From positions 1-64,000 of IMG/VR virus record IMGVR_UViG_3300016482_000025: a DNA stretch of 64,000 nt, one strand, 5' to 3'. The notes under the pieces were generated by a model. That model did not search any database. It was not told the DNA's origin and saw nothing but the letters and a program-made list of their open reading frames with translations. The DNA is from a virus. The translations under genes and the position numbers were made by a program. This document shows positions 1 to 64,000 of the stretch, in pieces (the first letter of the stretch is position 1; the number at the start of each line of letters is the position of its first letter).

Positions 1-202
1 TTCCATCATCTTCATAATACTTTTCACGGGACGTTTCCCATGCAAAATCAACAGCCTGTTCACTTTCCAGAACGACAATACGCGCCGCAATCGTTTCCTT
101 GGTAACAGGACCACCAAAACGCTCAACATCACTGGCAGTAGCCTTGCCACCATTGCACAGATGATGATACATACGACGCAGAGCAGGAAGACTATCGCGC
201 AT
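1..202 (-). CDS. hypothetical protein, N-terminal part (ORF runs off the window)
   Basis: ATG at 202-200 with GGAG upstream; frame open to nt 1; sigma70-like promoter 229-257 directly upstream. Confidence 0.4.
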   Translation of the reverse strand, partial: MRDSLPALRRMYHHLCNGGKATASDVERFGGPVTKETIAARIVVLESEQAVDFAWETSREKYYEDDG

Positions 203-228
203 TGTCATTCTCCATCGTTGATAAAGCA

Positions 229-257
229 TTTATACACTTATCGGGCAGGATTGTCAA
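229..257 (-). promoter_or_regulatory. sigma70-type early promoter
   Basis: Minus strand TTGACA, 17 nt, TATAAA. Confidence 0.6.
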
Positions 258-591
258 CAGTCTTCTTGCGCTTTTGTCCAACAATACGCGCTGCATCAGA
301 AGGATGCACGGGCATAAAAGTAAAATACATGGAATTCTTACCAAGCCAACCGGTTCCAATTAAAACAGAGCCATCATCACACATACCAACTTCATCAGCC
401 AAAGCTTGTGCAGCTTCACGATGGTTGTTAAATAGACTCTTCTTGGGATTATAAACAATCTTCTTGATCGCTCCATTCGTATTTGCTACAATACAAGCGG
501 GATTTTTGAATGTCGCGCGCGACAATTTCGTTCTAATTAATGAAGGGAAATGCTTCTGGTTGAACATTGTAGCCATTGCTTTAATCCTCAA
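238..591 (-). CDS. hypothetical protein
   Basis: 117-aa ORF in a packed co-oriented minus-strand array; no motif recognised. Confidence 0.45.
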   Translation of the reverse strand: MRIKAMATMFNQKHFPSLIRTKLSRATFKNPACIVANTNGAIKKIVYNPKKSLFNNHREAAQALADEVGMCDDGSVLIGTGWLGKNSMYFTFMPVHPSDAARIVGQKRKKTVDNPAR

Positions 592-841
592 TCACATCTT
601 CTTGCATATTACCAAGACCATATTTTTCTGTCAACATCTTATGGCCTTCGATAGCCTCAGACAAAGAAAAATAAGTCCCTACAACTTCATTATCGGTAGG
701 AGTGAAGATGCACGATTCATAAAGCCAGGGAGTAAGACGAATGCCACGAATGGAAGGCATTTCCGTTGTGCAAAGCTTGATAGTCTCACGAAAGAACAGA
801 CCACCATTATCAGAAGTCATCTGGAAACGCAGCATGTTCAA
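581..841 (-). CDS. hypothetical protein
   Basis: 86-aa ORF, packed co-oriented array. Confidence 0.45.
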   Translation of the reverse strand: MNMLRFQMTSDNGGLFFRETIKLCTTEMPSIRGIRLTPWLYESCIFTPTDNEVVGTYFSLSEAIEGHKMLTEKYGLGNMQEDVIED

Positions 842-865
842 TCTCCCTCTTACACAACCTTTATA

Positions 866-1114
866 TCACCAGAAGCAAACCGAGTCAAGGTATTTTTCTA
901 GCTCAGATTTTGCTTGATAGTAATATTCCCATTTGATATACTTGGTGCGATCAATCATAATTTCAATTAGAGATTCTTTAAATGCTTCATGATCTTGCGT
1001 TCTACAATATGTTCCCCAATCGTAAGAAGATTGCTTGTCTTCACCTTGTTTAATACCATCCTTAAACAATTCAAATAATTGTTCTAAGGTTAAATTACAT
1101 TCCATACTTTTCAT
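866..1114 (-). CDS. hypothetical protein
   Basis: 82-aa ORF, packed co-oriented array. Confidence 0.45.
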   Translation of the reverse strand: MKSMECNLTLEQLFELFKDGIKQGEDKQSSYDWGTYCRTQDHEAFKESLIEIMIDRTKYIKWEYYYQAKSELEKYLDSVCFW

Positions 1115-1391
1115 CCATCATACGTAGAAACTCTTTCATTTTATTATGCAATTCATCACTCGGCATCTGATAAGTCAAACGCAGAATCGCACGATGAATA
1201 ACATCAATTGGATCAATACCGTTATCAATACCTGTCCAAATAGAATCCATAATTGAATTGATAATAACAGAGCTACCGTCACCACCCTTTTCAATTACAA
1301 CGGAATACAAATCATTATCAGTAGCACGATAATTCGCGTTGTCCACAATTTCATTTGCAATTTCCTTTGCCTTCTTCAAATTATCAGACAT
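1095..1391 (-). CDS. hypothetical protein
   Basis: Start moved to ATG 1391 (MSDNLKK), which overlaps the stop of the upstream HD gene (ATGTCTGA). Confidence 0.5.
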   Translation of the reverse strand: MSDNLKKAKEIANEIVDNANYRATDNDLYSVVIEKGGDGSSVIINSIMDSIWTGIDNGIDPIDVIHRAILRLTYQMPSDELHNKMKEFLRMMDEKYGM

Positions 1392-1833
1392 TTTTAAGCC
1401 TCGCTTCAATTTCCAAATAAAATTGATGATACTTCACCATGCGGGCAATATCCTTGTCAGACACACCCTTAAGGCGCCTTACATCGGTATTGTGGCGTAG
1501 ATCAGCCATCTTGACCAGCATAGCATCCCGGTTAGCGAAAACGCCTTCCTTGTATTCCTCTAGCGTTTGGCCGGGAAGCTTGGTGAGCGCACGAATACCA
1601 GCAATCACCCTCTCAGAAATACCAGCCTCGCGAAGATCAACATAGGTAGTCTTGGTATCTTCAATTACATCATGACCAACGGCAATGCATTGAATTTCTT
1701 CATCATCACTCTTAGTATAATGCATCACCTTAAGAGCATGGAGAATATAAGGCATTCCACCCTTATCAAATTGCCCGGCATGGGCATTGGTGGCGATAAG
1801 GATCATCTTGGAGAGCATTTCACCCTTTTTCAT
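1384..1833 (-). CDS. HD-domain phosphohydrolase, SpoT/Mesh1-type (p)ppGpp hydrolase-like
   Basis: HAGQFDKGG..PYILH..VGHDVIEDT..ADLRHN motif series typical of the RelA/SpoT HD hydrolase domain; 149 aa, no synthetase domain. Confidence 0.65.
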   Translation of the reverse strand: MKKGEMLSKMILIATNAHAGQFDKGGMPYILHALKVMHYTKSDDEEIQCIAVGHDVIEDTKTTYVDLREAGISERVIAGIRALTKLPGQTLEEYKEGVFANRDAMLVKMADLRHNTDVRRLKGVSDKDIARMVKYHQFYLEIEARLKNV

Positions 1834-1897
1834 AACAAATTCCTTTCGCTCTAGAAGAATACCTTACCACCACCAAATTATTATGTCAATAGAAAAA

Positions 1898-2128
1898 TTA
1901 GTCTCTTGTGACAGACCACTCAGGAATTACATAATCAATTCCATTCCTTTCCGCAAAAAGAGTAATGTCACGATAAAGAGGATACGTGTTTCCCAATCCA
2001 CAATCCTTCTCAAAGTCTTCCGTGATAAGACCAATAGCAGCAATGATTGCTTGAAAATCAGCCACGGAAACTTCAAGAGTAACAGTCTGACCAATCTCGC
2101 TTTCACGATTAATCGTTACGTTGCTCAT
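1898..2128 (-). CDS. hypothetical protein
   Basis: 76-aa ORF, packed array. Confidence 0.45.
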   Translation of the reverse strand: MSNVTINRESEIGQTVTLEVSVADFQAIIAAIGLITEDFEKDCGLGNTYPLYRDITLFAERNGIDYVIPEWSVTRD

Positions 2129-2129
2129 T

Positions 2130-2387
2130 TTACATTCCTCTCAGGGTTTCAATTGCGTCAGAAGTCTTGTCAATTTCTACATCATTTTCGCGTGCTTCAA
2201 CAGCAACCCTTTCGGCTTCCATGTTATATGCATCACGAACAGAACTATACTCAGCCTTCCTAGCCTTGTCAAGCAAAACATCATATTGACGCCAAAGAAT
2301 TTCTTCCCTAGACTTATGATGTGCAAGCTTCTCATTTAAAAGCTTGATAGCCATATAAAACGCTTCAACCTTATCCATTACGATCAC
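2130..2387 (-). CDS. hypothetical protein
   Basis: 85-aa ORF, coiled-coil-like, packed array. Confidence 0.45.
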   Translation of the reverse strand: MIVMDKVEAFYMAIKLLNEKLAHHKSREEILWRQYDVLLDKARKAEYSSVRDAYNMEAERVAVEARENDVEIDKTSDAIETLRGM

Positions 2388-2553
2388 TCATATCATTCAG
2401 AGAAAGATGCTCAACAACAGCATCCCTCATATTGTGAAAGGAAAGACGATCACGAATAGAATAAAAAGCCTGTTCAAAATTCTTCGCTTCAACGTCCATA
2501 TACATTCGAATATCATTGAAGATAATAATGGCAGAATACTTACGATTCATCAT
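2371..2553 (-). CDS. hypothetical protein
   Basis: 60-aa ORF, packed array. Confidence 0.4.
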   Translation of the reverse strand: MMNRKYSAIIIFNDIRMYMDVEAKNFEQAFYSIRDRLSFHNMRDAVVEHLSLNDMSDRNG

Positions 2554-2821
2554 CCATATCCTTCATCTGTTCCTTGGTAACACGCTTATTATAGCGCCGA
2601 ATATCCTTATTGGCAAGCCTTTTTCCGTAAGACGCCGGAAAATCATCCCACTTATTAAACTTACCCTCAATTGCACTTCCACTCACGCTATTCTCAAAGA
2701 CGCCATCGGCACCCTTGCGAATACGTTCAGCCCGGCGCGGGCGGCTCTTGGAATTACGTTCTTCAATCCAATCAGCCCAATCATCCGCGCCGGGCGGCTT
2801 ATTCCTATACGTTTTCCCCAT
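2540..2821 (-). CDS. hypothetical basic protein (MGKTYR family)
   Basis: Starts MGKTYRNK; shares the MGKTYR N-terminus and basic character with the ORF at 10787-10951. Confidence 0.5.
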   Translation of the reverse strand: MGKTYRNKPPGADDWADWIEERNSKSRPRRAERIRKGADGVFENSVSGSAIEGKFNKWDDFPASYGKRLANKDIRRYNKRVTKEQMKDMDDES

Positions 2822-2970
2822 TACTTCCTCTTATAAACGGACATATCCTTGTAATCAACAGAAAAACCTTTATCCTGCCACTCTTCCAGAAAGATAAAAG
2901 CGGCATTTTGATCGTTGAAAGTTTCACGACGAATAAGCTTGCGACCATTGAACACGGAAACTTGGTGCAT
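2821..2970 (-). CDS. hypothetical protein
   Basis: Start moved to ATG 2970 (MHQVSVF) with GGAGA upstream, because promoter 2996-3024 lies inside the longer ORF. Confidence 0.4.
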   Translation of the reverse strand: MHQVSVFNGRKLIRRETFNDQNAAFIFLEEWQDKGFSVDYKDMSVYKRK

Positions 2971-2995
2971 TGTCTTTCTCCGCTCTATGAGAATG

Positions 2996-3024
2996 TTTAT
3001 ACCAGACCAAACAAGTCTTGTCAA
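2996..3024 (-). promoter_or_regulatory. sigma70-type early promoter
   Basis: Minus strand TTGACA, 17 nt, TATAAA. Confidence 0.6.
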
Positions 3025-3026
3025 CA

Positions 3027-3287
3027 CTAATAGTAATACTTATCCTTGAAAACCGCATTCGGGAAAATAGATTGAAGCGCAGTCTTGATATGGGCATCGG
3101 TAATATTCCGGTCCATATCATAAGCCTCTTTCGCAATTCCCGTTTGATGTGCTACAAGCCAAGCATCACTACCAGTCTTCACATCACCCAAAGAAAGCTT
3201 CTGAATAGGCCGCGCAGCAAGCCACGCAGCACACTTGATACGCCAACGGCTAACGGTATCCTTATCAATCTTCGCCATTGTCTTCAT
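3027..3287 (-). CDS. hypothetical protein
   Basis: 86-aa ORF downstream of promoter 3304-3331. Confidence 0.5.
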   Translation of the reverse strand: MKTMAKIDKDTVSRWRIKCAAWLAARPIQKLSLGDVKTGSDAWLVAHQTGIAKEAYDMDRNITDAHIKTALQSIFPNAVFKDKYYY

Positions 3288-3303
3288 CCCTCTTGATATG
3301 GCT

Positions 3304-3331
3304 ATTATACAGCATTAACCTAGAGTGTCAA
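3304..3331 (-). promoter_or_regulatory. sigma70-type early promoter
   Basis: Minus strand TTGACA, 16 nt, TATAAT. Confidence 0.6.
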
Positions 3332-3334
3332 CAA

Positions 3335-3583
3335 TTATTCCTTTGGCTTAGTAAGATTTTCAACACGTTCATGAAGGAAAGCGTTTTCAGACAGAAGACG
3401 CGCATTATTATCTTCAAGCTCGCCAATGCGCTTATAAAGATAATCAATTCGCTCTTGACAGGCAGTAAACATACCGGCAACAGCATGATGCGCCGGGTCA
3501 GGGGAATTAAAATAAGAACCCTTGACAGCCTCAATTAGAGAATCAAGATGCTGGCGCGGAGTGAAAACAGGCTTTTCAGACAT
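3335..3583 (-). CDS. hypothetical protein
   Basis: 82-aa ORF, packed array. Confidence 0.5.
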   Translation of the reverse strand: MSEKPVFTPRQHLDSLIEAVKGSYFNSPDPAHHAVAGMFTACQERIDYLYKRIGELEDNNARLLSENAFLHERVENLTKPKE

Positions 3584-3724
3584 TATTTTATTCCTCTAAG
3601 AACGAATTTTATGCAAAGTTTTTAATTCAAGAACCCTGCTAGAAAACTCTAGACGCACCCTTTTACTGGTTAGGCAATGATATCCCGTAAGCACCACTTA
3701 CGGGCCGGGGTTACACGTCAAAAC

Positions 3725-4000
3725 TCAATAATAAGAAACGCGAGACTTATCAGTATTAGCAAAGCGTTCCTCATAGGAAAGAAACTCGCCATCCTCACCA
3801 TAACGCACGCCAGGAAGATGCCCGGCAGGCACTTCATCAATCCCAAGATACCGAAAACCATTATAATTCCCGGTATCATGAAGAACATCGGAAAGAACCA
3901 TAGCCATCACTTCACGTTCCGCAGCGGAACAAGTAGAACGGGCAATCATGCCATTGATCTTGTTCTTAAGCGCATTCACTTCAAATGTCTTGCGAGCCAT
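3725..4000 (-). CDS. hypothetical protein
   Basis: 91-aa ORF downstream of promoter 4025-4053. Confidence 0.5.
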   Translation of the reverse strand: MARKTFEVNALKNKINGMIARSTCSAAEREVMAMVLSDVLHDTGNYNGFRYLGIDEVPAGHLPGVRYGEDGEFLSYEERFANTDKSRVSYY

Positions 4001-4024
4001 GGCTTTTCTCCTTGCTACAAGACC

Positions 4025-4053
4025 TTTATACGCTCAGTGACAGGATATGTCAA
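4025..4053 (-). promoter_or_regulatory. sigma70-type early promoter
   Basis: Minus strand TTGACA, 17 nt, TATAAA. Confidence 0.6.
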
Positions 4054-4062
4054 CAGATTTTT

Positions 4063-4323
4063 TTAGTCCTGTTCCAGAATGATTTGATATCCAGCATCTT
4101 CCTTAATCAAAGGATAAACGTCAGGATGATCATTATCAATAACAAGATTATCCTCTAGATTATAAAGGACATACCCAACAGCATTTGGAGTATTCATTTG
4201 ACAAACAATATAGTGTTGGCGATCAGCACCAATAGTGATATCACCAAGACGTGTCTTGTCAACCAATTCCTTCATATTTGAAATAACAATTCGCTTGTCT
4301 GCACCAGTAACCTTAATCTTCAT
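4063..4323 (-). CDS. hypothetical protein
   Basis: Start moved to ATG 4323 (MKIKVTG) with GAGGA upstream. Confidence 0.5.
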   Translation of the reverse strand: MKIKVTGADKRIVISNMKELVDKTRLGDITIGADRQHYIVCQMNTPNAVGYVLYNLEDNLVIDNDHPDVYPLIKEDAGYQIILEQD

Positions 4324-4334
4324 TTTATTATTCC

Positions 4335-4634
4335 TCAACAAACGTCAAAACGCTTCTTCAATTCTTCATACAATTGGCGATCACGTTGCAAACGCAAATC
4401 AGCATAATACTTTTCTTCATTCAACCTCTTAGTCATTTCTTCATCAGTTTCTTCACGATTAACAAAAAGCTTAAGAGTCTGTCCTTCATCGTAACGGTTG
4501 CTTACGAATTCAAAGAAAGCTTCCTCACCATATCGTGAAAGCCAATCGTTAATTTGAGACTTGACAGCAGCAAGATTCATGTATTCAAAATCAACGTAAT
4601 CAACTTCAACCTTGATCTTTTTACGTTCACTCAT
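4335..4634 (-). CDS. hypothetical protein
   Basis: 99-aa ORF; its ATG overlaps the stop of the upstream small ORF (TCATGA). Confidence 0.5.
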   Translation of the reverse strand: MSERKKIKVEVDYVDFEYMNLAAVKSQINDWLSRYGEEAFFEFVSNRYDEGQTLKLFVNREETDEEMTKRLNEEKYYADLRLQRDRQLYEELKKRFDVC

Positions 4635-4801
4635 GATACAGCCCTTCCGACAAACAACGCAATAAAATAAAACACAAGAATAAAAAGCATCACGATTGAA
4701 AGAGAATTAATCCCTTCATCACGCGAGCCATGGCTTATAATTAGAAGAGTAATCCAAATGAAAAACCAGAATACACCCCAACCAACCAGAAAACCGAACA
4801 T
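4631..4801 (-). CDS. small membrane protein (56 aa, two hydrophobic segments)
   Basis: MFGFLVGWGVFWFFIWITLLII...VMLFILVFYFIALFVG; below the ORF-track cutoff; ATGA overlap with the next gene. Confidence 0.4.
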   Translation of the reverse strand: MFGFLVGWGVFWFFIWITLLIISHGSRDEGINSLSIVMLFILVFYFIALFVGRAVS

Positions 4802-4813
4802 TGTTTTTTCCTT

Positions 4814-5308
4814 TCACATTCCAAGAGCAGCACGGGCAAGCGCATCCTGCCGTCCAAAAGCTTCCTGTTCCCAAGGAAGCGCGCGATAATCCTGATACGT
4901 CCTAGCAGGACCATAGATGCCGGGACGGGCATAATCCGTGCCATTCCAAAGACGCTGGCCCGTGGACATTCCAGGCTTCCATGTCATGCGACCTTGCTTA
5001 AACTGTTCCGCATGAACAAGCTCATGGGCAAGATACGTCACAACATTCAGCGTAGTGCTGCGCGGATCAACGAAAATCCTATTGGAATTGAGAAAGAAAA
5101 GACCATCGGTTTTACCACGAATAGGCTTGAAGATCATGATTTGATCTTGCGACACATCAAGCATAGACAGAAGACGATCAAACGCCTTCACGATAACAGG
5201 AAAATGCTTGAAAGTATGTTCCTTATAAAGCTTGTTATACACGGCGGCAGTAGTGCCGTGAATGTTACCAACAATCTGCACAGTCTGTTGATTGGACTTC
5301 TTATGCAT
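4814..5308 (-). CDS. putative zinc metallopeptidase (HExxH)
   Basis: YLAHELVHAEQF contains an HExxH motif; promoter 5334-5362 upstream. Confidence 0.45.
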   Translation of the reverse strand: MHKKSNQQTVQIVGNIHGTTAAVYNKLYKEHTFKHFPVIVKAFDRLLSMLDVSQDQIMIFKPIRGKTDGLFFLNSNRIFVDPRSTTLNVVTYLAHELVHAEQFKQGRMTWKPGMSTGQRLWNGTDYARPGIYGPARTYQDYRALPWEQEAFGRQDALARAALGM

Positions 5309-5333
5309 CTGTCAATCTCCGTTCTATGGGTAA

Positions 5334-5362
5334 ACTATACAGATTAACGGCTATTACGTCAA
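5334..5362 (-). promoter_or_regulatory. sigma70-type early promoter
   Basis: Minus strand TTGACG, 17 nt, TATAGT. Confidence 0.55.
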
Positions 5363-5367
5363 GTGTT

Positions 5368-5610
5368 TTAGCGCACGATTTCCAGGGAAATTACCGAATT
5401 CCGCAGGAAAGAACGCCATTCAGCCTTTTCCAAATCAAAAACCCGGACCTGTTCATTCGTATATGGCGTGCCGGTTCCAATCGGGAGATTGGAATTAGCC
5501 AGATATGCCATATCCTGCGTGCAACGCATCACACGTTCCGTGCCGTCCTTCTTAGTGAAGGTGACGATACAAACGCCATTCTTAAGCGCATCAAAATTAA
5601 AATCGGTCAT
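5368..5610 (-). CDS. hypothetical protein
   Basis: Start moved to ATG 5610 (MTDFNFD) with GGAGG upstream. Confidence 0.5.
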   Translation of the reverse strand: MTDFNFDALKNGVCIVTFTKKDGTERVMRCTQDMAYLANSNLPIGTGTPYTNEQVRVFDLEKAEWRSFLRNSVISLEIVR

Positions 5611-5611
5611 T

Positions 5612-5863
5612 TCACTTTCCTCCAAGGATTTCCATAATACGGCGGCGTTCACGAATCAAAAAGGTAACAAGTGACTTTTTATCGTAAGAATCAAAAGCCG
5701 ATACAACACTATCGCAGTCAACAAGATAAGTCAAGGCGTTTTCTACCTTGATCTTATTTTCATGGGCGATAGCCTGTTCCTCGGTTTGAAACAAAGAGCC
5801 ATCAACGGTTTGATACATTTCAACCTTAAGCATATGTTCTCTCCAAGGAACAGGATTGTTCAA
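5612..5863 (-). CDS. hypothetical protein
   Basis: 83-aa ORF, packed array. Confidence 0.45.
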   Translation of the reverse strand: MNNPVPWREHMLKVEMYQTVDGSLFQTEEQAIAHENKIKVENALTYLVDCDSVVSAFDSYDKKSLVTFLIRERRRIMEILGGK

Positions 5864-6097
5864 TTAAACATTGACAGTGAAAGACTCACCCGGCTTAAGA
5901 ACGCGAACGTTAAGCGGGCAATCCTTACCAAAACCGTCAATCTTACCCTCTGCCGTGATACAAACAATATCACCCTCATAAGAGCGAAAAACGATAGAAC
6001 CCTCATAACAATCCATCACTTCCGCAAACACACCCGGAGGCATGTCACGCATCTTCACAAATTCAACCGGAGCGCGGTTCACGGTAATAGTAGCCAT
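5864..6097 (-). CDS. hypothetical protein
   Basis: 77-aa ORF, packed array. Confidence 0.5.
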   Translation of the reverse strand: MATITVNRAPVEFVKMRDMPPGVFAEVMDCYEGSIVFRSYEGDIVCITAEGKIDGFGKDCPLNVRVLKPGESFTVNV

Positions 6098-6240
6098 GTC
6101 TTTTATCCTTTCTAGGTTATTAATAAAAAATATAAGCCGATCAAATCTCTATATGTTGCAAGGTCTAGTCGAGATTTACCTAGGGTCTAACCTTGCGCTG
6201 ACTATTAATAGCAACAGGCTTAACCACCGGCTTATTCGTA

Positions 6241-6462
6241 TTACTCATTAGTCTTATACAGCAGATTGATAGCCTCCGCAAGCAAAATCGCTTCCTCTTG
6301 CGTCATTACAATTCGATTAATACACTTGTTATCTTCATCGAATTGCTTGATTTCAACAAGACCAAGACCATCGGAATCAGGCCCAACATCAATATGTGTG
6401 CCATGATCATCATCCCAAATCTTGATCACCTTTTCAAGTGAAAAATTACGCTTCATCTTCAT
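6241..6462 (-). CDS. hypothetical protein
   Basis: Start moved to ATG 6462 (MKMKRNF), overlapping the end of the upstream ORF. Confidence 0.45.
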   Translation of the reverse strand: MKMKRNFSLEKVIKIWDDDHGTHIDVGPDSDGLGLVEIKQFDEDNKCINRIVMTQEEAILLAEAINLLYKTNE

Positions 6463-6799
6463 CACCCCATCCGTCTTCGGGAAGCCAGTCTTCATCACGA
6501 AGACCATCAGCATAAACTTCATTCTCATATTCGTCAAGCATTTTTTCTGCATCCTCTAGAGTTTCAATTGAAACATTCCAGAAACCATCATCAGACCAAG
6601 ACGCAACAAGCGCAAAGTCATCTTCATTTACAGAAACCATACCGGCGCTTTCATGGGGATGATAAACAGAACGATCAGCCCAATCGGCAATGATTGAACC
6701 AATATCACGTTCATGATAGGTTTCAATTAGATATTCCCAATCCGCGCGAGTCTTTGCTTCGGAACAAAGCTTTTCCATAGTCTCATATGAAACGTCCAT
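6446..6799 (-). CDS. hypothetical acidic protein
   Basis: 117-aa ORF with a D/E-rich C-terminus. Confidence 0.5.
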   Translation of the reverse strand: MDVSYETMEKLCSEAKTRADWEYLIETYHERDIGSIIADWADRSVYHPHESAGMVSVNEDDFALVASWSDDGFWNVSIETLEDAEKMLDEYENEVYADGLRDEDWLPEDGWGDEDEA

Positions 6800-6957
6800 T
6801 ATTCATCCTCACCAGCAAGTTTACGAAGAATTTTGTTTGAAAATGTGGCAGGATCGTTATCCCATCCACAATTCATATCGTTAAGAATATAGAAAAGCCA
6901 TGTAGCTTCCTCTACAGAAAGCTCTAGATTGATTACAGGCGGCTTAAGCTTCATCAT
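6799..6957 (-). CDS. hypothetical protein
   Basis: Start moved to ATG 6957 (MMKLKPP), overlapping the upstream stop. Confidence 0.35.
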   Translation of the reverse strand: MMKLKPPVINLELSVEEATWLFYILNDMNCGWDNDPATFSNKILRKLAGEDE

Positions 6958-7369
6958 CAAATCCTTCATCAAATTCATCTTCATCATAACCATCATCGTT
7001 GAGAGTGTCAATGACAATTACACCAAAATTCATCACACCATTGACATTGGTGCAAAGAGTTTCACTTGAAAATTCAACGATGCGGGAATCATCATAGACG
7101 CCAAACTTGGCAATCTCTACAGGAACCAGCCCAATAAGACCGGCATCAACGCCATAAGAGAAGCCGTTGTTATCCCTATACTCACCATCACCATAAGCCG
7201 TGTCAAACGCCATTACAGGCTTGCCACAAGCCATCCCAACAGGCTGAGAGAAGTAGTTACAGGAATGGAGAAGATCACTCCATTCATCGTCAGGAACAGC
7301 ATAGCAAGGATCACCAAGAACATACATTCCAGGCGGAACCAGCACGGTATTTTCATCAATGATCTTCAT
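6944..7369 (-). CDS. hypothetical protein
   Basis: 141-aa ORF with an acidic tail. Confidence 0.5.
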   Translation of the reverse strand: MKIIDENTVLVPPGMYVLGDPCYAVPDDEWSDLLHSCNYFSQPVGMACGKPVMAFDTAYGDGEYRDNNGFSYGVDAGLIGLVPVEIAKFGVYDDSRIVEFSSETLCTNVNGVMNFGVIVIDTLNDDGYDEDEFDEGFDDEA

Positions 7370-7381
7370 TTGCCTATTCCT

Positions 7382-7645
7382 TCAATTCGCACGAACGACA
7401 ATAAACGGATCAATACCAAACTTCAAGTAGATTTTTCCAAAATCATCGGGCTTGGAAAAGAAAATCAAAAAACCCATGGTCCCAACATAGGTAGGAGCAG
7501 AATGAGCATGATCTTCCGCAACCGAAAGGATAAACTTCTTCAATTCTTCCACGGTATATTTCAGATTATCTCGCGCAAAGGAATTGAACATATAGACAGC
7601 GCGAGCAGTATCATCTAGATTTTCATCTTCATATTCAAAGCGCAT
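7382..7645 (-). CDS. hypothetical protein
   Basis: 87-aa ORF downstream of promoter 7669-7697. Confidence 0.5.
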   Translation of the reverse strand: MRFEYEDENLDDTARAVYMFNSFARDNLKYTVEELKKFILSVAEDHAHSAPTYVGTMGFLIFFSKPDDFGKIYLKFGIDPFIVVRAN

Positions 7646-7668
7646 TGTCTTTCCCTTTCGATAGGCTC

Positions 7669-7697
7669 TTTATACAGCCTCACCATCCCATTGTCAA
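7669..7697 (-). promoter_or_regulatory. sigma70-type early promoter
   Basis: Minus strand TTGACA, 17 nt, TATAAA. Confidence 0.6.
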
Positions 7698-7775
7698 CCA
7701 GAAAATTAGGTCAATAATTTGAGACAGCGCGAAAATACCGAAAATAAGCCATAAAATTTTTGTATCCTCATTCAT
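7680..7775 (-). CDS. possible small membrane protein (31 aa)
   Basis: MNEDTKILWLIFGIFALSQIIDLIFWLTMGW; AGAGA upstream of the ATG; overlaps promoter 7669-7697. Confidence 0.3.
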   Translation of the reverse strand: MNEDTKILWLIFGIFALSQIIDLIFWLTMGW

Positions 7776-7782
7776 TTTTCTC

Positions 7783-7811
7783 TTGACACCTGTTTTTGGG
7801 GTTGTTATAAT
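7783..7811 (+). promoter_or_regulatory. consensus sigma70 promoter reading antisense into gene 7865-8095
   Basis: TTGACA, 17 nt, TATAAT; 35 of 40 nt identical to the uvsY-upstream promoter (61931-61970, minus strand). Confidence 0.55.
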
Positions 7812-7825
7812 AAGCTGTGCTTAAA

Positions 7826-7866
7826 AGAGAGATATTAGATTAATTCAAATTCTATGATATCTCTCT
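7826..7866 (-). terminator. 10-bp hairpin after gene 7865-8095
   Basis: AGAGAGATAT-21 nt-ATATCTCTCT; weak T tract on the minus strand. Confidence 0.35.
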
Positions 7867-8095
7867 AAAGCATTTGAACACTATCAATAGTAGCATTACC
7901 GTAATATGTTCCAATCCAAGCCACCACCTTTTTACTATCAAAATTGGTAATAGCATATGCAAGAGAGGAATCCGGCGCCGTGCGACATGTCCAGCCATCA
8001 ACCTTTACCAGATACCTAGGATTACCGTTCTTGGAAGACGGAAGGCGCTTAATGACTTCAAGCTTTCCTCTATGAATGGTGACGTTCTTCATCAT
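7865..8095 (-). CDS. hypothetical protein
   Basis: Start moved to ATG 8095 (MMKNVTIH), because promoter 8117-8145 lies inside the longer ORF. Confidence 0.5.
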   Translation of the reverse strand: MMKNVTIHRGKLEVIKRLPSSKNGNPRYLVKVDGWTCRTAPDSSLAYAITNFDSKKVVAWIGTYYGNATIDSVQML

Positions 8096-8116
8096 AATCC
8101 CCTTGGTTACAGCAAC

Positions 8117-8145
8117 AACATACACCAAACCTTTTTGAATGTCAA
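8117..8145 (-). promoter_or_regulatory. sigma70-type early promoter
   Basis: Minus strand TTGACA, 17 nt, TATGTT. Confidence 0.55.
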
Positions 8146-8158
8146 CGAAAAATAGTGC

Positions 8159-8186
8159 TTGACGGGAAGTTTTTTTCTGGTATAAA
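8159..8186 (+). promoter_or_regulatory. sigma70-type early promoter
   Basis: TTGACG, 16 nt, TATAAA; divergent from 8117-8145. Confidence 0.55.
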
Positions 8187-8208
8187 TGCGCTTCAACGAT
8201 GTGGAGAT

Positions 8209-8484
8209 ATGAAAATGTCTGATCTTCGGAAGTATATCAACATTCGCAAGTATCATTTTGGCAACATGATGCATGGCTATGGTGAGAAGAATGTTCCTTT
8301 GAAGATTGCCCGCATCTATTACAGCATTGCAACCAAGCGTGCCGATGATACGGTCAAGGTTTCGGCTATGGATAAGGAATGGGCTTGCATGGTTGCTGGT
8401 CGGGAATGTTCTATTCGCGAAATCCTTGAAATTAAGGATGATCTGAATAATTGGATTGACGGTAAGGAAAAGGAAGCGGCATAA
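8209..8484 (+). CDS. hypothetical protein
   Basis: ATG 8209 after GGAGA, downstream of promoter 8159-8186. Confidence 0.5.
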   Translation: MKMSDLRKYINIRKYHFGNMMHGYGEKNVPLKIARIYYSIATKRADDTVKVSAMDKEWACMVAGRECSIREILEIKDDLNNWIDGKEKEAA

Positions 8485-8849
8485 TGTCTGGTGATGATGA
8501 TATTCCAAATGTGTATATTCAGCACGGTTCTCATTCCGTAGATAATACTACGGTGCATATTGTTGTTGAATATCCAGAGCCGTCTTTTCTAATTGGAAGC
8601 ACCAAGGCTCTTCGTAATTTTGATACTCTTAACAATATCTTTTATGAAGAGAATGATTATCGTCTTGGTAGTGCAATTATTCGTCTAACTGAAAAGAATG
8701 ATCGTCTTTATATTGCAACAAGCACTAATGACTATGGTTATGATGTTTATGTGAATGGTGTTGAAAACGCCAAGATTGTTGCTGAGACTATTCGCAACAT
8801 TCGTGTTGCGATGAATAACAATAAGCGTATGTCTGCTAAGATCGTGTAA
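8484..8849 (+). CDS. hypothetical protein with N-terminal PNVYIQHGSH motif
   Basis: MSGDDDIPNVYIQHGSHSVD; the same decapeptide as in the ADP-ribosyltransferase island at 48.4-53.4 kb. Confidence 0.6.
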   Translation: MSGDDDIPNVYIQHGSHSVDNTTVHIVVEYPEPSFLIGSTKALRNFDTLNNIFYEENDYRLGSAIIRLTEKNDRLYIATSTNDYGYDVYVNGVENAKIVAETIRNIRVAMNNNKRMSAKIV

Positions 8850-8851
8850 CT

Positions 8852-9361
8852 TTGGACCCTAGGTTCTTAACTGAGCCTAGGGTATCCTCATTTAAAAGGA
8901 TTGTAACTTTGATCACACTTCAAAGGAATTATGAAGGACTTTACGTTTCAGAATTGATTGAAGATAGATACCAAATACTTCAATCTTCTGTAAACAAGGA
9001 ATTCTTCATTTATGACCATTCGAAAGAATCCAATATTGTTTCTAATACTGATTCTATTCTTTATTTTGATTCTATAGAAGCAGCAGAACGTTTTATTAAA
9101 AAGACACCGCCACCAAAAAAGGTGAAAACTTATATTAATAAAACTGTAACTAAGAAGCAATCGGTTCGTAAGGAAACCGCTCTATCTTTGATGCGTGATC
9201 TAATTTTGAATTCAGAATTGGATGATGAACAGATTGCACAGAAAATCCTTGAAACCTATCCGGCTTCCACGTATAATAAGAGCATGGTAAAATTTCAGCG
9301 CAAGAAACTTGTGCAGGAGAATGGTGATGGTGAGTGGTTTGAAGATAACGGAACAGTTTGA
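8852..9361 (+). CDS. hypothetical protein (start unresolved)
   Basis: 169-codon frame with no in-frame ATG in the first ~100 codons; canonical AAAGGAATTATG at 8931 is in another frame. Confidence 0.35.
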   Translation: MDPRFLTEPRVSSFKRIVTLITLQRNYEGLYVSELIEDRYQILQSSVNKEFFIYDHSKESNIVSNTDSILYFDSIEAAERFIKKTPPPKKVKTYINKTVTKKQSVRKETALSLMRDLILNSELDDEQIAQKILETYPASTYNKSMVKFQRKKLVQENGDGEWFEDNGTV

Positions 9362-9536
9362 ATTGAACGGAAACACTTGGATTTATCGCCTTTATCATGA
9401 TGGTGATATGATCGCATATGGTGATCGCAATCATACACAAAGGGATTGCCTACGTAATGCCATGCGTGCTAAGATCAATTATATTGCAATGATAGAGGAA
9501 CAGAAGAGTTATGTCGGATCGGGAACAGTTAATTGA
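9321..9536 (+). CDS. hypothetical protein
   Basis: ATG 9321 or 9327 after AGGAG. Confidence 0.4.
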   Translation: MVMVSGLKITEQFELNGNTWIYRLYHDGDMIAYGDRNHTQRDCLRNAMRAKINYIAMIEEQKSYVGSGTVN

Positions 9537-9717
9537 AATTCTTAAACGAAATGCGCCTGTTTTGTATGATGATTTGATCCGGGGTAATTCTTATGATCGA
9601 ATCTATGCAAAGCACATTAATGAAATGGTCGCTGAGATTGAGGATACTTATCGTCTTGACAGTTGTTATAGTTATGAAATGGTTATTCTGATCAACCATA
9701 TTTTGAAAGGAAAGTAA
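9511..9717 (+). CDS. hypothetical protein
   Basis: 68-aa ORF, packed array. Confidence 0.45.
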   Translation: MSDREQLIEILKRNAPVLYDDLIRGNSYDRIYAKHINEMVAEIEDTYRLDSCYSYEMVILINHILKGK

Positions 9718-9718
9718 A

Positions 9719-9931
9719 ATGCCACAGATTGATATTCCATTTGAAGCTCTTGACGCAATTGTGATTGGTGCACTCAAGGATCATATTGAGTGTCTTGAAA
9801 TTAATCAAAAGACCCTTCAAGATATTATTGATGCTGGTGGTGATCTTGAAGATTATCAGAAGGTTGATTATTATGACAACGCTGATATGATGCGAGCCAT
9901 GAACAAGATTATTGATTATTTTGGTGGTTAG
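9719..9931 (+). CDS. hypothetical protein
   Basis: 70-aa ORF, packed array. Confidence 0.45.
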   Translation: MPQIDIPFEALDAIVIGALKDHIECLEINQKTLQDIIDAGGDLEDYQKVDYYDNADMMRAMNKIIDYFGG

Positions 9932-9932
9932 T

Positions 9933-10292
9933 ATGAAACATAAAGATGAATTCTATTATGTAATGACTGGAATGCATAATGGAATGGTAGCAAAATTTGA
10001 ACCACAAAAAGATGGCTCATATCGCCCACAACATTATATCAAAATCCGTTCTGGTATTTTTTTGAATTGCGAGGGTGGATATGGTATTGATGAAGGTTTT
10101 GTTAAATGGGCGCGTGACAATTTTTATTTGAAGATTGTTCGTGTTCATTATGGATGGAGCAAGGCACGTGTTACCAAGGCCGAATTAACTGATCATGGAC
10201 GTGATTTTATTTTAAAAGAAATGAAGCGACGCAAAGAGACAGAAGGTGAATTGCGCTATTATCCTGCTGGATATCCCCTAGAAAGGCGTTGA
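9933..10292 (+). CDS. hypothetical protein
   Basis: Start moved to ATG 9933 (MKHKDEF). Confidence 0.5.
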   Translation: MKHKDEFYYVMTGMHNGMVAKFEPQKDGSYRPQHYIKIRSGIFLNCEGGYGIDEGFVKWARDNFYLKIVRVHYGWSKARVTKAELTDHGRDFILKEMKRRKETEGELRYYPAGYPLERR

Positions 10293-10317
10293 CAAGCTTT
10301 CGAAATAGCTATATATT
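10289..10317 (+). promoter_or_regulatory. sigma70-type early promoter
   Basis: TTGACA, 17 nt, TATATT. Confidence 0.6.
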
Positions 10318-10340
10318 GGCTTCAAGAAAGGGATAGAGCA

Positions 10341-10490
10341 ATGGAAAAGGTTAGTTTCACTGTTCAGCTTAAGAAGCCTCGCAATCCTCTCTACAAAGAG
10401 CTTGCAATGCTTGGTAAGCGTGTGGTAAAGTCTAAGAAGGGTCGCGGTTCTTATTCCCGTAAGGGCCGTGATCGCAACAATTCTTTTTAA
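10341..10490 (+). CDS. small basic protein (49 aa)
   Basis: MEKVSFTVQLKKPRNPLYKEL...; first ORF after promoter 10289-10317; below the ORF-track cutoff. Confidence 0.4.
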   Translation: MEKVSFTVQLKKPRNPLYKELAMLGKRVVKSKKGRGSYSRKGRDRNNSF

Positions 10491-10505
10491 AATAGAGGAA
10501 AGATC

Positions 10506-10781
10506 ATGCCTGTTAGTAATGATATCCGTCGCGATAATTCTTATTGGGTGAAGCGGCGTAATGAGTGGCGTAGCCGTTATAAGGCTCTTGCAAATGAGAT
10601 TGCGTATTACAAGCATGAGATTAGGCTTGCTGATATGCGTCAGCACTATGATCTTGTGCGTCAGATGCGCGTTGCTCTTTCTGCATTGCAGGATCGTGCG
10701 CGTTCTATGATGTTTGATCGTGAGTATATCATTTCTGGTATGCTTCGCGCTACTGCCTACCGTTATGAGGATATGGAGTAA
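10506..10781 (+). CDS. hypothetical protein (IRRxNS family, paralog A)
   Basis: Alignable along its whole length with the ORF at 11809-12066 (IRRDNSYWVKRRNEWRSRYKALANEI vs IRRENSKAIQRRDIWRLKYKKIANLI). Confidence 0.55.
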   Translation: MPVSNDIRRDNSYWVKRRNEWRSRYKALANEIAYYKHEIRLADMRQHYDLVRQMRVALSALQDRARSMMFDREYIISGMLRATAYRYEDME

Positions 10782-10786
10782 TCCAA

Positions 10787-10951
10787 ATGGGTAAGACTTA
10801 TCGTGCTGACAAGCGCAATTATTGGGATCGTGATGAATATTATGATCGCGATAAGAAGCGTGACAAGAAGATTACTAAACACGAAAAGCGTGTTTTTCTT
10901 TCGAAGAACATGAAGCGTCGAATTGAAGATGATCGTAGTGAGGATGATTGA
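10787..10951 (+). CDS. small basic protein (MGKTYR family, 54 aa)
   Basis: MGKTYRADKRNYWDRDEYYDRDKKRDKK; shares its N-terminus with the ORF at 2540-2821. Confidence 0.4.
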   Translation: MGKTYRADKRNYWDRDEYYDRDKKRDKKITKHEKRVFLSKNMKRRIEDDRSEDD

Positions 10952-10952
10952 A

Positions 10953-11297
10953 ATGGATGCAGAAGAAATGGGTAAGGTTTTTGCCCGCGTAATGATGTTT
11001 CTAATTTTGTTTCCTCTTGGTATCTACGTTCATGCTCTAACTATTTCCAAGCTTTGGGAGTGGTATGTTGTTTTCCAGTTTGGAGTTGCAACGCTTCCTC
11101 TTGTTGTGGCTTGGGGTCTTAGTATCTTTGTAAAGTTTATCTCCATGAATATCTCTGATTTTGAGATTCTTTACACTGATAATAAGAAGAGTGAAACCGG
11201 CATTGTTAAGTATGATTATCTTAACAAGATGGGTTTGGGTTTGTTCTTTTCCCTATTCACTCTTTTTCTTGGATGGGTTGGCACTTTCTTTCTGTAA
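10953..11297 (+). CDS. membrane protein
   Basis: Start moved to ATG 10953; three or four hydrophobic segments. Confidence 0.5.
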   Translation: MDAEEMGKVFARVMMFLILFPLGIYVHALTISKLWEWYVVFQFGVATLPLVVAWGLSIFVKFISMNISDFEILYTDNKKSETGIVKYDYLNKMGLGLFFSLFTLFLGWVGTFFL

Positions 11298-11312
11298 ATT
11301 TGGAGACAAACC

Positions 11313-11567
11313 ATGATGGTTCGTTATACACTTCGGGAAGGTGAGGATGGGAAATTCCTCACCAATCTTGTAACTAGACATTTTTCATATGATAAGCCAT
11401 ATGTAACTTTGCCTTCATTTGATGAAGCATATAATATGCGTCGTGAGATTGTCACTTATCGTAAGCAACAACAGGCTAATTATAGTGGTAATCTTCATTT
11501 TTATAATACAGATATTCGTATTGTCCGTGTTGAAACTACATGGGAAAATATGAGTATTGATGGTTGA
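11313..11567 (+). CDS. hypothetical protein
   Basis: 84-aa ORF with GGAGA upstream. Confidence 0.5.
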   Translation: MMVRYTLREGEDGKFLTNLVTRHFSYDKPYVTLPSFDEAYNMRREIVTYRKQQQANYSGNLHFYNTDIRIVRVETTWENMSIDG

Positions 11568-11592
11568 CAGCATCACATAACTTTGGTATCAT
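11564..11592 (+). promoter_or_regulatory. sigma70-type early promoter
   Basis: TTGACA, 17 nt, TATCAT. Confidence 0.55.
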
Positions 11593-11616
11593 ACACCCCT
11601 AACTTGGAGAATGAAC

Positions 11617-11784
11617 ATGTTTATCGTTATGATGACTGATAAGAACGGTTCCGTTGTTACCGAGAAGTTTAATAATCTTGATTGTGCACTGGCGTTTGCC
11701 GAGTCCCGTAAGAATGATTTTTCTTTTAGGATTCAGCCGCTTTCTGCCCATGCTTCGTGGTCGTTTAAGTCGGCGGCAAACTAA
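11617..11784 (+). CDS. small hypothetical protein (55 aa)
   Basis: First ORF after promoter 11564-11592; GGAGA upstream. Confidence 0.4.
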   Translation: MFIVMMTDKNGSVVTEKFNNLDCALAFAESRKNDFSFRIQPLSAHASWSFKSAAN

Positions 11785-11808
11785 ATAAAACCAATAGGAG
11801 ATTATAAA

Positions 11809-12066
11809 ATGCGTGCAAGTGAAGAGATTCGGCGGGAAAATTCTAAGGCCATTCAGCGGCGTGACATTTGGCGCCTCAAGTATAAGAAGATTGCTAATCT
11901 TATTAAGCTTTATAAGCAAGAGGTAAAGTATATTGAAAGCCGTGGTTGGTCGGCTGTTTCTCAGCGTGCTATTCTTCGCTCTCTCCAAGGTGATGCTTTT
12001 AGCCTTATGATTGAGCGTGAGTGGATTGCCGAGGATTTGAAGGCTACTGCATATCAATACGAATAA
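11809..12066 (+). CDS. hypothetical protein (IRRxNS family, paralog B)
   Basis: Paralog of the ORF at 10506-10781. Confidence 0.55.
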   Translation: MRASEEIRRENSKAIQRRDIWRLKYKKIANLIKLYKQEVKYIESRGWSAVSQRAILRSLQGDAFSLMIEREWIAEDLKATAYQYE

Positions 12067-12082
12067 TAAGAAAGAATAATAA

Positions 12083-13147
12083 ATGAGTAGATTAACTAAA
12101 GAAGATTGCATTGATGAATTACAGCGTGTCATGCTGGAATATCCAGATAAAACCATGACACGCAATCTTTTCAGAGAACATGCTGAAATTAGAGAATCAG
12201 ATTGGCTTAAGTTATTCGGGACATTTGAAGAATTTAAACGTCAGGCTGGTATTAATCCTTCGCGTCTAACAAAACAAATTGATAATCATGTAGCAAAACA
12301 TTCGTCAATTGATAATCTACGTTTGTTCAATAAACAAAAAATTGGTTATGAAGATAAGTATTTAAAACCAAGTGGTAGTAGATATCAAACAATCATTCAT
12401 GCAACAGATATTCATGATAGAAATTGTGATCCGTTTTGGGTTGAAGTGTTTCTTGATACATTGAATAGAGTTAAACCGGAGAAAATTATTCTTGGTGGTG
12501 ATCTATTTGACCTTCCAGAGTTTGGTAAATATTCAATTGATCCTAGAGAATGGGACGTTGTAGGAAGAATTAAATGGGTTCATGATTTTCTTCAAGATAT
12601 CAGAGCAGAAAGCCCAAATTCTGAATTAATCCTTGTTGAAGGTAATCACGAATATCGTCTTCTACGTCATTTATCAGAATCCTCTCAATCAATGAGAGTT
12701 ATTCTTTCAGATTTACATGGCTTTGATGTAGCAAAACTACTCGGCTTGGATGACTATGAAGTGAATTATATTTCAAGAACCAATCTGGCAACATTCACGC
12801 AACGTGATATTAAAGAAGAATTAAATAGAAATTATTACATTGCATATGATTGTTACCTAGCACATCACTTCCCTGCCGGTGAGAAGATGGGCCTTCCAGG
12901 CGCCCATGGACACCATCACAGGCACAAGGTATCACAGCACTACAGCCCGGTATTTGGCGCCTATGAGTGGCACCAGCTAGGAGCAGGACATAGGCGTATG
13001 GCGTCCTATTGTGCCGGTGAGCAATGGGGTATGGGCTTTTTGATAGCACATATTGATACAGTTAAGAAACATGTTGCCCATGAGTATGTTCAAATTAGAG
13101 ACGATTTTGCAATCGTAGGAGGAAAATTCTATGAGCGTAAAAGCTAG
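12083..13147 (+). CDS. calcineurin-like metallophosphoesterase
   Basis: ATDIHD, GGDLFD, EGNHEY and His-rich GHHHRH motifs in the order expected for the metallophosphatase fold. Confidence 0.6.
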   Translation: MSRLTKEDCIDELQRVMLEYPDKTMTRNLFREHAEIRESDWLKLFGTFEEFKRQAGINPSRLTKQIDNHVAKHSSIDNLRLFNKQKIGYEDKYLKPSGSRYQTIIHATDIHDRNCDPFWVEVFLDTLNRVKPEKIILGGDLFDLPEFGKYSIDPREWDVVGRIKWVHDFLQDIRAESPNSELILVEGNHEYRLLRHLSESSQSMRVILSDLHGFDVAKLLGLDDYEVNYISRTNLATFTQRDIKEELNRNYYIAYDCYLAHHFPAGEKMGLPGAHGHHHRHKVSQHYSPVFGAYEWHQLGAGHRRMASYCAGEQWGMGFLIAHIDTVKKHVAHEYVQIRDDFAIVGGKFYERKS

Positions 13148-13478
13148 AAACCCAAAACAAAAACCATGTCCAGAAGATTTTGATACATTTGATCATTTTA
13201 TTTTGTGTGCATATGATGCTCAAGAATGGTATGATGGATTGAGAAAATATACCAAGGCTGTTTTTAATCAAGACCGTCCACCAGAACAACATGAATTGAA
13301 CATCATTGCAGAGCAGCAAGCGCATTGGGATTTTTATAAGAAAATGCGTGAGGATTATTGGGAAAAAAGAAGAAAATATGAAGCAAGCATTCCTGTTTCT
13401 ATTGATACAACCAAATCATTTAGAGAAGTAGAATTGGGGTGTCGTTGTCAATGTCGTTGTCCTTGTCAGTGTGATTAA
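13131..13478 (+). CDS. hypothetical protein with Cys-rich tail
   Basis: 115 aa ending GCRCQCRCPCQCD. Confidence 0.45.
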   Translation: MSVKARNPKQKPCPEDFDTFDHFILCAYDAQEWYDGLRKYTKAVFNQDRPPEQHELNIIAEQQAHWDFYKKMREDYWEKRRKYEASIPVSIDTTKSFREVELGCRCQCRCPCQCD

Positions 13479-13577
13479 ATGAAATCATTTTTAAGATTGT
13501 GGGGGTTTCCTATTTTATATTGTATAGGACTTATTTACTATAGATGTAAAAAATTTATATCGGGTAAATAAATCTTA

Positions 13578-13605
13578 TTGACAAACAGTTTTGAATGTGT
13601 ATAAT
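13578..13605 (+). promoter_or_regulatory. sigma70-type early promoter followed by a 5' stem-loop
   Basis: TTGACA, 16 nt, TATAAT, then GGCCGC-ATATC-GCGGCC. Confidence 0.6.
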
Positions 13606-13643
13606 AGGCCGCATATCGCGGCCTTTATGTTATGAGGTTTATA

Positions 13644-14045
13644 ATGAACAGTCTTTCTTGGAGCATCTATGTTATTCAAATTTTGGGCAGCCTGGATATC
13701 TTTCTTTCTTGGCTTGCTGGATTTTTGTTTTTTACTGGTGGTGTAGCATTTGTAATTCGAATTGTTACAGCCGACGCAAAAGACGCCGATGCACAACAAA
13801 TTCATGCTAAGATGATGCGCTATGTTAAATGGGCAATTTCTTGTGGTTTTGTTGTAGCATTTATAAACGTTGTTGTTCCTGATAGGAATACCATGTTACT
13901 AATTGCCGCTTCCCAAATCGGTGAGCGCGTGGTATCATCAGAAGCAGTCCAGAATGTTGTTGATCCTTCTGTTGATCTTCTAAAGACTTGGATTGAAGAA
14001 CAGACTCGTTCTCTGCGTCGTGGTAGTGAAGGGAATATGCGATGA
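13644..14045 (+). CDS. membrane protein
   Basis: ATG 13644 after GAGG; hydrophobic segments; downstream of promoter 13578-13605. Confidence 0.5.
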   Translation: MNSLSWSIYVIQILGSLDIFLSWLAGFLFFTGGVAFVIRIVTADAKDADAQQIHAKMMRYVKWAISCGFVVAFINVVVPDRNTMLLIAASQIGERVVSSEAVQNVVDPSVDLLKTWIEEQTRSLRRGSEGNMR

Positions 14046-14923
14046 TTATTCATGATCTAGTAAAAGAAAAACTAATCTCCACCCCAAAGTGGTTGCCTGA
14101 TAATACCCATTACCTTACAGTGATGGGTTCCGAGGCTTATGGTGTGTCCAATCGTGGTAGTGATATTGACGTTTATGGTTTCTGTATTCCTCCCAAGAAT
14201 GTTGTGTTTCCTCATACCGCTGGTGTAATTAAGGGTTTTGGTGATCAGGGAGAAATCTTTGATCAATGGCAGCAACATCATATCAAGCGCAATGACAAGG
14301 AATTTGACTTTCAAATTTTCTCAATTGTAAAGTATTTTCAGCTTTGCATGGATAATAATCCTAATGCACTGGATTCTATTTTTACTTATAGAACGTGTGT
14401 AATTCATTCTACTCCAATTGCAGAGCATATGAGGGAAAACCGCCGTCTGTTTCTACATAAGGGAGCTTACCACAAGTTTAGGGGATATGCTTATTCTCAA
14501 TTGAGCAAGATCAAGAATAAGACGAATAGCTCTAATCCTAAGCGTGCTGCTGATATTGTTGAAAATGGGTATGATACCAAATTCGCTTATCATGTCGTGC
14601 GTTTGGCTTTACAGGCACAGCAAATCCTGCTAGCATGTGACATGGATATTATGGCTAACAGGGAAGTCTTGAAGTCTATTCGTGCTGGTGAGTGGACTCT
14701 TGAACGTCTTACATCTTGGTTTGATGAACAGGAAAAGGTTCTAGAAAGTCTATATGCATCTTCTACGTTGCGTCATGTTCCTGATGAAGCCGCTATCAAG
14801 CGTGTTCTGATGGAATGCCTTGAAATGCACTATGGTTCTCTTGATAGTATTATTTCCAAGAATTCAGAAGAAAATAATCTTCTTATGGATTTGCAACATC
14901 TTGTTATGAAATATAGGAGTTAA
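14042..14923 (+). CDS. Pol-beta-superfamily nucleotidyltransferase (RNA-repair-associated RlaP-like type)
   Basis: GSEAYGVSNRGSDIDVYGF matches the GS-x-YG...SD-x-D nucleotidyltransferase signature. Confidence 0.5.
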   Translation: MIIHDLVKEKLISTPKWLPDNTHYLTVMGSEAYGVSNRGSDIDVYGFCIPPKNVVFPHTAGVIKGFGDQGEIFDQWQQHHIKRNDKEFDFQIFSIVKYFQLCMDNNPNALDSIFTYRTCVIHSTPIAEHMRENRRLFLHKGAYHKFRGYAYSQLSKIKNKTNSSNPKRAADIVENGYDTKFAYHVVRLALQAQQILLACDMDIMANREVLKSIRAGEWTLERLTSWFDEQEKVLESLYASSTLRHVPDEAAIKRVLMECLEMHYGSLDSIISKNSEENNLLMDLQHLVMKYRS

Positions 14924-14925
14924 AA

Positions 14926-15021
14926 ATGGAATGTAATAGTGTTAATTGGCCCGGAGCCGTAGGATTGATTGCTTGTCTTTTATTCATTTTTTTCTTTGTA
15001 AAGATGCTTTTGAAGGATTGA
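14926..15021 (+). CDS. small membrane protein (31 aa)
   Basis: AGGAG, 5-nt spacer, then ATG; MECNSVNWPGAVGLIACLLFIFFFVKMLLKD. Confidence 0.35.
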   Translation: MECNSVNWPGAVGLIACLLFIFFFVKMLLKD

Positions 15022-15025
15022 GATA

Positions 15026-15400
15026 ATGGGCACTAAAATCATTGTTCCGTTCAATTATGTTTGTGTTGATGGTTATCAACATATTATTAATTTGACACAT
15101 ATTGCTAGCGTTTCTCTTAGAAATGAGAAGTATTGGGATAATAAGAATAAGTGTTATCTTACTGAATTCCGAGAAGAAAATAATTCATGGTGGCGTAAGC
15201 TTATTTCTGGTATGGATACTAGGACAATTTCAATTTCACATGAATATGTTGCTGTTCCTCCCGCTGTTATCATCGGTTTAAAAGATGGTAAGGAATTGAA
15301 GTTTACTTACGATTGTCGTCAAGATGCTATTGACGCAATGGCTTCTATTATGCTACAAATTCATGACCCTAAAGTTGGAGAGACAATTTTCTATGACTAA
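15026..15400 (+). CDS. hypothetical protein
   Basis: 124-aa ORF. Confidence 0.5.
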   Translation: MGTKIIVPFNYVCVDGYQHIINLTHIASVSLRNEKYWDNKNKCYLTEFREENNSWWRKLISGMDTRTISISHEYVAVPPAVIIGLKDGKELKFTYDCRQDAIDAMASIMLQIHDPKVGETIFYD

Positions 15401-15926
15401 TACTTGGTTTACATCGGATACCCATTTTGGGCACGCGAATATCATTCGTCTTTGTAAGCGTCCTCACAAGGACGTTACGGAAATGGATGAAGATTTGATT
15501 GAGAAGTGGAATTCTGTTGTCAAGAGTGGTGACACTGTTTATCATCTTGGTGATTTTGCTTTCCGTGGTAATGATGATAAGACTACTGAAATTTTCAATC
15601 GTCTTAACGGCAATAAGATTCTTATCAAGGGAAACCATGATGATAATCATACTACTCGTAATCTAAAGTGGCAGGCTGTTCATCAATATCTTGAAATCAA
15701 GGGATTTTCTGGTCTTGACAGGCTGGTGCTTTTTCATTATCCTATGCGTGAATGGAACGGGTGGTATCGTGGCGCCGTGCATCTTTATGGTCACTGTCAT
15801 GACACCCTTCCTCTCAAGAATAATTCTTGTGACGTTGGCGTTGACGCATGGGGGTTTCGTCCTGTAAACTACGATGAAATCGTTGCTGTTCTTGAACAAA
15901 ATCCTACAACCGAAAGGCCATTTTAA
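15393..15926 (+). CDS. metallophosphoesterase
   Basis: Start moved to MTNTWFTSDTHFGH; DxH, GDF, GNHD and GHCH motifs present. Confidence 0.65.
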   Translation: MTNTWFTSDTHFGHANIIRLCKRPHKDVTEMDEDLIEKWNSVVKSGDTVYHLGDFAFRGNDDKTTEIFNRLNGNKILIKGNHDDNHTTRNLKWQAVHQYLEIKGFSGLDRLVLFHYPMREWNGWYRGAVHLYGHCHDTLPLKNNSCDVGVDAWGFRPVNYDEIVAVLEQNPTTERPF

Positions 15927-15927
15927 A

Positions 15928-16200
15928 ATGAAGATCGTTATGAATAAGCCTGTTGAAGTTAATGTGTCTGTAATTTCAATTCATGCCAAGTGTTCTGATC
16001 GTTGTTTCACTTCTATTAAGAATGAAGATGGAGTGGTGATTCATGAGCAGGATGGGTATGTTCCGGGTTTCATGCCCGGAAACCATTACGGTGATTATAT
16101 CATTCTTGATATTGATGCTGAAACTGGTAGGATTCTGAATTGGAAGCGTCCTGATGAAGTGGTTGAAGGTATTCAAAATATGATTGAGCATGGTGATTAA
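15928..16200 (+). CDS. hypothetical protein
   Basis: Start moved to ATG 15928. Confidence 0.45.
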   Translation: MKIVMNKPVEVNVSVISIHAKCSDRCFTSIKNEDGVVIHEQDGYVPGFMPGNHYGDYIILDIDAETGRILNWKRPDEVVEGIQNMIEHGD

Positions 16201-16201
16201 T

Positions 16202-16423
16202 ATGAAGTGTTTTCTTAAGTGTGCTGGTGTTTGGTTAGCTGTTGTATTTGGATTTATGGTTTTTGCCATAATTCTTATTGCAATTCCTTATGCAATTGAA
16301 TCGTTTTGGGAAATGTTTTTTGATAAACAGTCATTTGCCTTTGCTCTTGCTGAGAATTCATCTGAAATTAATATTAGTGCCGATGATTTTTCTATTATTA
16401 AGAGGCATTATCCCGGTGTCTGA
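16202..16423 (+). CDS. membrane protein
   Basis: Start moved to ATG 16202; hydrophobic N-terminal half. Confidence 0.45.
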   Translation: MKCFLKCAGVWLAVVFGFMVFAIILIAIPYAIESFWEMFFDKQSFAFALAENSSEINISADDFSIIKRHYPGV

Positions 16424-16640
16424 GTTTCAACACTTCTTAAACAAAGACAAGTATGTTTCTTCTGTAGATTCAAATTGGAAGCGTTTTAGAATGTGTTCAA
16501 GAAAGAAAGTTTATACATTAAAAGCTGATGCGATTAATACATTACATAAACTTTATGGTATGCATCCAAAGCATATGCATGTTTATGAATGTTCTTTCTG
16601 TCACTTTTATCATCTAGGTCATAAGAAAAATGCAAGATAG
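16416..16640 (+). CDS. hypothetical protein, possible zinc ribbon (start uncertain)
   Basis: Candidate GTG 16416 overlaps the upstream stop; ECSFCHFYHLGH near the C-terminus. Confidence 0.3.
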   Translation: MSEFQHFLNKDKYVSSVDSNWKRFRMCSRKKVYTLKADAINTLHKLYGMHPKHMHVYECSFCHFYHLGHKKNAR

Positions 16641-16887
16641 TATAGCACAATTATATCTTCATACTAAAAATTCTCTAAGAATTCAAATAGAAACCTATCG
16701 TCGCTATGCAGATGAATGGCGTAAAGTTGAAGTATCTGAGAAAGCGCCGCATAATACACAAGAATATCGTGATAAGCACATTCAGTATTGGCTTTACAAG
16801 GCGGCAGAATTGGAGTATCTTATTGCCAAGGCTCCGGTAAAGATTATTGCTGTATATGAAGATGGAAAGGAACAGGTTTATGAATAA
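16630..16887 (+). CDS. hypothetical protein
   Basis: 85-aa ORF. Confidence 0.45.
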   Translation: MQDSIAQLYLHTKNSLRIQIETYRRYADEWRKVEVSEKAPHNTQEYRDKHIQYWLYKAAELEYLIAKAPVKIIAVYEDGKEQVYE

Positions 16888-17236
16888 GGGACATGTTATT
16901 AACGCAAAGATCGGTTACACTACTCTTGGTGTGGAAGATCATGGTATCATGACTTTCATGATTGGTATGGAATGGGATGGTTCTGGTCAAGGTATGGGTG
17001 GTTATGCTCTTGATTCTTGGAGTAAGGAACAAGACAAACGTGTTGGACATGCTGACTCTATCATGATGATTCGTGATATCATTGAGACTGTCGGTGTTGA
17101 TTCTTGGGAAAAGCTTAAGGGACAATATGTAAGGATTGTTCGTGAGTCTGATTCTTGGAGTGCACGAATCATTGGCATTGGACACATTGTTGAAGATAAG
17201 TGGTGCTTCCTTTCTGATTATTTTAAGAAGGATTAA
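16880..17236 (+). CDS. hypothetical protein
   Basis: Start moved to ATG 16880 (MNKGHVI). Confidence 0.45.
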   Translation: MNKGHVINAKIGYTTLGVEDHGIMTFMIGMEWDGSGQGMGGYALDSWSKEQDKRVGHADSIMMIRDIIETVGVDSWEKLKGQYVRIVRESDSWSARIIGIGHIVEDKWCFLSDYFKKD

Positions 17237-17240
17237 TAAA

Positions 17241-17480
17241 ATGAAGGTTTCTGAGCTTATTGAAATTCTTAAGTCTTGCAATCCTGATGATGTTGTGGTA
17301 ATGTCTAAGGATGGTGAGGGAAACCATTATTCTCGTCTTCACAGCGCAGAAATGTATTATCGTTTCAATGACGGTGAAATTGGTTTACGTGAGCTATCTG
17401 AGCTAGATCGTAGTCATGGTTATTCTGATGAAGATATTATGGAAGATGGAGTTGATTGCGTGGTTCTTTGGCCTCGCTAA
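17241..17480 (+). CDS. hypothetical protein
   Basis: Start moved to ATG 17241 (MKVSELI). Confidence 0.45.
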   Translation: MKVSELIEILKSCNPDDVVVMSKDGEGNHYSRLHSAEMYYRFNDGEIGLRELSELDRSHGYSDEDIMEDGVDCVVLWPR

Positions 17481-17495
17481 TTAAAGGAAAATAAA

Positions 17496-17891
17496 ATGTT
17501 CTATTGTTACGATTATGTGAATATTTCAGAATTGGTTGGTAAGACACTTACCGCCATTGAAACCGATGATTATGAATTCATTCTGTTCAAGTGTGAAGAT
17601 GGTTCAGAATATAAGATGTTTCATTCTCAAGATTGTTGTGAGTCAGTAACAATTGAAGATATTATTGGTGAATTTGATGATCTAATTGGCAATCCAATTC
17701 TGATTGCCGAGGAACGTTATGGTGAGCCACCAGAGCGGGTTCCAGATGAAAATGGATATGTTTACACTCCCGAAAGTGAAACATGGACGTTTTATGAGTT
17801 GGCAACCGTGAAAGGTTCTGTTACTATTCGCTGGTATGGCACTTCTAATGGATATTATTCCGAAGAAGTTAATTTCGCAAAGGTGGCATAA
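17496..17891 (+). CDS. hypothetical protein
   Basis: 131-aa ORF. Confidence 0.5.
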   Translation: MFYCYDYVNISELVGKTLTAIETDDYEFILFKCEDGSEYKMFHSQDCCESVTIEDIIGEFDDLIGNPILIAEERYGEPPERVPDENGYVYTPESETWTFYELATVKGSVTIRWYGTSNGYYSEEVNFAKVA

Positions 17892-18086
17892 GTGGATGAA
17901 ATTAATTTATCCTTACGATTGAAGGGTGATAGCTTAATTTTAAAACTTGGTGAAACAAGTAAAGAATTAATTGTTAAAAATGATTTTACAGATGAAGTAA
18001 CACAATTGGCAAAACTTCTTCTAGAACGCCGCAATGAAATTCTTGACAGGCGCCGTAGGGAAATGCTAAAAGAGTTTAAGAAGTGA
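17892..18086 (+). CDS. hypothetical protein
   Basis: 64-aa ORF with a GTG start. Confidence 0.35.
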   Translation: MDEINLSLRLKGDSLILKLGETSKELIVKNDFTDEVTQLAKLLLERRNEILDRRRREMLKEFKK

Positions 18087-18090
18087 GGAT

Positions 18091-18492
18091 ATGAATATGG
18101 ACCGAAAGCTTGCATCTATTCGTGTGATTGACGCCATTGATCCTATTCCGGGTGCCGATGCAATTGATGTTGCTACTATCGGTGGTTGGAAGGTTGTGGT
18201 CAAGAAGGGTGAATTCAATCCAGGCGACATGTGTGTATATTTTGAGATTGATTCTTGGATTCCCAAGGACGTTGCACCTTTTCTTTTCAAGGGTCGTGCT
18301 TATAATGGTGTCGAAGGTGAGCGTCTTCGCACGGTGAAGCTTAAGGGTGTTACATCACAAGGATTACTTTTACCATTATCAGTTTTAGGTGAAATTGTTG
18401 AAATCAAAGGAAAGAAATATATAAATATTCCTGATAGTAAATCTACGGGAATAGAAGATGATAATTTACAAAATACAGAACAAAATAACTAA
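18091..18492 (+). CDS. RNA ligase (DRB0094-like family), N-terminal fragment of a split gene
   Basis: KLASIRVIDAIDPIPGADAIDVATIGGWKVVVKKGEFNPGDMCVYFEIDSWIP...LKGVTSQGLLLPLS is the N-terminal module of this ligase family; the frame then runs into low-GC homing-endonuclease DNA and stops. Confidence 0.65.
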   Translation: MNMDRKLASIRVIDAIDPIPGADAIDVATIGGWKVVVKKGEFNPGDMCVYFEIDSWIPKDVAPFLFKGRAYNGVEGERLRTVKLKGVTSQGLLLPLSVLGEIVEIKGKKYINIPDSKSTGIEDDNLQNTEQNN

Positions 18493-19165
18493 TAAAATTT
18501 ATATAGGAAAGACTTCTAAATCATTAGAAATTAGATGGAAAAATCATTTAAAATGCGTAAATAAAAAAATCAATAGATGTTTATATGATTCAATAAACAA
18601 ATATGGTATTAATAATTTTATTATAGAAGAATTGTGTAAAGCAACAAAAGAAAATATTAATGATTTAGAAAAATTTTATATTAATGAATATAATAGTTTA
18701 TATCCTAATGGTTATAATATGACAAATGGTGGTGATGGTGGATATACACTAGAAAAATGGTCTAAAGAAGATAGAGAAAAATTATATAAAAAACAAGGCG
18801 AAAAAAGAAAAGGTAAAAGATCATCAGAATGGAGACAAGCAATTTCTTTAGGTTCTATAGAAAGAGAAAAAAATAAAACTATAGAACAAAAGAAAATAAT
18901 TGCTAATAAAATAAGTAAAACTTTAAAAGAAAAAAATATTAAACCACCGTTAAAAATTATGCTTGGTGAAGATAACCCAAATTATAATGATATACCTTTA
19001 GATTCTATTTTAAATATGATAAAAAATAATAAAAATTTAAAAGAAATAGCAAATTATTATTCAGTATCTAGAATAACTATTTCTAATAAACTCAAACCTA
19101 GTGAAAAAACATTTACACAATGGAGAAAATACTATGGCCTTATTGGAAATTATAGAAGGTCTTGA
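18458..19165 (+). CDS. GIY-YIG homing endonuclease inserted in the RNA ligase gene
   Basis: IYKIQNKITNKIYIGKT...YNMTNGGDGG (GIY-YIG core); Lys-rich NUMOD-like C-terminus; markedly lower GC than flanks; TATAAATA at 18420-18427. Confidence 0.8.
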   Translation: MIIYKIQNKITNKIYIGKTSKSLEIRWKNHLKCVNKKINRCLYDSINKYGINNFIIEELCKATKENINDLEKFYINEYNSLYPNGYNMTNGGDGGYTLEKWSKEDREKLYKKQGEKRKGKRSSEWRQAISLGSIEREKNKTIEQKKIIANKISKTLKEKNIKPPLKIMLGEDNPNYNDIPLDSILNMIKNNKNLKEIANYYSVSRITISNKLKPSEKTFTQWRKYYGLIGNYRRS

Positions 19166-19886
19166 TCTTACTGAAATGCTTGGTATTCAGAAGTATGAGA
19201 AGCCTCTACCGGGTTCTCTTGCTGGTAAGGTTCGCGGTAATTTTCCGTCTTTCATTCGCAAGACGGATCAGGAGCGCATTCAGAATCTAAAGAAGGAGCT
19301 TGGTTTTTGGGTATTTGGTGGCATTCGTTGGGAAGTCACTGAGAAGCTTGACGGGTCTTCCATGACTGTGTATCATCGTTCTTATACACAAGAAAGCGGT
19401 GTTGTTATTGATGTTGGGGTTTGTTCTCGCAATTTCGATCTTGCTCCACCGGAGTCAGAATTCTATCGTGAGAATGCTTTCTGGCAAGTAGAACGTAAGC
19501 TTGATATTGTCACTAATCTAATCAAGTATGGCATGAACATTGCTCTACAGGGTGAGCTTGTTGGTCCTGGCGTGCAGGGTAACAAGTATGGTCTAACCGA
19601 ACTTGATTTTTATGTCTTTGACATTTGGGATATTGACAAACAGTGTTATGTGTCACGTTCTGACCGTTACCATATCGTTGATCTTTTGGGCTTGAAGATG
19701 GTTCCAGTTATCAACACTGGTCTTGTTATTGATGAAGATTTTGCACACGGAATTATTAATTATGCAGATGGACAATCTATGATTGGCAATAAGTCTGCGC
19801 GTGAGGGATTGGTGTTCAAGTCTTCTTGTGGTCAATATTCTTTCAAGGCTATTTCCAACAAGTGGCTTCTTAAGAATGAGGATTAA
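19134..19886 (+). CDS. RNA ligase (DRB0094-like family), C-terminal catalytic fragment
   Basis: Own GGAG plus ATG 19134 lie inside the 3' end of the endonuclease ORF; LGIQKYEKPLP...FPSFIRKTDQERIQN...TEKLDGSS (KxDG nucleotidyl-transfer motif). Confidence 0.7.
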   Translation: MALLEIIEGLDLTEMLGIQKYEKPLPGSLAGKVRGNFPSFIRKTDQERIQNLKKELGFWVFGGIRWEVTEKLDGSSMTVYHRSYTQESGVVIDVGVCSRNFDLAPPESEFYRENAFWQVERKLDIVTNLIKYGMNIALQGELVGPGVQGNKYGLTELDFYVFDIWDIDKQCYVSRSDRYHIVDLLGLKMVPVINTGLVIDEDFAHGIINYADGQSMIGNKSAREGLVFKSSCGQYSFKAISNKWLLKNED

Positions 19887-19890
19887 TTAA

Positions 19891-20064
19891 ATGATTTGTG
19901 TTTTTTGTCACAAAGGTTTAAAGGACGGTTACACCCTTCATCGTATTAATGAGAAGGGTGTGCCTGGAATTTGGGCTTGTTGGGAACATAGATCACTTTC
20001 TGATAAACATTTTGATCCTGATTTAGATATGATTGTAAAGGTAATCGAAAATGCAACCAATTAG
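19891..20064 (+). CDS. small Cys-containing protein (57 aa)
   Basis: MICVFCHKGL...WACWEH; below the ORF-track cutoff. Confidence 0.35.
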   Translation: MICVFCHKGLKDGYTLHRINEKGVPGIWACWEHRSLSDKHFDPDLDMIVKVIENATN

Positions 20065-20065
20065 A

Positions 20066-20389
20066 ATGGATTCAATTGATAATGCAGTTAGGTTTCTTCG
20101 CGAAGCCTCAAAATATTTTAATGGTCGTCCTACCAATGGTGAGGATAGAGCATATTGGGCAAACGTTTATAATGCTGAAAACTGTGAAGAGATTGCCAAG
20201 CTTCTAGAGAAAGATGTAAATGAATTGATTGAATGTCTCAAGTGGTATATTCAGGAAGATGAAACTAATGAGGGGGATACTCCGCTTCCTGATCATGGTG
20301 GTTACACTTGGAATGAAATTAACGATTACTGGATTGATGGTAAGAAGCGTGCTATTGCTGCACTTGCAAAGTTTGGGGAGGAAGTGTAA
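20066..20389 (+). CDS. hypothetical protein
   Basis: Start moved to ATG 20066 (MDSIDNAV). Confidence 0.45.
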   Translation: MDSIDNAVRFLREASKYFNGRPTNGEDRAYWANVYNAENCEEIAKLLEKDVNELIECLKWYIQEDETNEGDTPLPDHGGYTWNEINDYWIDGKKRAIAALAKFGEEV

Positions 20390-20562
20390 TGGGTGTTTTT
20401 ATTGGAATGATCACTTTTATTCTAGGTGTTCTTGTTATTATTTCTCCCGCTTTTCCACCAGAATCAATTTGTGATATCATGACTACAAATGAAGCTATTG
20501 GTGTTGGTATTGTTGGTGCTATCATGTGTATTTCGGGAATCTTCAACATTGTCAGAACGTAG
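20389..20562 (+). CDS. small membrane protein (57 aa)
   Basis: TAATG overlap with the upstream gene; two hydrophobic segments. Confidence 0.4.
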   Translation: MGVFIGMITFILGVLVIISPAFPPESICDIMTTNEAIGVGIVGAIMCISGIFNIVRT

Positions 20563-20565
20563 ATA

Positions 20566-21222
20566 TCATAAAGATGGAACATTACCGGTTACATTTTTAC
20601 ATTTATCAAAATGATAACGTCGCATGTTTGTTCCACTACCAATTTTATTACAATGAGGACATTGTAAATTTTTAAATTTGTTTTTTAAACCTAAACTAAT
20701 ATTTTTACAATGTTCATCTGTTTTTTTATGAATTTTTATTGATTGACTTATTTTCATTTTTGTTTGCTCGGTGTGTTTTTTTCCAAACATAAAATGTTTC
20801 TCACCATAGTATTTTTTTATACTCTCAGAAATCTTTTGCTTTACTTCCTCTCTTTTTGATGGGTTTAATTCACCATATAAATCTTTTCTTTTTTTAGCTG
20901 ATTCGCTCATTTTTATTTTTGTTTCTTCTGTAATGTTATAAACTCTACCACCCAAACCACCACCGGTTTCAGGAATTAAATTCAAATATTCTTCTGATTC
21001 TACAATATTATTGATTTTAGAAAAATTTCTAGCAAAAATACATAAATCTTTTTTATTTTCTGATTCAAAAATTATATGAGTTGTAATATCATTACCATAT
21101 TTTTGTAAATGTTCTTTCCATATTTTTCCAGAACCTTTGTAATTAAATGGATTATTTTTAGTTATTCCAACATATTTTTTGTTTGTTAAGTTGTGAATTT
21201 TTAAATATAAGTAATAAACCAT
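20566..21222 (-). CDS. GIY-YIG homing endonuclease (Seg-like)
   Basis: VYYLYLKIHNLTNKKYVGIT...YKGSG, NUMOD3-like GKKHTEQTKMKIS, C-terminal CPHCNKIGSGTNMRRYHFDKC zinc finger; low GC; opposite strand to its neighbours. Confidence 0.8.
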   Translation of the reverse strand: MVYYLYLKIHNLTNKKYVGITKNNPFNYKGSGKIWKEHLQKYGNDITTHIIFESENKKDLCIFARNFSKINNIVESEEYLNLIPETGGGLGGRVYNITEETKIKMSESAKKRKDLYGELNPSKREEVKQKISESIKKYYGEKHFMFGKKHTEQTKMKISQSIKIHKKTDEHCKNISLGLKNKFKNLQCPHCNKIGSGTNMRRYHFDKCKNVTGNVPSL

Positions 21223-21275
21223 TTTTACCTCTAATTTAGCTGGATATATAATTTATATATAAAAAGGATTTTTTT

Positions 21276-21683
21276 ATGATAGAAAGACGTTACCATGTGG
21301 ACGGTAGCATTCCAAACAACGCTGTATGGGTCTTCGGGTCTAACCTTGCTGGTCGTCATGGAGCGGGAGCCGCCAAGGTCGCTGCAAACCGCTTTGGCGC
21401 CCGCTATGGTAAGGGTTATGGGTTCGCTGGTCAAAGCTTCGCTATTCCTACCAAGGATGAAAACTTGAAGGTTCTTCCTCTATATGCTATCATTGATCAT
21501 ATTGAAGGATTTGTAAGAGCCACACATCATCCTTTCAATTCAGAAGTAAACTGGTTTGTTACTCGCGTTGGGTGTGGTCTTGCTGGTTATAAAGATGAAC
21601 AAATAGCACCATATTTTAGAGACGCTATTAATTGTTCATTTGCAGAAGAATGGCGTCCTTATTTGGAGAATGAAAATGAATAA
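21276..21683 (+). CDS. conserved phage protein, possibly macro-like (unverified)
   Basis: VWVFGSNLAGRHGAGAAKVAANRFGARYGKGYGFAGQSFAIPTKD; I associate this pattern with a macro-like family, from memory only. Confidence 0.3.
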   Translation: MIERRYHVDGSIPNNAVWVFGSNLAGRHGAGAAKVAANRFGARYGKGYGFAGQSFAIPTKDENLKVLPLYAIIDHIEGFVRATHHPFNSEVNWFVTRVGCGLAGYKDEQIAPYFRDAINCSFAEEWRPYLENENE

Positions 21684-21870
21684 AGAATTAATTATTGCCA
21701 TACAAGAAGCACTTGACAATTCTATCAAGAACGGTTATGGTGATGAAGATGTAGCCATGACCGATGAAGAATTGGCTTATGATCTATTAAATAAAGATTC
21801 GTATGTAGAGCTTGTTCTAATGCGTATTTTAATTGAACATGTAAAGCATGTAAGAGAAATAAGGAATTAA
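21676..21870 (+). CDS. hypothetical protein
   Basis: Start moved to ATG 21676. Confidence 0.4.
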   Translation: MNKELIIAIQEALDNSIKNGYGDEDVAMTDEELAYDLLNKDSYVELVLMRILIEHVKHVREIRN

Positions 21871-21874
21871 AACC

Positions 21875-22237
21875 ATGCGTAATCGTCTCTGGAATGTAGG
21901 AAATCCGTATCAGGGTAATTTTAAGAGGGTGCTTTGCGTTTGCTCTGCTGGCCTTCTGCGTTCCCCTACTATCGCTTGGGTTCTGTCACAGGAGCCGTAT
22001 AATCGTAACACTCGCTCTGTTGGGGTTCATGATTATGCTTTGATTCCTCTTGACGTGGTTCATGTTGCTTGGTCACAGGAAATTGTGTGCGCCGAAAAGA
22101 GTCATGAAGATATTGTGCTTGCCTTTCTGGAAAAGGAAGGTTATGATCGTCCTGTTATCAACCTCGGCATTCCCGATGAATATGAATATCGTAATCCTAC
22201 TCTTGTTAATTTGATTAAGGAACGCTATACAGCATGA
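21875..22237 (+). CDS. low-molecular-weight phosphotyrosine phosphatase / ArsC-like phosphatase
   Basis: VLCVCSAGLLRSPT matches the C-x5-R-(S/T) P-loop signature. Confidence 0.6.
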   Translation: MRNRLWNVGNPYQGNFKRVLCVCSAGLLRSPTIAWVLSQEPYNRNTRSVGVHDYALIPLDVVHVAWSQEIVCAEKSHEDIVLAFLEKEGYDRPVINLGIPDEYEYRNPTLVNLIKERYTA

Positions 22238-22470
22238 TTAAATTGAAGTGGCACAACACTCTACCAGAAGTAATGTCTGCACTTGATCTTGCGGTTAAGG
22301 CAGATATTCAATGGAATCTTAGTGAAGTTAAGCATCCTTCCATGGTTATTTTTCATCATGTTTTTCTGAACAAGAATTACAACGGTCCTTGTGTTTTTGT
22401 TTGGGGTGATGAAAAGGATGATTATTTTCATTGTGAGTATGTAGAAACCCCGGAGTGGAAACATGCTTAA
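22234..22470 (+). CDS. hypothetical protein
   Basis: 78-aa ORF. Confidence 0.45.
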   Translation: MIKLKWHNTLPEVMSALDLAVKADIQWNLSEVKHPSMVIFHHVFLNKNYNGPCVFVWGDEKDDYFHCEYVETPEWKHA

Positions 22471-22612
22471 TGATCTTGTTGATGCTCTTTGTAATTACAT
22501 TTACAATACAGAACGGCGTGTTGGATGGATGCCAACACAAGAACAACGCCAAGAAATGCTAATTCAATTGGAAGAATGGAAAAGAAATGTCAGACACAAC
22601 GACAACGACTAA
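22463..22612 (+). CDS. small hypothetical protein (49 aa)
   Basis: Its ATG overlaps the upstream stop. Confidence 0.35.
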   Translation: MLNDLVDALCNYIYNTERRVGWMPTQEQRQEMLIQLEEWKRNVRHNDND

Positions 22613-22832
22613 ATTTTGTAAAGATTGTGTTTTTGCCAAGAGACATATTTCAGATTTTATCTTGTTTTGGGGTTCCTATCAATTTGCAAAATGCACACAC
22701 CCTAGCTCTCTAAAAGAAACTAGTGATTTTCATATTACAGGTAAAACTAGCCTAAGTGATTATTATTTTTGCTCTACTCAAAGAGCATATGAGTGTGGTA
22801 AACAAGCAAGACATTTTCAGTCAAAGGAATAA
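22587..22832 (+). CDS. hypothetical Cys-rich protein
   Basis: 81-aa ORF. Confidence 0.45.
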   Translation: MSDTTTTTKFCKDCVFAKRHISDFILFWGSYQFAKCTHPSSLKETSDFHITGKTSLSDYYFCSTQRAYECGKQARHFQSKE

Positions 22833-22837
22833 TTGAA

Positions 22838-23101
22838 ATGACTTATTATGATCAAGATGGTAATGAAATTTCTATTGACGAAATTCTTAATGAATGTCAT
22901 GATTGGGATATTGAAAAGGAATATGAGTCTCGCGGCTTAGGCAGTCCTGATAATAGTGTAGAGCTTGATCAAATTCTTTTTGATGTGCACGAATCCTATA
23001 TCGAATTGATGAAGGAGCTACATAATTCTGACAAGACGCATTTCAACGTCTTGGTTGGAAGAATGGAGAAACTTTTTGATGAGTATAGGTCAATTTATTA
23101 A
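22838..23101 (+). CDS. hypothetical protein
   Basis: 87-aa ORF. Confidence 0.45.
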   Translation: MTYYDQDGNEISIDEILNECHDWDIEKEYESRGLGSPDNSVELDQILFDVHESYIELMKELHNSDKTHFNVLVGRMEKLFDEYRSIY

Positions 23102-23399
23102 AAGTCCGTCATTAGGACATATCGGTTTATCATTGGTAATCATGTTACTAATTGGTATTCCAACCGCATTAATTACAGGTAGTGGTGTTTGGGCATCATT
23201 TGCTGGTGCCCAAGCCGCTTCTTGGTTTTATATCGCAAGAGAATTGGAACAGGCTCACCCTCATTGGGGTCTTAAAACATTTAAACCAGATTTTACAAAG
23301 AAAGAATTTGGCAGAGCAATAAGACAAGCCGGATATCCAATTATTGTTACACATTTAATTGTGTTGTCTTTTTGGTTTACATACGTCTATAATTACTAA
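23079..23399 (+). CDS. membrane protein
   Basis: Start moved to ATG 23079; hydrophobic segments. Confidence 0.45.
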   Translation: MSIGQFIKSPSLGHIGLSLVIMLLIGIPTALITGSGVWASFAGAQAASWFYIARELEQAHPHWGLKTFKPDFTKKEFGRAIRQAGYPIIVTHLIVLSFWFTYVYNY

Positions 23400-23424
23400 A
23401 CCAAAATATATTATGGAGTGAGTG

Positions 23425-23856
23425 ATGAAAATTACAATGTGTGATCCCCCGTCAGGGTGGAAATACGGATTTCCTAGAGCCATGCCGCATAATTCAAAGG
23501 ATGAAGACTTTGATGTTGTTGCATGGCTTATTTCTTGTGGATATCCAAAATCTCTTATTGACTCTTTCGGTAAAAGCTTCTATGTTAGGTATTGGGATGA
23601 AACCATTAAACTCACTGATCATATAGATTGTGGGGATGGTGCTGTTATGTCCATTCCATATTACAATCAAGAATCTGACAATGAAACTATTGGTTGGGTA
23701 TCCCGTTATGGTGATATTGAAGCAGCACGCTACGATGTTGCGATGATCCTTGATTCATATCGTTATTTAATTTCAGATGAAATTACAATGAAGGAAGCTA
23801 CTCGTAGATTGAGGCTTCTTCGCAAACGTTACAAGGACAATAAAAATGGTAAATAA
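23425..23856 (+). CDS. hypothetical protein
   Basis: ATG 23425 after GGAG. Confidence 0.5.
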   Translation: MKITMCDPPSGWKYGFPRAMPHNSKDEDFDVVAWLISCGYPKSLIDSFGKSFYVRYWDETIKLTDHIDCGDGAVMSIPYYNQESDNETIGWVSRYGDIEAARYDVAMILDSYRYLISDEITMKEATRRLRLLRKRYKDNKNGK

Positions 23857-24595
23857 TGATTGGCGCCGTGCATGGGATAATCCATATGAAAACACTTATG
23901 TTTATAAAGCACCAGAAATTTACACTGATACTGTAGGAAAATTCTATTTTAAAGAAGTATCAGGTAAGTGGCATGTATTAAATGAAAATACATGGGAAGA
24001 TACTCTTCCTCCAATGGCAGCATATGAGCCTCTTGCTTCAAGACCAAAACCAGAAAAAATTGAAAAACCATTGGTAGTTAATTTTTATGGTGGTCCCGGT
24101 TCTGGTAAATCAACAACCGCTGCTGGATTGTTTCATTATTTGAAAATGGCAGAAGTAAATGTAGAATTGGTTACTGAGTTTGCCAAGGATGAAACATGGA
24201 ATGGCTCGCTTCAAACCTTGTCCTACCAGCCTTACGTGTTCGGCCAGCAAGCATGGCGTATTGAACGCCTGAGAGGCAAGGTGGACGTTGTAGTGACGGA
24301 CTCCCCTATCATCCTGTCTAGCATATACGCCTCCAAAGACCTCCCTACAAGCTTTCATGACTATGTTCTTTGGGAACATCAACGCACGAATTCTCTTGAC
24401 TTTTTTCTGCGTCGTGTTAAAAAGTATAATTCTATTGGACGAAACCAAACGGAAGAAGAAGCAAAAGAAATTGATGAAAAGATTGTCAGAACATTAAATG
24501 GAATGGGTGTTGAATTTCATGAGTTTCTTACAGGCGACGGAACAGCTTCAATTAAAGCGTTTGGTCTTGTAATGAAATCCTTGGGGAAAGAATAA
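23846..24595 (+). CDS. P-loop NTPase (kinase-like)
   Basis: Walker A FYGGPGSGKST; Walker-B-like VVVTDSP. Confidence 0.55.
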   Translation: MVNNDWRRAWDNPYENTYVYKAPEIYTDTVGKFYFKEVSGKWHVLNENTWEDTLPPMAAYEPLASRPKPEKIEKPLVVNFYGGPGSGKSTTAAGLFHYLKMAEVNVELVTEFAKDETWNGSLQTLSYQPYVFGQQAWRIERLRGKVDVVVTDSPIILSSIYASKDLPTSFHDYVLWEHQRTNSLDFFLRRVKKYNSIGRNQTEEEAKEIDEKIVRTLNGMGVEFHEFLTGDGTASIKAFGLVMKSLGKE

Positions 24596-24596
24596 A

Positions 24597-24848
24597 ATGA
24601 ACGATGATGATAAAACTATTGTAATTGAATTACCAGATATTGTTTTAAATATTGAAGATTTTGAAAAGATTGATGAACGTGCATATAAAAAGTTTGTTAA
24701 AGCAAATTCTGGTGTTCGCGGTCAAACCATCACACATTTAAATGATCTTTCGTGGTATATTATGCAAGAGACAGTAGCATATATTAATGCCGCTGAATAT
24801 CTTGATAATGGTGAAAACGAAAAAGAATTGAAATTTACAATTCCATAA
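24597..24848 (+). CDS. hypothetical protein
   Basis: 83-aa ORF. Confidence 0.45.
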   Translation: MNDDDKTIVIELPDIVLNIEDFEKIDERAYKKFVKANSGVRGQTITHLNDLSWYIMQETVAYINAAEYLDNGENEKELKFTIP

Positions 24849-24857
24849 GGATTAATT

Positions 24858-25037
24858 ATGCCAAACTATTCTTTTTATAAGAAAAGAGAACATCTTTCTC
24901 TAAAACAGAGATTATCTTTTAGAAACTGTCTTAAAGGACAATTGGCAATGAGACATTGGGAAAGAATTAATTGGAACACTTGGGGTGGAGCGAATTCCTG
25001 GCATAGAAGGCCCCATCAATTTCATAATTTTTTTTGA
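24858..25037 (+). CDS. small basic protein (59 aa)
   Basis: AGGATTAATTATG translation-initiation region. Confidence 0.35.
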   Translation: MPNYSFYKKREHLSLKQRLSFRNCLKGQLAMRHWERINWNTWGGANSWHRRPHQFHNFF

Positions 25038-25058
25038 ACGCTCTTACGCTTTTAGCTG

Positions 25059-25086
25059 TTGACTTGTTAGCTAAAACCGCTATAAT
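25059..25086 (+). promoter_or_regulatory. sigma70-type early promoter
   Basis: TTGACT, 16 nt, TATAAT. Confidence 0.6.
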
Positions 25087-25118
25087 GCACCTATCAACAA
25101 CGAAGGAGTGACTACATC

Positions 25119-25964
25119 ATGCCGAAGGGTATTCCGAAGGCCGGTTTTCGTATGACTAAGAACCGCAAGCCGGTTCCGTTTGGTTCTCTTGCAGATGTTA
25201 TTGAGAATTTTGAGACTGATGAAGAGATTGATGCGCGTCTTCGCGAGCGTTTCGATATTCTGCGCGATCTTACTGTTGCCACTGTGCATGGTGAAAGTCG
25301 TTCTCTGATTGTGTCTGGTCCTCCGGGTCTTGGTAAGTCTTATACGGTGGAACAGGTGCTTTCTGAGCTTCCTGATGGACAGTATTCGATTGAACGTGGT
25401 TTTGTTCGCGCCACGGGTCTTTATCGTCTTCTGTATCAGCATCGTCTTCCGGGTCAAGTTGTTGTTATGGATGACGCTGATAGCGTGTTCTTTGATGATG
25501 CGGCGCTTTCTCTTATGAAGGCGGCGTGTGATACTACGGAAAACCGCACCATTTCTTGGCGTGCGGAGACTAAGATGCAGGATGAAGATGGTATTAACCT
25601 TCCTACTACCTTTGAGTTTGAAGGTTCTATGATCTTCATTACTAACTATGACATGGATCGCATGATTGATAGTCAGGCAAAGAACCATGAGCATATGGCC
25701 GCGATGATTTCGCGTTCGCACTATGTTGATCTAACTTTGAAGTCCAAGCGTGATTACTTCATTCGTATCAATCAGGTTATCTATGATGGTATGCTGAGTG
25801 ATGTTCTTACGCAGGACCAGATTATTCAGGTTCTTGACTTTATTGAGGATAATATTGATACTCTGCGCGAGCTTTCGCTTCGCATGGCTATCAAGGTTGC
25901 CAATGTGATGCGCGCCCATCCTGATAAGTGGGAACGTATTTGCCGGGTTACGTGCTGCCGCTAA
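25119..25964 (+). CDS. AAA+ ATPase
   Basis: Walker A SGPPGLGKS; Walker B VVVMDDAD; promoter 25059-25086 upstream. Confidence 0.65.
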   Translation: MPKGIPKAGFRMTKNRKPVPFGSLADVIENFETDEEIDARLRERFDILRDLTVATVHGESRSLIVSGPPGLGKSYTVEQVLSELPDGQYSIERGFVRATGLYRLLYQHRLPGQVVVMDDADSVFFDDAALSLMKAACDTTENRTISWRAETKMQDEDGINLPTTFEFEGSMIFITNYDMDRMIDSQAKNHEHMAAMISRSHYVDLTLKSKRDYFIRINQVIYDGMLSDVLTQDQIIQVLDFIEDNIDTLRELSLRMAIKVANVMRAHPDKWERICRVTCCR

Positions 25965-25998
25965 TGGCAGCACTTTCCTCTAACTTTGGATTGGAAAA

Positions 25999-26529
25999 AT
26001 GGACGAAAAGCTTCTAAAGGTTCTTAACTTGGCGTTTGATAAGAGCGCCAATGAAAATGAGGCTGTTGTTGCTTTTAAGGCTGCTAAGAGACTAATGGGT
26101 GACAAGCCCATTAGTTCTTTTTTCGGTAATGAGCGCATTGTTTATCGTGATCGTGGAAATAGAGATAGCAGTCAATCTTGGCAATTGAAGTTTCCCAAGC
26201 GGTTTCATCTATCTTTGATGAAGCATATTATGAACGATGTTTCCAAACTTGATCTTCAAATGAATGTAACTAATTTTGATTCAAATGATAATGGCACTTA
26301 CTTTTTTGATTTTGAAATCAAGGGGTCGCATTCAAGTGTAAAGACTTTTTCTGACTATCTTGATCATTATTATGATCAGATGAAGGATAGGGTTGACACC
26401 AAGCCAAAACAGACATATACTAAGCCTAAGAAGTCAGAACCACCACCGGCACCTAAGCCGGAAGACCGCCCAAAGACTACGGAAACAAAGAGTGGTTGGA
26501 AAGGATTTTTTAAGGGAATGTTCTCATGA
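25999..26529 (+). CDS. hypothetical protein
   Basis: 176-aa ORF with a Pro/Lys-rich C-terminus. Confidence 0.5.
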   Translation: MDEKLLKVLNLAFDKSANENEAVVAFKAAKRLMGDKPISSFFGNERIVYRDRGNRDSSQSWQLKFPKRFHLSLMKHIMNDVSKLDLQMNVTNFDSNDNGTYFFDFEIKGSHSSVKTFSDYLDHYYDQMKDRVDTKPKQTYTKPKKSEPPPAPKPEDRPKTTETKSGWKGFFKGMFS

Positions 26530-26723
26530 CAGAAGAATTTGAAAACTATCTTTCTCTCGCCAGTGAATATCAGGTTGTGGATTCTCGCGCTCTAACAGAG
26601 CTTTCCAGGGAAGAGCTTCTTGTTGAATTGGTCAAGGCAATGATTGCTATTGAAAAGCTTGATGATATTCAAACTTCTATTTCGGAAGTTATTAAGAATT
26701 GGCGGGATGATAAGCCGGTATGA
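26526..26723 (+). CDS. hypothetical protein
   Basis: 65-aa ORF, ATGA overlap. Confidence 0.45.
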   Translation: MTEEFENYLSLASEYQVVDSRALTELSREELLVELVKAMIAIEKLDDIQTSISEVIKNWRDDKPV

Positions 26724-26905
26724 AAGTTTATGTAGTGTATAAACATTATTATAATGGTCTTGAAGAGTGGTCGCATGTGGTTTCAATTCATATGTCAGAA
26801 GAAGGTGCTTATTTAAAAACTGAGTATCTTGAAGAGAAAGAGGGTTCTTCTGATCAATACCATGATTTAACTTTTTACTATGAAATGTGGGAAACAGAGG
26901 AATGA
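26720..26905 (+). CDS. hypothetical protein
   Basis: 61-aa ORF. Confidence 0.4.
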   Translation: MKVYVVYKHYYNGLEEWSHVVSIHMSEEGAYLKTEYLEEKEGSSDQYHDLTFYYEMWETEE

Positions 26906-27180
26906 ATAAAGAAATTGCAGAATGTCTTTTAAATTGGGATGAACACGAAGAAGAACAATTCTTTGAAGAAATTACCAATCCTGAGATTATTGGAAAAAGC
27001 CGTTGGTATCTTCAATACTCTCAAATTTTCCGTGATACACGCGATAGCTCTTATTGGGAAATTGTGTGGAGTCGTGGAGCAACAGAAAATCAGGATGAAG
27101 GACCGGAATCAATTAATGTGTTTCGTGTAGAACCTCAACAGGTTACAATAACCTCATTTGTTCGCGTAAAGGATAATTGA
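26902..27180 (+). CDS. hypothetical protein
   Basis: Start moved to ATG 26902 (ATGA overlap). Confidence 0.45.
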   Translation: MNKEIAECLLNWDEHEEEQFFEEITNPEIIGKSRWYLQYSQIFRDTRDSSYWEIVWSRGATENQDEGPESINVFRVEPQQVTITSFVRVKDN

Positions 27181-27181
27181 T

Positions 27182-27463
27182 ATGGAAACCGAACATTATA
27201 TTCCTTACACACGCTATGTCCTTCCTAATGGTCGTAAGGTCCATGAGACACTTCTTGTGTCTGCTGATACTTTTGATAAGGCCGCAGAGATTCTTAATAG
27301 TGGTCTTGTTTTTGAGGCTGAGATTCTTACTACTGGTGAGGTTTCTTTTACAATTGTTGATCCGGTTGAAGAGATTGATTTGGATATTCTTGTTGCAGCA
27401 AATGATGAAAATCTTCTTCCAAAGGTAGAAGAAATGATTCGTAATTTTAAGGTAGAACAATAA
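27182..27463 (+). CDS. hypothetical protein
   Basis: 93-aa ORF. Confidence 0.45.
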   Translation: METEHYIPYTRYVLPNGRKVHETLLVSADTFDKAAEILNSGLVFEAEILTTGEVSFTIVDPVEEIDLDILVAANDENLLPKVEEMIRNFKVEQ

Positions 27464-27912
27464 TGAAAAAGGTTATTTCTGCTGGTTATCAGCTTACAGT
27501 CACGTCATGGGAAAATGACGCCGATTGTTATATGACTAAGAGTATTGATGGTCTTAACCAAGACATGGTTCAATTTTATGTTGACATGTGTAAGCTTCTG
27601 GAAAGCCGTAATTCAGCTAATCGTGGTTTCGGAAACATGTATGATCCTTCCGAGACAGAGATTGACAAGTATTATGAAGCGTTGTATAATGTGTATATGA
27701 AGCATAAGAGCAATGTTATTTGGCCCGCATCTTGGGAAATTGAAAGCGTGGATGAAACCAATGTAAATGAAATTGGTGATATGTGCCACGAAATGCTTCT
27801 AGAATTGTTTGGATATGGAGCAGAAGGTTTTTATACTCGCGTTCTTGAAAAGTATGAAGTCCTTTATTTTCCAATTGACATTTATGCAGATGATGTAACG
27901 GAGAAGTTTTAA
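27463..27912 (+). CDS. hypothetical protein
   Basis: 149-aa ORF. Confidence 0.5.
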   Translation: MKKVISAGYQLTVTSWENDADCYMTKSIDGLNQDMVQFYVDMCKLLESRNSANRGFGNMYDPSETEIDKYYEALYNVYMKHKSNVIWPASWEIESVDETNVNEIGDMCHEMLLELFGYGAEGFYTRVLEKYEVLYFPIDIYADDVTEKF

Positions 27913-28073
27913 TGAAAAAGATTGATTGGGAAAGTCGAGCCAACCACCTTGCATATGCAATTTATCAATTAATTGAGGGTGATGATCCTGAATATGCTGC
28001 AAAGCTTCTTGAGGATTATGGCTATACAGACAAGGAAACCGGTGAGTGGATTTACGCCGAGGATGATGAATGA
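27912..28073 (+). CDS. small hypothetical protein (53 aa)
   Basis: TAATG overlap with the upstream gene. Confidence 0.35.
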   Translation: MKKIDWESRANHLAYAIYQLIEGDDPEYAAKLLEDYGYTDKETGEWIYAEDDE

Positions 28074-28261
28074 AGATTTATATTTTATATAAGTCTTATG
28101 CTTGCGCCGATGAAAATGAAAGATATCAATACATCTATTCTATTTTTGATTCGCTTGAAAAAGCTCAAGAAGTTTTAAATGAATTGAATAGAGAAAATAA
28201 ATCAAGTGTTGTTATCTATTACATAAAAGAAGAATTTGTGGTTATCACAAAAAACGCTTGA
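28070..28261 (+). CDS. hypothetical protein
   Basis: 63-aa ORF, ATGA overlap. Confidence 0.4.
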   Translation: MKIYILYKSYACADENERYQYIYSIFDSLEKAQEVLNELNRENKSSVVIYYIKEEFVVITKNA

Positions 28262-28286
28262 CAGATAGCACGAATACCAGTATATT
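28258..28286 (+). promoter_or_regulatory. sigma70-type early promoter
   Basis: TTGACA, 17 nt, TATATT. Confidence 0.6.
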
Positions 28287-28313
28287 GCCTTCATAGAGCA
28301 AAGGAAAGGTAAC

Positions 28314-28484
28314 ATGATTAGGATTCAGATCGAAGATGGTAGCCACAATTGGGTTACGGTTTCTCAGTGTAACGATGGTGATACCGATCTTGTTCCGTTT
28401 TATATGAAGGACGTTAAGGATCGGTATCCTGACAAGCGTGTTCGTGCTATTAACAACAAGGGTTCTCTTGTTGACATGATGTGA
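28314..28484 (+). CDS. small hypothetical protein (56 aa)
   Basis: First ORF after promoter 28258-28286. Confidence 0.4.
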   Translation: MIRIQIEDGSHNWVTVSQCNDGDTDLVPFYMKDVKDRYPDKRVRAINNKGSLVDMM

Positions 28485-28499
28485 GTATTGAGATATATA
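28471..28499 (+). promoter_or_regulatory. sigma70-type promoter for tRNA-Leu(CAA)
   Basis: TTGACA, 17 nt, TATATA; the tRNA starts 10 nt downstream. Confidence 0.6.
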
Positions 28500-28509
28500 C
28501 TCACTACAA

Positions 28510-28596
28510 GCCCGAATGGCGGAATGGCAGACGCGGCGCGCTCAAAACGCGCTCCCTTCGTGGGTGGGGGTGGGGGTTCAAGTCCCTCTTCGGGCA
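28510..28596 (+). tRNA. tRNA-Leu (anticodon CAA), class II
   Basis: Acceptor GCCCGAA/TTCGGGC; anticodon arm GCGCG-CTCAAAA-CGCGC; long variable arm; T loop TTCAAGT; CCA encoded at 28597-28599; own promoter 28471-28499. Confidence 0.85.
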
Positions 28597-29093
28597 CCAT
28601 TTCTTGAACAATAAGTATCTGTTTGTGAGTGACAATTAGGACACAAATAACGGAGATTTGTTATTCTATTATCCGTATTGATACCATTGATATGATCAAT
28701 ATGTAAAGTTAATTTTTTATTATTCCAATATTCTGTAAGCCCACATTCTTTACATTGTTTTTTTAAACCATATTCATCTAATAATCTATTTAAAGCAGTA
28801 GATGTTAAATGAACATCTTCTTTTAAAGATGAATGAATTGTATGTTTTGTGTTTTTTATTGATTGATTTTTTATAATTTTTGATGTTTGTTTGGTCAACC
28901 CTTTAGACCAACCTTGACCTGAAAAATGTGAAACATCTAATTCATATTCAATTATTTTATTTTTAATTGTTTTAAAATTACCACCTTTTAAAACTAAGTT
29001 TAAATGTCGTAAAACATCTGATATACTTTTTGATTGTTGTATTAAAGGCTGTAATAATTCTTTTGTATAATTATTTTTCTTTGGCATACACAT
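28578..29093 (-). CDS. HNH homing endonuclease
   Basis: HIDHINGINTDNRITNLRYLCPNCHSQTD; low GC; start taken at ATG 29093 (MCMPKK) after AAGGA; the 3' end overlaps tRNA-Leu(CAA) on the other strand. Confidence 0.8.
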   Translation of the reverse strand: MCMPKKNNYTKELLQPLIQQSKSISDVLRHLNLVLKGGNFKTIKNKIIEYELDVSHFSGQGWSKGLTKQTSKIIKNQSIKNTKHTIHSSLKEDVHLTSTALNRLLDEYGLKKQCKECGLTEYWNNKKLTLHIDHINGINTDNRITNLRYLCPNCHSQTDTYCSRNGARRGT

Positions 29094-29098
29094 ATTCC

Positions 29099-29127
29099 TT
29101 GACAATAAATGTGTTTACCTATATAGT
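29099..29127 (+). promoter_or_regulatory. sigma70-type promoter for the tRNA operon
   Basis: TTGACA, 17 nt, TATAGT; the tRNA starts 8 nt downstream. Confidence 0.6.
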
Positions 29128-29135
29128 TATAGTAT

Positions 29136-29210
29136 GGCCGTTTAGTCCAATCGGTAGGAGACAAGGCACTTAAAATGCTAACAGTATCAGTTCGAATCTG
29201 ATAACGGCTA
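29136..29210 (+). tRNA. tRNA with anticodon UAA (Leu codon family) but class I architecture
   Basis: Acceptor GGCCGTT/AACGGCT (G1-U72); anticodon loop CTTAAAA; 5-nt variable loop; T arm ATCAG-TTCGAAT-CTGAT; CCA encoded; promoter 29099-29127. Confidence 0.65.
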
Positions 29211-29221
29211 CCATTTTTTTT

Positions 29222-29304
29222 GTGGGTATGGCGTAATTGGCAGCCGCGCTAGACTTAGAATCTAGTGGTTAACAGCCGTGGGGGTTCAAGTCCCTCTACC
29301 CACA
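29222..29304 (+). tRNA. tRNA-Leu (anticodon UAG), class II
   Basis: Acceptor GTGGGTA/TACCCAC; anticodon arm CTAGA-CTTAGAA-TCTAG; long variable arm; T loop TTCAAGT; CCA encoded. Confidence 0.85.
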
Positions 29305-29370
29305 CCATTAAAAATCTACTACCATCGCATGGTTCTTACAGCGTCTTAAGAGAGACGAATAAAGTAGAGA

Positions 29371-29404
29371 GAAGCACTTAAAGGGGTGACGTGCTTCATT
29401 TTAT
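29371..29404 (+). terminator. hairpin followed by a T-rich tract
   Basis: GAAGCAC-13 nt-GTGCTTC followed by ATTTTAT. Confidence 0.35.
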
Positions 29405-29454
29405 AAAGGGATAGAAATGTCTTTTAATATTAATCTGGATAAATTTAAGTAAGT

Positions 29455-29832
29455 ATGAGCAAAGCTGATGTGAATTGGAATGTAGATATGCGTATTAAGG
29501 CAGAACGCGAGGAAGCGGAACGCAAGCGTAAGCTTGCAGAACAAAATGCAGAAGCCGACCGTCGCCGTCAGCAAGACAATACTGATAATATGATGGGTCT
29601 AGCGGTAGGTATTGCAACTGGTATTCCAATTAACATTACTCCGGGTGCAATTGTTGGTGCTGCTATTCATCATAGCAATCACACACCTTCCCCGACGCCT
29701 GCAACAGAGACTTATGAAAGCCCAAAGCCTTCATATGATTCAGGTTCTTCTTCATATGATTCAGGTTCTTCTTCATATGATTCAGGAAGTAGCAGCGGTG
29801 GTGGAAGTTTTGACACTGGTGGTAGCTTCTAA
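29455..29832 (+). CDS. membrane protein with glycine-zipper segment and SYDSGSS repeats
   Basis: GLAVGIATGIPINITPGAIVGAAI; C-terminal SYDSGSS x3 then SGGGSFDTGGSF. Confidence 0.5.
   Translation: MSKADVNWNVDMRIKAEREEAERKRKLAEQNAEADRRRQQDNTDNMMGLAVGIATGIPINITPGAIVGAAIHHSNHTPSPTPATETYESPKPSYDSGSSSYDSGSSSYDSGSSSGGGSFDTGGSF
29731..29793 (+). repeat. 3 x 21-bp in-frame tandem repeat
   Basis: TCATATGATTCAGGTTCTTCT appears twice exactly, and the third copy diverges at its end. Confidence 0.9.
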
Positions 29833-30010
29833 GAGACGTGCCGTTATCCAACGGCTAGTGTTCCTCGCATGACGAGAAGCGGCTTGGATAGCCGTAGAGG
29901 GGTTTCCGGTTAGGTGAACCGGCGCTGGCAGCGCGAGAGTCTTGTAGCGGGCAGCGGAGAGGGTTTCCCCGAGAGGGGTAGCCTTAAAAGCGGGTTATGG
30001 GAAGCACTTA
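29833..30010 (+). ncRNA. GC-rich multi-hairpin spacer, candidate structured RNA
   Basis: No ORF; consecutive hairpins GCCGTT-ATCC-AACGGC, CGGCT-TGGAT-AGCCG, CCGGTT-AGGTG-AACCGG, CCCC-GAGA-GGGG; abuts tRNA-Gln. Confidence 0.3.
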
Positions 30011-30083
30011 TGGAGGGTCGTCTAACTGGCAGGACACGAGACTTTGAATCTCGGTAATATAGGTTCGAATCCTATCCCTCCAA
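30011..30083 (+). tRNA. tRNA-Gln (anticodon UUG)
   Basis: Acceptor TGGAGGG/CCCTCCA; anticodon arm CGAGA-CTTTGAA-TCTCG; T arm ATAGG-TTCGAAT-CCTAT; CCA encoded. Confidence 0.85.
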
Positions 30084-30097
30084 CCAGTTTTAATTGT

Positions 30098-30190
30098 GTC
30101 GGGTGAGTCTAGGGGTCTAGAGAGAATCCATAGGAATTGCGATGGGGGATTCCATAAGCAATCATTGCCGTTCAAATCGGCAACCCGGCT
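30098..30190 (+). ncRNA. 93-nt tRNA-like RNA with no identifiable anticodon arm
   Basis: Acceptor GTCGGGT/ACCCGGC; T arm TGCCG-TTCAAAT-CGGCA; CCA encoded; the interior folds as TCTA-GGGGTC-TAGA and GAATCC-17 nt-GGATTC instead of D and anticodon arms. Confidence 0.45.
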
Positions 30191-30208
30191 CCATTTTAGG
30201 ATTATATT

Positions 30209-30484
30209 ATGAGATATAATAATGGGCATGTTGATACAGGTAAAAGAATACAAACTAATTTAAAATGTTGGAATTGTGGTTCTTCTGAATATTATCAAAC
30301 TGTTTCAATTGAACATTGTCCATCATGTGGTATTCGTTGTGACTATTGTGGTTCTGGTGTTAATGAAAAATATGAATCTGCTTCAAATGCAAAACATCAG
30401 AGAGAAGAATACGAAAGAGAAGAGCGTTTAAGAAAAGAGCTTGAACAAGAAAGAGAATGGTTTTATTATGATGAATGTGATTGA
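30209..30484 (+). CDS. zinc-ribbon protein
   Basis: CWNCGS...CPSCG...CDYCGS. Confidence 0.5.
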   Translation: MRYNNGHVDTGKRIQTNLKCWNCGSSEYYQTVSIEHCPSCGIRCDYCGSGVNEKYESASNAKHQREEYEREERLRKELEQEREWFYYDECD

Positions 30485-30683
30485 GATTATCAATAATTCA
30501 GAGAAAGAAAAGCTTGACTTCCTCTTTGATCTTTGGTATAAGATAGAAGACAAACAAGAGAAAGATAAGCTTCAAGCTGTAATAGTTATAGTGAAAGAGT
30601 TTTATCAAAATAAACGTTTGATATTCCAAGCCATGGAATGTAATAAAAAGTTACAGCATAAACCAAATTATGATGAAATGTGA
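30468..30683 (+). CDS. hypothetical protein
   Basis: Start moved to ATG 30468. Confidence 0.4.
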   Translation: MMNVIEIINNSEKEKLDFLFDLWYKIEDKQEKDKLQAVIVIVKEFYQNKRLIFQAMECNKKLQHKPNYDEM

Positions 30684-30696
30684 AAGGATTTATATT

Positions 30697-31119
30697 ATGA
30701 AGATGTCAGTTCTTACTCGCCGTTGGATTGATGCGCTGCGTTCTGGAAATTATAAGCAAACTTCCGGTTGTCTTAAGAATGATGACGGTTTTTGTTGCCT
30801 TGGTGTTGCAGCCGATGTAATGGCACCTTCTGAGTGGCGTAAGACTGTTGATTCTGATGGATATTATTCTTTCCGTAAGATGGGCGATGTTGGTTTGCTT
30901 AAACACGATGATTTTCTTCGCCTTGTTCCTAATTACGTTCAAGATCGTCTTGATTTTTCTATTTCTGCTGATGATCTTGCTGAATTGAATGATAGTTACG
31001 ATTTTACTTTCCCTATGATTGCAGATGTGGTAGAGTCTTGGTGGAGTAAGAATCCTCTTGATCCTAATGACGCTCATGACCGCAAGACTATTCAGCGCAA
31101 GCATGGTGTAATTAAGTAA
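30697..31119 (+). CDS. hypothetical protein
   Basis: AAAGGATTTATATTATG initiation region; WIDALRSGNYKQ...CCLGV. Confidence 0.5.
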   Translation: MKMSVLTRRWIDALRSGNYKQTSGCLKNDDGFCCLGVAADVMAPSEWRKTVDSDGYYSFRKMGDVGLLKHDDFLRLVPNYVQDRLDFSISADDLAELNDSYDFTFPMIADVVESWWSKNPLDPNDAHDRKTIQRKHGVIK

Positions 31120-31132
31120 TATATACAGTCAA

Positions 31133-31222
31133 GGAAGGTTGGCAGAGTCCGGCTTATTGCGCTCGCCTTGAAAGCGAGAGAAGGTTAATAGCCTTCCGTG
31201 GGTTCAAATCCTACACCTTCCG
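31133..31222 (+). tRNA. tRNA-Ser (anticodon UGA), class II
   Basis: Acceptor GGAAGGT/ACCTTCC; anticodon arm CTCGC-CTTGAAA-GCGAG; long variable arm; T loop TTCAAAT; CCA encoded. Confidence 0.85.
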
Positions 31223-31228
31223 CCAGTT

Positions 31229-31341
31229 TGTGGTAAGGAAAGTCTTATAATTCTAGACGTATAAGAGCAGACTGATCATCTGTAAACGGAGAATGGGCAA
31301 CCGATGCGCTTGAACGCTAGGTGGATACCTCACCGGCCACA
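31229..31341 (+). ncRNA. 113-nt RNA candidate with acceptor-like terminal helix and adjacent 3' hairpin
   Basis: TGTGGT (31229-31234) pairs with GCCACA (31336-31341); GGTG-GATACCT-CACC hairpin just before the 3' strand; TTTT follows. Confidence 0.3.
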
Positions 31342-31533
31342 TTTTGATCTTTAAATTTAAGAGTTTAGTGTTCCCGAAAGGGGTTTAGTAAATAACAATA
31401 GTGGTAGATATCGGTCGTAAGGCTATCTGAGTTATTGAAAGGCGTGTGAAGCGACAGGGGGTGGCTCGGGTAGCAAGCCTGGAAGGTGGTTCGATTCCAA
31501 CACATAACACTAAAATTTTGAAAGGATTATGTT

Positions 31534-31734
31534 ATGGAACAAGTGACATATATTACATATAATGTGATAGTTAGAAAGAATGATTCTTTTCTTGGTGAAA
31601 ATAAATTCACTGATTTAGAAGATGTAAAAATATTTGTAAATTATCTAAAGTGTAATAAACAAATTGTATGTAAAGTTTTTCGTGTAACAAATTGGCGTCC
31701 TGTTCATGAAGAAATTAATTTGGATGATTTTTAA
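31534..31734 (+). CDS. hypothetical protein
   Basis: GAAAGGATTATGTTATG initiation region. Confidence 0.45.
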   Translation: MEQVTYITYNVIVRKNDSFLGENKFTDLEDVKIFVNYLKCNKQIVCKVFRVTNWRPVHEEINLDDF

Positions 31735-31740
31735 GATTGA

Positions 31741-31833
31741 TGGCGTGTAGCTCAATTGGCAGAGCGGTGGCCTTATACTCCACGTATGCACTAGATTGGT
31801 GCGCGGTTGCAGGTTCAAGTCCTGCCACGCCAA
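31741..31833 (+). tRNA. tRNA with anticodon UAU (Ile AUA) and a 25-nt variable region
   Basis: Acceptor TGGCGTG/CACGCCA; D arm GCTC-AATTGGCA-GAGC; anticodon loop CTTATAC on a 4-bp stem plus a C-U mismatch; T arm GCAGG-TTCAAGT-CCTGC; CCA encoded; 93 nt. Confidence 0.6.
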
Positions 31834-31838
31834 CCATT

Positions 31839-32027
31839 ATGGAAAAGAAAATGACTATCATTTATTTCATATTAGCATTCACAATTATAAATGTTACTGA
31901 TAGTCGTAATTGGGAAGAAGGAACAGTTATTGCTCGCTCTTGTGCAGAAGCAATTTCTTATGTTCAAAATGGTTTAAGAGAAAACCAGAGATTAATTGTT
32001 GATGGGTGTATAGAATTGGCTCGATAA
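31839..32027 (+). CDS. small secreted or membrane protein (62 aa)
   Basis: Start moved to ATG 31839 because the longer ORF overlaps the tRNA; hydrophobic N-terminus. Confidence 0.4.
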   Translation: MEKKMTIIYFILAFTIINVTDSRNWEEGTVIARSCAEAISYVQNGLRENQRLIVDGCIELAR

Positions 32028-32032
32028 ATAGC

Positions 32033-32061
32033 TTGACAGAATACCCTCTTTAGTGTAGGGT
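32033..32061 (+). promoter_or_regulatory. sigma70-type promoter for sRNA candidate 32066-32188
   Basis: TTGACA, 17 nt, TAGGGT. Confidence 0.45.
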
Positions 32062-32065
32062 AACA

Positions 32066-32188
32066 TAGTAGGGACTAAGAAAGAGTAACCGAGACAACTT
32101 TCTGAATGGATAGACAAGTGTTGATGCTGGCAGCCGTTAAATGACCTTCTCAGGTCTTGCATCATCGTCCAAGTCCCTGCCTTTTTTT
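32066..32188 (+). ncRNA. about 120-nt small RNA candidate with its own promoter and a T7 run
   Basis: Promoter 32033-32061; TAGGGAC (32069-32075) pairs with GTCCCTG (32173-32179), followed by CC and TTTTTTT; no ORF. Confidence 0.4.
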
Positions 32189-32199
32189 AGGATTTAATA

Positions 32200-32325
32200 A
32201 TGTTTGATATGTTAATGGAGCAAATTCTAATTGATATTGGTGGTATTATTCTTGTTCTTATTTTAATTGGTGTTGGTATTGGTTATTTTGTAAGATCAAG
32301 GGTGAATATCAAAAAGGATTCCTGA
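32200..32325 (+). CDS. small membrane protein (41 aa)
   Basis: AGGATTTAATAATG; IGGIILVLILIGVGIGYFV. Confidence 0.4.
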   Translation: MFDMLMEQILIDIGGIILVLILIGVGIGYFVRSRVNIKKDS

Positions 32326-32460
32326 AACAGATTGAGTAGCTAACAATCATGTCAGGCAGGGGATAATTTATAAACTATAACAGGTTGCCACCCATGGAAG
32401 AGTGGTTGTAAAACGAATAATTCCTGATGTTTTTAAAAATCCCCGTAAGAATACCGCGCT

Positions 32461-32548
32461 TGGCCCGTCGCGGGATATAAGTCTTCGGGGTGAGGGTTGA
32501 CACCACAGGTCCAATCTGTTATATGTCAGCAGTAAGCTAACGGGCCAG
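32461..32548 (+). ncRNA. 88-nt tRNA-like candidate inside a 229-nt GC-rich spacer
   Basis: TGGCCCG pairs with CGGGCCA, followed by G, CCA and GTTTT exactly as after bona fide tRNAs here; an ACAG-GTCCAAT-CTGT hairpin looks like an anticodon arm but D and T arms are aberrant. Confidence 0.3.
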
Positions 32549-32566
32549 CCAGTTTTGGAGTTTGTC

Positions 32567-32935
32567 ATGGAAAATATTAGTGAATTGAATACTTCTGAGC
32601 TTAAACGTAAGTATCGTGAAGCACAAGAGCTTTCCAAGAAAATTGAACAAGAAGTAAACAAGCGTCATGAAGAAGAGCTTGTTGAAAGTAACCGTGTAAT
32701 TACAGAACAACCTATTGCTCAATTTGCAATTAAGCTTCATAATAAGTTTTGTAAGTGGAATCATACTGATGGTTGCTCTTGGCATTATGAAATGGTAAAT
32801 CGTGAGCATGATTGGTCGCGTGATGAACATCGTAGATGGATGAATAAAGCTATTAATTTGGATATGCGTCTAAAAAATGGTGTAACGATTAATAGCGAAA
32901 ACTACTTCGATATTGTTGACAAGCTGATGCCATAG
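32567..32935 (+). CDS. hypothetical protein
   Basis: Start moved to ATG 32567 after GGAG. Confidence 0.5.
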   Translation: MENISELNTSELKRKYREAQELSKKIEQEVNKRHEEELVESNRVITEQPIAQFAIKLHNKFCKWNHTDGCSWHYEMVNREHDWSRDEHRRWMNKAINLDMRLKNGVTINSENYFDIVDKLMP

Positions 32936-32944
32936 TGCTATAAG
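32916..32944 (+). promoter_or_regulatory. sigma70-type promoter for the 118-nt tRNA-like RNAs
   Basis: TTGACA, 17 nt, TATAAG; the RNA 5' end (32954) lies 9 nt downstream. Confidence 0.55.
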
Positions 32945-32953
32945 GATATACAT

Positions 32954-33071
32954 GGGGAGGGCGAGGTTAGCGGCGACGGCTGCTTTCGAGGAAGACGTTT
33001 CTCTTGCTGGTTTGGTGAAGCCTCTGGCCCTGTATGGAGCCAGGACGGGGGTTCAAGTCCCACCCTCCCCA
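32954..33071 (+). ncRNA. 118-nt tRNA-like RNA (acceptor stem plus T arm only), copy 1
   Basis: GGGGAGG/CCTCCCC 7-bp terminal helix; GGACGGGGGTTCAAGTCCCAC T arm; starts about 10 nt after the -10 box of promoter 32916-32944; no cloverleaf interior; no encoded CCA. Confidence 0.5.
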
Positions 33072-33080
33072 ACAATTTTT

Positions 33081-33198
33081 GGGTATGATGCTAGAGTGTT
33101 CGATTCACTCAAAATTCCCTTGTGGAATTTCCTGGGCGGTATAAAAGCTACGGTAACAAGGCTCGCGACCTTACTTGGTTCAATTCCAAGCATACCCA
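33081..33198 (+). ncRNA. 118-nt tRNA-like RNA (acceptor stem plus T arm only), copy 2
   Basis: GGGTATG/CATACCC 7-bp helix; T arm CTTGG-TTCAATT-CCAAG; CCA encoded; interior has a second T-arm-like hairpin GAGTG-TTCGATT-CACTC and a 7-bp hairpin AAATTCC-CTTGT-GGAATTT. Confidence 0.5.
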
Positions 33199-33220
33199 CC
33201 ATTTTTGAAGGAATTATATT

Positions 33221-33688
33221 ATGGAAAACGCGACCAAAATTTATATTGATTATTCTTCTTATACTACCGTAACAAATTCTGCCGATCCTGATGACGAATG
33301 GGATCGTGATGATACTTCAACGGATTATTACGTTAATGGTTTAACTTTAGAACCTAACGGTTCTTTTGAGTATTGTTATTATCCAGGCGAAGTGAAGGAA
33401 GGTGATAAGATTTATCTAGTTTATGCAGTCTATTCTACTGGTGATAGTTTTCATCGTGACGAAAGAGGTTGTATTGACTTTGTTGGAGTTTACAAGGATA
33501 AGGCTACTGCCGATTTAGTGGCTCATGTTCTTGAAAAGCATTCTACAGAAGATAACATGTATGGTGAAGCCAAGTGGACAGCTAAGATTGTTCTTGACAA
33601 TGGCACCGAATATGACTATCATGTTGGATGGGTTGGTTATTTTGAACACCTTGATTACATTAGTGTTGAGGAATTTATTGTTCGATGA
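33221..33688 (+). CDS. hypothetical protein
   Basis: GAAGGAATTATATTATG initiation region; 155 aa. Confidence 0.5.
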   Translation: MENATKIYIDYSSYTTVTNSADPDDEWDRDDTSTDYYVNGLTLEPNGSFEYCYYPGEVKEGDKIYLVYAVYSTGDSFHRDERGCIDFVGVYKDKATADLVAHVLEKHSTEDNMYGEAKWTAKIVLDNGTEYDYHVGWVGYFEHLDYISVEEFIVR

Positions 33689-33876
33689 ATATCATTTGGA
33701 CCGAAGAACAAGTAAAGATGTTAAATGAACGTCAGGCACGTAATGATTTACACCCATATACGTGTCCTGGTGATCATAAAGAGTGTGAAAATAATAGAGA
33801 ATTAATTGCCACAATTTATGGATGGCGTTGTGTTTGTGGTAAATACACACAAAATTGGTCACATGAAACCAGATAA
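33685..33876 (+). CDS. small Cys-containing protein
   Basis: 63-aa ORF, ATGA overlap. Confidence 0.45.
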   Translation: MNIIWTEEQVKMLNERQARNDLHPYTCPGDHKECENNRELIATIYGWRCVCGKYTQNWSHETR

Positions 33877-34109
33877 TGATGAATATATACCATTTTGCTA
33901 TTGACATTGGACAATGGGATTGTGATAATTGGGTTGCTGTTGCTGATGATATAGAAATTGCAAAAGAAAAGGTCATTCATACTTGGAAACAAAGATATGG
34001 TGGACCAATTCAAGAAAATGTTGATAGGTTTGTCAATCAGTTAAATAATGCGTCAGTAGAGATTATTGATATTGACGGTGCCGCAAATGTGTGGCAATCT
34101 TTTGATTAA
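33876..34109 (+). CDS. hypothetical protein
   Basis: 77-aa ORF. Confidence 0.45.
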   Translation: MMNIYHFAIDIGQWDCDNWVAVADDIEIAKEKVIHTWKQRYGGPIQENVDRFVNQLNNASVEIIDIDGAANVWQSFD

Positions 34110-34110
34110 C

Positions 34111-34156
34111 GGGGAAGCCGCTAAGATGGTGGATTAGCACCGGATTTCAAAACCGC
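34111..34156 (+). pseudogene. tRNA 5' half remnant with a UCA anticodon loop
   Basis: GGGGAAG-CC-GCTA-AGATGGTGGAT-TAGC-A-CCGGA-TTTCAAA-ACCGC; no T arm or 3' acceptor strand follows; the HNH gene starts 33 nt downstream. Confidence 0.4.
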
Positions 34157-34162
34157 TTTTGT

Positions 34163-34188
34163 CTAAATACTTTAAAAAAGGTGTTTAG
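34163..34188 (+). promoter_or_regulatory. hairpin abutting the HNH start codon, with late-promoter-like CTAAATAC in its 5' arm
   Basis: CTAAATAC (34163-34170) pairs with GTGTTTAG (34181-34188); ATG at 34189. Confidence 0.4.
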
Positions 34189-34614
34189 ATGAAACAAAGA
34201 CATAACAATTTTACAGATGAAGAATTAATAGAAGCATATAATGAATTAAAACATTTGGGGAAAATAGCACATAAATTTAAGGTTCCTCATATACAAATTT
34301 GGCGTAAATGTCAAAAATTAAATTTACATTTTAAAAATGGTGGTAATAACGAAAAAATTAATCTAAATGAAATTTTAGAAGGTTTTCATGGTTATTATCC
34401 AACAAATAAATTAAGAAAACGAATAATAAAAGAAAAAATATTACCTTACGAATGTGCGAAATGTGGTATTCACAAATGGAATGGTTGTGATATAGTGCTT
34501 CAATTAGATCATATAAATGGTGAATCAACAGACCATAGGTTAGAAAATTTGAGATTGTTGTGTCCTAATTGTCATTCTCAAACTGATACATGGTGTGGAA
34601 AAAATAAGGGCTAG
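34189..34614 (+). CDS. HNH homing endonuclease
   Basis: QLDHINGESTDHRLENLRLLCPNCHSQTD; low GC; paralog of the gene at 28578-29093; last 7 nt overlap tRNA-Tyr. Confidence 0.8.
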   Translation: MKQRHNNFTDEELIEAYNELKHLGKIAHKFKVPHIQIWRKCQKLNLHFKNGGNNEKINLNEILEGFHGYYPTNKLRKRIIKEKILPYECAKCGIHKWNGCDIVLQLDHINGESTDHRLENLRLLCPNCHSQTDTWCGKNKG

Positions 34615-34690
34615 TAGTCCGTTAAAGACGCGGGAGTGACTGTAAATCACTTGCTTAATTGCTGGCGTGGCGCGATACCACGATAGCCCA
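34608..34690 (+). tRNA. tRNA-Tyr (anticodon GUA), class II, non-canonical T loop
   Basis: Acceptor GGGCTAG/ATAGCCC (6 bp plus a mismatch); anticodon arm AGTGA-CTGTAAA-TCACT; T arm CGTGG-CGCGATA-CCACG lacks TTC; CCA encoded. Confidence 0.55.
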
Positions 34691-34702
34691 CCAGTTTTTA
34701 TT

Positions 34703-34948
34703 ATGGAGATAAGAATGTCTAAGACAGAAAAGCCTGTTGTCGAGAAGCAAGCCGTAGAAGTTGATTTGAAGGTTGTGGTTGTTGAAATTTTTGATAGTAG
34801 TGGAGATAATGTAATTACATTGCGTTATCCTGTTGGAAAGAATCAAGCACCAATGGTTCCGGCGTGTGTTTCTTCTATGTTACTCTCAGATAATCCGCCT
34901 GTCATCAATATTTCTGTTGACTATGTTAAGGGAATTGAGTATATATAA
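34703..34948 (+). CDS. hypothetical protein
   Basis: ATG 34703 or 34715 directly after the tRNA-Tyr trailer. Confidence 0.45.
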   Translation: MEIRMSKTEKPVVEKQAVEVDLKVVVVEIFDSSGDNVITLRYPVGKNQAPMVPACVSSMLLSDNPPVINISVDYVKGIEYI

Positions 34949-34955
34949 GGAATGC

Positions 34956-35039
34956 GCGGGTGTAGCTCAGTGGTTTAGAGCGTCGGTCTTCCAAACCGAA
35001 GGCGAATAGGTTCCGTGGGTTCGAATCCCACCATCCGCT
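34956..35039 (+). tRNA. tRNA-Gly (anticodon UCC) with a 15-nt variable region
   Basis: Acceptor GCGGGTG/CATCCGC; D arm GCTC-AGTGGTTTA-GAGC; anticodon arm TCGGT-CTTCCAA-ACCGA; T arm GTGGG-TTCGAAT-CCCAC; CCA encoded; 84 nt. Confidence 0.7.
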
Positions 35040-35048
35040 CCATTGTTT

Positions 35049-35122
35049 GTCTCTGTAGCTCAATTGTAAAGAGCGTTGGCCTACGAAGCCGAAGGTTACA
35101 GGTTAGAGTCCTGTCAGGGACT
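35049..35122 (+). tRNA. tRNA-Arg (anticodon ACG)
   Basis: Acceptor GTCTCTG/CAGGGAC; anticodon loop CTACGAA; T arm ACAGG-TTAGAGT-CCTGT; CCA encoded. Confidence 0.8.
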
Positions 35123-35134
35123 CCATTTTATTAT

Positions 35135-35207
35135 GGCGCGTTAGATTACTGGCTAGATCGTCGGGCTTTCATCCCGAAGGAAGGGGTTCGATCTCCCCTA
35201 CGCGCTA
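35135..35207 (+). tRNA. tRNA-Glu (anticodon UUC)
   Basis: Acceptor GGCGCGT/ACGCGCT (G1-U72); anticodon arm TCGGG-CTTTCAT-CCCGA; GGTTCGATC T region; CCA encoded. Confidence 0.8.
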
Positions 35208-35226
35208 CCAGTTTTGAGGATTTATA

Positions 35227-35445
35227 ATGAGAGACATTAATCAAATGAATCATCTTGAAACGCTTTTTCATATTAATGGATTTAAAATTCATGATCGTAT
35301 GAAAAGCCCGGTCGAAGAATATGATGGTGTTATTGTTACTGCTAGATATCATAAAGCTTCACGTTCAGATTATTCGTTGATTATGCAATATTTTGGTAAA
35401 GAAAATTTTGCATTCTATGAAGGTAAAAGATTTGCTGTATGGTGA
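35227..35445 (+). CDS. hypothetical protein
   Basis: GAGGATTTATAATG initiation region; the stop overlaps the tRNA-His 5' end. Confidence 0.45.
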   Translation: MRDINQMNHLETLFHINGFKIHDRMKSPVEEYDGVIVTARYHKASRSDYSLIMQYFGKENFAFYEGKRFAVW

Positions 35446-35515
35446 GTGTAGTTTAGTTGGTTAAAACGTCGGCCTGTGACTCCGAAGACCACGGGTTCAA
35501 ATCCCGTCACCCACC
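35441..35515 (+). tRNA. tRNA-His (anticodon GUG) with encoded G-1
   Basis: G-1 opposite C73; acceptor GTGAGTG/CACCCAC (one A-C mismatch); anticodon loop CTGTGAC; T arm ACGGG-TTCAAAT-CCCGT; CCA encoded. Confidence 0.8.
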
Positions 35516-35535
35516 CCATTTGAAGGAATTATATT

Positions 35536-35838
35536 ATGTTTAAGACAATTACATCAGAACAATTAGATTTGTTTTTTGAGCAACATTGTCATAATTTTCA
35601 TGGGTATGATGGGCGCGTAATTAAGAATGCCATTACTCGTGAATTTCTTATTCCTATGACAGCCAATACCGCTGTTTATACACATAATATCCTCCATGAT
35701 TATATGTCACTTTCTCTTGTTCCTGATACTTTCTTGGAACAGATGGTTGAATACCATTGTAAGATTAAACATCTTGGTTATGATATGAAAGATAATATTT
35801 CAAATAAAAATGAAACATTGAAAGCAATTTTCACATGA
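35536..35838 (+). CDS. hypothetical protein
   Basis: GAAGGAATTATATTATG initiation region. Confidence 0.5.
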   Translation: MFKTITSEQLDLFFEQHCHNFHGYDGRVIKNAITREFLIPMTANTAVYTHNILHDYMSLSLVPDTFLEQMVEYHCKIKHLGYDMKDNISNKNETLKAIFT

Positions 35839-36086
35839 CAGAAGATTCTAGACTTGCAGAGTTATACAATAACACTATAGATGAATCGCGTATTACAGAG
35901 CTATACAAAAAGTTAAAAAGTAAAAACACAACACATTTTAGCGTGACATGGGGACCGGAAGGTGTTAAGCTTACTGAGGAAGAAAAGGCTGATTATCTTC
36001 TTAAATTGATGAATGGGATTGAGGATGGAACAATTGAACATACTATCCACGCAGACTTTCCAGAGTTACCTAGAAAGCAATCTTGA
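35835..36086 (+). CDS. hypothetical protein
   Basis: 83-aa ORF, ATGA overlap. Confidence 0.45.
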   Translation: MTEDSRLAELYNNTIDESRITELYKKLKSKNTTHFSVTWGPEGVKLTEEEKADYLLKLMNGIEDGTIEHTIHADFPELPRKQS

Positions 36087-36252
36087 TAAAGAGCTTTTTG
36101 AATTACAAGAAAATATTAAGTATGTAAGAGATTTTGGTAGTGGTCCAAAAGATAGATTTTCACCAGAATATTATGATTTTGAATTACACTACCAAGATAC
36201 AATTGTTGATATTATAACCAAATATGAAAAAATGTTTATGAGGTCGTTATGA
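36013..36252 (+). CDS. hypothetical protein (start uncertain)
   Basis: Overlaps the previous ORF by 74 nt; alternative ATG at 36025. Confidence 0.3.
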   Translation: MGLRMEQLNILSTQTFQSYLESNLDKELFELQENIKYVRDFGSGPKDRFSPEYYDFELHYQDTIVDIITKYEKMFMRSL

Positions 36253-36677
36253 TTGATAAGTTTTCTGGTGAATATCGTTGGCTATCCAATTTTGTGCCTT
36301 GTCCTGTTCTCCTAGATGGTGTAGAGTATCCTTCTGTTGAACATGCTTATCAGGCAGCCAAGACAGTTATCAAGGAAGAACGTGAAATCATTCTTCAAGC
36401 AAAGACTGCCGGTATTGCCAAGAAGCTAGGTAAGCTTGTTACAATGCGCCACAATTGGGATATGTGGAAGTGGAATATTATGTTTAATCTCTGTATGCAG
36501 AAGTTTCTAAAGGAACCATTTCGTTCTCAGCTTCTAGCTACAGGTGATCAAGAAATTATTGAAGGAAATACTTGGGGTGATACTTATTGGGGTATTTGCA
36601 ATAATATTGGGCAAAATAATCTAGGTAAGATCATCATGCATATTCGTCAAACTATTCGTGATGGTGAATATCACTGA
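36249..36677 (+). CDS. NADAR (YbiA/DUF1768) domain protein
   Basis: FSGEYRWLSNFVPCPVLLDGVEYPSVEHAYQAAKT...GNTWGDTYWG is the NADAR signature. Confidence 0.75.
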   Translation: MIDKFSGEYRWLSNFVPCPVLLDGVEYPSVEHAYQAAKTVIKEEREIILQAKTAGIAKKLGKLVTMRHNWDMWKWNIMFNLCMQKFLKEPFRSQLLATGDQEIIEGNTWGDTYWGICNNIGQNNLGKIIMHIRQTIRDGEYH

Positions 36678-36690
36678 TATATAATAAAAT

Positions 36691-36764
36691 GGGCCGGTAG
36701 CTCAGTTGGCTAGAGCGGGAGACTCTTAATCTCTAGGTCGTGGGTTCGAATCCCACCCGGCCCT
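36691..36764 (+). tRNA. tRNA-Lys (anticodon CUU)
   Basis: Acceptor GGGCCGG/CCGGCCC; anticodon loop CTCTTAA; T arm GTGGG-TTCGAAT-CCCAC; no encoded CCA. Confidence 0.85.
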
Positions 36765-36771
36765 CATAGAG

Positions 36772-36822
36772 CCTAGAAGTTATAAATAGCAATGGCAATA
36801 AGACTAATTTATAACTTCTAGG
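36772..36822 (+). promoter_or_regulatory. 16-bp perfect hairpin sequestering the endonuclease RBS, with TATAAATA in its 5' arm
   Basis: CCTAGAAGTTATAAAT (36772-36787) pairs with ATTTATAACTTCTAGG (36807-36822); TATAAATA at 36781-36788; AGGA at 36820-36823; TTG start at 36830. Confidence 0.6.
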
Positions 36823-36829
36823 ATTAATT

Positions 36830-37444
36830 TTGTATTACACAATCTATAAAATAACAAATAAAATTAACAATAAATTCTATATTGGAATGCATAAAACCAA
36901 AAATTTAAATGATGGTTATATGGGTTCTGGTAAACTCTTGAAACGTGCTATTAAAAAACACGGAATTGAAAACTTTATTAAAGAAATTCTATTCATTTTT
37001 GATAATGAACAGGATATGATTAATAAAGAAAAAGAATTAGTAGAAGTATCAGAGCAATCTTATAACCTTTGTGAAGGTGGTAAAGGTGGTTTTGGTTTTA
37101 TAAATGCTAATGGTCTTGGTGGAACACTTGGTTATAAATGGAGTGATTATTATAAAAATCATTTTAGAAAAAAAGCACAAGAACAATATGAAAAATGGAC
37201 TGATGAAGATTGGAATAATCATTCTTCACAAATAAAAAATGGAATAATAAACCGTAAACCATCATTTCTTGGTAAAAAACACACAGAAGAAACCAAACAA
37301 AAAATGAGAAAATCTAAAAATATTGGTATAAAAAATCCAAGTTTTGGTTCTATGTGGATTACTAATGGAATAGATAACAGGAAGATAAAAAAACTTGAAA
37401 CCATTCCTGATGGGTGGTATAAAGGAAGAAATAAGGGGTCTTAG
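36830..37444 (+). CDS. GIY-YIG homing endonuclease
   Basis: YYTIYKITNKINNKFYIGMHKT...GYMGSG; NUMOD3-like GKKHTEETKQKM; low GC; the last 10 nt overlap tRNA-Ala. Confidence 0.8.
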   Translation: MYYTIYKITNKINNKFYIGMHKTKNLNDGYMGSGKLLKRAIKKHGIENFIKEILFIFDNEQDMINKEKELVEVSEQSYNLCEGGKGGFGFINANGLGGTLGYKWSDYYKNHFRKKAQEQYEKWTDEDWNNHSSQIKNGIINRKPSFLGKKHTEETKQKMRKSKNIGIKNPSFGSMWITNGIDNRKIKKLETIPDGWYKGRNKGS

Positions 37445-37507
37445 CTCAGATGGGAGAGCGGTAGCTTTGCAAGCTATAGGTCATCGGTTCGATCCCGATA
37501 GGCTCCA
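37435..37507 (+). tRNA. tRNA-Ala (anticodon UGC)
   Basis: Acceptor GGGGTCT/AGGCTCC with G3-U70; anticodon loop TTTGCAA; T arm ATCGG-TTCGATC-CCGAT; CCA encoded. Confidence 0.85.
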
Positions 37508-37525
37508 CCAGTTTAGGATTATATT

Positions 37526-37753
37526 ATGAAATTTTTAATGAATGCTTATGGTAAAAAAGATTTACATGTTTTTGTTTTTCTAGAAGGTAAAAGGTATAAA
37601 AAAACTATAGGTAAATCTACTGTATATGATTATCGTGGTTTAGAAAGAATTCGCTTTACAAGAAATAGTGATAAGTCATGGAGATTGGATTTTTTTGGGC
37701 ATTGTTTAATTTGGAGTGATAAATTAAAGTATTTCAATTTAAACAAAATATAA
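37526..37753 (+). CDS. hypothetical protein
   Basis: TAGGATTATATTATG initiation region. Confidence 0.45.
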   Translation: MKFLMNAYGKKDLHVFVFLEGKRYKKTIGKSTVYDYRGLERIRFTRNSDKSWRLDFFGHCLIWSDKLKYFNLNKI

Positions 37754-37764
37754 AGGAAAAACAT

Positions 37765-37935
37765 ATGTGGTTAATCATTGTTTATATTTTAGTTAACGGT
37801 CAACCACAAATGTTTAATTATATTGAAGCGTTAGATGAAGATGAATGTCGTGAAGTAGCAGCACTTTCAAATAAAATGTTCCCTTCACGGGTTACAGTTT
37901 GTCAATTTGTTGAAGATGAAGGAACACCAATTTGA
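37765..37935 (+). CDS. small hypothetical protein (56 aa)
   Basis: AAGGAAAAACATATG. Confidence 0.35.
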   Translation: MWLIIVYILVNGQPQMFNYIEALDEDECREVAALSNKMFPSRVTVCQFVEDEGTPI

Positions 37936-38126
37936 AAAGTAAGGAAGAAATTTTAGACTTGCTTTTATCTATATGTTCTGATAATATACCTGTGAATTGG
38001 AATGATAAGACTTCAATAAAAAGTTTTAAAGAGAAATCTGATTCATACGCCAAATTCTTTAATAAACTAAATTATGAAGAGCAAGGTTGGATAACAGAAC
38101 AATTCAACAAGTTTTTAAAAGGGTAA
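37932..38126 (+). CDS. hypothetical protein
   Basis: 64-aa ORF with a TTG start overlapping the upstream stop. Confidence 0.35.
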   Translation: MKSKEEILDLLLSICSDNIPVNWNDKTSIKSFKEKSDSYAKFFNKLNYEEQGWITEQFNKFLKG

Positions 38127-38130
38127 TAAA

Positions 38131-38454
38131 ATGAATAATCCTTACGTTAAGCTTGATGATATGGAAGTGCGTGATGAAAATTGTAAGATTGCAATTACAG
38201 AGATTTACAAGGAAATTTTAAAGCTTGAATCTTCAATTGCTGCTGATGAAGAACAGCTAGAGCAATTGATTAGTGAAGTGGGTAAGGAAAAGGTTGTTTT
38301 CCTATATGGAAATTACATGGCTCAGAATTACTCTTATCTTTCTGCCATGAAGCATACATTTTACTTTTTGACTGGAATTCCTTCTTCGCGCATTCTTATT
38401 GACTTGACAGAAGAGGATAAGAAGAGTATATTCAGCTACGAGAAAGAGGAATAA
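38131..38454 (+). CDS. hypothetical protein
   Basis: 107-aa ORF. Confidence 0.45.
   Translation: MNNPYVKLDDMEVRDENCKIAITEIYKEILKLESSIAADEEQLEQLISEVGKEKVVFLYGNYMAQNYSYLSAMKHTFYFLTGIPSSRILIDLTEEDKKSIFSYEKEE
38404..38432 (+). promoter_or_regulatory. sigma70-type early promoter
   Basis: TTGACA, 17 nt, TATATT. Confidence 0.5.
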
Positions 38455-38484
38455 ATATTGACAACCAACTAAATAGGTGTCAAT

Positions 38485-38670
38485 ATGCAACCCAAGAAAC
38501 ATTTCTTTATTTCTCATTTTGGAGATAAGAGCGTCGTTCATCATACTGATGATGGTGGGCAATCGTTTAAACAACAACATTTCTATTCTAATAGAGTTTT
38601 GGATTTGAATAATTTTGCCAAGAGTCTTGAAAAGAATGGATATGAAGAAGTAAATCCTTGGTCTAGATAA
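38485..38670 (+). CDS. hypothetical protein
   Basis: 61-aa ORF downstream of promoter 38404-38432. Confidence 0.4.
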   Translation: MQPKKHFFISHFGDKSVVHHTDDGGQSFKQQHFYSNRVLDLNNFAKSLEKNGYEEVNPWSR

Positions 38671-38678
38671 AATATTAT

Positions 38679-38751
38679 CTGTGTGTAGCTCAGTTAGGAG
38701 AGTGCTGGTTTTGGAAACCAGAGGTCGTTGGGGCAGGACCAACCACGCAGA
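38679..38751 (+). tRNA. tRNA-Pro (anticodon UGG), non-canonical T loop
   Basis: Acceptor CTGTGTG/CACGCAG; anticodon arm CTGGT-TTTGGAA-ACCAG; T arm GTTGG-GGCAGGA-CCAAC lacks TTC; CCA encoded. Confidence 0.65.
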
Positions 38752-38759
38752 CCAGTTTA

Positions 38760-38870
38760 TTATACAGAGAGCAAATAGCCTGTTATACTCAAGACACTTC
38801 CGTAGGGTATAACTCACGTAAATAGAATGGGATTTGTCCGTTCGGGTTAGGGAAGTGCTGGCTGTATGAT
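38760..38870 (+). ncRNA. candidate structured RNA downstream of tRNA-Pro
   Basis: Nested long-range helices ATACAG (38762-38767)/CTGTAT (38862-38867) and CACTTCC (38795-38801)/GGAAGTG (38851-38857); no ORF. Confidence 0.3.
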
Positions 38871-38965
38871 ACCTATAATGTAAAACGTCCAATAAGTAAA
38901 TTCGTGAAAAACCTTTTTGATGGCGGCGCCGCTGGCTCTAAGGTCACATTATAGGATTCTTTCTT

Positions 38966-38989
38966 GGGGGCTTTTTAGCCCCCTTTTTT
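38966..38989 (+). terminator. rho-independent terminator closing the tRNA island
   Basis: GGGGGCT-TTTT-AGCCCCC followed by TTTTTT. Confidence 0.8.
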
Positions 38990-39023
38990 AATATATAGTG
39001 TTATATTCCGAAGGAGTAATAAC

Positions 39024-39449
39024 ATGGATAATAAATTAACAGACCGTGACGTGCAAAGATTAGCAAATGTGCATCCAGACCTTGTTTCTGTAGTAGTGCG
39101 CGCCAGAGAGCTATATGACTTCGCTGTGGTAGAGGGTCGTAGGACGGTTGAAAGACAGGCTCAGTTGGTCGCTAAAGGCGCCTCCAAGACCATGAATAGC
39201 CGACACATCACCGGCCATGCCGTTGACCTAGCACCGCTTGTGGAAGGTTCTATTCGTTGGGATTGGCCTTTGTTCTTCCCTCTTGCAGAAGCCGTAAAAC
39301 AGGCTGCATATGAAATGAATGTTCCTATCGTATGGGGTGGAACATGGAAAGATTTGTCTGAAACACCATTGCCAATTACAAGTAAAAATCTCAGTAAGAC
39401 TTTCCCCGATGGTCCTCATTTTGAATTAGACCGCAAAAAATACCCATAA
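39024..39449 (+). CDS. peptidase M15 (VanY / L-alanyl-D-glutamate endopeptidase-type) endolysin
   Basis: SRHITGHAVDLAP and FPDGPHFE match the H-x6-D...H zinc-site pattern. Confidence 0.7.
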   Translation: MDNKLTDRDVQRLANVHPDLVSVVVRARELYDFAVVEGRRTVERQAQLVAKGASKTMNSRHITGHAVDLAPLVEGSIRWDWPLFFPLAEAVKQAAYEMNVPIVWGGTWKDLSETPLPITSKNLSKTFPDGPHFELDRKKYP

Positions 39450-39455
39450 TAGTTG

Positions 39456-39483
39456 TTGACATATCCTCTTTTCGCTGTATAAT
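39456..39483 (+). promoter_or_regulatory. sigma70-type early promoter
   Basis: TTGACA, 16 nt, TATAAT. Confidence 0.6.
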
Positions 39484-39508
39484 ACGCACATCAAAGAGAG
39501 TTAAGACG

Positions 39509-39730
39509 ATGTATGATAGAAACGTGAATGAGGATATAAAGATGTTTAGCAAGGAAGAGATTGAAGCTTTAATCAGGGATTATATCGCTGAAAATCTATC
39601 CATTTCTGTTGAAGTATCAAGGGGTGGTTATTGGGATGATAGTCCTTCAATTAAGGTTAGTGTTTTTCTTGATGGTGAATTGGTAAGTGATTCTTCTGAT
39701 TCGCTTCCTAATCCAAAGATTTCTTATTGA
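39509..39730 (+). CDS. hypothetical protein
   Basis: Downstream of promoter 39456-39483. Confidence 0.4.
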   Translation: MYDRNVNEDIKMFSKEEIEALIRDYIAENLSISVEVSRGGYWDDSPSIKVSVFLDGELVSDSSDSLPNPKISY

Positions 39731-39747
39731 AAGGTGAATTTTATATT

Positions 39748-40818
39748 ATGACTTATTATGTGAAACACGGTAATATCTTTTCCGTAACAGATTCTCGCGC
39801 CGTTGATATTCGCGATTCTCTCCCTGCTGGTAATTACACTGTAAAGCAAAATCCAATGACCAAGGAATTCTTTCTTGAGCAGATTATGGATTTTGCTTAC
39901 AAGGGTAAGGTTTATGGTGATCTGGAAAAGAATGCCATTCGTATGTTGAATACGTATGAGGATCGTCCTAATTCTACCGGCATTCTTCTTGCTGGTGAAA
40001 AGGGTTCTGGTAAGACTATGCTTGCCCGTCTCATTGCCACCAAGGCAAATGATCGTGGTTATCCTTGCATTGTAATCAATACTGCCTTCACTGGTGATGA
40101 CTTCAACAAGTTTATTCAGACAATTGAGCAACCTACTGTAATTTTGTTTGATGAATTTGAAAAGGTCTATAAGGATGAAGATCAGGAAAAGATGCTAACT
40201 TTGCTTGATGGCGTCTATCCTGGCAAGAAGCTTTTCGTTCTAACTTGTAATGACAAGTGGCGAATTGATAAGCACATGCGTAATCGTCCTGGCCGTATTT
40301 ACTACATGCTTAACTTCAAGGGTCTAGAGGAAGATTTCATTCGCGAGTATTGCAATGATGTTCTTGTAAATAAGAATTACATTAACCAGATTTGCAATGT
40401 TTCTGCGCTGTTCTCTGAGTTTAACTTTGACATGCTTAAGGCTCTTTGTGAGGAAATGAACCGTTATGGTGAAAGTCCTGAGCAGGCTCTTAAGATGTTG
40501 AATGCAAAGCCTGAGAATGGTGAGAAGTCTCGCTATGCCATTACTCTGATTATTGAAGATCAGATGATGGAGCTTCCACACTCTGATACTTGGGAAGGCA
40601 ATCCGCTTTCTACTGGTAGCATCCGCGTAAACTATCGTAAGAAGTTTAAGGATGAAAATGGTGAGGATGATTGGGAATGGGGTGATTACAACGCTGTAAT
40701 TGGTGATCTAATCAGCATCAATCCTGAAAATCAGTCCTTTACATATGTGAATAAGGATGGTAAGCTTATCCTTACTCGCGTGAAGGAAAAGACGTGGGAT
40801 TATTCGAAGGTTCTATAA
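39748..40818 (+). CDS. AAA ATPase
   Basis: Start moved to ATG 39748 (AAAGGTGAATTTTATATTATG); Walker A AGEKGSGKT; Walker B ILFDEFE. Confidence 0.6.
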   Translation: MTYYVKHGNIFSVTDSRAVDIRDSLPAGNYTVKQNPMTKEFFLEQIMDFAYKGKVYGDLEKNAIRMLNTYEDRPNSTGILLAGEKGSGKTMLARLIATKANDRGYPCIVINTAFTGDDFNKFIQTIEQPTVILFDEFEKVYKDEDQEKMLTLLDGVYPGKKLFVLTCNDKWRIDKHMRNRPGRIYYMLNFKGLEEDFIREYCNDVLVNKNYINQICNVSALFSEFNFDMLKALCEEMNRYGESPEQALKMLNAKPENGEKSRYAITLIIEDQMMELPHSDTWEGNPLSTGSIRVNYRKKFKDENGEDDWEWGDYNAVIGDLISINPENQSFTYVNKDGKLILTRVKEKTWDYSKVL

Positions 40819-40833
40819 TATGGACATTCGAAA

Positions 40834-41571
40834 TTAGTTAGAAAGTAAAGGGATGGAAATTGCATCTTCATGTTTCCATCCCTTTCGTATTCTTGATTGA
40901 TACGTATCTTTTTTTAACCATTCGGGTAATATAATTATTTCACCATTTTTTCTTTTATAAATGTTTGGTGGTTGTTTTATATTACCAGAATTGATACGTC
41001 CTTTTTTCCAAATATTAAAATCATAATTTTGGATGTGTGATTTTAATATTTGTTTATCTATTTGACCATCGTTTATCCACATTTTAGGTAATTTATTGCG
41101 TTCTGATAAATCATTACGTTTCAACCCTAAAGTTGTTGAAACGTAACCATTTTTGAATTTATTTTTTCTGGTAATGGAAAGATTCTTTTTTTGTTCATCT
41201 GTCCACTTATTACCATAATTTGGATTTTTTTCACCAGATATATGACACGAATATGTTTTTCTAAAATAATCATATAACTTAGAATTATATCTCTGATGGT
41301 GTTTGTTCTTCATTTTAAACGAATGTAATGCAAAACACATATTTTTTATATTTTTTGAATCACTACACATTTTTGGTAGTAGAAGATGACAAATATAATG
41401 TTCTCTTGCTGTTAATAATACAAGATTTTGTTTTGAATTATTCCCACCAAGAGATTTAGGGATTATGTGGTGAGATTCATAATATTGACCATCTTTCTTA
41501 GAACGCACTTGACTCTTAGCTTTAGATATGATAGAGTAATACCACGATGAATATTTGTTTTGAAGAAACAT
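40834..41571 (-). CDS. HNH homing endonuclease (Mob-like)
   Basis: ESHHIIPKSLGGNNSKQNLVLLTAREHYICH; NUMOD-like GEKNPNYGNKWTDEQKKNLS; low GC; opposite strand to its neighbours. Confidence 0.75.
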   Translation of the reverse strand: MFLQNKYSSWYYSIISKAKSQVRSKKDGQYYESHHIIPKSLGGNNSKQNLVLLTAREHYICHLLLPKMCSDSKNIKNMCFALHSFKMKNKHHQRYNSKLYDYFRKTYSCHISGEKNPNYGNKWTDEQKKNLSITRKNKFKNGYVSTTLGLKRNDLSERNKLPKMWINDGQIDKQILKSHIQNYDFNIWKKGRINSGNIKQPPNIYKRKNGEIIILPEWLKKDTYQSRIRKGWKHEDAISIPLLSN

Positions 41572-41584
41572 AAAAGGGATTCCT

Positions 41585-42058
41585 ATGACTAGTAAAAGTA
41601 TTTATGAAAATGCTGTTTTATGTGACATTGATGGAACGGTGGCTGATTGCAGCCACCGACTCCATTGGATTAAAAACAAGCCGAAGAATTGGATGGCATT
41701 CTATGCAGGAATACCAAACGATCAACCTATTCAGCCTACAATTGATGTTGTGTGGTTGATTATGAAGAAGAATTTCTATCAACCTAGAGTGGTGTTCTGT
41801 TCTGGTCGTCCTGCTGAATATCATGATGTTACTCGTCAATGGTTTGAAAAGTATATGCCTTGGGCTAACAAGTGTCCTTTGTATATGCGTCCTACTAAGG
41901 ATAGCCGTCAGGATTACATTGTGAAGGAAGAATTGCTTGCCAAGATCAGAGAAGATGGTTATAATCCTGTTCTAGCTTTCGATGATAGGCAGCAAGTGGT
42001 TGATATGTGGCGCCGTAATGGTCTTACGTGCTTCCAAGTAGCGGAGGGCAACTTTTAG
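41585..42058 (+). CDS. polynucleotide 3'-phosphatase (stand-alone homolog of the T4 Pnk C-terminal HAD domain)
   Basis: DIDGTVAD (DxDxT) and AFDDRQQVVDMWRRNGLTCFQVAEGNF, compared with T4 Pnk [27 protein letters not shown] as I recall it. Confidence 0.8.
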   Translation: MTSKSIYENAVLCDIDGTVADCSHRLHWIKNKPKNWMAFYAGIPNDQPIQPTIDVVWLIMKKNFYQPRVVFCSGRPAEYHDVTRQWFEKYMPWANKCPLYMRPTKDSRQDYIVKEELLAKIREDGYNPVLAFDDRQQVVDMWRRNGLTCFQVAEGNF

Positions 42059-42061
42059 TTA

Positions 42062-42111
42062 AAAATCTCCTAAAGCTAAATACTATGTAAAATAATGCTT
42101 TAGGAGATTTT
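42062..42111 (+). promoter_or_regulatory. 15-bp hairpin sequestering the endonuclease RBS, with CTAAATAC at the arm/loop junction
   Basis: AAAATCTCCTAAAGC (42062-42076) pairs with GCTTTAGGAGATTTT (42097-42111); AGGAG at 42102-42106; ATG at 42114; CTAAATAC at 42076-42083. Confidence 0.55.
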
Positions 42112-42113
42112 TA

Positions 42114-42764
42114 ATGTTTTACATAGTATATAAAACTACAAATTTAATAAACCATAAAATTTATATTGGAACACATAAAACTAAAGATTTAAATGATGAT
42201 TATCTAGGATCGGGTGTTTTTTTAAAAAAAGCTATTAAAAAATATGGTAAAAACAACTTTAAAAAAGAAATAATAGCAGTATTTGACAACGCAGAAGACA
42301 TGATGAAAGAAGAAAGAAAAATAGTTAATAAAAATTTTATTCTTCGTAAAGACACATACAATTATGAATTAGGTGGTAAAGGTGGTAAGATATGGACTGA
42401 TGATTTGAGACAAAAAATGTCTGAATCAAAGAAAGGACATATACCGTGGAATAAAGGTTTAAAAACTGGAAATTTTATGACAGAAGAAGAAAAACAAAAA
42501 AGAAGTCAAAAAATGTCTGGTAAAAATAATCATATGTTTGGTATAAACGTTTCTTCTATTATCGATGAAGAAAAAGATAAAGAGCGAAGACGCAAAATTA
42601 GCGAATCGAATAAAAAACCCAAAACAAAAACAGACGGTTATAAAAAATATGCATCTAATCGTTTTTGGATAGTTGACATAGAAGGAAATTTATGTCATGC
42701 TTGTTCAGAAAATGATGAACGTCTTGTTTCAGGAAAATTTAAAAGAGGAAGAAAATGGAAGTAA
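42114..42764 (+). CDS. GIY-YIG homing endonuclease
   Basis: FYIVYKTTNLINHKIYIGTHKT...DYLGSG; NUMOD3-like repeats; low GC. Confidence 0.8.
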   Translation: MFYIVYKTTNLINHKIYIGTHKTKDLNDDYLGSGVFLKKAIKKYGKNNFKKEIIAVFDNAEDMMKEERKIVNKNFILRKDTYNYELGGKGGKIWTDDLRQKMSESKKGHIPWNKGLKTGNFMTEEEKQKRSQKMSGKNNHMFGINVSSIIDEEKDKERRRKISESNKKPKTKTDGYKKYASNRFWIVDIEGNLCHACSENDERLVSGKFKRGRKWK

Positions 42765-42789
42765 TATTAGTAGCGGAAGGGAATTTCTA

Positions 42790-43182
42790 ATGCAGAATGT
42801 TTCTATTCCCGTTCCTTATTACGTTGGATATAAGTTTTACGCTCCAAGAGTGTATGCTTCACATTCAAAGGAATATATTACAAACAACGGTTATGTTTAT
42901 TCCCGTGAGGTTGTAGAGTATATTCCTTTGATTAAATCTAAGATTATCACTGGAATTGAGATTTCTGTTAGTATGTTTGAGGAAGTATCTTATACCTTTC
43001 TTGTAAAGGATTATGATACTCTAAAGACAAGGTTGCAATTGCCTACTCATTATAAGAGTGGTTGTGTTAATTGTTTTCATGATTTTCAGTTTACAGAAAA
43101 AGAAATGGCGGAAGAATTCATCACCGAATGGATGAAGAACAACCCAAACAAGGAATATTTTGGAGGAAAACACGATGGATAA
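42790..43182 (+). CDS. hypothetical protein
   Basis: Start moved to ATG 42790 (MQNVSIPV). Confidence 0.45.
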   Translation: MQNVSIPVPYYVGYKFYAPRVYASHSKEYITNNGYVYSREVVEYIPLIKSKIITGIEISVSMFEEVSYTFLVKDYDTLKTRLQLPTHYKSGCVNCFHDFQFTEKEMAEEFITEWMKNNPNKEYFGGKHDG

Positions 43183-43597
43183 GAAGTCTGCTAAAAAGGT
43201 AAACCCCTCTGTTGAAAAGACAGTTTGGGTTATTATGCAACGTTCATATGAATATAATGATGAAACTTATGATATGCAGGAAGGTGGTAACGTTGTTGTC
43301 GCCTTTGATGATTACAATAAGGCTGTGGACGCACTAGAAGAAAAGATGATCAAGTCTGTGCGTAATGGTGAGTGCTATATGTATTATGGTTGGGAACCAT
43401 CTGCATATTTTAGTGATTCCGATGCATTCTCTGAAATGCTTGAAGGATATGGTTTTTCATTCAGTGAATTGGGGAATTATTCTTCATTCAATGAATTTGT
43501 TGAAAAGATGGAAAACGCAACAGATGATGAAATTAAGTTGTTCATTGAACATTTAAATGAACCTCTATATTATATCGAAAGCGTGAAGCTTGCATAA
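43175..43597 (+). CDS. hypothetical protein
   Basis: Start moved to ATG 43175 after GGAGG. Confidence 0.45.
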   Translation: MDKKSAKKVNPSVEKTVWVIMQRSYEYNDETYDMQEGGNVVVAFDDYNKAVDALEEKMIKSVRNGECYMYYGWEPSAYFSDSDAFSEMLEGYGFSFSELGNYSSFNEFVEKMENATDDEIKLFIEHLNEPLYYIESVKLA

Positions 43598-43607
43598 AAA
43601 AGGATAA

Positions 43608-44183
43608 CTATTTTTTATTATGAGGCTTCCATGCTTTTCTTCCTCTGATCCATCCTTCTAAAATTTTATTATGAAATTCTTCTGTTTCTGAATTATATTG
43701 TTTAGATATAGAAAAATCAGGGGAAGTAAGCCATACTAAATTTTTCTTTTTATCTCTAAGTTTTTGTCTATATTCTTCCGTTACATTAATAATACGTTTT
43801 TTATATCTTTCTTTATAAATTTCTGTATTATTAATGTAATGTTCTTTAATTGATTTTGATATTTTTTGTTTTGTTTCAGAAGATAACACAATTCCTTTTC
43901 TTAAGGAACCACCTTTACCACCTTGACATATGTTATATGTTGTTGATAAATTACAGAAGTCTTCATTGACTAATTCTTTTTCTTTATTAATCATATCTTG
44001 TTCATTATCAAATATAAACAATATTTCTTTAGTGAAATTATGAATACCATATTTTTTTATAGCACGCTTTAACATATTACCAGAACCAAGATATTCATCT
44101 TGGAGATTATTAGTCTTATGCATACCCACATAAATTTTTGAGTTGACTAAACATGTGGTTTGGTATATGGTATAATAAGTCAT
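43608..44183 (-). CDS. GIY-YIG homing endonuclease
   Basis: YYTIYQTTCLVNSKIYVGMHKT...EYLGSG; shares a near-identical block KEILFIFDNEQDMINKEKELV with the gene at 36830-37444; low GC; CTAAATAC at 44212-44219 on the minus strand. Confidence 0.8.
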   Translation of the reverse strand: MTYYTIYQTTCLVNSKIYVGMHKTNNLQDEYLGSGNMLKRAIKKYGIHNFTKEILFIFDNEQDMINKEKELVNEDFCNLSTTYNICQGGKGGSLRKGIVLSSETKQKISKSIKEHYINNTEIYKERYKKRIINVTEEYRQKLRDKKKNLVWLTSPDFSISKQYNSETEEFHNKILEGWIRGRKAWKPHNKK

Positions 44184-44239
44184 TGTTTAAACTCTGAAAA
44201 TGATTTCAGATGTATTTAGGAGTAAGTGTCATTAAGCCT

Positions 44240-44737
44240 ATGGTCCATGCGCGTATTAGCGCGAAGAAGTTTGGTGGTAAGGCAGAAGATTATCTTGCAA
44301 TCCATGATTTTATGGATTGCACAAAGATGGCTCTTCCTGATGTTCGCCATCGTATGGTTCTTCACAATTCTGTTGGTTGTTTTATTGCAGAACGTGTGTT
44401 TGGTCATACTATTGTCAATTCAGAAAACAAGACTGTTCATGTTCGTGATGTTGCCGAGGCTCATGTAATTGAAGACCTTGGTTTCATTCCTACACTTGAA
44501 AAGTGTTTTGCTGGAATGCCTATCGAAACTTGGATGGGTGGTAAGGTTTCCGCCTATAAGGAAGAGTCCAAGCCACAACCTGTTCTTCTACAGGAAGACA
44601 CTACAGCCGCTCCTACGCCTGTTCTACCACCAGTGACTACAGGAACACCGCTTGGTCCTCTTCCTACCACAATCTCTGGTGCAGATATTTTTATTGATGG
44701 TATGGCTAGCCGACTACGTAACGAAACAATTGGATAA
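44240..44737 (+). CDS. hypothetical protein
   Basis: MVHARISAKKFGGKAEDYLAIHDFMD...; Pro/Thr-rich C-terminal part; start uncertain (44210 or 44240). Confidence 0.45.
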   Translation: MVHARISAKKFGGKAEDYLAIHDFMDCTKMALPDVRHRMVLHNSVGCFIAERVFGHTIVNSENKTVHVRDVAEAHVIEDLGFIPTLEKCFAGMPIETWMGGKVSAYKEESKPQPVLLQEDTTAAPTPVLPPVTTGTPLGPLPTTISGADIFIDGMASRLRNETIG

Positions 44738-44748
44738 GGAAATATAAA

Positions 44749-45234
44749 ATGAATGAATTTACCAAGGCTTCTGAGTCTGTTGATGCTGTTATCAACGAAT
44801 ATGAAGAACTGATGAATAAGACACGTGAAATCCTCAAGGAAAAGATGAATGTTCTTTTCAAGGCTTTCTTTGATACGTATCCACAAGTGAAGACCATTTA
44901 TTGGTCACAATACACACCTTATTTTAATGATGGTGATGAATGCGTTTTCTCGGTAAATGATATTTACTTCACTACTTTTGATTGGGAAGACGTTGATTCG
45001 CCTTGGGGTGAAGATGATGGTGTAATTTCCCCGCATGGTGAGTGGAATTCAAAAAAGCGTTGTTTTGAACCTAACACCAAGGTTTCTCAATCTCTTATTA
45101 ATGACATGAAGAAGTTTTCTTCTATTCTCATGTCAGAAGCAAATGAGGCTGTGATGCTTGCCATGTTTGATAATCATGTGTGGGTTCGCGCGCATCGTGG
45201 TGGGTTTGAGGTTGATGAATATTCCCACGACTAA
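44749..45234 (+). CDS. hypothetical protein
   Basis: 161-aa ORF. Confidence 0.5.
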   Translation: MNEFTKASESVDAVINEYEELMNKTREILKEKMNVLFKAFFDTYPQVKTIYWSQYTPYFNDGDECVFSVNDIYFTTFDWEDVDSPWGEDDGVISPHGEWNSKKRCFEPNTKVSQSLINDMKKFSSILMSEANEAVMLAMFDNHVWVRAHRGGFEVDEYSHD

Positions 45235-45313
45235 TAAAACAATTTTGGTTTTCGGTAATGAGGATGCGTTTTCTACGCTCCTTGTTACCGATTTTCGAAT
45301 TAATAAAAAAAGT

Positions 45314-45655
45314 ATGCAAGGTTGGGTAATAAATGGTGCATACTGGTTCAAATGGTTTGATAATAATACAGCTATTTGTTGTGATGTAACACAAACAGAA
45401 ATTAAAGATAAAAATTCTTGGTCTGGATATAAAACAGTATTTAAACCAGATTGGAAAAATCCTGTTGGTGGTATTATTGAAAATGTTCCAAAACCAACAA
45501 TAGTTAAGATTTATTATCCCGGTTCTAGTGATTTTCATTATCAAGAAATAATAAATGAAGCTAGAAAAAAATTTCTTGACCCCATGAATTATATTCCTAT
45601 TATGAACAAGAAAGACTTGACGCCAACAGAGAGGGATGATAATATCCCTTTCTAA
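45314..45655 (+). CDS. hypothetical protein (start unresolved)
   Basis: The frame is open from 45158 but the first in-frame ATG after the upstream stop is 45314; low-GC segment. Confidence 0.3.
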   Translation: MQGWVINGAYWFKWFDNNTAICCDVTQTEIKDKNSWSGYKTVFKPDWKNPVGGIIENVPKPTIVKIYYPGSSDFHYQEIINEARKKFLDPMNYIPIMNKKDLTPTERDDNIPF

Positions 45656-45669
45656 GACGGAGTATTATC

Positions 45670-46854
45670 ATGAACTACGAATTTCCTCACATCACGCATA
45701 TTGATCAGGTTCGTGCGGCCATTGCTGGCCGTAAGGAATTCATTGAGGCAGAGCGCGATGACTACATTGTTTTCAATTACATTGTGAACATGGGTGATAC
45801 CTTTCCAGAAATTGAGACTGTTGACCATGCTATTCTACGTGAGTGTCGCGGTCTTATTTTCGATAAGGATGGTAATGTTCTGTCGCGTCGTCTTCACAAG
45901 TTTTTCAATGTAAACGAAACTTCCGAAACTCGCCTGGAAAATGTTGATCTTTCCAAGCCTCATGTTATTCTTGAAAAGCTTGACGGTTCCATGATTACTC
46001 CAATTAAGATTGGGGATCATTACCGTTGGGGAACCAAGATGGGTATTACGGAAGTTGCAATGAATGCGGAAGCGTTTGTTGCAAAGCATCCTCAATATGA
46101 GAAGTTTGCTCGCGCCTGTTACTACTGTGGTCTTACTCCTATCTTTGAGTGGTGTTCTCGTAAGAACCAAATCGTAATTGATTATCCAGAGGATCGCCTT
46201 GTTCTAATTGCAATGCGAGTGATGGAATCTGGTGAATATGTCAATTATGAGCGTCTTTGTGAAAATGGAAAGTATTATGGAATTGAGGTTGTAAAGCAAT
46301 ATCCTGGCACTGTTTCTTCAATGGAACATCTTGTGCAGGAAACTCGTGACCTTAAGGATGCAGAGGGGTGGATCATTCGTTTTGATGACGGGCATATGCT
46401 TAAGATCAAGGCTGATGATTATGTCATGATGCATCGTGCCAAGGATATGATTCGTATTGAAAAGAACGTTCTTCTGGTTGTAGCAGAGGATAAAGCGGAT
46501 GATCTTCTGCCTATTCTGAATGAGGTTGACCGGAATGACTTAATTCAATACCGCAAGGCTGTTGATCAAAGCATTGCTGAAAAGGCTGATGTTGTTGCTC
46601 ATGGTCTTATACAGGGACGGGATATGGACCGTAAGACTTTTGCGGTAACTCTTGTTCCTAACTTTGATCAGTCTATTCATTCTATTATGTTCGCTCTTTA
46701 CGATCAGCGTCACTCTAACTTTGATGATCTTGTTCTAAAGGCACGTGAATTGATTGTAGAGAAGATTCGCAAGTCTTGTGGCACTATAGTTGGTGTTAAC
46801 AAGGTTCGTTGGATCATTGGTAATGTTCGTTGGAAGGATCAGAACGATGAATGA
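45670..46854 (+). CDS. rnlA: RNA ligase 1 (T4 RnlA-like tRNA ligase)
   Basis: ECRGLIFDKDGNVLSRRLHKFFNVNE, EKLDGSM (KxDGS) and EGWIIRFDDGHMLKIKADDY parallel the T4 RnlA blocks ECRGIMF, KEDGSL and EGYV..DGSHFKIKSDWY. Confidence 0.85.
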   Translation: MNYEFPHITHIDQVRAAIAGRKEFIEAERDDYIVFNYIVNMGDTFPEIETVDHAILRECRGLIFDKDGNVLSRRLHKFFNVNETSETRLENVDLSKPHVILEKLDGSMITPIKIGDHYRWGTKMGITEVAMNAEAFVAKHPQYEKFARACYYCGLTPIFEWCSRKNQIVIDYPEDRLVLIAMRVMESGEYVNYERLCENGKYYGIEVVKQYPGTVSSMEHLVQETRDLKDAEGWIIRFDDGHMLKIKADDYVMMHRAKDMIRIEKNVLLVVAEDKADDLLPILNEVDRNDLIQYRKAVDQSIAEKADVVAHGLIQGRDMDRKTFAVTLVPNFDQSIHSIMFALYDQRHSNFDDLVLKARELIVEKIRKSCGTIVGVNKVRWIIGNVRWKDQNDE

Positions 46855-47176
46855 AGAAGATAGAAAGTGGCCTTTTGAGAGATTGGATAAAATGACAATC
46901 TCTCAAATTTACGATTTGGTTGCCACACTTGATACTGTTATTGCTGAAACCGCAAATGAATTGGGGTGTGAGGCTGATAACGAAGCAATTCTTGAAGCAA
47001 TCTATAAGCTAAAAAATAAAAAAGTAAAAGCGGAAGCTGTTGTTAAGGCTTTTGATAATGGTTATAATGCTGGATATGCAGCAGGAAAGAATGCTGGTGA
47101 GCTTTCAACCTTGACAGACATTCGTGATAAGGTTAATATGGCTATAGAAAACGCAATTCTTGATAGGGGTGGTTAA
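46847..47176 (+). CDS. hypothetical protein
   Basis: Start moved to ATG 46847 (MNEEDRK). Confidence 0.45.
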   Translation: MNEEDRKWPFERLDKMTISQIYDLVATLDTVIAETANELGCEADNEAILEAIYKLKNKKVKAEAVVKAFDNGYNAGYAAGKNAGELSTLTDIRDKVNMAIENAILDRGG

Positions 47177-47670
47177 TGAGTAATCCTGTTGTTTTTATGC
47201 TTATTGGGGTTCCTGGCTCTGGTAAGTCCACGTATGCAAAGCAATTTCTTGAATTGTATCCTAACTTTGTTTACATTTCCACGGATCATTATGTTCAGAA
47301 GTATGCATACGAGAATGCTACTACGTATGATGCTGTCTGGTCTAACATGATCGGTGAAGCTGAAACTTTCATGAATACTCTTCTGGAAGAGTCCATTCGT
47401 GATGGTAAGAATATCATTTGGGATCAAACTAATCTTTCCGTGAAGAACCGTGCCAAGAAGCTTTCCAAGTTTCCTGACAATTACAGGAAGGTTGCTGTTT
47501 TCTTTGAGGTTCCTTCTAAGGAAAACCACAAGTTTTTTCTTTATTCTTCGGAACGTGCTGGTAAGAATATTCCTGAGAATGTGGTTGAAAATATGATCAA
47601 TTCCATTCAGCGTCCTACACGCGAAGAAGGTTTTGATGATATCTTCACCTATTCAATTGAAAATAAATAA
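47176..47670 (+). CDS. polynucleotide 5'-kinase (stand-alone homolog of the T4 Pnk N-terminal domain)
   Basis: P-loop LIGVPGSGKSTYAKQF; later IWDQTNLSVKNR, compared with T4 IISDTNLNPERR as I recall it; 164 aa with no phosphatase domain. Confidence 0.65.
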   Translation: MSNPVVFMLIGVPGSGKSTYAKQFLELYPNFVYISTDHYVQKYAYENATTYDAVWSNMIGEAETFMNTLLEESIRDGKNIIWDQTNLSVKNRAKKLSKFPDNYRKVAVFFEVPSKENHKFFLYSSERAGKNIPENVVENMINSIQRPTREEGFDDIFTYSIENK

Positions 47671-47678
47671 GTCGGTGT

Positions 47679-47719
47679 TGCCCGAACGCCATTAGTTAGC
47701 CTTGTGCATCGGGCATTTT
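47679..47719 (+). terminator. hairpin plus T-run
   Basis: TGCCCGA-23 nt-TCGGGCA followed by TTTT. Confidence 0.4.
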
Positions 47720-47733
47720 GAAAGGATTATATC

Positions 47734-48012
47734 ATGTCTTTCGTTCTGTTTATTCTTTTTGTTATTGGTGGTTTTATCATGGGTGGTATTGCCATCGGTA
47801 GATGTATTTCTGAGACACAACCATTTTCAAATAACAGAACGACAATGCTTCTAAAAGACGTGCAGTTTGATATTTACATTGCTGCATTCTTTTGTATTGT
47901 ATTTTATGGTTCTCATGAATATTTAATTGCTTATCTCACTTCCAAGTTTGTAACAATTCTTTGGAATTATGATGAAGACATTGAAGATTATGAATTGTTT
48001 GATAGAAACTAA
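47734..48012 (+). CDS. membrane protein
   Basis: GAAAGGATTATATCATG initiation region; hydrophobic segments. Confidence 0.5.
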   Translation: MSFVLFILFVIGGFIMGGIAIGRCISETQPFSNNRTTMLLKDVQFDIYIAAFFCIVFYGSHEYLIAYLTSKFVTILWNYDEDIEDYELFDRN

Positions 48013-48335
48013 GTCTTAACTTTGAGTCCTCGTAACTTTGGTGAGACATACAACCAAGTTGTTTCTCTTCTCTCTTTTTCAACCGGACAGTTTTCGTTAT
48101 GGTATTTGTCTATCTTTAGTTTTTGAGACGTAAATCCACAATAGATACAGGTTGCTTTTACACCAAAATTATTGAGTCCTTCGGCTACGCGGCGTTGTTG
48201 CGTGGCCTTTCTTTTTTCATTCTCTTCTGGTTTACGCACGTATAATCCACGCCAATTAGGACGATTCTTTATTTCCTCTTGACGTTTCCTGTCTTCGGCT
48301 ACCGCTTGTTTAAGTTGTTCTATTGATTTGACCAT
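48009..48335 (-). pseudogene. probable remnant of a Seg-like homing endonuclease (C-terminal zinc-finger part only)
   Basis: TCIYCGFTSQKLKIDKYHNENCP resembles CPHCNKIGSGTNMRRYHFDKC of the gene at 20566-21222; no GIY-YIG core; only minus-strand ORF in this stretch. Confidence 0.35.
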
Positions 48336-48433
48336 ATAAATATATAGATAACCATTCGGGATAGGGAACGGTGGCTGAATTGGATTTTTGGCTGCATCCA
48401 ATCTATAAATAATACAATTATAGAGGTTTATAG

Positions 48434-49273
48434 ATGAAGACTTTTGCTGATTTTGCCATGCGGAAATTAAACGCAGTCAAATATAAAATACCGGCTGTTG
48501 TTATTACTCATGGCGCACATGCCAATAGACAAGAAATACCTAATTTATACATTCAACATGGCTCCCATTCAGAAGGAAGTCTTAGAGAAGAATATGAAAC
48601 ATTTAGAAGTTTTGAAAGAGGTAAGCACCCTAACCAACATTTAGGTGCAGCTATTTCAGAAGCCGGTATGCATTTGGAAGACCTTCATGCTGACGTGAAA
48701 ATGTCAAACAATGAAATTAGAGCCATTCGTCAATACACAAATACTTCATATGGTTTGAATAGCTCTTTACATCAACACAATGGCGATCTTTCAAGAATTG
48801 CTATTGAACACCAAGACCAAGTAAAATATCTGGATAGTGCAATTAAGAAACATACACTCCCAAAGATGATTTTATTGTCTGGTATTAAAAAAGACCCTAG
48901 AGAACTTACAGAAAATACAAACGGTGTTTTAAAGTCACCAGCTTATGTTTCTACAACAATTCATCCTAGCATCGCTTATTTCTTTGCAAATGATGTGCAC
49001 AGCAAGTATAATGCCGATCCTAAACAACCAGAACAACATATTCTTAAAATCCATGTAAATGAAGGTGAACATGGATTGTATGTTGGGAACAGAAACGTAG
49101 GTTTTAGAAAACTAACCAATTCAACAGAACATGAGGTTCTTCTTCCAAGGGATCATCATTTTAAAATCACAGGAAAAACTACCTATGATGACGCTGGATC
49201 ATTGGTGCATGTCTGGAATACTCATATAATTCCAAGAAAAGAAAATCCTTATACATGGAAGCCAGGAAGATAA
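48434..49273 (+). CDS. Alt-like ADP-ribosyltransferase paralog 1
   Basis: IRQYTNTSYGLNSSL, PAYVSTTI and EHEVLLPR parallel T4 Alt IASYTGSGYRDINDYL, FVSTSL and EAEVILPR; N-terminus MKTFADFAM; IPNLYIQHGSH at aa 35-45. Confidence 0.75.
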   Translation: MKTFADFAMRKLNAVKYKIPAVVITHGAHANRQEIPNLYIQHGSHSEGSLREEYETFRSFERGKHPNQHLGAAISEAGMHLEDLHADVKMSNNEIRAIRQYTNTSYGLNSSLHQHNGDLSRIAIEHQDQVKYLDSAIKKHTLPKMILLSGIKKDPRELTENTNGVLKSPAYVSTTIHPSIAYFFANDVHSKYNADPKQPEQHILKIHVNEGEHGLYVGNRNVGFRKLTNSTEHEVLLPRDHHFKITGKTTYDDAGSLVHVWNTHIIPRKENPYTWKPGR

Positions 49274-49274
49274 A

Positions 49275-50006
49275 ATGTCATTCCTTGATAGATTTAAATC
49301 AACACCAACACCCATTCAATATACAGCAAAGAAACATTATACCAATTTTCTTTATCATAATGCCAATGATCATATTGGTAAAGAAATTTGGGACGTAGAT
49401 AAGAAGCTAAGGGAACATCATCCTTTCGGTCAACTACACGCCAATGAACGTGGTGCGCTTCAATCATACTCAATTGGTTCTTCTGCCTTATCCGATGAAT
49501 TGTTACAAAGCCATAAAGCAAATAGAGAACCAAAACAGAAAGTTGGATATGTGCATCTACCATCCTTGGATAATGCTACAACAAAATTTACTGTTCCTAA
49601 GATGACTGTTTTTTCTGGTGTAAAATTTGATCCGGGTGCCACAACAAAACACTCAAACGGAATCATGTATTCACCATCGTTTATTTCTTCTTCAATTGAT
49701 CCTTCTGTAGCAGATGAATTTGCTGCAACCACAGGTAATGCACACATCATGAGAATACATCTTCATGAAGGACACCCAGGATTATATCTTGGAAATGATC
49801 TAAATAGATCAGCAATGCCTTCCGAGCATGAATTGTTGCTGCCTAGAGGAATTCATTTTAAGATTAATCCAACACCTACTGTGTTTTCACATAATAGTCC
49901 TACAGCTACTAAGCATGTTTGGGATGCTCATGTTATACCAAAGGGTGTAGATATTCACACTTGGCAACCACCAAAAACACCATCCAGAGATTTTACTAAG
50001 GGATAA
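49275..50006 (+). CDS. Alt-like ADP-ribosyltransferase paralog 2
   Basis: LQSYSIGSSALSDEL, PSFISSSI and EHELLLPR; N-terminus MSFLDRFKS; HGSH motif degenerate. Confidence 0.7.
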   Translation: MSFLDRFKSTPTPIQYTAKKHYTNFLYHNANDHIGKEIWDVDKKLREHHPFGQLHANERGALQSYSIGSSALSDELLQSHKANREPKQKVGYVHLPSLDNATTKFTVPKMTVFSGVKFDPGATTKHSNGIMYSPSFISSSIDPSVADEFAATTGNAHIMRIHLHEGHPGLYLGNDLNRSAMPSEHELLLPRGIHFKINPTPTVFSHNSPTATKHVWDAHVIPKGVDIHTWQPPKTPSRDFTKG

Positions 50007-50009
50007 AAA

Positions 50010-52529
50010 ATGAAAAAGTTTAGAGATTTTGTTAGTAAGGTTATTCCAAATCTTTACATTCAACATGGAAGTCATGCATTCCCTAAGAATGACAAAGACC
50101 TTCCAAACGTCTATATTCCCCATGGAAGTCATTCTATACCTCCAAATGACAAAGACCTTCCAAACGTCTATATTCAACATGGAAGTCATGCATTCCCTAA
50201 GAATGACAAAGACCTTCCAAACGTCTATATTCCCCATGGAAGTCATTCTATACCTCCAAAAAAGGTTTCAGAATCAACAGCGGTTGGTGGTATTCACGTA
50301 ACTTTGAAAGAAGAAAAGTTATTTGAATCAATTGCAAACTCTGATGAAATTCATAAAATTCTGGATGGTCATGATAGTTACCAAAAAGAAATTGCATTTT
50401 CAAGCCCACATGTAACACCAGAACATATTCATAAAGCTTTGGATGATGAAAATGAATATGTGCGTGCGTCAGCTATTTCTCACCCAAAAGCAAGTCATGA
50501 AAATATTTCTAAAGCTTTGGATGATGAATCATTCTATATTCGTCGCAGAGCTATTCGTCACGAAAATGTAACACCAGAGCATCTTGATAAAGCAATTCAA
50601 AGGGATAATCCAGAAGACCTTAGAGAAGTAGCTATGAGTCCAAAGGTGCAATCTCACCATCTTGATAAATTATTAGATCATCCAGAAACTTATGTGTCTT
50701 CAAGAGCAGCATCAAGCCCAAACATTCAACCACATCACATTGACAAAATTCTAGATGGAAACAACCATTCCGCTAAAAATTCTGTTCTTCTAAGTGATAA
50801 GCTAACAACAAATCATATTCATAAAATTCTTGATGGTGATGATACAGACGCCAAATCTAGAGTATTGATGAATCCAAATGTCAAAACAGAACATATTGAC
50901 AAAGCCATTAATGATCCTTCTTCTCATGTAAGAAAAAGAGCTATTGTTTCTCCTGCCGCACAATCACACCACATTGACAAAGCATTAAAAGATGAAGATT
51001 GGGGTGTAAGAACAGCAGCATTACAAAGTGATCATCTTCAATCACATCACATTGATGAAATTTTAAGTAATAAATTAAATAGTGTATCTAACTCATCAAA
51101 TGCAATGAGCGTTCTACACCATCCGAATGTTCAACCACATCATTTGGATATGGCATTAAACCATGATGATTGGAGAGTAAGAAGAGAAGTATTTTCTTAT
51201 TACAAAACACCAGTTACACCAGACCATATTACAAAGGGATTGGATGATACACGTCCAGAAGTTAGAGCAGCGGCAGCAGGACACTCAGCGGCAACAGACG
51301 CCCATCTTGACAAAGCTCTAGATGATGGTAATGAACATGTTGTTCATGCAGCAACATCAAATCCAAATCTAAAACCACATCATCTTGATAAAGCAGTTAT
51401 GTCAAGTTATGGTTCTGGTTTAGATCATCTTTCAAATAATAATAATCTTCAACCACATCATATTGATCATATTCTACAACATGGTTCATATGATGCAAAG
51501 TATAATGCTCTACAACATAAAAACTTTACATCAGAACATATCACAAAAGCTTTCAATAATCCAGAAACAGGTAGTGGAACACTTGGAGATATTTTGTCTT
51601 GGCATAAAGACAAAATTACACCAGAACACGTTACAACATTATTGAATCATCCTAATGCTGATAGTTGGGCAAAAGAAAAGGCTCTTTCTTCAAGAGGCGC
51701 AACAAGTGATCATATTCATCAAATATTAGATGATCCAAACGCACACGATTTACACGCCCACGTTGTAAATTACAGTGATAAGTTTGGGAAAGAACATCTT
51801 GACAAAGTTATGAATGGTAACTATAAAGATTGGGTTAAAGAATCTGCAAATAAGAAAGTATTCTTTATGCATGATAACACCCATTTAGGTGATTCTGTTG
51901 GTGATGTTGGAAAACATCTTCAAGAAAGACAAGAAACACATGGGAAAATTCCAATCAGTAAAATTCCAGATGAACACAAATATGCAATTAAAAATTACAC
52001 AGATGGTTCATATGGAATCAATAGTCATTTGATTCATGACGGTCATGATGAAGAAGCTGTAAAGAATGGTCCATATGCAAACCAAGTTAAAAACATGGAT
52101 GCTGCCATTGATTCACACCCTCTACCAAAAATGACTGTGTATTCAGGTATTAAGTTTCATCCACATCAAAAAACAACACCAGATGGTTTATTAAAAACAA
52201 CAGCATATATTTCAACATCAATCAATCCTCAAACATCACATGGATTTACAAGTGATGTATCTCATGGTGGTGAACGTGCAAAACACATTCTTAGAATTCA
52301 CGTTCCAGAAGGACACCCAGGATTCTTTACCGGTAATGACAATGAATTTACAAACCATAATGAACATGAAGTAATTCTTCCAAGAAACACTCGATATAAA
52401 ATTTCTGATGCACCATCAAAATCTTATGCAGATGGATATGGAGATAAAATTCATATGTGGGATACACACATTGTTCCACAACATGTAGAAAATTCTCATG
52501 AATGGGAACCACCAAAGGTTGAGAAATAA
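50010..52529 (+). CDS. Alt-like ADP-ribosyltransferase paralog 3 with four HGSH motifs and a helical-repeat central domain
   Basis: 839 aa; MKKFRDFVSKV then 4 x PN(L/V)YI(Q/P)HGSH; about 19 repeats of about 26 aa; C-terminal IKNYTDGSYGINSHL, AYISTSI and EHEVILPR (52362-52385). Confidence 0.75.
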   Translation: MKKFRDFVSKVIPNLYIQHGSHAFPKNDKDLPNVYIPHGSHSIPPNDKDLPNVYIQHGSHAFPKNDKDLPNVYIPHGSHSIPPKKVSESTAVGGIHVTLKEEKLFESIANSDEIHKILDGHDSYQKEIAFSSPHVTPEHIHKALDDENEYVRASAISHPKASHENISKALDDESFYIRRRAIRHENVTPEHLDKAIQRDNPEDLREVAMSPKVQSHHLDKLLDHPETYVSSRAASSPNIQPHHIDKILDGNNHSAKNSVLLSDKLTTNHIHKILDGDDTDAKSRVLMNPNVKTEHIDKAINDPSSHVRKRAIVSPAAQSHHIDKALKDEDWGVRTAALQSDHLQSHHIDEILSNKLNSVSNSSNAMSVLHHPNVQPHHLDMALNHDDWRVRREVFSYYKTPVTPDHITKGLDDTRPEVRAAAAGHSAATDAHLDKALDDGNEHVVHAATSNPNLKPHHLDKAVMSSYGSGLDHLSNNNNLQPHHIDHILQHGSYDAKYNALQHKNFTSEHITKAFNNPETGSGTLGDILSWHKDKITPEHVTTLLNHPNADSWAKEKALSSRGATSDHIHQILDDPNAHDLHAHVVNYSDKFGKEHLDKVMNGNYKDWVKESANKKVFFMHDNTHLGDSVGDVGKHLQERQETHGKIPISKIPDEHKYAIKNYTDGSYGINSHLIHDGHDEEAVKNGPYANQVKNMDAAIDSHPLPKMTVYSGIKFHPHQKTTPDGLLKTTAYISTSINPQTSHGFTSDVSHGGERAKHILRIHVPEGHPGFFTGNDNEFTNHNEHEVILPRNTRYKISDAPSKSYADGYGDKIHMWDTHIVPQHVENSHEWEPPKVEK
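50061..50262 (+). repeat. 114-bp in-frame tandem direct repeat (about 1.8 copies, exact)
   Basis: Sequence from 50061 recurs identically from 50175; each unit encodes two 19-aa sub-repeats. Confidence 0.9.
50341..51830 (+). repeat. about 19 degenerate coding repeats (about 26-33 aa) of LRV/HEAT-like helical type
   Basis: Recurring xPxVxxEH(I/L)(D/H)KALDDxxxxVRxxAxxxP; counted from 19 H(I/L)xK(A/I)L cores. Confidence 0.7.
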
Positions 52530-53386
52530 TGAAAAGTTTTAAATCATATCTTAAAGCCATGCCTTGGGTTATACCAAATTTGTATATCCAGCATGGCTCA
52601 CACGCCTTCACAGAGGAAGATAAGCAAGAGACGCAAGCGGTTCAAGGGGTATCACAAGTTACCACAGAAGCCTTAAAACCAAAAGTATATAACTTAAATC
52701 ATGATTATTACATGATTAATCATAATTCACATCTTGGTCCTACCATTGATGATGTTGGTAATCATCTTCATGCTTTGCAAGATCAAAAAGAATCAATTCA
52801 TGATATGCCAGAACATGAAAAAAAGGCTGTATTGTCATACGCAGAAAGCTCAAAGGATATTAACAAAGCTTTAATTCATCATGAAGATTTTAATAAAGCA
52901 CATGAAGAAGTAAAACAACATATAAACCTTGAACATTTTGATAGTGCTGTAAATAAACATACTCTACCAAAGATGGTTCTTCATTCTGGTGTTGGTTGGA
53001 ATCCAAGAAAAGAATCAGCAATGTCCAATGGTGTTTTTAGAACATCAGCATATACTTCATCTTCAATTGATTCAGGAACAGCAGACTTTTTTGCTAAAGC
53101 CCATTGGGATCATAAGCTTGGTGATTTTGAAAGACATGTTCTGAGAATTCATGTGCCGGAAGGTCATAAAGGATTGTTTGTTGGAAATGAATATAACGGC
53201 AGCCCATTAACTCATATGGCAGAACATGAGGTTATTCTTCCTCGTAATACAACCTATAAACTAGCTCGTAGCACACCTTCTGCGACTTACTATAAGAGTG
53301 GTGATAGCGTTGCTACACATGTTTGGGATGCTCATATTGTTCCACATGAGGAAGACCCCCATACATGGACACCCCCTAAAAAGTAA
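52529..53386 (+). CDS. Alt-like ADP-ribosyltransferase paralog 4
   Basis: VLSYAESSKDINKAL, SAYTSSSI and EHEVILPR; N-terminus MKSFKSYLKAM; IPNLYIQHGSH at aa 15-25. Confidence 0.75.
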   Translation: MKSFKSYLKAMPWVIPNLYIQHGSHAFTEEDKQETQAVQGVSQVTTEALKPKVYNLNHDYYMINHNSHLGPTIDDVGNHLHALQDQKESIHDMPEHEKKAVLSYAESSKDINKALIHHEDFNKAHEEVKQHINLEHFDSAVNKHTLPKMVLHSGVGWNPRKESAMSNGVFRTSAYTSSSIDSGTADFFAKAHWDHKLGDFERHVLRIHVPEGHKGLFVGNEYNGSPLTHMAEHEVILPRNTTYKLARSTPSATYYKSGDSVATHVWDAHIVPHEEDPHTWTPPKK

Positions 53387-53405
53387 AAGGCCCATTCGGG
53401 CCTTT
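53386..53405. terminator. bidirectional terminator hairpin between convergent genes
   Basis: AAAGGCCC-ATTC-GGGCCTTT. Confidence 0.6.
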
Positions 53406-53721
53406 ACCTTGGTTGATAATTCTGATAATAGAAATGTAAAGCCCAGAATCTACAATATAATTCATGTAAATCCTTATCTTTTACAGTTTCCTTGAAATTT
53501 GAATAATCAATATTATCAATTGATTCAGACATTATATTCTTAAATTCTTCCTTGGAGCAGTATGTTCTATACATGTAATCCGCATTCCAAAGCTCTGTAA
53601 TTTCTCGGTCTGGAAACAACCGTTGAAGAATTTCTTTGCGACGTGCCCGAACAACAAGCTCATTAAAATTCAACTTATCCTTAACTACAGAAATAAAACC
53701 ATCACTCAAACACACCCACAT
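53404..53721 (-). CDS. hypothetical protein
   Basis: 105-aa ORF. Confidence 0.5.
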   Translation of the reverse strand: MWVCLSDGFISVVKDKLNFNELVVRARRKEILQRLFPDREITELWNADYMYRTYCSKEEFKNIMSESIDNIDYSNFKETVKDKDLHELYCRFWALHFYYQNYQPR

Positions 53722-53722
53722 A

Positions 53723-54424
53723 TTATTCTCCTAATAATTTATTCCTTCTCTCTGAGAAATTCTTAAATAATTCTTCATGATTAGAAAGGCCACTGTTTTT
53801 AAATAATCCTTGAACATGATTCATATCCATGTTCCTTACTGCTTCAAGACCATGTTTTTCAGCACCGGGATTTTGTTGAAACACAGTTTTAAATACATGA
53901 GTAGAAGCATTTTCTGGTCTAGAAATTAACGAATGTTTTTCATCAATATCAGGACCATAATCCTTATGTCCACCTTGGGCACGAAAATGGAAAGCACCAC
54001 CAGAGTCAACAGAGTGTAATTCACCTGTCTCTTTATGGCGCTCAATGTTATCATGTTCCAAACCAACAATATCCCAATTCTTGGTTAGAATAGCTGCATG
54101 ATACATTTTACCAATCGTATGTTGTTGATCAGTATTCAAATGAGCAAAATCAGAAGGATGCATTCTTTCTAATTTGTCATTCCAAGGTGTAACAACAGAA
54201 TGCTTACCATTTACCACAGAATAAGACGGTTGTAAAGTCTTAATTCCCATGTGTTCGTGAATTTTTCCTGTTAAATCTTCAACCTTGGCTTGATCAGCAT
54301 TTTGGTAATGTTTAACATAAAACTTTTTACCTGATTCACTGTCAACATGAACGCCGCCCGGATTAGAACCTAGACGGTCGCCCATTTTTTGTAATTCTTC
54401 TTGTAATTGTTTAAATGATTTCAT
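53723..54424 (-). CDS. atypical kinase-like protein with capsid-targeting-like N-terminus
   Basis: MKSFKQLQEEL; LGSNPGGVHVDSESGKKFYVKHY (Gly-rich loop plus Lys); TKNWDIVGLEHDNI (catalytic-loop-like D..N); SVDSGGAF (DFG-like). Confidence 0.45.
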   Translation of the reverse strand: MKSFKQLQEELQKMGDRLGSNPGGVHVDSESGKKFYVKHYQNADQAKVEDLTGKIHEHMGIKTLQPSYSVVNGKHSVVTPWNDKLERMHPSDFAHLNTDQQHTIGKMYHAAILTKNWDIVGLEHDNIERHKETGELHSVDSGGAFHFRAQGGHKDYGPDIDEKHSLISRPENASTHVFKTVFQQNPGAEKHGLEAVRNMDMNHVQGLFKNSGLSNHEELFKNFSERRNKLLGE

Positions 54425-54445
54425 GAGACACCTTTTTTATTGTAT

Positions 54446-55018
54446 TTATGGCGCCTCTGCTACTTCAACCATATCGCTTGGGTTTCTATAGAAACGATGA
54501 TTTCCAATTACAACCGTTCTTGTAAAATTCCTAAAATCCCTAGGAACGGTTCTACCTGAATGGAAGTAGCGACTTCTATCAGTCACGTCCAACAGGATTT
54601 CACGGTCATACAAGGCGATCCAAGCAAGGACTAGGCTTCTATCCCAAACCTCACCAGAAGGCATCCTATGGCGCCTGGAAGTCCACGAAAACTGTCCTGG
54701 CCTGAATACCTCACGGCAGATGTTTTGCCTGTCTTGTGCGCGATTCATTGTTACATTAACAACGGCGATTTGTCCTAACATACGTTCGCCTCGCGCTTCA
54801 TGGTAGATGTTTTGTGCCAAACACACAAGGTTCCTTTCGTTAAAGGCGTTTCTAGGTAGAATGGCAATATGAGCATTAACTAGATGCTCCATAAATCTTT
54901 CGTAGTTAGATTCTGTCTCCCATGGATGAAAAGTATTCGCTACCGCTTGAGACGTAGGCACTACCAATGTTAGAAACGCCATCGTCAGTAGCAGAGCTAC
55001 CTTCTTTAGCTTCTTCAT
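54446..55018 (-). CDS. SleB-like cell wall hydrolase with signal peptide
   Basis: MKKLKKVALLLTMAFLTLVVPTSQA; LAQNIYHEARGE...GQIAVVNVTMNR...PGQFSW. Confidence 0.7.
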   Translation of the reverse strand: MKKLKKVALLLTMAFLTLVVPTSQAVANTFHPWETESNYERFMEHLVNAHIAILPRNAFNERNLVCLAQNIYHEARGERMLGQIAVVNVTMNRAQDRQNICREVFRPGQFSWTSRRHRMPSGEVWDRSLVLAWIALYDREILLDVTDRSRYFHSGRTVPRDFRNFTRTVVIGNHRFYRNPSDMVEVAEAP

Positions 55019-55241
55019 TTTTGTTTTCCAATACGTTGTTTAAATATCGTTGAAGATACCAAATAGCCTTCTCGATATCTTCCTTGGGTGTATCATGCTT
55101 CTTATCAGCACGCAAGATATATTTCAGAACATTTCCTAGATGGAACCCAAGTTGATAATGTTCAATGATATTTATAACCTCATAAACACCTGGGTTATAG
55201 TGTTCCGGGTGGTTTACTTTTTCTTCTTTTCCTGTAGCCAT
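54906..55241 (-). CDS. DUF3310-family protein
   Basis: VNHPEHYNPG..YEVINIIEHY...GNVLKYILRA...AIWYLQRYL. Confidence 0.65.
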   Translation of the reverse strand: MATGKEEKVNHPEHYNPGVYEVINIIEHYQLGFHLGNVLKYILRADKKHDTPKEDIEKAIWYLQRYLNNVLENKNEEAKEGSSATDDGVSNIGSAYVSSGSEYFSSMGDRI

Positions 55242-55594
55242 TGTTCTAATCCTGTAAAGTCAATATTTTTAATCACATCTGCAATATGGTTGTCAATTAA
55301 TTGTCTTGTTAGTGCAATCTTTTCTGGCACTTCCATATGGTCATAATTATGAAACTTTATAAATGTTCGTGGGTCTTTCATTTCCACTACGATAGCAGAT
55401 TCAAATGTTGAAGGACTATCATAGAAAGAAACTCTTCTTTTTCCTTCAAACACTGGTCCGAAGATTTTCCAAGTCTTGGCTTTTTCTTCCTCATACTTTG
55501 TTTTTAATTCATCACACTTAAAACGCAATGCGCGAATTTCATCTTGCATTGCTTCATAGGAATCTAATGATAAAGATACTGTTCCGTCAGCCAT
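55214..55594 (-). CDS. hypothetical protein
   Basis: 126-aa ORF. Confidence 0.5.
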   Translation of the reverse strand: MADGTVSLSLDSYEAMQDEIRALRFKCDELKTKYEEEKAKTWKIFGPVFEGKRRVSFYDSPSTFESAIVVEMKDPRTFIKFHNYDHMEVPEKIALTRQLIDNHIADVIKNIDFTGLEQWLQEKKKK

Positions 55595-56093
55595 TTGTAA
55601 CTCTCTTCAATTTGCGTTCAATATTCTTCCAATCTTTAAGAGCCTTGTTTCTATTAAAGAAATTAGCATCGTCCCAAAAATAGGTTCCGTTGATGTGTGT
55701 CATTTCGTGTTGAAATAAGCGAGCGGTTCCACCTTCAAGATTTGCAGTTTGGACAGCGCCGGTTATATCATTATATCGCACACGAATCTTGAATGGGCGC
55801 GTAATCTTAACAGAAAGACCGGGAAATGAGATATCTGTTTCTGTGCCCAAAGCCATTTCTGATGACTCATAAACAATCTTCGGATTGAGATATACTGAAT
55901 AAGATTCCCAATTTCGAATAATAAACATAGCAGCATCATAACCAAGCTGGTTAGATGAGAGGCTAACCGCATCATAACGCTTTGCTACTTCAACCATTTC
56001 TGTAGCAACAGCGGCAGCAAGAGCCAAGTCTGTTACCTTTTCTAAGGGTGTTTCTAGATAAGGGGATTTACCCACAATAACTTTTGGTTCCAT
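55587..56093 (-). CDS. peptide deformylase-like protein (divergent)
   Basis: QHEMTHINGTYF retains HExxH; VSLSSNQ aligns to the GIGLAAxQ motif; ETDIS aligns to EGCLS with Cys replaced by Asp. Confidence 0.55.
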   Translation of the reverse strand: MEPKVIVGKSPYLETPLEKVTDLALAAAVATEMVEVAKRYDAVSLSSNQLGYDAAMFIIRNWESYSVYLNPKIVYESSEMALGTETDISFPGLSVKITRPFKIRVRYNDITGAVQTANLEGGTARLFQHEMTHINGTYFWDDANFFNRNKALKDWKNIERKLKRVTNG

Positions 56094-56094
56094 A

Positions 56095-57804
56095 TTATGT
56101 TTCTCTCACACTGAAATTTTTCTCTTTTTTGAAACGGATTACGTTGCTGAATTTATCAATGGTATCCGTATTGTGACTGATAATAAACGTATTTGTTCCC
56201 TTTGTCAAGTCATTAATGATCTTTAGAAAATCATTTATTCCTTGTTCATCCAATGAACCATCTAAAGTTTCATCAAAGAAAAGAAGATTTGTTACATTAC
56301 CACTTCTCATTTTCGCTACGCTACGCCATGTGAATAAGAGAGCAAGATCAATACGTTGTTTCTCACCTTCACTGAATGAGGAATAGCTAAATGCATCCCT
56401 ATGTCTAGACTTGATTGTTTCTTCAAAATTTTCATTAATCTCAAAGTTTACAAACAAATCCATGATACCAAGATATTTGTTAATCTCAGAATTGATCTTT
56501 GGAATATATTTCTTGATCATTCTTGATTTGATACCAGTATCCTTCAACAGAATGGCAACAATATCAAACACATTCTTTTCATCAATCAATTCTTGCTTCT
56601 GTGTTTCTAACTTTGAAAGGTCTTCTTGTAATTTTAAAACAACATTGTCATCTGTTTCCTGTTCTTTCTCAGCAAGTTGTTTTTCAATCTCTTGGTTATA
56701 ACGAGTTATCATTTTATTTTGTAATGTAATATCGTTATTGACGCTGGAAAGCTTTCTCTCCAATTGATTAATTTCAGCAAGCAATGCCGTTACTTCTGTG
56801 TATTTTTTATTGAATTTTTCTCTTTTCTTTTTCAATTCATCAATTGTGCCTGTAACTTCAACCAATGTCTTGTTTTTTTCTTCAACAGTTTCACATTTGA
56901 AATGAGTATCAATTGGCTGTTTGCATGTAGGACAATTATCGTTTTCCTCAAAGAAAGAGATATCTTTTTCTAACTTTGAAACGCGATCACGTAACTTTGA
57001 TTCGATATTAGTTACCTCATTAATCAATTCTTTTAGTTTCTTTTCGTCAGGAAGGTCTTTTCTCTTCTCTGCTATTTTTGTTTCAATTTCCTGTAGATCA
57101 CATTGTAAATCAGCCAACACACCTTGACATACTTCAATATTTTCTTTCAAATCCTTGATGATATCACCACGGTTCTTTTTTAACTTCTCAATGTGTTCTT
57201 GTTCAAGACGAATTTTTTCCTTGAGGATAGTAATATCTCTTTCAACATTAGACATTGTATTCTTGTTAGCTGAAATATCAGTCTTCAAAATATTATTCAT
57301 TACAGAAAACACTTCAATGTCAAGAAGGTTTTCGATAAACTCTCTACGTTTCGGTGCAGTAAGTTTCATAAATGGTGTGTAGTCTGTCTTACCAATAACA
57401 ACAATCTGCCTAAAGGTTTTTTTGTTCATCTTTAGGATTTGTGTTTCCAAAGCATTTTGATGATCCAATGCTTTACCATCTTGATCTAGTAATGAATCAT
57501 TCTTATAAATTTCAAAGATATCTGGTTTTATACCGCGACGAATTTTATATTCGTCAGAGCCAACAAAAAATTCCAATTCAACAACCATCTGTTTCTTATT
57601 AATCGAATTGATGATTTGTGCCTTATTGATATCTCTATAACATTCACCATATAATGAATAAAAGATAGCATCAATTACTGTTGACTTACCAGCACCATTT
57701 GTGCCTATGATAAGTGTTTGTGGATTGGTATCCAATTCTATTTCAGTAAATGTGTTACCACTTGATAGGAAATTCTTGTATCTGATTGTTTTAAAGACTA
57801 TCAT
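56095..57804 (-). CDS. gp46: recombination endonuclease subunit gp46 (Rad50/SbcC-like)
   Basis: Walker A GTNGAGKST; long coiled coil with CPTC zinc hook; C-terminal SFSEGEKQR signature and LLFFDE Walker B. Confidence 0.9.
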   Translation of the reverse strand: MIVFKTIRYKNFLSSGNTFTEIELDTNPQTLIIGTNGAGKSTVIDAIFYSLYGECYRDINKAQIINSINKKQMVVELEFFVGSDEYKIRRGIKPDIFEIYKNDSLLDQDGKALDHQNALETQILKMNKKTFRQIVVIGKTDYTPFMKLTAPKRREFIENLLDIEVFSVMNNILKTDISANKNTMSNVERDITILKEKIRLEQEHIEKLKKNRGDIIKDLKENIEVCQGVLADLQCDLQEIETKIAEKRKDLPDEKKLKELINEVTNIESKLRDRVSKLEKDISFFEENDNCPTCKQPIDTHFKCETVEEKNKTLVEVTGTIDELKKKREKFNKKYTEVTALLAEINQLERKLSSVNNDITLQNKMITRYNQEIEKQLAEKEQETDDNVVLKLQEDLSKLETQKQELIDEKNVFDIVAILLKDTGIKSRMIKKYIPKINSEINKYLGIMDLFVNFEINENFEETIKSRHRDAFSYSSFSEGEKQRIDLALLFTWRSVAKMRSGNVTNLLFFDETLDGSLDEQGINDFLKIINDLTKGTNTFIISHNTDTIDKFSNVIRFKKEKNFSVRET

Positions 57805-58871
57805 ATTTCTACTTTACTCGCAATATTATACAATTCAATGAGTTTGTTTTTGATTTTTTCTTTGTCAATTTTAGTGTCAATAGAATCAACGCAAGCTGAA
57901 ATCACAGTCTTTGTATCATCCTGTTCTTCTTCTGTCAATTCAACATTTTTATCAACAACAAAATCAATGGATTCATCAATGATTTGTAGATCAATAGGAT
58001 TTACTTCCTGAATTTTTTGAATTAAAGAGTCAAGAATGATTGCATTCTCGGTATTATTCACGATCAACCTAACGTATTTTTCTTGAAGATAGGAGTAATC
58101 AGTATCAAGAAGAAGGCTAGCATCTGCATTGGTGCCATCAAAATAAAGCTTATGAAAAATGCTGTTCTTGTTCTGTATGAATTCTAACTTACCACTATCC
58201 AAATCCAGAATATGAAAACCGCGTGGATCATTATAATCCGACCAAATCATTTCATATGGTGCACCAAGATATTCAATATTACCTACAGATGATTTGTGGT
58301 GAAAATGTCCTGTGAATACAGTATCAAATTTCTTGAATAAATTACTTTCCATACCATGAGTGCAGACGTTACCTTTGTGCATCTGAAACCCAACCAATTC
58401 AAGGTGTCCGAAAACATATCTTGCTGGTGATTGGTTTAGAATAGTTAGCGTGTCTGTAATGTTTTCTTTATTGATCCAAGGTAGAAATACACACGGATTA
58501 CCACCAACAACCATTTCTACTGGATTTTTATAAATTTTAATATACTGGTAATTACCATACAATTCTTCAATGGCATTTACATCATTCGTATTCTTAAATG
58601 GAATATCATGATTGCCAACAAGAATATCCAAATGAATACCACGATTCATACATGGATTGATAAAATTTTTTCTTAGCTCATTTGCAGTCTTGAATGAAAT
58701 TTGTTTGCGTTTATCAACCAAATCTCCAAGATGAATGACATGACGGATTTTATGCTTATCAAGAATAGGAAAAAAATCATTCTTCATAAAGTCATTAAAA
58801 TGATTGTAGAGCGCGGGATTGTCGCCTCGCGCTCCATAGTGTGTATCAGTAATTAAAGCAACCTTAGTCAT
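57801..58871 (-). CDS. gp47: recombination endonuclease subunit gp47 (Mre11/SbcD-like)
   Basis: Start moved to MTKVALITDTHYG; GDLVD, GNHD and GHFH phosphoesterase motifs; ATGA overlap with gp46. Confidence 0.9.
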   Translation of the reverse strand: MTKVALITDTHYGARGDNPALYNHFNDFMKNDFFPILDKHKIRHVIHLGDLVDKRKQISFKTANELRKNFINPCMNRGIHLDILVGNHDIPFKNTNDVNAIEELYGNYQYIKIYKNPVEMVVGGNPCVFLPWINKENITDTLTILNQSPARYVFGHLELVGFQMHKGNVCTHGMESNLFKKFDTVFTGHFHHKSSVGNIEYLGAPYEMIWSDYNDPRGFHILDLDSGKLEFIQNKNSIFHKLYFDGTNADASLLLDTDYSYLQEKYVRLIVNNTENAIILDSLIQKIQEVNPIDLQIIDESIDFVVDKNVELTEEEQDDTKTVISACVDSIDTKIDKEKIKNKLIELYNIASKVEI

Positions 58872-59127
58872 CGTATGAATATGCTGCTCTAATCTTTGAC
58901 TTACGGTTTGTGTCTCGCATAGCCGTTTCCACAGAATTACGATCAAACTTACGAATAGCTTCATTACATACAGAAATGATAGCTTCTAGATTGTCACGAT
59001 AATTCTTGCGAATATTCACATTCACGGTATCATCAAACATACCACGGATTTGATTTTCAATCACTGGCGGAATATTTGCCTTCACAAAAGATGTAGCCTT
59101 TGTAATCTTATCCTCATTCGTCAACAT
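58864..59127 (-). CDS. hypothetical protein
   Basis: 87-aa ORF between gp55 and gp47. Confidence 0.45.
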   Translation of the reverse strand: MLTNEDKITKATSFVKANIPPVIENQIRGMFDDTVNVNIRKNYRDNLEAIISVCNEAIRKFDRNSVETAMRDTNRKSKIRAAYSYDD

Positions 59128-59689
59128 AATCTAACTCCTGTTTCTTACGTCTCTTTATCTTACTATTCTCTTTCTTGACTGTCAACTTGGATTCGAAGTC
59201 ATCAACAAAGTTTGTTATAAAATCATTATCAATTTTCATGTTGCTGATAACAGATTCATCTTCATCCTTGAAGTCAGCAACACCCATATGAAGAATCTCA
59301 CGTTCTAGGACTTTATGCTTAATATAAAGTTGCTTTTTCTCTTTCTGAATACGACGCAGAAAGGCATACCAAATAATTTGTGTAAAGTAAGCAAACGGAT
59401 TACTATACTTTTCTTTATCAAAATTGTTTAAATACACAAGACAATTTTCAATACCGTCACCAACCATTTCTTCACGGAAAGGATAATTTGCAAAGTTATG
59501 TTTATATGATAATCGTGTGGCGATATTATAAAGACATTCACCTATGTAATCAGGAACACGCGGCTGTTGTTTACCAGCAGATTCATATTCTTTACATTTC
59601 TCTTGATAGTCACTAAGAGCCTTCAAGAAGTCTGCATTGTTTACATAGTGTTGTGTTTTTTTAGTGGATTTGTCCGGTGTATTCTTCAT
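59114..59689 (-). CDS. gp55: late-transcription sigma factor gp55
   Basis: RVPDYIGECLYNIATRLSYKHNFANY...NPFAYFTQIIWYAFLRRI matches my recollection of T4 gp55; size about 190 aa; position next to gp47. Confidence 0.8.
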   Translation of the reverse strand: MKNTPDKSTKKTQHYVNNADFLKALSDYQEKCKEYESAGKQQPRVPDYIGECLYNIATRLSYKHNFANYPFREEMVGDGIENCLVYLNNFDKEKYSNPFAYFTQIIWYAFLRRIQKEKKQLYIKHKVLEREILHMGVADFKDEDESVISNMKIDNDFITNFVDDFESKLTVKKENSKIKRRKKQELDYVDE

Positions 59690-59990
59690 CTTGTAGCAAT
59701 TCTTCCTCACTATCCATTTTAATTATAGACTGATAATAATCAAAAAAATCTTCTGTAGGTGGATTATACGATATAATGTGGTTTTTGTCAATAGGAATTT
59801 CAACCCCTTCTGTATAAGGCATCCACCTATCAAGCTGAAAAGATAGTTTGTTTTCCCTTAAAATCTTCACAACATAATAGGGATTATGAAGTATAACAAC
59901 ACCGTTCTTTTCAGTGATCTTTTCAGCAAGAATTTCTTCCCCCGTGCTAATTTTTATCAGCAATGGCTTCTCTTGAAAGCTGGATATCAT
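59661..59990 (-). CDS. hypothetical protein (UvsW.1 position)
   Basis: Small ORF immediately after uvsW; overlaps both neighbours. Confidence 0.4.
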   Translation of the reverse strand: MISSFQEKPLLIKISTGEEILAEKITEKNGVVILHNPYYVVKILRENKLSFQLDRWMPYTEGVEIPIDKNHIISYNPPTEDFFDYYQSIIKMDSEEELLQDEEYTGQIH

Positions 59991-61428
59991 AGATTTTATA
60001 AACAAACTTTTCGTCATTATAATTTTTCACTCTCTCAAAAAGATGGTTTAACGTATGATTTTTCTTTTTCTTGAAGGTAAGATCATCTGCAATGTCAAAA
60101 ACAGTAACAGAAGTCTTTTCTTCGGAACGTCTCAAACCTCTACCGATTGTTTGTAGAATTCTGATTTTTGATTTTGTTGGGCTAGCACAAATTACATTGT
60201 TTAACTTTACAATGTTAGTGCCGGTTGACATGGTTCCATAAGATGCGATGATAATAGAATTTTCGTTTTGCTCTACGATCTTTCTTATTTCATCCCTTTC
60301 TTCACCATCAACCCCACCGTGAACAAAGAAACAAGGTATTCCCGCATTCTTGATGGAATCATACAACTCTTTACCATGCTTGTCAACATACTGGTATAGA
60401 ACAAGAGTGTTACCTTTTAGTGACAGAATTAAATTCTTAATAAATTTGTTTCTATTTTCATTCCTAACAAGAAAATCCATTTCATCGTGGTAACTTTGAT
60501 TGAACATTTTCTGTCTTGAATCATCATCGTGTTTAAGAACAAGGATTTTGATATTAAGATCAGCCAATTGTTTTCTGTTTATCAATTCAGCGGTTGAAAT
60601 AATCTTTTTTGTCGGTCCTGTCAATCCTTCAATAATAAGCTTATGACACTCTATGTTATCTAGTGTTCCAGTAAAACCAAATCTGTATTTACAATCCACT
60701 AACTTTGTCATGATTTTCTTAAATGAATTGGCTTTGGCTTGGTGAGCTTCATCCACAACAACAGCCTTGAATTGCTTGAACCAAGGACGCTCTAGATTGA
60801 CAATGGACTGCCATGTAGTAATAACGATTTGCTTATCTGTAACCTTTGTCTCACCCGCAGTAATACGATGAATGGTATCTGGATCAGCACCATAATCAAT
60901 AAAGTCTTTTGCCATCTGATGGACAAGAGAAACAGTAGGAACAATAACCAAGAATTTTCTATTTGATTGACTGTTGATTGTATAAAGACGTGAAAGAAGA
61001 TAGATCGTAAATGACTTACCAGAACCGGTAGGCATCAACGTTAATGCTCTATGGTTTCTTACGCAGTTAACAAACGCTTCAATTTGATAATCACGTGGTA
61101 TTTTATTTGGCTTGATATAGTTAATAAATTTCTCTGCATCAACCACCGAAAATTCAATGGATGAAAAATCAGAAAGATATTCTATCTTAATATCACGTTC
61201 TTTACAAAACAACTTAACATAGTTTAAAAGACCAGCATATAGAAGCTTTGTATTCATGGAATAAAGAAAGATGTTTCCATTCCATCTTCTTCCACCCGGA
61301 CCTTTAGGCATAAATTTAGCCGTTGCAACTTCAAATTTAAAGAAGTCTGATAGCTCTTGCTCTACATGTGGTTCACTTGTAATACGAACATACACATCGT
61401 TTATTTTTTTAATTCTTAGAATATCCAT
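59947..61428 (-). CDS. uvsW: UvsW RNA-DNA/DNA-DNA helicase (SF2)
   Basis: PTGSGKS, VVDEAH, TGT and QTIGRGLR helicase motifs; position after uvsY. Confidence 0.85.
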   Translation of the reverse strand: MDILRIKKINDVYVRITSEPHVEQELSDFFKFEVATAKFMPKGPGGRRWNGNIFLYSMNTKLLYAGLLNYVKLFCKERDIKIEYLSDFSSIEFSVVDAEKFINYIKPNKIPRDYQIEAFVNCVRNHRALTLMPTGSGKSFTIYLLSRLYTINSQSNRKFLVIVPTVSLVHQMAKDFIDYGADPDTIHRITAGETKVTDKQIVITTWQSIVNLERPWFKQFKAVVVDEAHQAKANSFKKIMTKLVDCKYRFGFTGTLDNIECHKLIIEGLTGPTKKIISTAELINRKQLADLNIKILVLKHDDDSRQKMFNQSYHDEMDFLVRNENRNKFIKNLILSLKGNTLVLYQYVDKHGKELYDSIKNAGIPCFFVHGGVDGEERDEIRKIVEQNENSIIIASYGTMSTGTNIVKLNNVICASPTKSKIRILQTIGRGLRRSEEKTSVTVFDIADDLTFKKKKNHTLNHLFERVKNYNDEKFVYKIYDIQLSREAIADKN

Positions 61429-61880
61429 TAGATAGCACCCACTTGAAACTTTTCAAAATCAATATAGTTTTTAAGGGTGTAACTACGCATGGAAATACTT
61501 CTTAGAATTGATTCAAGCGCAGTAGTCTTTTCTTTTTGAACAGCAATCTTAGCATCCAATGTTTGTAGATCAACATCGCTATCCATGTAAACATCAATAT
61601 CATTCTTGAGAATCTTAAGGCGCATTGGCTGCCAGCCTTTTTCATCAAGAGTTTCTTTATCCAGATTTCCTAGATAATATTCCCACTTCAATTTGAATAA
61701 TGTGCGTCTATCATTCTCTAACTTTTTCAGTAACAGAGATTCATGAGACATAATTTTTAAGTATTTGTGGTGTAATTCGGGAACCTTCAAGCATTCACTT
61801 GAGATATCTGTTCTATCAATTTTAGAATCTTTTTCCCATATATTCAGTATTTCATCCAATGTCATTATCATATCACCCAT
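61428..61880 (-). CDS. uvsY: UvsY recombination mediator
   Basis: About 140-150 aa; LHHKYLKIMSHESLLLKKLENDRRTLFKLKWEYYLG parallels the T4 UvsY central helix; lies between gp3 and uvsW. Confidence 0.7.
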   Translation of the reverse strand: MGDMIMTLDEILNIWEKDSKIDRTDISSECLKVPELHHKYLKIMSHESLLLKKLENDRRTLFKLKWEYYLGNLDKETLDEKGWQPMRLKILKNDIDVYMDSDVDLQTLDAKIAVQKEKTTALESILRSISMRSYTLKNYIDFEKFQVGAI

Positions 61881-61941
61881 ATATTCTATATCACTATATG
61901 AGTTATTTAGGTATCAAATTTCACCTTTCAAAGCACAGCTT

Positions 61942-61970
61942 ATTATAACAACCCTTTAAACACCTGTCAA
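61942..61970 (-). promoter_or_regulatory. consensus sigma70 promoter upstream of uvsY
   Basis: Minus strand TTGACA, 17 nt, TATAAT, inside the 3' end of gp3. Confidence 0.6.
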
Positions 61971-62486
61971 GCGTTTAATTTGCATTTTCGCGTATTTAAA
62001 TACAACTGTGGCTTCAACGAATTCAATTTTTGAATCACGCGAATCAAACACCAAATCAGAGATAGCGTGTGGAAACATATCTGTGAATACGATTTCCATT
62101 GACGGATTACGTGAGCTACTGTATATGAGTAATGTGCCATCAGAATAAACACCCTCACCAGACATTGCAGGAGCCGCTACAAGGCGTCTGTGTTGCTCAT
62201 ATGAGTCAGGGAAGCCAATGCCATTCATCCAGTTATAAATCTCGATATAGTTTTGAAAATCTTCATCCACCTTGAATGTGATGGTGAAGTCATTATATTC
62301 TAGATGATCACCAGCGATGGGTAGTTTTTTAAATGGATTAGGTAATGGAGCGAACCCTAGTTTTCTTCCAGGCACATTCACCGATTGGACGAAAAAATTT
62401 GTGTTTGGTAACTTTTTAATACCAAATTTAAACCCCACGCGGGAAAGAAAATTCTTATTAATGGGTTGACTTAGCTTACTACTCAT
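61956..62486 (-). CDS. gp3: gp3 tail tube terminator / sheath stabiliser
   Basis: 176 aa, the same length as T4 gp3 as I recall it; tail-tube-family-like NFFVQSVNVPG...DFTITFKVDEDF; sits directly after gp23, the position I recall for gp3 in marine T4-like phages. Confidence 0.6.
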   Translation of the reverse strand: MSSKLSQPINKNFLSRVGFKFGIKKLPNTNFFVQSVNVPGRKLGFAPLPNPFKKLPIAGDHLEYNDFTITFKVDEDFQNYIEIYNWMNGIGFPDSYEQHRRLVAAPAMSGEGVYSDGTLLIYSSSRNPSMEIVFTDMFPHAISDLVFDSRDSKIEFVEATVVFKYAKMQIKRLTGV

Positions 62487-62504
62487 GATACATTCTCCAT
62501 ATCA

Positions 62505-62512
62505 GTATTTAG
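62505..62512 (-). promoter_or_regulatory. late-promoter-like motif upstream of gp3
   Basis: Minus strand CTAAATAC, with 18 nt between the motif and the ATG. Confidence 0.45.
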
Positions 62513-62523
62513 GAGTTACAAAT

Positions 62524-62551
62524 AAAAAAAGGGAGGCACGAATGCCTCCCC
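62524..62551 (-). terminator. rho-independent terminator after gp23
   Basis: Minus strand GGGAGGCA-TTCG-TGCCTCCC followed by TTTTTTT. Confidence 0.8.
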
Positions 62552-62577
62552 TAGTATAGTCGCTTTACGCGATCTTA

Positions 62578-63909
62578 TTACATTAGGTTTGAAACCAATA
62601 CTCTACGATAGAACACGTTTGAGTTTTGTTCTAGTGTAGCGTTTGAGTCAGCTTCGGTTGCACCCTTGGCGAATGGATTTGGTGCCATGCCGTAACGTGT
62701 CTTGAAGCCGATACGTGGTTGGAAGTTATCTTCACCAACCGCACGAACCATTTGTAGTGGAACGTATGGGCAGTAGAATAGACCAGCATCGAATGCGCTT
62801 GCACCCTTATATCCAACAGTCATGTAGTTACCTGATGTTGCATATGGATCAATGTAAACACGCATACGACCGTTTAGAACACCGGCAAAGGTATTGCCTG
62901 TATCGTCAACTTGTAGGTTGTTTGAATTTAGAGCGGGAGCGTAGTCTAGAACACCAGCCATTTGAAGAGCAGAAGCTACGTCAGATGAACAGATTAGAAT
63001 GTTACCCTTACCTCTACGTGTATCACGTGCGATTTGGTTAGATTCACGTTCGATCTGGAACATTAGACCCTTAAACTTTTCAACCATCCAACGTCCGTTT
63101 GAATCAACGTCAAGGTCGAATGTGCCTTGTGTTGTAACGTTTGTGTTAGCACCACGGACAGCAGTTAGGTTAACAGTTCTTACGATTTCACGGTTGATTT
63201 CAGCCATGATTTCAGTTGAAAGAATGTTGGCTAGCTCTGTTTCAGCATCTAGACCATGGATAGCCTTCAAGTCTTGTGCTAGTTCTAGAGTGTATTCAGC
63301 CTTTAGTGCACGTGCCTTAGCAGTTACAGTGACCTTTTCGATTGAGAAAGCCATTTCGTTGAAGGCAGTATTACCAGAGGCACCTAGTTGTTCTGACTTA
63401 GCAGTAGATGTTCCACCACCGAAGTTGAATGTTTCTGAGTTACCTGTTGGTGCACCAGCGTTACCAACGTTACCATTGGCTAGACCAAGGTTTGTGTTAG
63501 CAGCGCCAAAGTAAGCAGAACCAGAGAAACCAGTGTTGGCTTCGTTGTAGAAGGCTTCTGTTCCTGATTGGTTGCCATAACGTGAGCGCATTGCGAAGAT
63601 CAAGCCTGTTGGGCCTGTCATTGGCTGCACACCACAAATGTCATAAGCAATTAGGTTAGGTGCTGTTCTACGGACTAGGCTGATAAGAACGGGATCGTAG
63701 TTATCAATGTTTGAGCCGGTTTGGTTAGCAGGAACACCAGCTTCCAAAAGAGAAGTAGGAGCATAGCCGCGTGTTTCGCGAAGAGCTTTCTCTGTGTTCT
63801 CCAATAGAACGGCGGTTACACCGCGACGATGTGAGTCAGCAATCTTTGGTAGAGCTTCATGCTCTAGGATTGGCTTCCACTTGTTTAATACTTCTTCATT
63901 TAGATACAT
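62578..63909 (-). CDS. gp23: major capsid protein gp23
   Basis: LNKWKPILE, VRRTAPNLIAYDICGVQPM, LAQDLKAIHGLDAE, FQPRIGFKTRYG and FYRRVLV blocks are collinear with T4 gp23. Confidence 0.97.
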   Translation of the reverse strand: MYLNEEVLNKWKPILEHEALPKIADSHRRGVTAVLLENTEKALRETRGYAPTSLLEAGVPANQTGSNIDNYDPVLISLVRRTAPNLIAYDICGVQPMTGPTGLIFAMRSRYGNQSGTEAFYNEANTGFSGSAYFGAANTNLGLANGNVGNAGAPTGNSETFNFGGGTSTAKSEQLGASGNTAFNEMAFSIEKVTVTAKARALKAEYTLELAQDLKAIHGLDAETELANILSTEIMAEINREIVRTVNLTAVRGANTNVTTQGTFDLDVDSNGRWMVEKFKGLMFQIERESNQIARDTRRGKGNILICSSDVASALQMAGVLDYAPALNSNNLQVDDTGNTFAGVLNGRMRVYIDPYATSGNYMTVGYKGASAFDAGLFYCPYVPLQMVRAVGEDNFQPRIGFKTRYGMAPNPFAKGATEADSNATLEQNSNVFYRRVLVSNLM

Positions 63910-63937
63910 TTAACTAAATCTCCTTTAGATTTAAACT

Positions 63938-63945
63938 TATTTATA
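63938..63945 (-). promoter_or_regulatory. T4-type late promoter upstream of gp23
   Basis: Minus strand TATAAATA, with 28 nt between the motif and the ATG; AAGGAG RBS between them. Confidence 0.65.
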
Positions 63946-64000
63946 ACTTATAGTTTTTTGACTGTTCTGCTAATAGCAGTAGCGTAAACTGCCATAGGAC

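Follow-up and report, generated by a model that had tools for sequence, protein, structure and literature searches.

One rare, uncultured T4-like phage lineage carries a strictly conserved peptide of 12 residues, I-P-N-[LVM]-Y-I-x-H-G-S-H-[SA]. The peptide is modular: it occurs at a copy number of 1 to 4 in three lineages of ADP-ribosyltransferase (ART) proteins and in an unrelated protein (P0011). This peptide, which we call the tag, most likely serves toxin-like enzymes as an additional packaging tag that can be removed. The explanation that we favor, tentatively and at somewhat less than even confidence, is that the tag is a new, repeatable, lineage-specific module in a T4-type propeptide, which would be active in packaging and would be cut off at maturation.

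The window (the whole stretch of DNA analyzed, 64,000 nt) holds 7 matches to the degenerate DNA pattern CCN AAY NTN TAY ATH CMN CAY GGN WSN CAY, against 0.00 expected from 100 shuffles, and 6 of the 7 lie in three of the four tandem ART genes, all on the + strand. In ART paralog 1 (279 aa, 48434..49273), the canonical tag IPNLYIQHGSHS takes up aa 35-46 (48536..48571), with IPNLYIQHGSH at aa 35-45 (48536-48568) as the earlier note had it. That note also described a degenerate copy, AVVITHGAH, ahead of the tag; the string is indeed present at aa 21-29, but it is better regarded as part of a second subtype (IPAVVITHGAHA, aa 19-30, 48488..48523, +), common to the distant homolog P0005, which carries the subtype-2 tag IPAVT[KN]VVHGTHA twice. 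Paralog 3 (839 aa, 50010..52529) contains the four copies previously counted, each of 12 codons and repeating with a 57-nt period (50043-50078, 50100-50135, 50157-50192 and 50214-50249; 50043..50249 overall, +), while its orthologs in L003 and L002 have 3 copies each. Paralog 4 (285 aa, 52529..53386) has a single copy, IPNLYIQHGSHA, at aa 15-26 (52571..52606, +), of which aa 15-25 (52571-52603) had been located correctly. Paralog 2 (243 aa, 49275..50006, leader MSFLDRFK) has no tag, and neither do its orthologs P0004 and L001_248. The seventh match (8502-8537) was missed by the earlier note, whose copies all exist but whose span of 48539-52603 does not reach it; it forms aa 7-18 of a 121-aa non-ART protein (MSGDDDIPNVYIQHGSHS..., 8484..8849, +). 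Whether in the window or on loci L001-L005, L007 and L012, each copy falls within the first 80 residues of its protein. The fuller consensus is [DE]-[IL]-P-N-[LVM]-Y-[IV]-x-H-G-S-H-[SA], 8 of the 12 tag positions are invariant, and position 7, where either Q or P had been reported, is the least conserved (Q 13, P 2, E 1 and D 1 of 17 copies).

Codon usage argues strongly that selection acts on the tag peptide rather than on the DNA, as the earlier note had claimed from three codon strings that match the DNA exactly. Among the 17 copies compared, which comprise those in the window and those in related contigs, Ser is encoded by both TCN and AGT and Gly by four codons, and the orthologs on six related metagenomic contigs retain the peptide despite scrambled synonymous sites. 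Comparison of paralog 4 with a 63%-identical ortholog over the 21 codons of the block PWVIPNLYIQHGSHAFTEEDK gives 11 synonymous and 0 replacement changes, and the best-conserved 20-residue window of paralog 4 is the tag block, which exceeds the catalytic core in conservation. The argument from synonymous codons is valid across paralogs and contigs but not among the four copies of paralog 3, which arose by recent tandem DNA duplication (114-nt unit, 96% match) and are therefore no independent evidence of selection.

The motif had not been recognized from any described family, and our searches agree: Pfam, PHROGs and NCBIfam gave nothing over the tag, a PDB phmmer search with the N-terminal region gave only E>0.4, and a literature search for the motif string found no match, so that no curated family, structure or publication places the motif inside an annotated domain. 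The proteome search that had been proposed, carried out as a profile search of 1.84 billion (1.84e9) proteins, found the tag solely in this phage lineage. 

The ART paralogs match PF03496 (C3/VIP2-like) with 42.9-63.4 bits (gathering cutoff 23.4; 2.3e-17 for paralog 1), and a paralog model resembles the VIP2, C3 and CDTa folds at about 4e-9. They contain S-[ST]-S and E-x-E, but the catalytic Arg of the R-S-ExE triad is absent in 9 of 9 aligned sequences, which have [LFHY]-S-G opposite Y-R-R-S-G of CDTa, and for this reason ART activity and specificity are uncertain. The operon ends in a G+C-rich hairpin between convergent genes (53386..53405).

The genome is that of a distant relative of T4. 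It encodes an S77 (gp21-family) prohead protease and a gp22 scaffolding core (PF03420 and PF25623 on L006; PHROG 207 at 6.6e-76 and PHROG 237 at 5.7e-70), and the gp23-type major capsid protein (62578..63909, - strand) has an SLLE/AG processing site. A late-promoter-like box, TATAAATA, lies 22 nt 5' of the ATG of ART paralog 1 (48404..48411, +); the same box is found 26-29 nt 5' of the sheath and major capsid genes (63938-63945 for the latter), in a geometry like that of the ART operon, and in the relatives L001 and L005 it also precedes the first ART gene. The tagged ARTs start with M-K-x-F-x-x-[FY] (MKTFADF, MKKFRDF and MKSFKSY in paralogs 1, 3 and 4, whose full leaders are MKTFADFAMRK, MKKFRDFVSKV and MKSFKSYLKAM), which resembles the T4 leaders MKTYQEFIAE of IPII and IPIII and MKTFKEF of IPI (NC_000866). 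The leader pattern M-K-x-[FY]4-x-x-[FYL]7 fits paralogs 1, 3 and 4 and every tagged ortholog, and elsewhere in about 104 kb it starts only two head-module proteins with canonical T4-like leaders (MKSFKQFITE and MKTYKQLVSE) and a 233-aa protein (53723..54424, - strand) that is conserved next to the ART genes in relatives; one further match is internal to a gp15-like ORF and due to chance. The 233-aa protein begins MKSFKQLQE/E, a canonical CTS-like leader and site with no tag. In the T4 CTS, residues 4 and 7 target while residues 8 and 10 direct processing (PMC9026906); the tagged leaders have lost the processing residues of positions 8-10.

Candidate cut sites are found instead just past the tag. 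Five of the 6 lineages have a [LIV]-x-E at +4 to +7, within 9 residues of the last tag copy, a spacing with P of about 6e-4 in local-composition shuffles. Paralog 1 has a candidate prohead-protease site L-R-E at aa 50-52, 4 residues past the tag (48581..48589, +), followed by the ART domain, and paralog 3 has V-S-E at aa 86-88 (50265..50273, +) as its first candidate past the last tag and L-K-E as its next (50304-50312, +), followed by HEAT-like repeats and the ART domain. Paralog 4, the sixth lineage, lacks a canonical [LIV]-x-E and has before its ART domain an F-T-E at aa 27-29 (FTE/E; 52607..52615, +), invariant in three orthologs, which may be a non-canonical protease site. The unrelated P0011 (about 110 aa, non-ART) follows the same plan, with the leader MLSFQKYMKY, two tag copies and then KKLTE/E. 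The placement that the earlier note gave for the tag, past a targeting-like leader and ahead of the first cut-site motif (L-x-E in the note, [LIV]-x-E here), is supported.

By analogy with T4, these features suggest the following course of packaging and cleavage. The ART operon would be transcribed late, and each tagged protein would open with a T4-type capsid-targeting leader, M-K-x-F-x-x-F/Y, that has lost its own cleavage residues 8-10. One to four tag copies might then provide additional strands that dock to the prohead core, with avidity rising with copy number, until the S77 prohead protease cuts at the [LIV]-x-E a few residues past the last copy and frees the mature enzyme inside the head, ready for injection. 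T4 IPI (MKTFKEFTSTTTPVSTITE/A) is a precedent for this layout of leader, spacer and site. The tag itself is an addition to the known CTS and not the CTS, as it is absent from T4 IPI, IPII and IPIII and from the canonical CTS proteins of this phage. The protease, the scaffold, the SLLE/A site, the leaders, the TATAAATA box and the [LIV]-x-E sites all agree with the propeptide element proposed earlier, while the leaderless 121-aa protein and the AlphaFold docking of the tag onto an ART domain, both discussed below, are harder to fit in. Counting further against our preferred explanation are the 8 of 12 invariant positions, more than most docking peptides need, and the non-canonical site of paralog 4.

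It had also been suggested that the motif is a new processing site. The TEV site is ENLYFQ/S, and N-L-Y-I-Q has a superficial likeness to N-L-Y-F-Q, from which the tag itself might be cut by the prohead or another protease, for example after Gln; alternatively, the H-x-x-H pair of H-G-S-H, together with the Tyr, recalls a His-based metal-binding unit. We regard both as very unlikely. No position of the tag is less conserved than the would-be P1 residue, and a 3C/NIa-type site resembling E-N-L-Y-F-Q/S fails as a candidate, with Gln at P1 in 13 of 17 copies and not invariant. The capsid, scaffold, protease, portal and core proteins, among which are those that require processing, do not have the motif, and about 104 kb of the genome yielded no second protease.

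The 121-aa protein also bears on the function of the tag. It has no CTS-like leader and no family match was found for it; its ortholog P0007 is 57% identical overall but shares 19 of the first 20 residues, and a VVE in the 121-aa protein is QVT in P0007, so that there is no conserved [LIV]-x-E. The gene belongs to a two-gene operon in an early-looking block, behind a sigma70-like element, TTGACG-16 nt-TATAAATG (8159..8188, +), that is conserved in L012. A tagged protein with neither leader nor conserved cut site shows that the tag is more than an attachment to the leader, and together with the sigma70-like promoter this counts against our preferred explanation. The objection is softened by the element being one mismatch from the late box and by the T4 ip genes, which are likewise found among early genes. 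One reading, which we find distinctly unlikely, is that the tag is a host-directed short linear motif, kept on the mature proteins, which as infection starts would attach to a hub, either of the host or of the early phage, and bring the injected ARTs (multivalent in paralog 3) and the early 121-aa protein to one target. The conserved sigma70-like promoter of a tagged gene suits it, tandem copies would fit avidity for an oligomeric target, and the tag is more strongly conserved than most assembly signals. However, the consistent [LIV]-x-E just past the tag and the T4-type protease predict that the tag is removed from cargo, on late-promoter genes the tag is always paired with a CTS-like leader, and searches of 185,579 cellular genomes and of known phages turned up no similar peptide, which gives no hint of mimicry of a host motif. 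A rather improbable further reading makes the tag a transferable signal that works autonomously and differs from the T4 CTS, either a leader-independent loading or ejection tag or an ART-silencing strand re-used in trans; in the latter case the small separate protein may be a "propeptide mimic" regulator that switches off the phage's own injected toxins.

The structure predictions have a bearing on silencing. In the AlphaFold model of paralog 4 (pTM 0.80), which was built on a 9-sequence alignment, the first 50 residues contain no ordered island other than that of the tag, which is placed at moderate to high confidence, with pLDDT >= 50 at residues 13-25, a mean of 74 over block 11-20, disordered flanks and a beta-bridge at N17. 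This docking suggests that what the tag touches is the ART domain and not a core protein, which counts against our preferred explanation. It favors, within the limits of so shallow an alignment, a form of zymogen control in which the tag is a cis pro-peptide strand on the ART domain that keeps the enzyme inactive or packaging-competent in the producing cell until prohead cleavage removes the strand and arms the enzyme. The candidate cut site lies directly past the tag, conservation is higher over the tag block than over the catalytic core, and Ali et al. raise "controlling its activity" as a possible role of the T4 Alt propeptides (PMC5694885). The 121-aa protein, whose own body AlphaFold leaves the tag undocked on, would bind mature ART domains in trans, for example to switch off injected ARTs. 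Zymogen control nevertheless seems fairly unlikely to us: P0011, a non-ART cargo, has two tag copies, three or four tandem copies would be pointless for a single binding site, and paralog 2 and L002_243 are same-family ARTs without a tag, the latter being in the paralog-4 position with a plain cleavable leader (MLKSFKKLLAE).

How T4-type phages choose proteins for head loading is understood only in part. Of the 10-residue CTS the sequence is known but not, to our knowledge, the receptor within the scaffolding core, and the tag, with its 8 of 12 invariant positions, offers a more precise means of finding a binding partner than the degenerate CTS does. Its appeal is that it is repeatable, portable across cargos and located exactly between leader and cut site, and it could serve the engineering of protein delivery by phage heads. 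Docking of the tag on the ART domain, if real, would amount to control in the manner of a zymogen over a toxin that a phage injects.

Short conserved peptides that load cargo are also known from encapsulins, whose cargo-loading peptides are sufficient to bring diverse cargo into an HK97-fold shell. As a matter of general comparison, the tag shares this character and no sequence similarity with them; the encapsulin peptides are usually C-terminal and uncleaved and bind the shell protein directly. The paralogous ejection proteins SPN3US gp53/gp54 and phiKZ gp93 have diverged elsewhere while keeping identical N-termini before their protease sites (PMC5694885); unlike the tag, these N-termini have another sequence, an A-x-E protease motif and no short repeatable unit, and they are not common to unrelated cargo. 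T4 Alt is a late-made ART that is loaded into the head and injected, the prohead protease trimming it at ITE-6 and LTE-619, and whether its propeptides target, tether or control activity is an open question (PMC5694885). The "Alt-like" PHROG 802 matches our paralogs weakly and tblastn found no match to them among cultured-phage ARTs; compared with the one 682-aa protein of T4, there are four small paralogs here, with a much longer, motif-bearing N-terminal propeptide and no catalytic Arg. The closest system is the CTS of T4 IPI, IPII and IPIII, which sits at the N-terminus of varied injected proteins, as the tag region does on its putative cargo (PMC9026906; PMC3012670). The two have in common a leader of the form M-K-x-[FY]-x-x-F, in which residues 4 and 7 serve targeting, removal (predicted here) by a gp21-type protease at [LI]-x-E and, in IPI, a layout of 19-residue leader, spacer and I-T-E. 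The T4 propeptides hold nothing resembling I-P-N-L-Y-I-x-H-G-S-H; in the phage described here, the leaders of the tagged proteins lack the position 8-10 processing residues and the spacer is made of 1-4 copies of a 12-residue unit that is strictly conserved and occurs leaderless on the 121-aa protein as well.

The tag is a 12-residue peptide, I-P-N-[LVM]-Y-I-x-H-G-S-H-[SA], that encloses the decapeptide PN(L/V)YI(Q/P)HGSH of the earlier note. A search of the 64 kb window with the back-translated pattern for P-N-x-Y-I-[QP]-H-G-S-H gave 7 matches against 0.00 expected. Six were the copies already described, whose peptide positions and quoted codon strings proved exact on re-reading, and the seventh (8505-8534) covers residues 8-17 of a 121-aa ORF (8484-8849, start MSGDDDIPNVYIQHGSHS) that is not an ADP-ribosyltransferase (ART). 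The other copies lie in three of four head-to-tail ART genes on the + strand: paralog 1 (279 aa, 48434-49273), paralog 3 (839 aa, 50010-52529) and paralog 4 (285 aa, 52529-53386), while paralog 2 (243 aa, 49275-50006) is without a tag. All four match PF03496 above threshold and, weakly, the PHROG 'Alt-like'. The N-terminus of paralog 2 was rejected as a degenerate tag, as its TNFLYHNANDH aligns with the ART-domain start N-x-N-x-H-L-G, conserved in all paralogs. The four copies of paralog 3 repeat with a 57-nt period (114-nt unit, 96% match); they are a young tandem duplication and were therefore counted as one observation.

The gp46 homologue (~42% identical to the cyanophage, Cr30 and phiM12 versions) and the major capsid protein (72.7% identity with its counterpart in Stenotrophomonas phage DLP6) place the window in a distant, uncultured T4-like myovirus; a 162-kb contig encodes an identical protein. 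The head module lies directly beyond the right end of the window, on the metagenomic locus L006, in the order portal, 53-aa gp67-like protein, 108-aa protein (MKSFKQFITE), 289-aa protein (MKTYKQLVSE), 81-aa protein, S77 (gp21-type) prohead protease, gp22 scaffold (L006, 8964-9962) and gp23 capsid. The gp23 protein reads ...TSLLE/AGVPAN (slash, known or candidate cut site), in which SLLE/A was placed by eye opposite the T4 capsid site L-T-E/A. The window also carries 13 clustered tRNA genes (28510-37510, +) and several paralogous ORFs with GIY-YIG-like N-termini (..IYIGKT.. or ..IYVGMHKT..; 18458-19165, 20566-21222 (-), 36887-37444, 42114-42764, 43608-44183 (-)), which by sequence are probably homing endonucleases. 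Elsewhere in the same phage genome are a Gad2-like (PF26128) protein (L011, 14487-15071) and, beside tail and neck genes, two radical SAM enzymes (L010, 1206-2522 and 3416-4858).

T4 IPII and IPIII start with MKTYQEFIAE/A and IPI with MKTFKEFTSTTTPVSTITE/A (read from NC_000866). In the T4 capsid targeting sequence (CTS), encapsidation is directed by residues 4 and 7, and processing by 8 and 10 (PMC9026906, section 2.6). With MKTFADFAMRK, MKKFRDFVSKV and MKSFKSYLKAM as their starts, the tagged ARTs agree with the CTS at positions 1, 2, 4 and 7 but do not have the candidate cut site [LIV]-x-E at 8-10. Across ~104 kb of genome, the pattern M-[KR]-[KSTD]-[FY]-x-x-[FYL] opens only six proteins, namely the three tagged ARTs, two head-module proteins and a 233-aa neighbour of the ARTs; one further match, internal to a gp15-like ORF, is by chance. 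The 233-aa protein (53723-54424, -; no family match) has a canonical T4-like leader with its site, MKSFKQLQE/E, is kept beside ART genes in three related loci (L001, L003 and L004; 73-97% identity) and is likely to be another packaged protein.

The first [LIV]-x-E past the last tag comes at +4 in paralog 1 (LRE, ending at residue 52) and +6 in paralog 3 (VSE, ending at residue 88, with LKE ending at residue 101 as a further candidate) and, outside the window, at +5 in P0003 (LKE), +7 in P0005 (VKE) and +6 in P0011 (LTE). For the paralog 3 orthologues the distances are +9 and +25. Near the tag of the paralog 4 group there is an invariant FTE/E (FTE ending at residue 29 in paralog 4) but no canonical site. 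The chance of a site within +9 in 5 of 6 lineages is ~6e-4, from shuffles of the local 40 residues. These distances define a layout of leader, 0-8-residue spacer, one to four units of tag and spacer, [LIV]-x-E and cargo. T4 IPI has the same leader-spacer-site layout, and in this phage the tag occupies the spacer. The suggestion of a propeptide element between leader and L-x-E gains support from this position for proteins with a canonical site, where cleavage would remove the tag. A host-directed motif that stays on the mature proteins is contradicted by the candidate cut site behind the tag, and we consider this reading rather improbable.

Homologues came only from raw metagenome assemblies. 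The tag is retained in P0001 (88% identity), P0002 (63%), P0003 (48%, two copies) and P0008 (three copies), and P0005 (34%) has two variant copies, IPAVT[KN]VVHGTHA. The IPAVVITHGAHA of paralog 1, which had been called degenerate, is indeed present, the label being qualified by the two occurrences of the same variant type in P0005. Y5, G9 and H11 are invariant over 17 canonical copies, and P2, N3, I6, H8 and S10 vary solely in two degenerate copies of one orthologue, in L002 (n=17). Codon usage over the 17 copies is scrambled, with both TCN and AGT for Ser and four codons for Gly. When paralog 4 is compared with its orthologue of 63% identity, the 21-codon block PWVIPNLYIQHGSHAFTEEDK shows 11 synonymous changes and 0 replacements and is the best-conserved 20-residue window of paralog 4, above the catalytic core. 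The 121-aa protein likewise agrees with its orthologue at 19 of the first 20 positions, although the two are 57% identical overall. Conservation is therefore at the level of the peptide and not of the DNA, as the earlier note had proposed. Because most synonymous sites vary from copy to copy, a DNA- or RNA-level element was rejected, as was gene conversion except inside paralog 3.

On the same comparison of 17 copies, cleavage after Gln was rejected, the Q position being variable, and the motif is absent from the obligatorily processed head proteins. Both observations speak against the 'new processing site' entertained previously, and we regard a protease site or a metal site as very unlikely.

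The tag is also portable. P0011, encoded downstream of a PhoH-like gene (locus L007), reads MLSFQKYMKYHK MKKKDTDDAG-TPVYIQHGSHA-HKNNSLG-TPVYIQHGSHA-HKKKKLTE/E followed by 51 unrelated residues, which places the leader-tag-site cassette on non-ART cargo as well. Conversely, the L002 ART in the paralog 4 position has a plain cleavable-type leader, MLKSFKKLLAE/A, and no tag; the paralog 2 group is also without it, and the paralog 3 orthologues carry 4, 3 and 3 copies. The 121-aa protein has its tag at the extreme N-terminus, without a leader; the orthologue has QVT in place of its VVE, which falls within a predicted strand. The tag is disordered in its AlphaFold model, and no fold could be assigned from this low-confidence, ferredoxin-like model (no PDB match). 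A comparison of L012 (380-860) with the window (8090-8560), from two phages, shows ~93% DNA identity over the upstream 91-aa gene and the opening 20 codons of the 121-aa gene. In the rest of the protein, amino-acid identity falls to 57%, with an abrupt change directly behind the tag.

The T4 late-promoter box TATAAATA stands upstream of the paralog 1 ATG (by 22 nt), of the capsid gene (28 nt) and of the sheath gene (26 nt). In L001 and L005 it precedes the first ART gene by 22-25 nt, and the P0011 ORF has it at a distance of 39 nt. Overall, this 8-mer is no more frequent than chance predicts, so its placement carries the argument. The operon ends in a hairpin (53386-53405). The box positions suggest that the ART operon is probably late, as head cargo would be. 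The two-gene operon of the 121-aa protein follows TTGAC[GA]-16 nt-TATAAATG, conserved in L012, a sequence that reads as a sigma70 promoter but differs from the late box by a single mismatch and stands at the spacing usual for that box. In T4, the ip genes too are surrounded by early genes and tRNAs. A perfect sigma70 promoter, TTGACA-17-TATAAT with TG (7783-7811, +), and a divergent promoter pair (8117-8188) coincide with a switch of strand and GC skew and probably start two early transcription units.

The R-S-ExE triad is without its catalytic Arg in all paralogs and homologues, which have [LFHY]-S-G opposite the Y-R-R-S-G of CDTa; S-[ST]-S and E-x-E are retained (window 48434-53386). Because all are without this Arg, the cargo ARTs are themselves unusual, and their activity or substrate chemistry may be so too. 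Between the tags and the ART domain of paralog 3 (50300-51900, roughly aa 100-630) are ~500 residues of His-rich HEAT-like repeats (..xHHIDKxL..; Pfam HEAT 3.9e-9), probably a target-recognition scaffold. All four ARTs share a tail, H-[IV]-[IV]-P-x(3-4)-[DN]-x-[HY]-x-W-x-P-[PG]-[KR] (49200-49273, 49930-50006, 52460-52529, 53320-53386), modelled by AlphaFold with good confidence.

Our preferred reading, at slightly less than an even chance, makes the tag a repeatable docking unit that has been added to a T4-type propeptide and acts in prohead-core assembly. It would dock while the protein is built into the prohead core, and the S77 protease would then cut it off. A docking unit explains the tag position, the leader, the coupling to a site, the late box, the portability to non-ART proteins and the variable copy number. 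It leaves the AlphaFold docking unexplained and covers the 121-aa protein on condition that the tag can target by itself. In the paralog 4 model (pLDDT 77, pTM 0.80; 9-row alignment), the N-terminal 50 residues are disordered except 13-25; residues 11-20 average 74 and N17 is in a beta-bridge, which suggests packing of the tag against the ART domain. Inhibition of that domain in cis, with the 121-aa protein as a trans mimic, would account for this model and for the 121-aa protein but leaves P0011 and the tandem copies unexplained; we think it unlikely.

A profile of the tag run against 1.84 billion representative proteins found only this lineage: the three ART clusters, the 121-aa family and the new P0011. 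Eighteen other matches (range given as P0009-P0026, P0011 itself counting as real) were rejected as three-frame translations of a DNA direct-repeat array (LYIPHGSDE, FISHMVQMK, LYPTWFRWK); these 'proteins' of public collections are mis-called ORFs from a CRISPR-like array. There were 0 matches to two tag patterns in IMG/VR and 0 to the motif in JGI metagenome contigs and in 185,579 species (cellular) genomes, and paralog 4 had no tblastn match among 50,697 phage records. Megablast of the locus and a word-index protein search limited to the repeat region also returned nothing. No further copies occur in ~104 of 162 kb of the genome (window, L006, L008, L010 and L011). The tag region matched nothing in Pfam, PHROGs, NCBIfam, the PDB or the full-text literature; these sequence, family, structure and literature searches agree with the earlier note, which did not recognise the motif from a described family, and it is not part of a domain annotated there.

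The hydrophobic strand followed by H-G-[ST] resembles the first of the H-Y-E ART signatures (PARP, diphtheria toxin); homology was rejected, the tag being repeated, in a disordered region and on non-ART proteins. The tag could serve as a more precise probe of cargo selection by T4-type heads, or of the silencing of toxins that phages inject. The element would work like a T4-type CTS propeptide, of which it would form part; the tag itself is without a described relative and belongs to no known CTS.

Follow-up and report, generated by a model that had tools for sequence, protein, structure and literature searches.

A leader-bearing kinase-like protein and its conserved partner gene in a metagenomic phage: fold, relatives and predicted delivery

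Four tandem ADP-ribosyltransferase (ART) genes occupy the plus strand of the 64-kb stretch of DNA from an uncultured T4-like phage analysed here (IMG/VR record IMGVR_UViG_3300016482_000025, positions 1 to 64,000; hereafter the window). Next to them lies a gene that an initial annotation had taken for a kinase sharing a leader with these enzymes. Is its product a kinase, and does it reach the host together with the ARTs? The gene is a genuine ATG-to-stop ORF of 233 aa (53723..54424) with 216 homologs. This ORF and all sequence strings quoted in the initial annotation were located in the window; the strand had been left unstated there, and it is the minus strand, opposite to the ARTs. The product is composed of a leader (aa 1–10), a short linker and a protein-kinase-like domain spanning aa ~14–233.

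Searches with the single sequence or a profile gave no match in Pfam (E≤10), PHROGs, NCBIfam or PDB sequences. The sole PADLOC match, C3a216 (17 bits, aa 9–45), contains no significant stretch and was dismissed as the identity of the protein. A literature search found no description of this kinase family, of a kinase packaged by T4-like phages or of Yersinia phage fHe-Yen8-01, one of the cultured carriers discussed below.

Fold and active site of the kinase-like protein

The initial annotation had proposed a fold search of a predicted structure as a check on the claim of a kinase-like protein, and this search bore the claim out. Structure search of the AlphaFold2 model (pLDDT 91.1, pTM 0.88) against the PDB gave 84 matches at E≤1e-3, and the best 50 were nearly all protein or small-molecule kinases. 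CtkA (3akl/3akk, E 2e-7) was the best match, followed by HipT/Lpg2370 (7wcf, 8ezs, 7vkc), with TMq of 0.57–0.61 for CtkA/HipT versus 0.38–0.44 for the small-molecule kinases NahK and APH(2''). As a caveat for the kinase reading, TM-scores against solved kinase structures reach only ~0.6 and the window protein has no sequence match to any kinase model. The elements of the model follow each other in the order Gly-loop, Lys strand, helix with Glu, D...N loop, D-x-G-G and helical C-lobe. This helical C-terminal subdomain (aa 162–232) is modelled with block-mean pLDDT of 91–99, and the region is conserved in an alignment of 40 homologs. Two characteristics of the PKL fold superfamily, the two-lobed order of elements and the conservation of catalytic residues, were found in the model and the alignments.

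The residues picked in the initial annotation as Gly-rich loop with Lys, catalytic loop and DFG-like motif turned out to be the invariant ones. The Gly-rich, putatively ATP phosphate-binding loop G19-S-N-P-G-G24 (54353..54370, minus strand) sits between model strands 11–13 and 23–28, at the N-terminal end of the latter; its nearly invariant S20 is a possible autophosphorylation site. The presumed ATP-binding residue K38 in YVK (codon at 54311–54313, within FYVKHY) lies on a strand which is encoded, together with the start of an alpha-C-like helix carrying E49, by 54278..54313 (minus strand). In the catalytic loop from T114 to N126 (TKNWDIVGLEHDN; 54047..54085, minus strand) we propose D118 as the catalytic base and N126 as a metal ligand. 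The putative Mg-binding, DFG-equivalent motif D140-S-G-G143 (53996..54007, minus strand) comes after two short strands, as in kinases.

Invariant in the 40 homologs, which show 53–87% identity, are G19, N21, G23, G24, Y36, K38, Q45, E49, L113–D118, G121, H124, N126, D140, G142, G143, R148 and K154. In 47 divergent multidomain relatives G19, K38, E49, D118, G121, D140, G142 and K154 are still invariant, with N126 conserved to at least 90%, and the set G19/G23/G24, K38, E49, D118, N126 and D140, invariant in close homologs, is invariant or at least 90% conserved in the divergent ones. The segment after DxGG, F-R-A-x-G-x-x-K with R148 and K154, is highly conserved across phages of unrelated hosts. 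Judged by this conservation, the kinase motifs are not chance matches. The catalytic loop, NWDxxGxxHDN, is unusual in that seven residues separate D118 and N126; in HipA and PI4K-type catalytic loops four residues lie between Asp and Asn.

HipA, PI3/4-kinase and actin-fragmin kinase had been named for comparison in the initial annotation. Since CtkA and HipT/Lpg2370 are the best fold matches, HipA is the right one of these three comparisons. The other two did not hold: neither PI3/PI4-kinases nor actin-fragmin kinase occur among the best 50 PDB matches, and PI3/PI4-kinase gave no Pfam match. A single phage protein annotated with a PI3/4-kinase domain (BFVD, TM 0.66) stands among the best 50 viral fold matches. 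On the level of sequence, the HipA family HMMs (HipA_C/HipA_2) did not match the window protein at E≤10, and hhalign of the 40-sequence alignment against E. coli HipA found nothing. With a 266-sequence domain alignment the match to HipA was non-significant (E 0.056), pairing K38 with HipA K181 and misaligning the C-lobe. Two relatives are matched in N-lobe parts only: P0135, with five domain copies, gives summed or borderline scores of 67.5 bits for HipA_C, 64.7 for APH and 45.7 for HipA_2 with the best stretches on three copies, and a domain copy of P0202 (614–694) gives a borderline 26.5 bits for HipA_2 (cut-off 27). The model thus described suggests an atypical kinase of the protein-kinase-like fold, nearest to the HipA/HipT/CtkA branch and forming its own family outside the curated libraries searched. 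Taken jointly with the packaging proposed below, we hold this reading with moderate confidence.

Phage relatives, the partner gene and NUDIX

The kinase domain was found by profile search in 4457 clusters (50% identity). In many of these it lies inside giant virion proteins that also contain portal, MuF, ART or NUDIX domains. Of the 47 multidomain relatives, 11 have MuF, 8 NUDIX and 4 portal, while the most frequent partners belong to ART-type Pfam families (ADPrib_exo_Tox 19, DRAT 15, ART 3, ART-PolyVal 1, overlaps not resolved). The domain occurs in T4-like, ~90-kb enterobacterial, Pseudomonas and Aeromonas phages as well as in actinophages. Cultured carriers are Yersinia phage fHe-Yen8-01, Pseudomonas phages Jeremy, Dolphis and Touem01, Aeromonas phage ST4 and Gordonia Forza-like phages. 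In fHe-Yen8-01 the homolog is part of a giant protein, gp129, whose annotation reads 'phage particle associated'.

One nucleotide past the stop of the kinase gene (TAA-T-ATG) begins a second gene on the minus strand, encoding 105 aa without a leader (53404..53721). This partner gene also follows the kinase gene at four other metagenomic loci (L004, L005, L010 and L011) and lies beside it at a fifth (L008); including the window, it adjoins the kinase in six independent metagenomic contexts. Partner and kinase domain are present in the same 9 cultured phages, and in the two of them examined the partner is located 2–3 genes downstream of the kinase-bearing giant protein. Within the sequence examined, no partner was seen at two kinase-domain loci, the portal-fusion contig L009 and Gordonia phage Mareelih, so the linkage is frequent, not universal. 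There are 874 homologs of the partner, and all 120 listed are short stand-alone proteins of 96–166 aa. In fHe-Yen8-01 the partner has no particle-associated annotation, whereas gp129–131 and gp133–134 do. Its AlphaFold2 model is of moderate quality (pLDDT 73) and found no fold match in the PDB (best E 0.17); searches for an HTH, for similarity to HipS or HipA_N and for a Pfam family above cut-off were negative. Identification as a HipS/HipA-N-like protein was dropped since no such similarity was found, and a match to the Hsp33 C-terminal domain was dismissed (16.7 bits at a cut-off of 21.4; NCBIfam 21.7 versus 244). From gene organisation alone, one may guess that the partner is a non-packaged regulator or antidote.

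A NUDIX hydrolase recurs in the same neighbourhood. At L011 the order is kinase, NUDIX, partner; kinase and NUDIX are fused at L010 and in P0144; in the ~90-kb cultured phages the order is giant protein, 160-aa protein, NUDIX, partner. The module is without NUDIX in the window, where a strict Nudix-box pattern found none, and at L004 and L005. This conserved linkage of partner and NUDIX was absent from the initial annotation.

Such neighbours raise the question whether the substrate is a small molecule. The enzyme might be a small-molecule or nucleotide kinase in one pathway with NUDIX and ARTs, acting on NAD+/ADP-ribose-derived or other nucleotide compounds, e.g. host immune signals or ADP-ribosylated products, and it may still be virion-delivered. 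The recurrence of the kinase-(NUDIX)-partner order in the three forms above points in this direction, as do the frequencies of NUDIX and ART-type families among the multidomain relatives, the presence of NahK and APH(2'') among the fold matches and the match of Pfam APH to one domain copy. The strong conservation of the F-R-A-x-G-x-x-K segment among phages whose hosts are unrelated would also be in keeping with a ligand that is small and universal. However, by TMq the protein kinases CtkA/HipT are clearly the closest structures, and the modules of the window, L004 and L005 do without NUDIX. ART is moreover the commonest domain of polyvalent virion proteins generally (PMC5512222, PMC9503650), so fusion to ART may only reflect co-delivery. 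We consider a small-molecule kinase unlikely.

The leader and the predicted route into the virion

The N-terminal leader MKSFKQLQEE (54395..54424, minus strand) resembles a capsid targeting sequence, with a predicted prohead-protease site at L7-Q8-E9. It forms a module of its own and is disordered: the model has a pLDDT below 50 at aa 1–8, and the leader is missing from the fused domain copies, in which the profile match begins at position ~14. In the homologs the leader follows the logo M-K-[ST]-F-x-x-[FY]-[LIVF]-x-E. This pattern stands at the start of 92 of 120 homologs, with F4 in 82, F/Y7 in 79, L/I/V/F8 in 75 and E10 in 81 of the 92. The window leader is one residue shorter than this family consensus.

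T4 IPII and IPIII both begin with MKTYQEFIAE, and the logo of the kinase family agrees with this sequence position by position, including L/I-x-E. In the T4 capsid targeting sequence residues 4 and 7 govern targeting and residues 8 and 10 processing, and gp21 cleaves after L/I-x-E (PMC9026906). In the window leader the corresponding residues are F4 and L7, and L7-Q8-E9 is an L/I-x-E site. The family thus resembles T4 IPI, IPII, IPIII and Alt in its leader of ~10 aa with aromatic residues at 4 and 7 and L/I-x-E at 8–10; the kinase gene also adjoins Alt-like ARTs, and processing of the gp21 type is predicted (PMC9026906).

The four ART genes (48434–49273, 49275–50006, 50010–52529 and 52529–53386, plus strand) match Pfam ADPrib_exo_Tox with E between 2e-17 and 5e-11 and are Alt-like according to PHROG. 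A start of the type MK[STK]F..[FYL] is found among the real genes of the window only in the kinase ORF and the ART ORFs 48434 (MKTFADF), 50010 (MKKFRDF) and 52529 (MKSFKSY), a count that leaves out what a looser pattern matched, namely gp46 (MIVFKTI) and, on either strand, a few ORFs without annotation. The ART at 49275 starts with MSFLDRF, a version shifted by one residue. All four adjacent ART genes thus carry the leader that the initial annotation had described as common to kinase and effectors. Since its first ten residues mimic the T4 head-loading signal, the kinase probably reaches the host by injection along with the ADP-ribosylating enzymes. For the further claim of a packaged effector the support is comparative rather than direct, and it comes from the match of the leader to the T4 signal, the portal and MuF fusions and the annotation of gp129.

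The ART array is convergent with the kinase-partner operon. A T4-type late-promoter-like motif, CATAAATA (54443..54450, minus strand), precedes the kinase start codon by 18 nt. It overlaps the stop codon of the cell-wall hydrolase gene lying upstream, and a Shine-Dalgarno-like AAGGTG follows it. The first ART gene is preceded, at a distance of 22 nt, by the consensus T4 late-promoter motif TATAAATA (48404..48411, plus strand). The window as a whole shows no excess of TATAAATA, with 6 occurrences versus 6.8 expected from shuffles, and only the positions of the motifs are suggestive of late transcription of the kinase and ART genes. Between the convergent ART and partner genes, a terminator scan reported a GC-rich hairpin, AAAGGCCC-loop-GGGCCTTT (53386..53405), on the minus strand only. 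It is likely the intrinsic terminator of the kinase-partner operon and, because its stem is palindromic, may act on the convergent ART transcript as well.

We propose the following course of events. The kinase gene would be transcribed late, together with the partner. As a T4-type capsid targeting sequence the leader would bring the protein into the prohead core, and a gp21-type prohead protease would cut it off at L7-Q8-E9. The mature kinase of ~25 kDa would stay inside the head alongside DNA and Alt-like ARTs, be ejected into the next host and phosphorylate a host target, most likely a protein Ser/Thr site, with ATP ahead of any phage gene expression. K38 and E49 would hold the ATP, D118 would serve as base and N126 and D140 would bind Mg. 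The leaderless ~100-aa partner would be co-produced, stay in the producing cell and restrain or regulate the kinase there. Taken as a whole, from a competent HipA/HipT/CtkA-like kinase to its packaging, cleavage and injection, we regard this mechanism as fairly probable.

The same gene could encode an ordinary intracellular enzyme that is never packaged, its N-terminus having some different role, for instance in translation initiation, as a degron or as a helix for binding, and resembling the T4 signal by coincidence. The genes around it serve replication and nucleotide metabolism (gp46/47, PDF, ThyX, RNR) and are not head genes, the late-promoter motif is not enriched, and a leader is missing from P0121, a close relative that is fused to NUDIX at L010. 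It is missing as well from the NUDIX that stands alone at L011, so the enzymes of this set evidently do not depend on the signal to work. But the match to the T4 signal falls at exactly the residues whose importance mutagenesis has demonstrated, the leader is confined in the window to five effector-type genes and in other phages this domain is joined to portal or MuF proteins. A location away from the head cluster is also found for ipII, ipIII and alt of T4. Coincidence therefore appears improbable to us, and we retain the packaged kinase as the preferred reading.

Relation to known kinases and injected proteins

That the protein is a pseudokinase or a kinase-fold enzyme of other chemistry, as known from AMPylation by SelO and glutamylation by SidJ, and serves for binding or inhibition inside the host instead of phosphate transfer might explain the unusual spacing of the catalytic loop but is very improbable, since Gly-loop, Lys, Glu, Asp base, Asn and Mg-Asp are all kept under strong purifying selection in thousands of clusters, whereas pseudokinases typically lose part of the canonical catalytic set and SelO-type enzymes have, to our knowledge, no catalytic Asp.

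The best structural match of the presumed kinase, CtkA of H. pylori (JHP0940), is a stand-alone kinase as here; it is a cell-translocating Ser/Thr kinase, exported into another cell. CtkA differs in delivery route and organism and shows only 14–15% identity over the alignment, with no match on the sequence level. HipA/HipT/HipH share the PKL fold. In HipT and HipG/M/I/J the Gly-rich loop lies near the N-terminus and contains Ser, and a small gene is involved in the operon (PMC8262856); the kinase gene is like them in both respects, the small gene lying immediately downstream. By the criteria for Hip kinases (Gerdes et al. 2021, PMC8262856) the Gly-rich loop, D...N loop and D-x-G-G are present and invariant, with a spacing that differs from DxHxxN, and no activation loop of the Hip type could be identified. 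Unlike the Hip family, the window protein is not matched by HipA models, has the loop NWDxxGxxHDN in place of DxHxxN and does not belong to a chromosomal toxin-antitoxin operon. The antitoxins encoded next to Hip kinases usually bind DNA or are HipS-like (Gerdes et al. 2021), but the partner shows no HTH and no similarity to HipS or HipA_N. The kinase domain either carries a putative leader for capsid targeting or forms part of a virion protein.

Iyer et al. 2017 described a domain of the kinase superfamily that sits within large multidomain phage proteins delivered by the virion, and they predicted early phosphorylation of host proteins (PMC5512222). That kinase has wholly lost its C-terminal subdomain and is mainly found in (pro)phages of Verrucomicrobia, Chlamydia and Bacteroidetes (PMC5512222). 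Going by this description, the present domain differs in keeping a helical C-lobe and in its phage range; since the Iyer kinase is without a C-lobe, the two are probably different families. The NUDIX-linked 'InPase' domain of the same authors has an OB fold and is unrelated. T7 gp0.7 is not a packaged protein but an early product of the injected genome. It was absent from the best 50 viral fold matches. As a phage Ser/Thr kinase for host takeover it is cited as precedent in PMC5512222.

In comparison with the T4 internal proteins, the cargo here is a kinase and its packaging is predicted from sequence. We know of no kinase cargo among the T4 internal proteins, and the ART Alt is the only enzyme known to us to be delivered in this way in T4. 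In T4 and thousands of cultured T4-like phages of the phage collection, kinase gene and partner are absent. Injected proteins act before phage gene expression and so decide the first minute of infection; if the kinase rides the same signal, protein phosphorylation would join Alt in the T4-type injected toolkit. The leaders also suggest that conservation of the T4 capsid targeting sequence reaches well outside the T-even phages, in which case internal-protein repertoires would be predictable from metagenomes. The family itself is large, spanning phages of proteobacteria and actinobacteria, and is absent from Pfam, PHROGs and NCBIfam.

A more tentative idea, possible if doubtful, is that kinase, ~100-aa partner, NUDIX hydrolase and ARTs form one conserved virion-delivered enzyme system whose loading into the head differs by lineage (T4-type leader, portal/MuF fusion or giant polyvalent proteins). 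The never-fused, non-packaged partner would then be an antidote or timer silencing the kinase in the producer, and the kinase would act in the same pathway as ADP-ribosylation, e.g. on a molecule derived from ADP-ribose or on a host target with universal conservation. If true, toxin-immunity logic would be applied to an injected phage effector. New here is the conserved partner gene, which comes after the kinase gene in phage lineages that are not related to each other and is often separated from it by NUDIX.

Fold, active site and genomic setting of the kinase-like ORF

The kinase-like ORF (53723–54424, minus strand) starts with ATG, ends with TAA and comprises 233 codons. All strings quoted in the initial annotation were recovered from it, namely MKSFKQLQEE, GSNPGG, K38 (FYVKHY), TKNWDIVGLEHDN and DSGG. 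Neither the protein nor a profile built on it matched Pfam (E≤10), PHROGs, NCBIfam or PDB sequences, and membership of Pfam HipA_C was accordingly rejected. In a word-indexed search 216 homologs were found; the 120 that were listed span 224–298 aa in length and 54–87% identity. In an alignment of 40 sequences G19, N21, G23 and G24 of the Gly-rich loop are invariant, as are K38 and E49, the catalytic-loop columns N116-W-D118, H124 and N126, and D140-x-G142-G143. Judged from the alignment, these columns are those a kinase requires, and the Gly-rich loop with its Lys, the catalytic-loop-like motif and the DFG-like motif noticed initially are thus borne out.

We modeled the protein with AlphaFold2 from the same alignment (pLDDT 91.1, pTM 0.88; disorder confined to residues 1–8). 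The model runs from a Gly-loop hairpin through the Lys strand, a long Glu-bearing helix and a three-strand sheet to a helix that leads into the catalytic loop, followed by two short strands, D-x-G-G and a helical C-lobe (aa 162–232), a predicted order that is canonical for kinases. Foldseek of the model against the PDB, a check proposed with the initial annotation, produced 84 hits with E≤1e-3; of the 50 that were listed, almost every one is a kinase. Helicobacter pylori CtkA ranked first (3akl/3akk, E 2e-7 to 9e-6, TMq 0.57–0.61), followed by Legionella HipT/Lpg2370 (7wcf, 8ezs, 8ezr, 7vkb, 7vkc) and, at lower rank, by sugar kinases, aminoglycoside kinases and CK1/TTBK (TMq ~0.35–0.44). The layout had been likened to HipA, PI3/4-kinase and actin-fragmin kinase; the first likeness stands with HipT as second-ranked fold, while PI3/4-kinase-like and actin-fragmin-kinase-like identities were both rejected by the PDB fold ranking. 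By manual motif comparison K38, D118, N126 and D140 would correspond to K181, D309, N314 and D332 of HipA, the catalytic loop being three residues longer than that of HipA; a non-significant hhalign alignment with HipA was concordant for K38/K181 only. A kinase fold is almost certain, and the protein is very probably an active phosphotransferase.

An uncultured T4-like myovirus is the source of the window (37% G+C), and the identical kinase-like protein is recorded on a contig of 162 kb. Downstream of the kinase gene, its strand also encodes homologs of gp46, gp47 and the late sigma factor gp55; gp46 has just 42–43% identity to its counterparts in Synechococcus phages, Caulobacter phage Cr30, Sinorhizobium phage phiM12 and Stenotrophomonas phage DLP6. 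The coding-strand sequence 5' of the kinase gene is GCGCCATAAATACAATAAAAAAGGTGTCTCATG. A late-promoter-like CATAAATA is located 18 nt 5' of the ATG, together with a good ribosome-binding site, and a perfect TATAAATA 22 nt 5' of the first of four tandem ADP-ribosyltransferase (ART) genes (48434–53386, plus strand). Since the motif is no more frequent in the window than in shuffles, these positions are at most consistent with late expression. A GC-rich hairpin (53386–53405) separates the convergent operons. A peptide deformylase gene (55587–56093, minus strand; Pfam Pep_deformylase, E 1e-27) is situated between gp46 and the effector cluster. A cell-wall hydrolase ORF (54446–55241, minus strand; Pfam Hydrolase_2) has a signal-peptide-like N-terminus and, as listed, shares 113 nt with an upstream DUF3310 ORF, within which TATAAATA recurs at 55169–55176 on the minus strand.

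Leader sequence and proposed routes into the virion

The T4 internal proteins IPII and IPIII start identically with MKTYQEFIAE. This ten-residue leader suffices for head incorporation, with targeting information in residues 4 and 7 and processing information in residues 8 and 10, and the gp21 prohead protease cleaves after L/I-x-E (PMC9026906). A leader of this pattern stands at the very start of 92 of the 120 listed kinase homologs, and in most others a few residues further in. Among the 92, position 1 is M, 2 K/L/I/R, 3 S/T (63/92), 4 F (82/92), 5 K/R, 6 Q/E, 7 F/Y (79/92), 8 L/I/V/F (75/92), 9 variable and 10 E (81/92); the homolog at locus L004 reads MKSFLTFIAE. The leader of the window kinase (MKSFKQL-QE-E) is shorter by one residue and still offers L7-Q8-E9. 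The claim that kinase and adjacent effectors have this leader in common held, as all four tandem ART genes start likewise (MKTFADF, MSFLDRF, MKKFRDF, MKSFKSY) and, a loose gp46 match aside, no other real gene of the 64 kb does. Kinase-adjacent ARTs carry it as MRTFKQYLNALE at L005 and KRFKDFIKG at L004, six genes of contig L010 have leader-type starts (five of them ARTs by score and one a short ORF), and T4 Alt starts with MELITELFDE. In the ART-kinase fusion P0122 an internal leader, VRTFKESLQE, lies between the two domains, a putative relic that would let the protease separate them. The kinase leader is likely to function as a capsid targeting sequence of the T4 type, through which the kinase is packaged.

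All four window ARTs also carry a short post-leader motif, (I)PN(L/V)YI(Q/P)HGSH(A/S), with four tandem copies in ORF 50010–52529 (aa 12–75, about 50040–50235). Related motifs are PxYVHGKHA in the L005 ART, NPxLIKQGKHSV in the L004 ART and PVHG(K/S)HS in six tandem L010 genes, of which five score as ARTs; residues 14–20 of T4 Alt read PITNLYP. The motif may act as a second signal, for the head core or for DNA binding. Between leader and C-terminal ART domain, the 839-aa product of ORF 50010–52529 (plus strand) contains many HEAT-like repeats of the H-hydrophobic-x-K-A-L/I-D-D type (roughly aa 100–600; Pfam HEAT and HEAT_2 matches).

When 1.84 billion representatives were searched with the profile, 4457 clusters scored E≤1e-3, 2948 of them E≤1e-10. 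Of the best 149 matches, 93 exceed 400 aa, and the kinase domain is internal in nearly all of those. In these long proteins the match begins at about profile position 14, which places the leader outside the kinase domain. Pfam scanning of 47 multidomain members, in which per-family counts may overlap, detected ADPrib_exo_Tox (19), DRAT (15), Phage_Mu_F (11), NUDIX (8), Phage_portal_3 (4), ART (3), ART-PolyVal (1) and LPD38 (1). G19, K38, E49, D118, G121, D140, G142 and K154 are invariant also in these divergent proteins. P0135 (3416 aa) combines an ART domain with five tandem kinase-like copies (109–270, 691–852, 1891–2052, 2416–2576, 2969–3130), the best stretches of its HipA_2, HipA_C and APH Pfam matches falling on copies 1, 3 and 5; P0202 matches HipA_2 (26.5 bits) on a copy at 608–835. 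These matches suggest a direct, if weak, sequence bridge to HipA/APH kinases.

In cultured phages the domain occurs at 26–32% identity in two settings. The first comprises giant proteins of ~90-kb phages, annotated as ART (Yersinia fHe-Yen8-01, Pseudomonas Jeremy and Dolphis, Aeromonas ST4) or hypothetical (Pseudomonas Touem01, Escherichia ECML-606-1, Enterobacter phiT5282EW, Morganella Mecenats66); the fHe-Yen8-01 record notes its protein as 'phage particle associated protein'. The second is a 734-aa protein encoded directly 3' of the portal gene in Gordonia Forza-like phages. The top viral matches in a BFVD fold search (TM 0.69–0.81), segments of phage proteins annotated portal or ART, agree with a kinase domain sitting in giant ART-annotated or portal-adjacent proteins. 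Nine giants (P0167, P0183, P0186, P0189, P0198, P0203, P0218, P0230, P0250) have a common N-terminus, M(V/A)K(V/I)(A/S)WK(V/T)(I/V)(N/K)G(Y/N/H)GPY(A/G)Y(L/V)Q, which may be a separate virion-anchoring module. The domain would thus reach the virion by T4-type leader, portal/MuF fusion or giant polyvalent protein, and the convergence of these three routes is the strongest argument from which we infer that, in this phage, the kinase acts in the newly infected cell.

Partner gene, NUDIX association and proposed mode of action

A 105-aa partner ORF (53404–53721, minus strand) starts 1 nt past the kinase stop. The order kinase, partner, convergent ART is found in the window, L004 and L005; in L011 a NUDIX gene is inserted before the partner, and in L010 a kinase-NUDIX fusion precedes it, with five divergent ART genes. 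In L008, a 213-kb phage-like contig, two diverged tandem partner copies (9561–9944, 10001–10318) are divergent from a 720-aa kinase-domain protein in which no ART was detected. Genes further upstream vary by contig (cell-wall hydrolase, DPBB protein, ThyX, small ORFs after an RNase H gene). Within the phage collection the partner occurs in nine phages only, all nine with the kinase domain, and T4 and thousands of cultured Alt-bearing T4-like phages have neither; the partner therefore tracks the kinase and not ARTs generally. In Jeremy and fHe-Yen8-01 it follows the giant protein by 2–3 genes, and the intervening genes encode a 160-aa product and a NUDIX protein.

The partner profile found 874 homologs (the 120 listed being 96–166 aa). 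Its invariant residues (W2, F9, S11, R25, R27, R28, F36, P37, D48, Y49, R52, Y73, N75, K77, W93, Q100) point to a defined site for binding or catalysis. A moderate model (pLDDT 73) matched no solved fold, and comparison with HipS and with the HipA N-domain showed no similarity to either. The partner has no leader, and in the fHe-Yen8-01 gp129–134 run it is the sole gene without particle-associated annotation. Tentatively, it may stay unpackaged and serve, within the producing cell, to regulate the kinase or act as its antidote.

Overall we favor, with fair confidence, a HipA/CtkA-like kinase that would be made late, directed to the capsid, processed by the protease and injected; it would phosphorylate a target in the host as soon as infection starts, side by side with Alt-like ARTs. 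It would resemble T4 internal proteins and Alt in delivery, and HipA and CtkA in chemistry. Whether the substrate is a protein is evenly balanced. The main alternative, a nucleotide or small-molecule kinase acting with NUDIX and ART, draws on the recurrence of kinase-NUDIX-partner order and fusions; however, protein kinases are clearly nearer by fold and ART is the commonest domain of polyvalent proteins anyway (PMC5512222, PMC9503650), which leaves it unlikely. A non-packaged cytoplasmic enzyme is less likely still, and a pseudokinase or other chemistry is the least probable. Two caveats are the kinase-NUDIX fusion of L010 and the NUDIX protein of L011, both without leader.

The polyvalent-protein kinase of Iyer et al. 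(2017) is described without a C-lobe (PMC5512222), whereas the window kinase model has a helical one, making identity of the two a poor fit. Our literature search found no paper on the family. On the injected-kinase reading, an uncatalogued family of kinases would serve phages as an effector delivered in the virion, with a conserved partner that is itself new.

In several unrelated phages (L011 10720–11358, L010 10001–11212, L002 6224–7072, L001 6197–7015) a NUDIX hydrolase either lies between kinase and partner or forms part of a fusion with the kinase; no NUDIX box was found in the window, and the fHe-Yen8-01 NUDIX protein is annotated particle-associated. Directly upstream of the leaderless L010 fusion, at 9940–9990, lies a tRNA-like 3' end (GGTTCGAGTCCCCCCTTGGGCACCA), and the leader may have been lost through rearrangement at this sequence.
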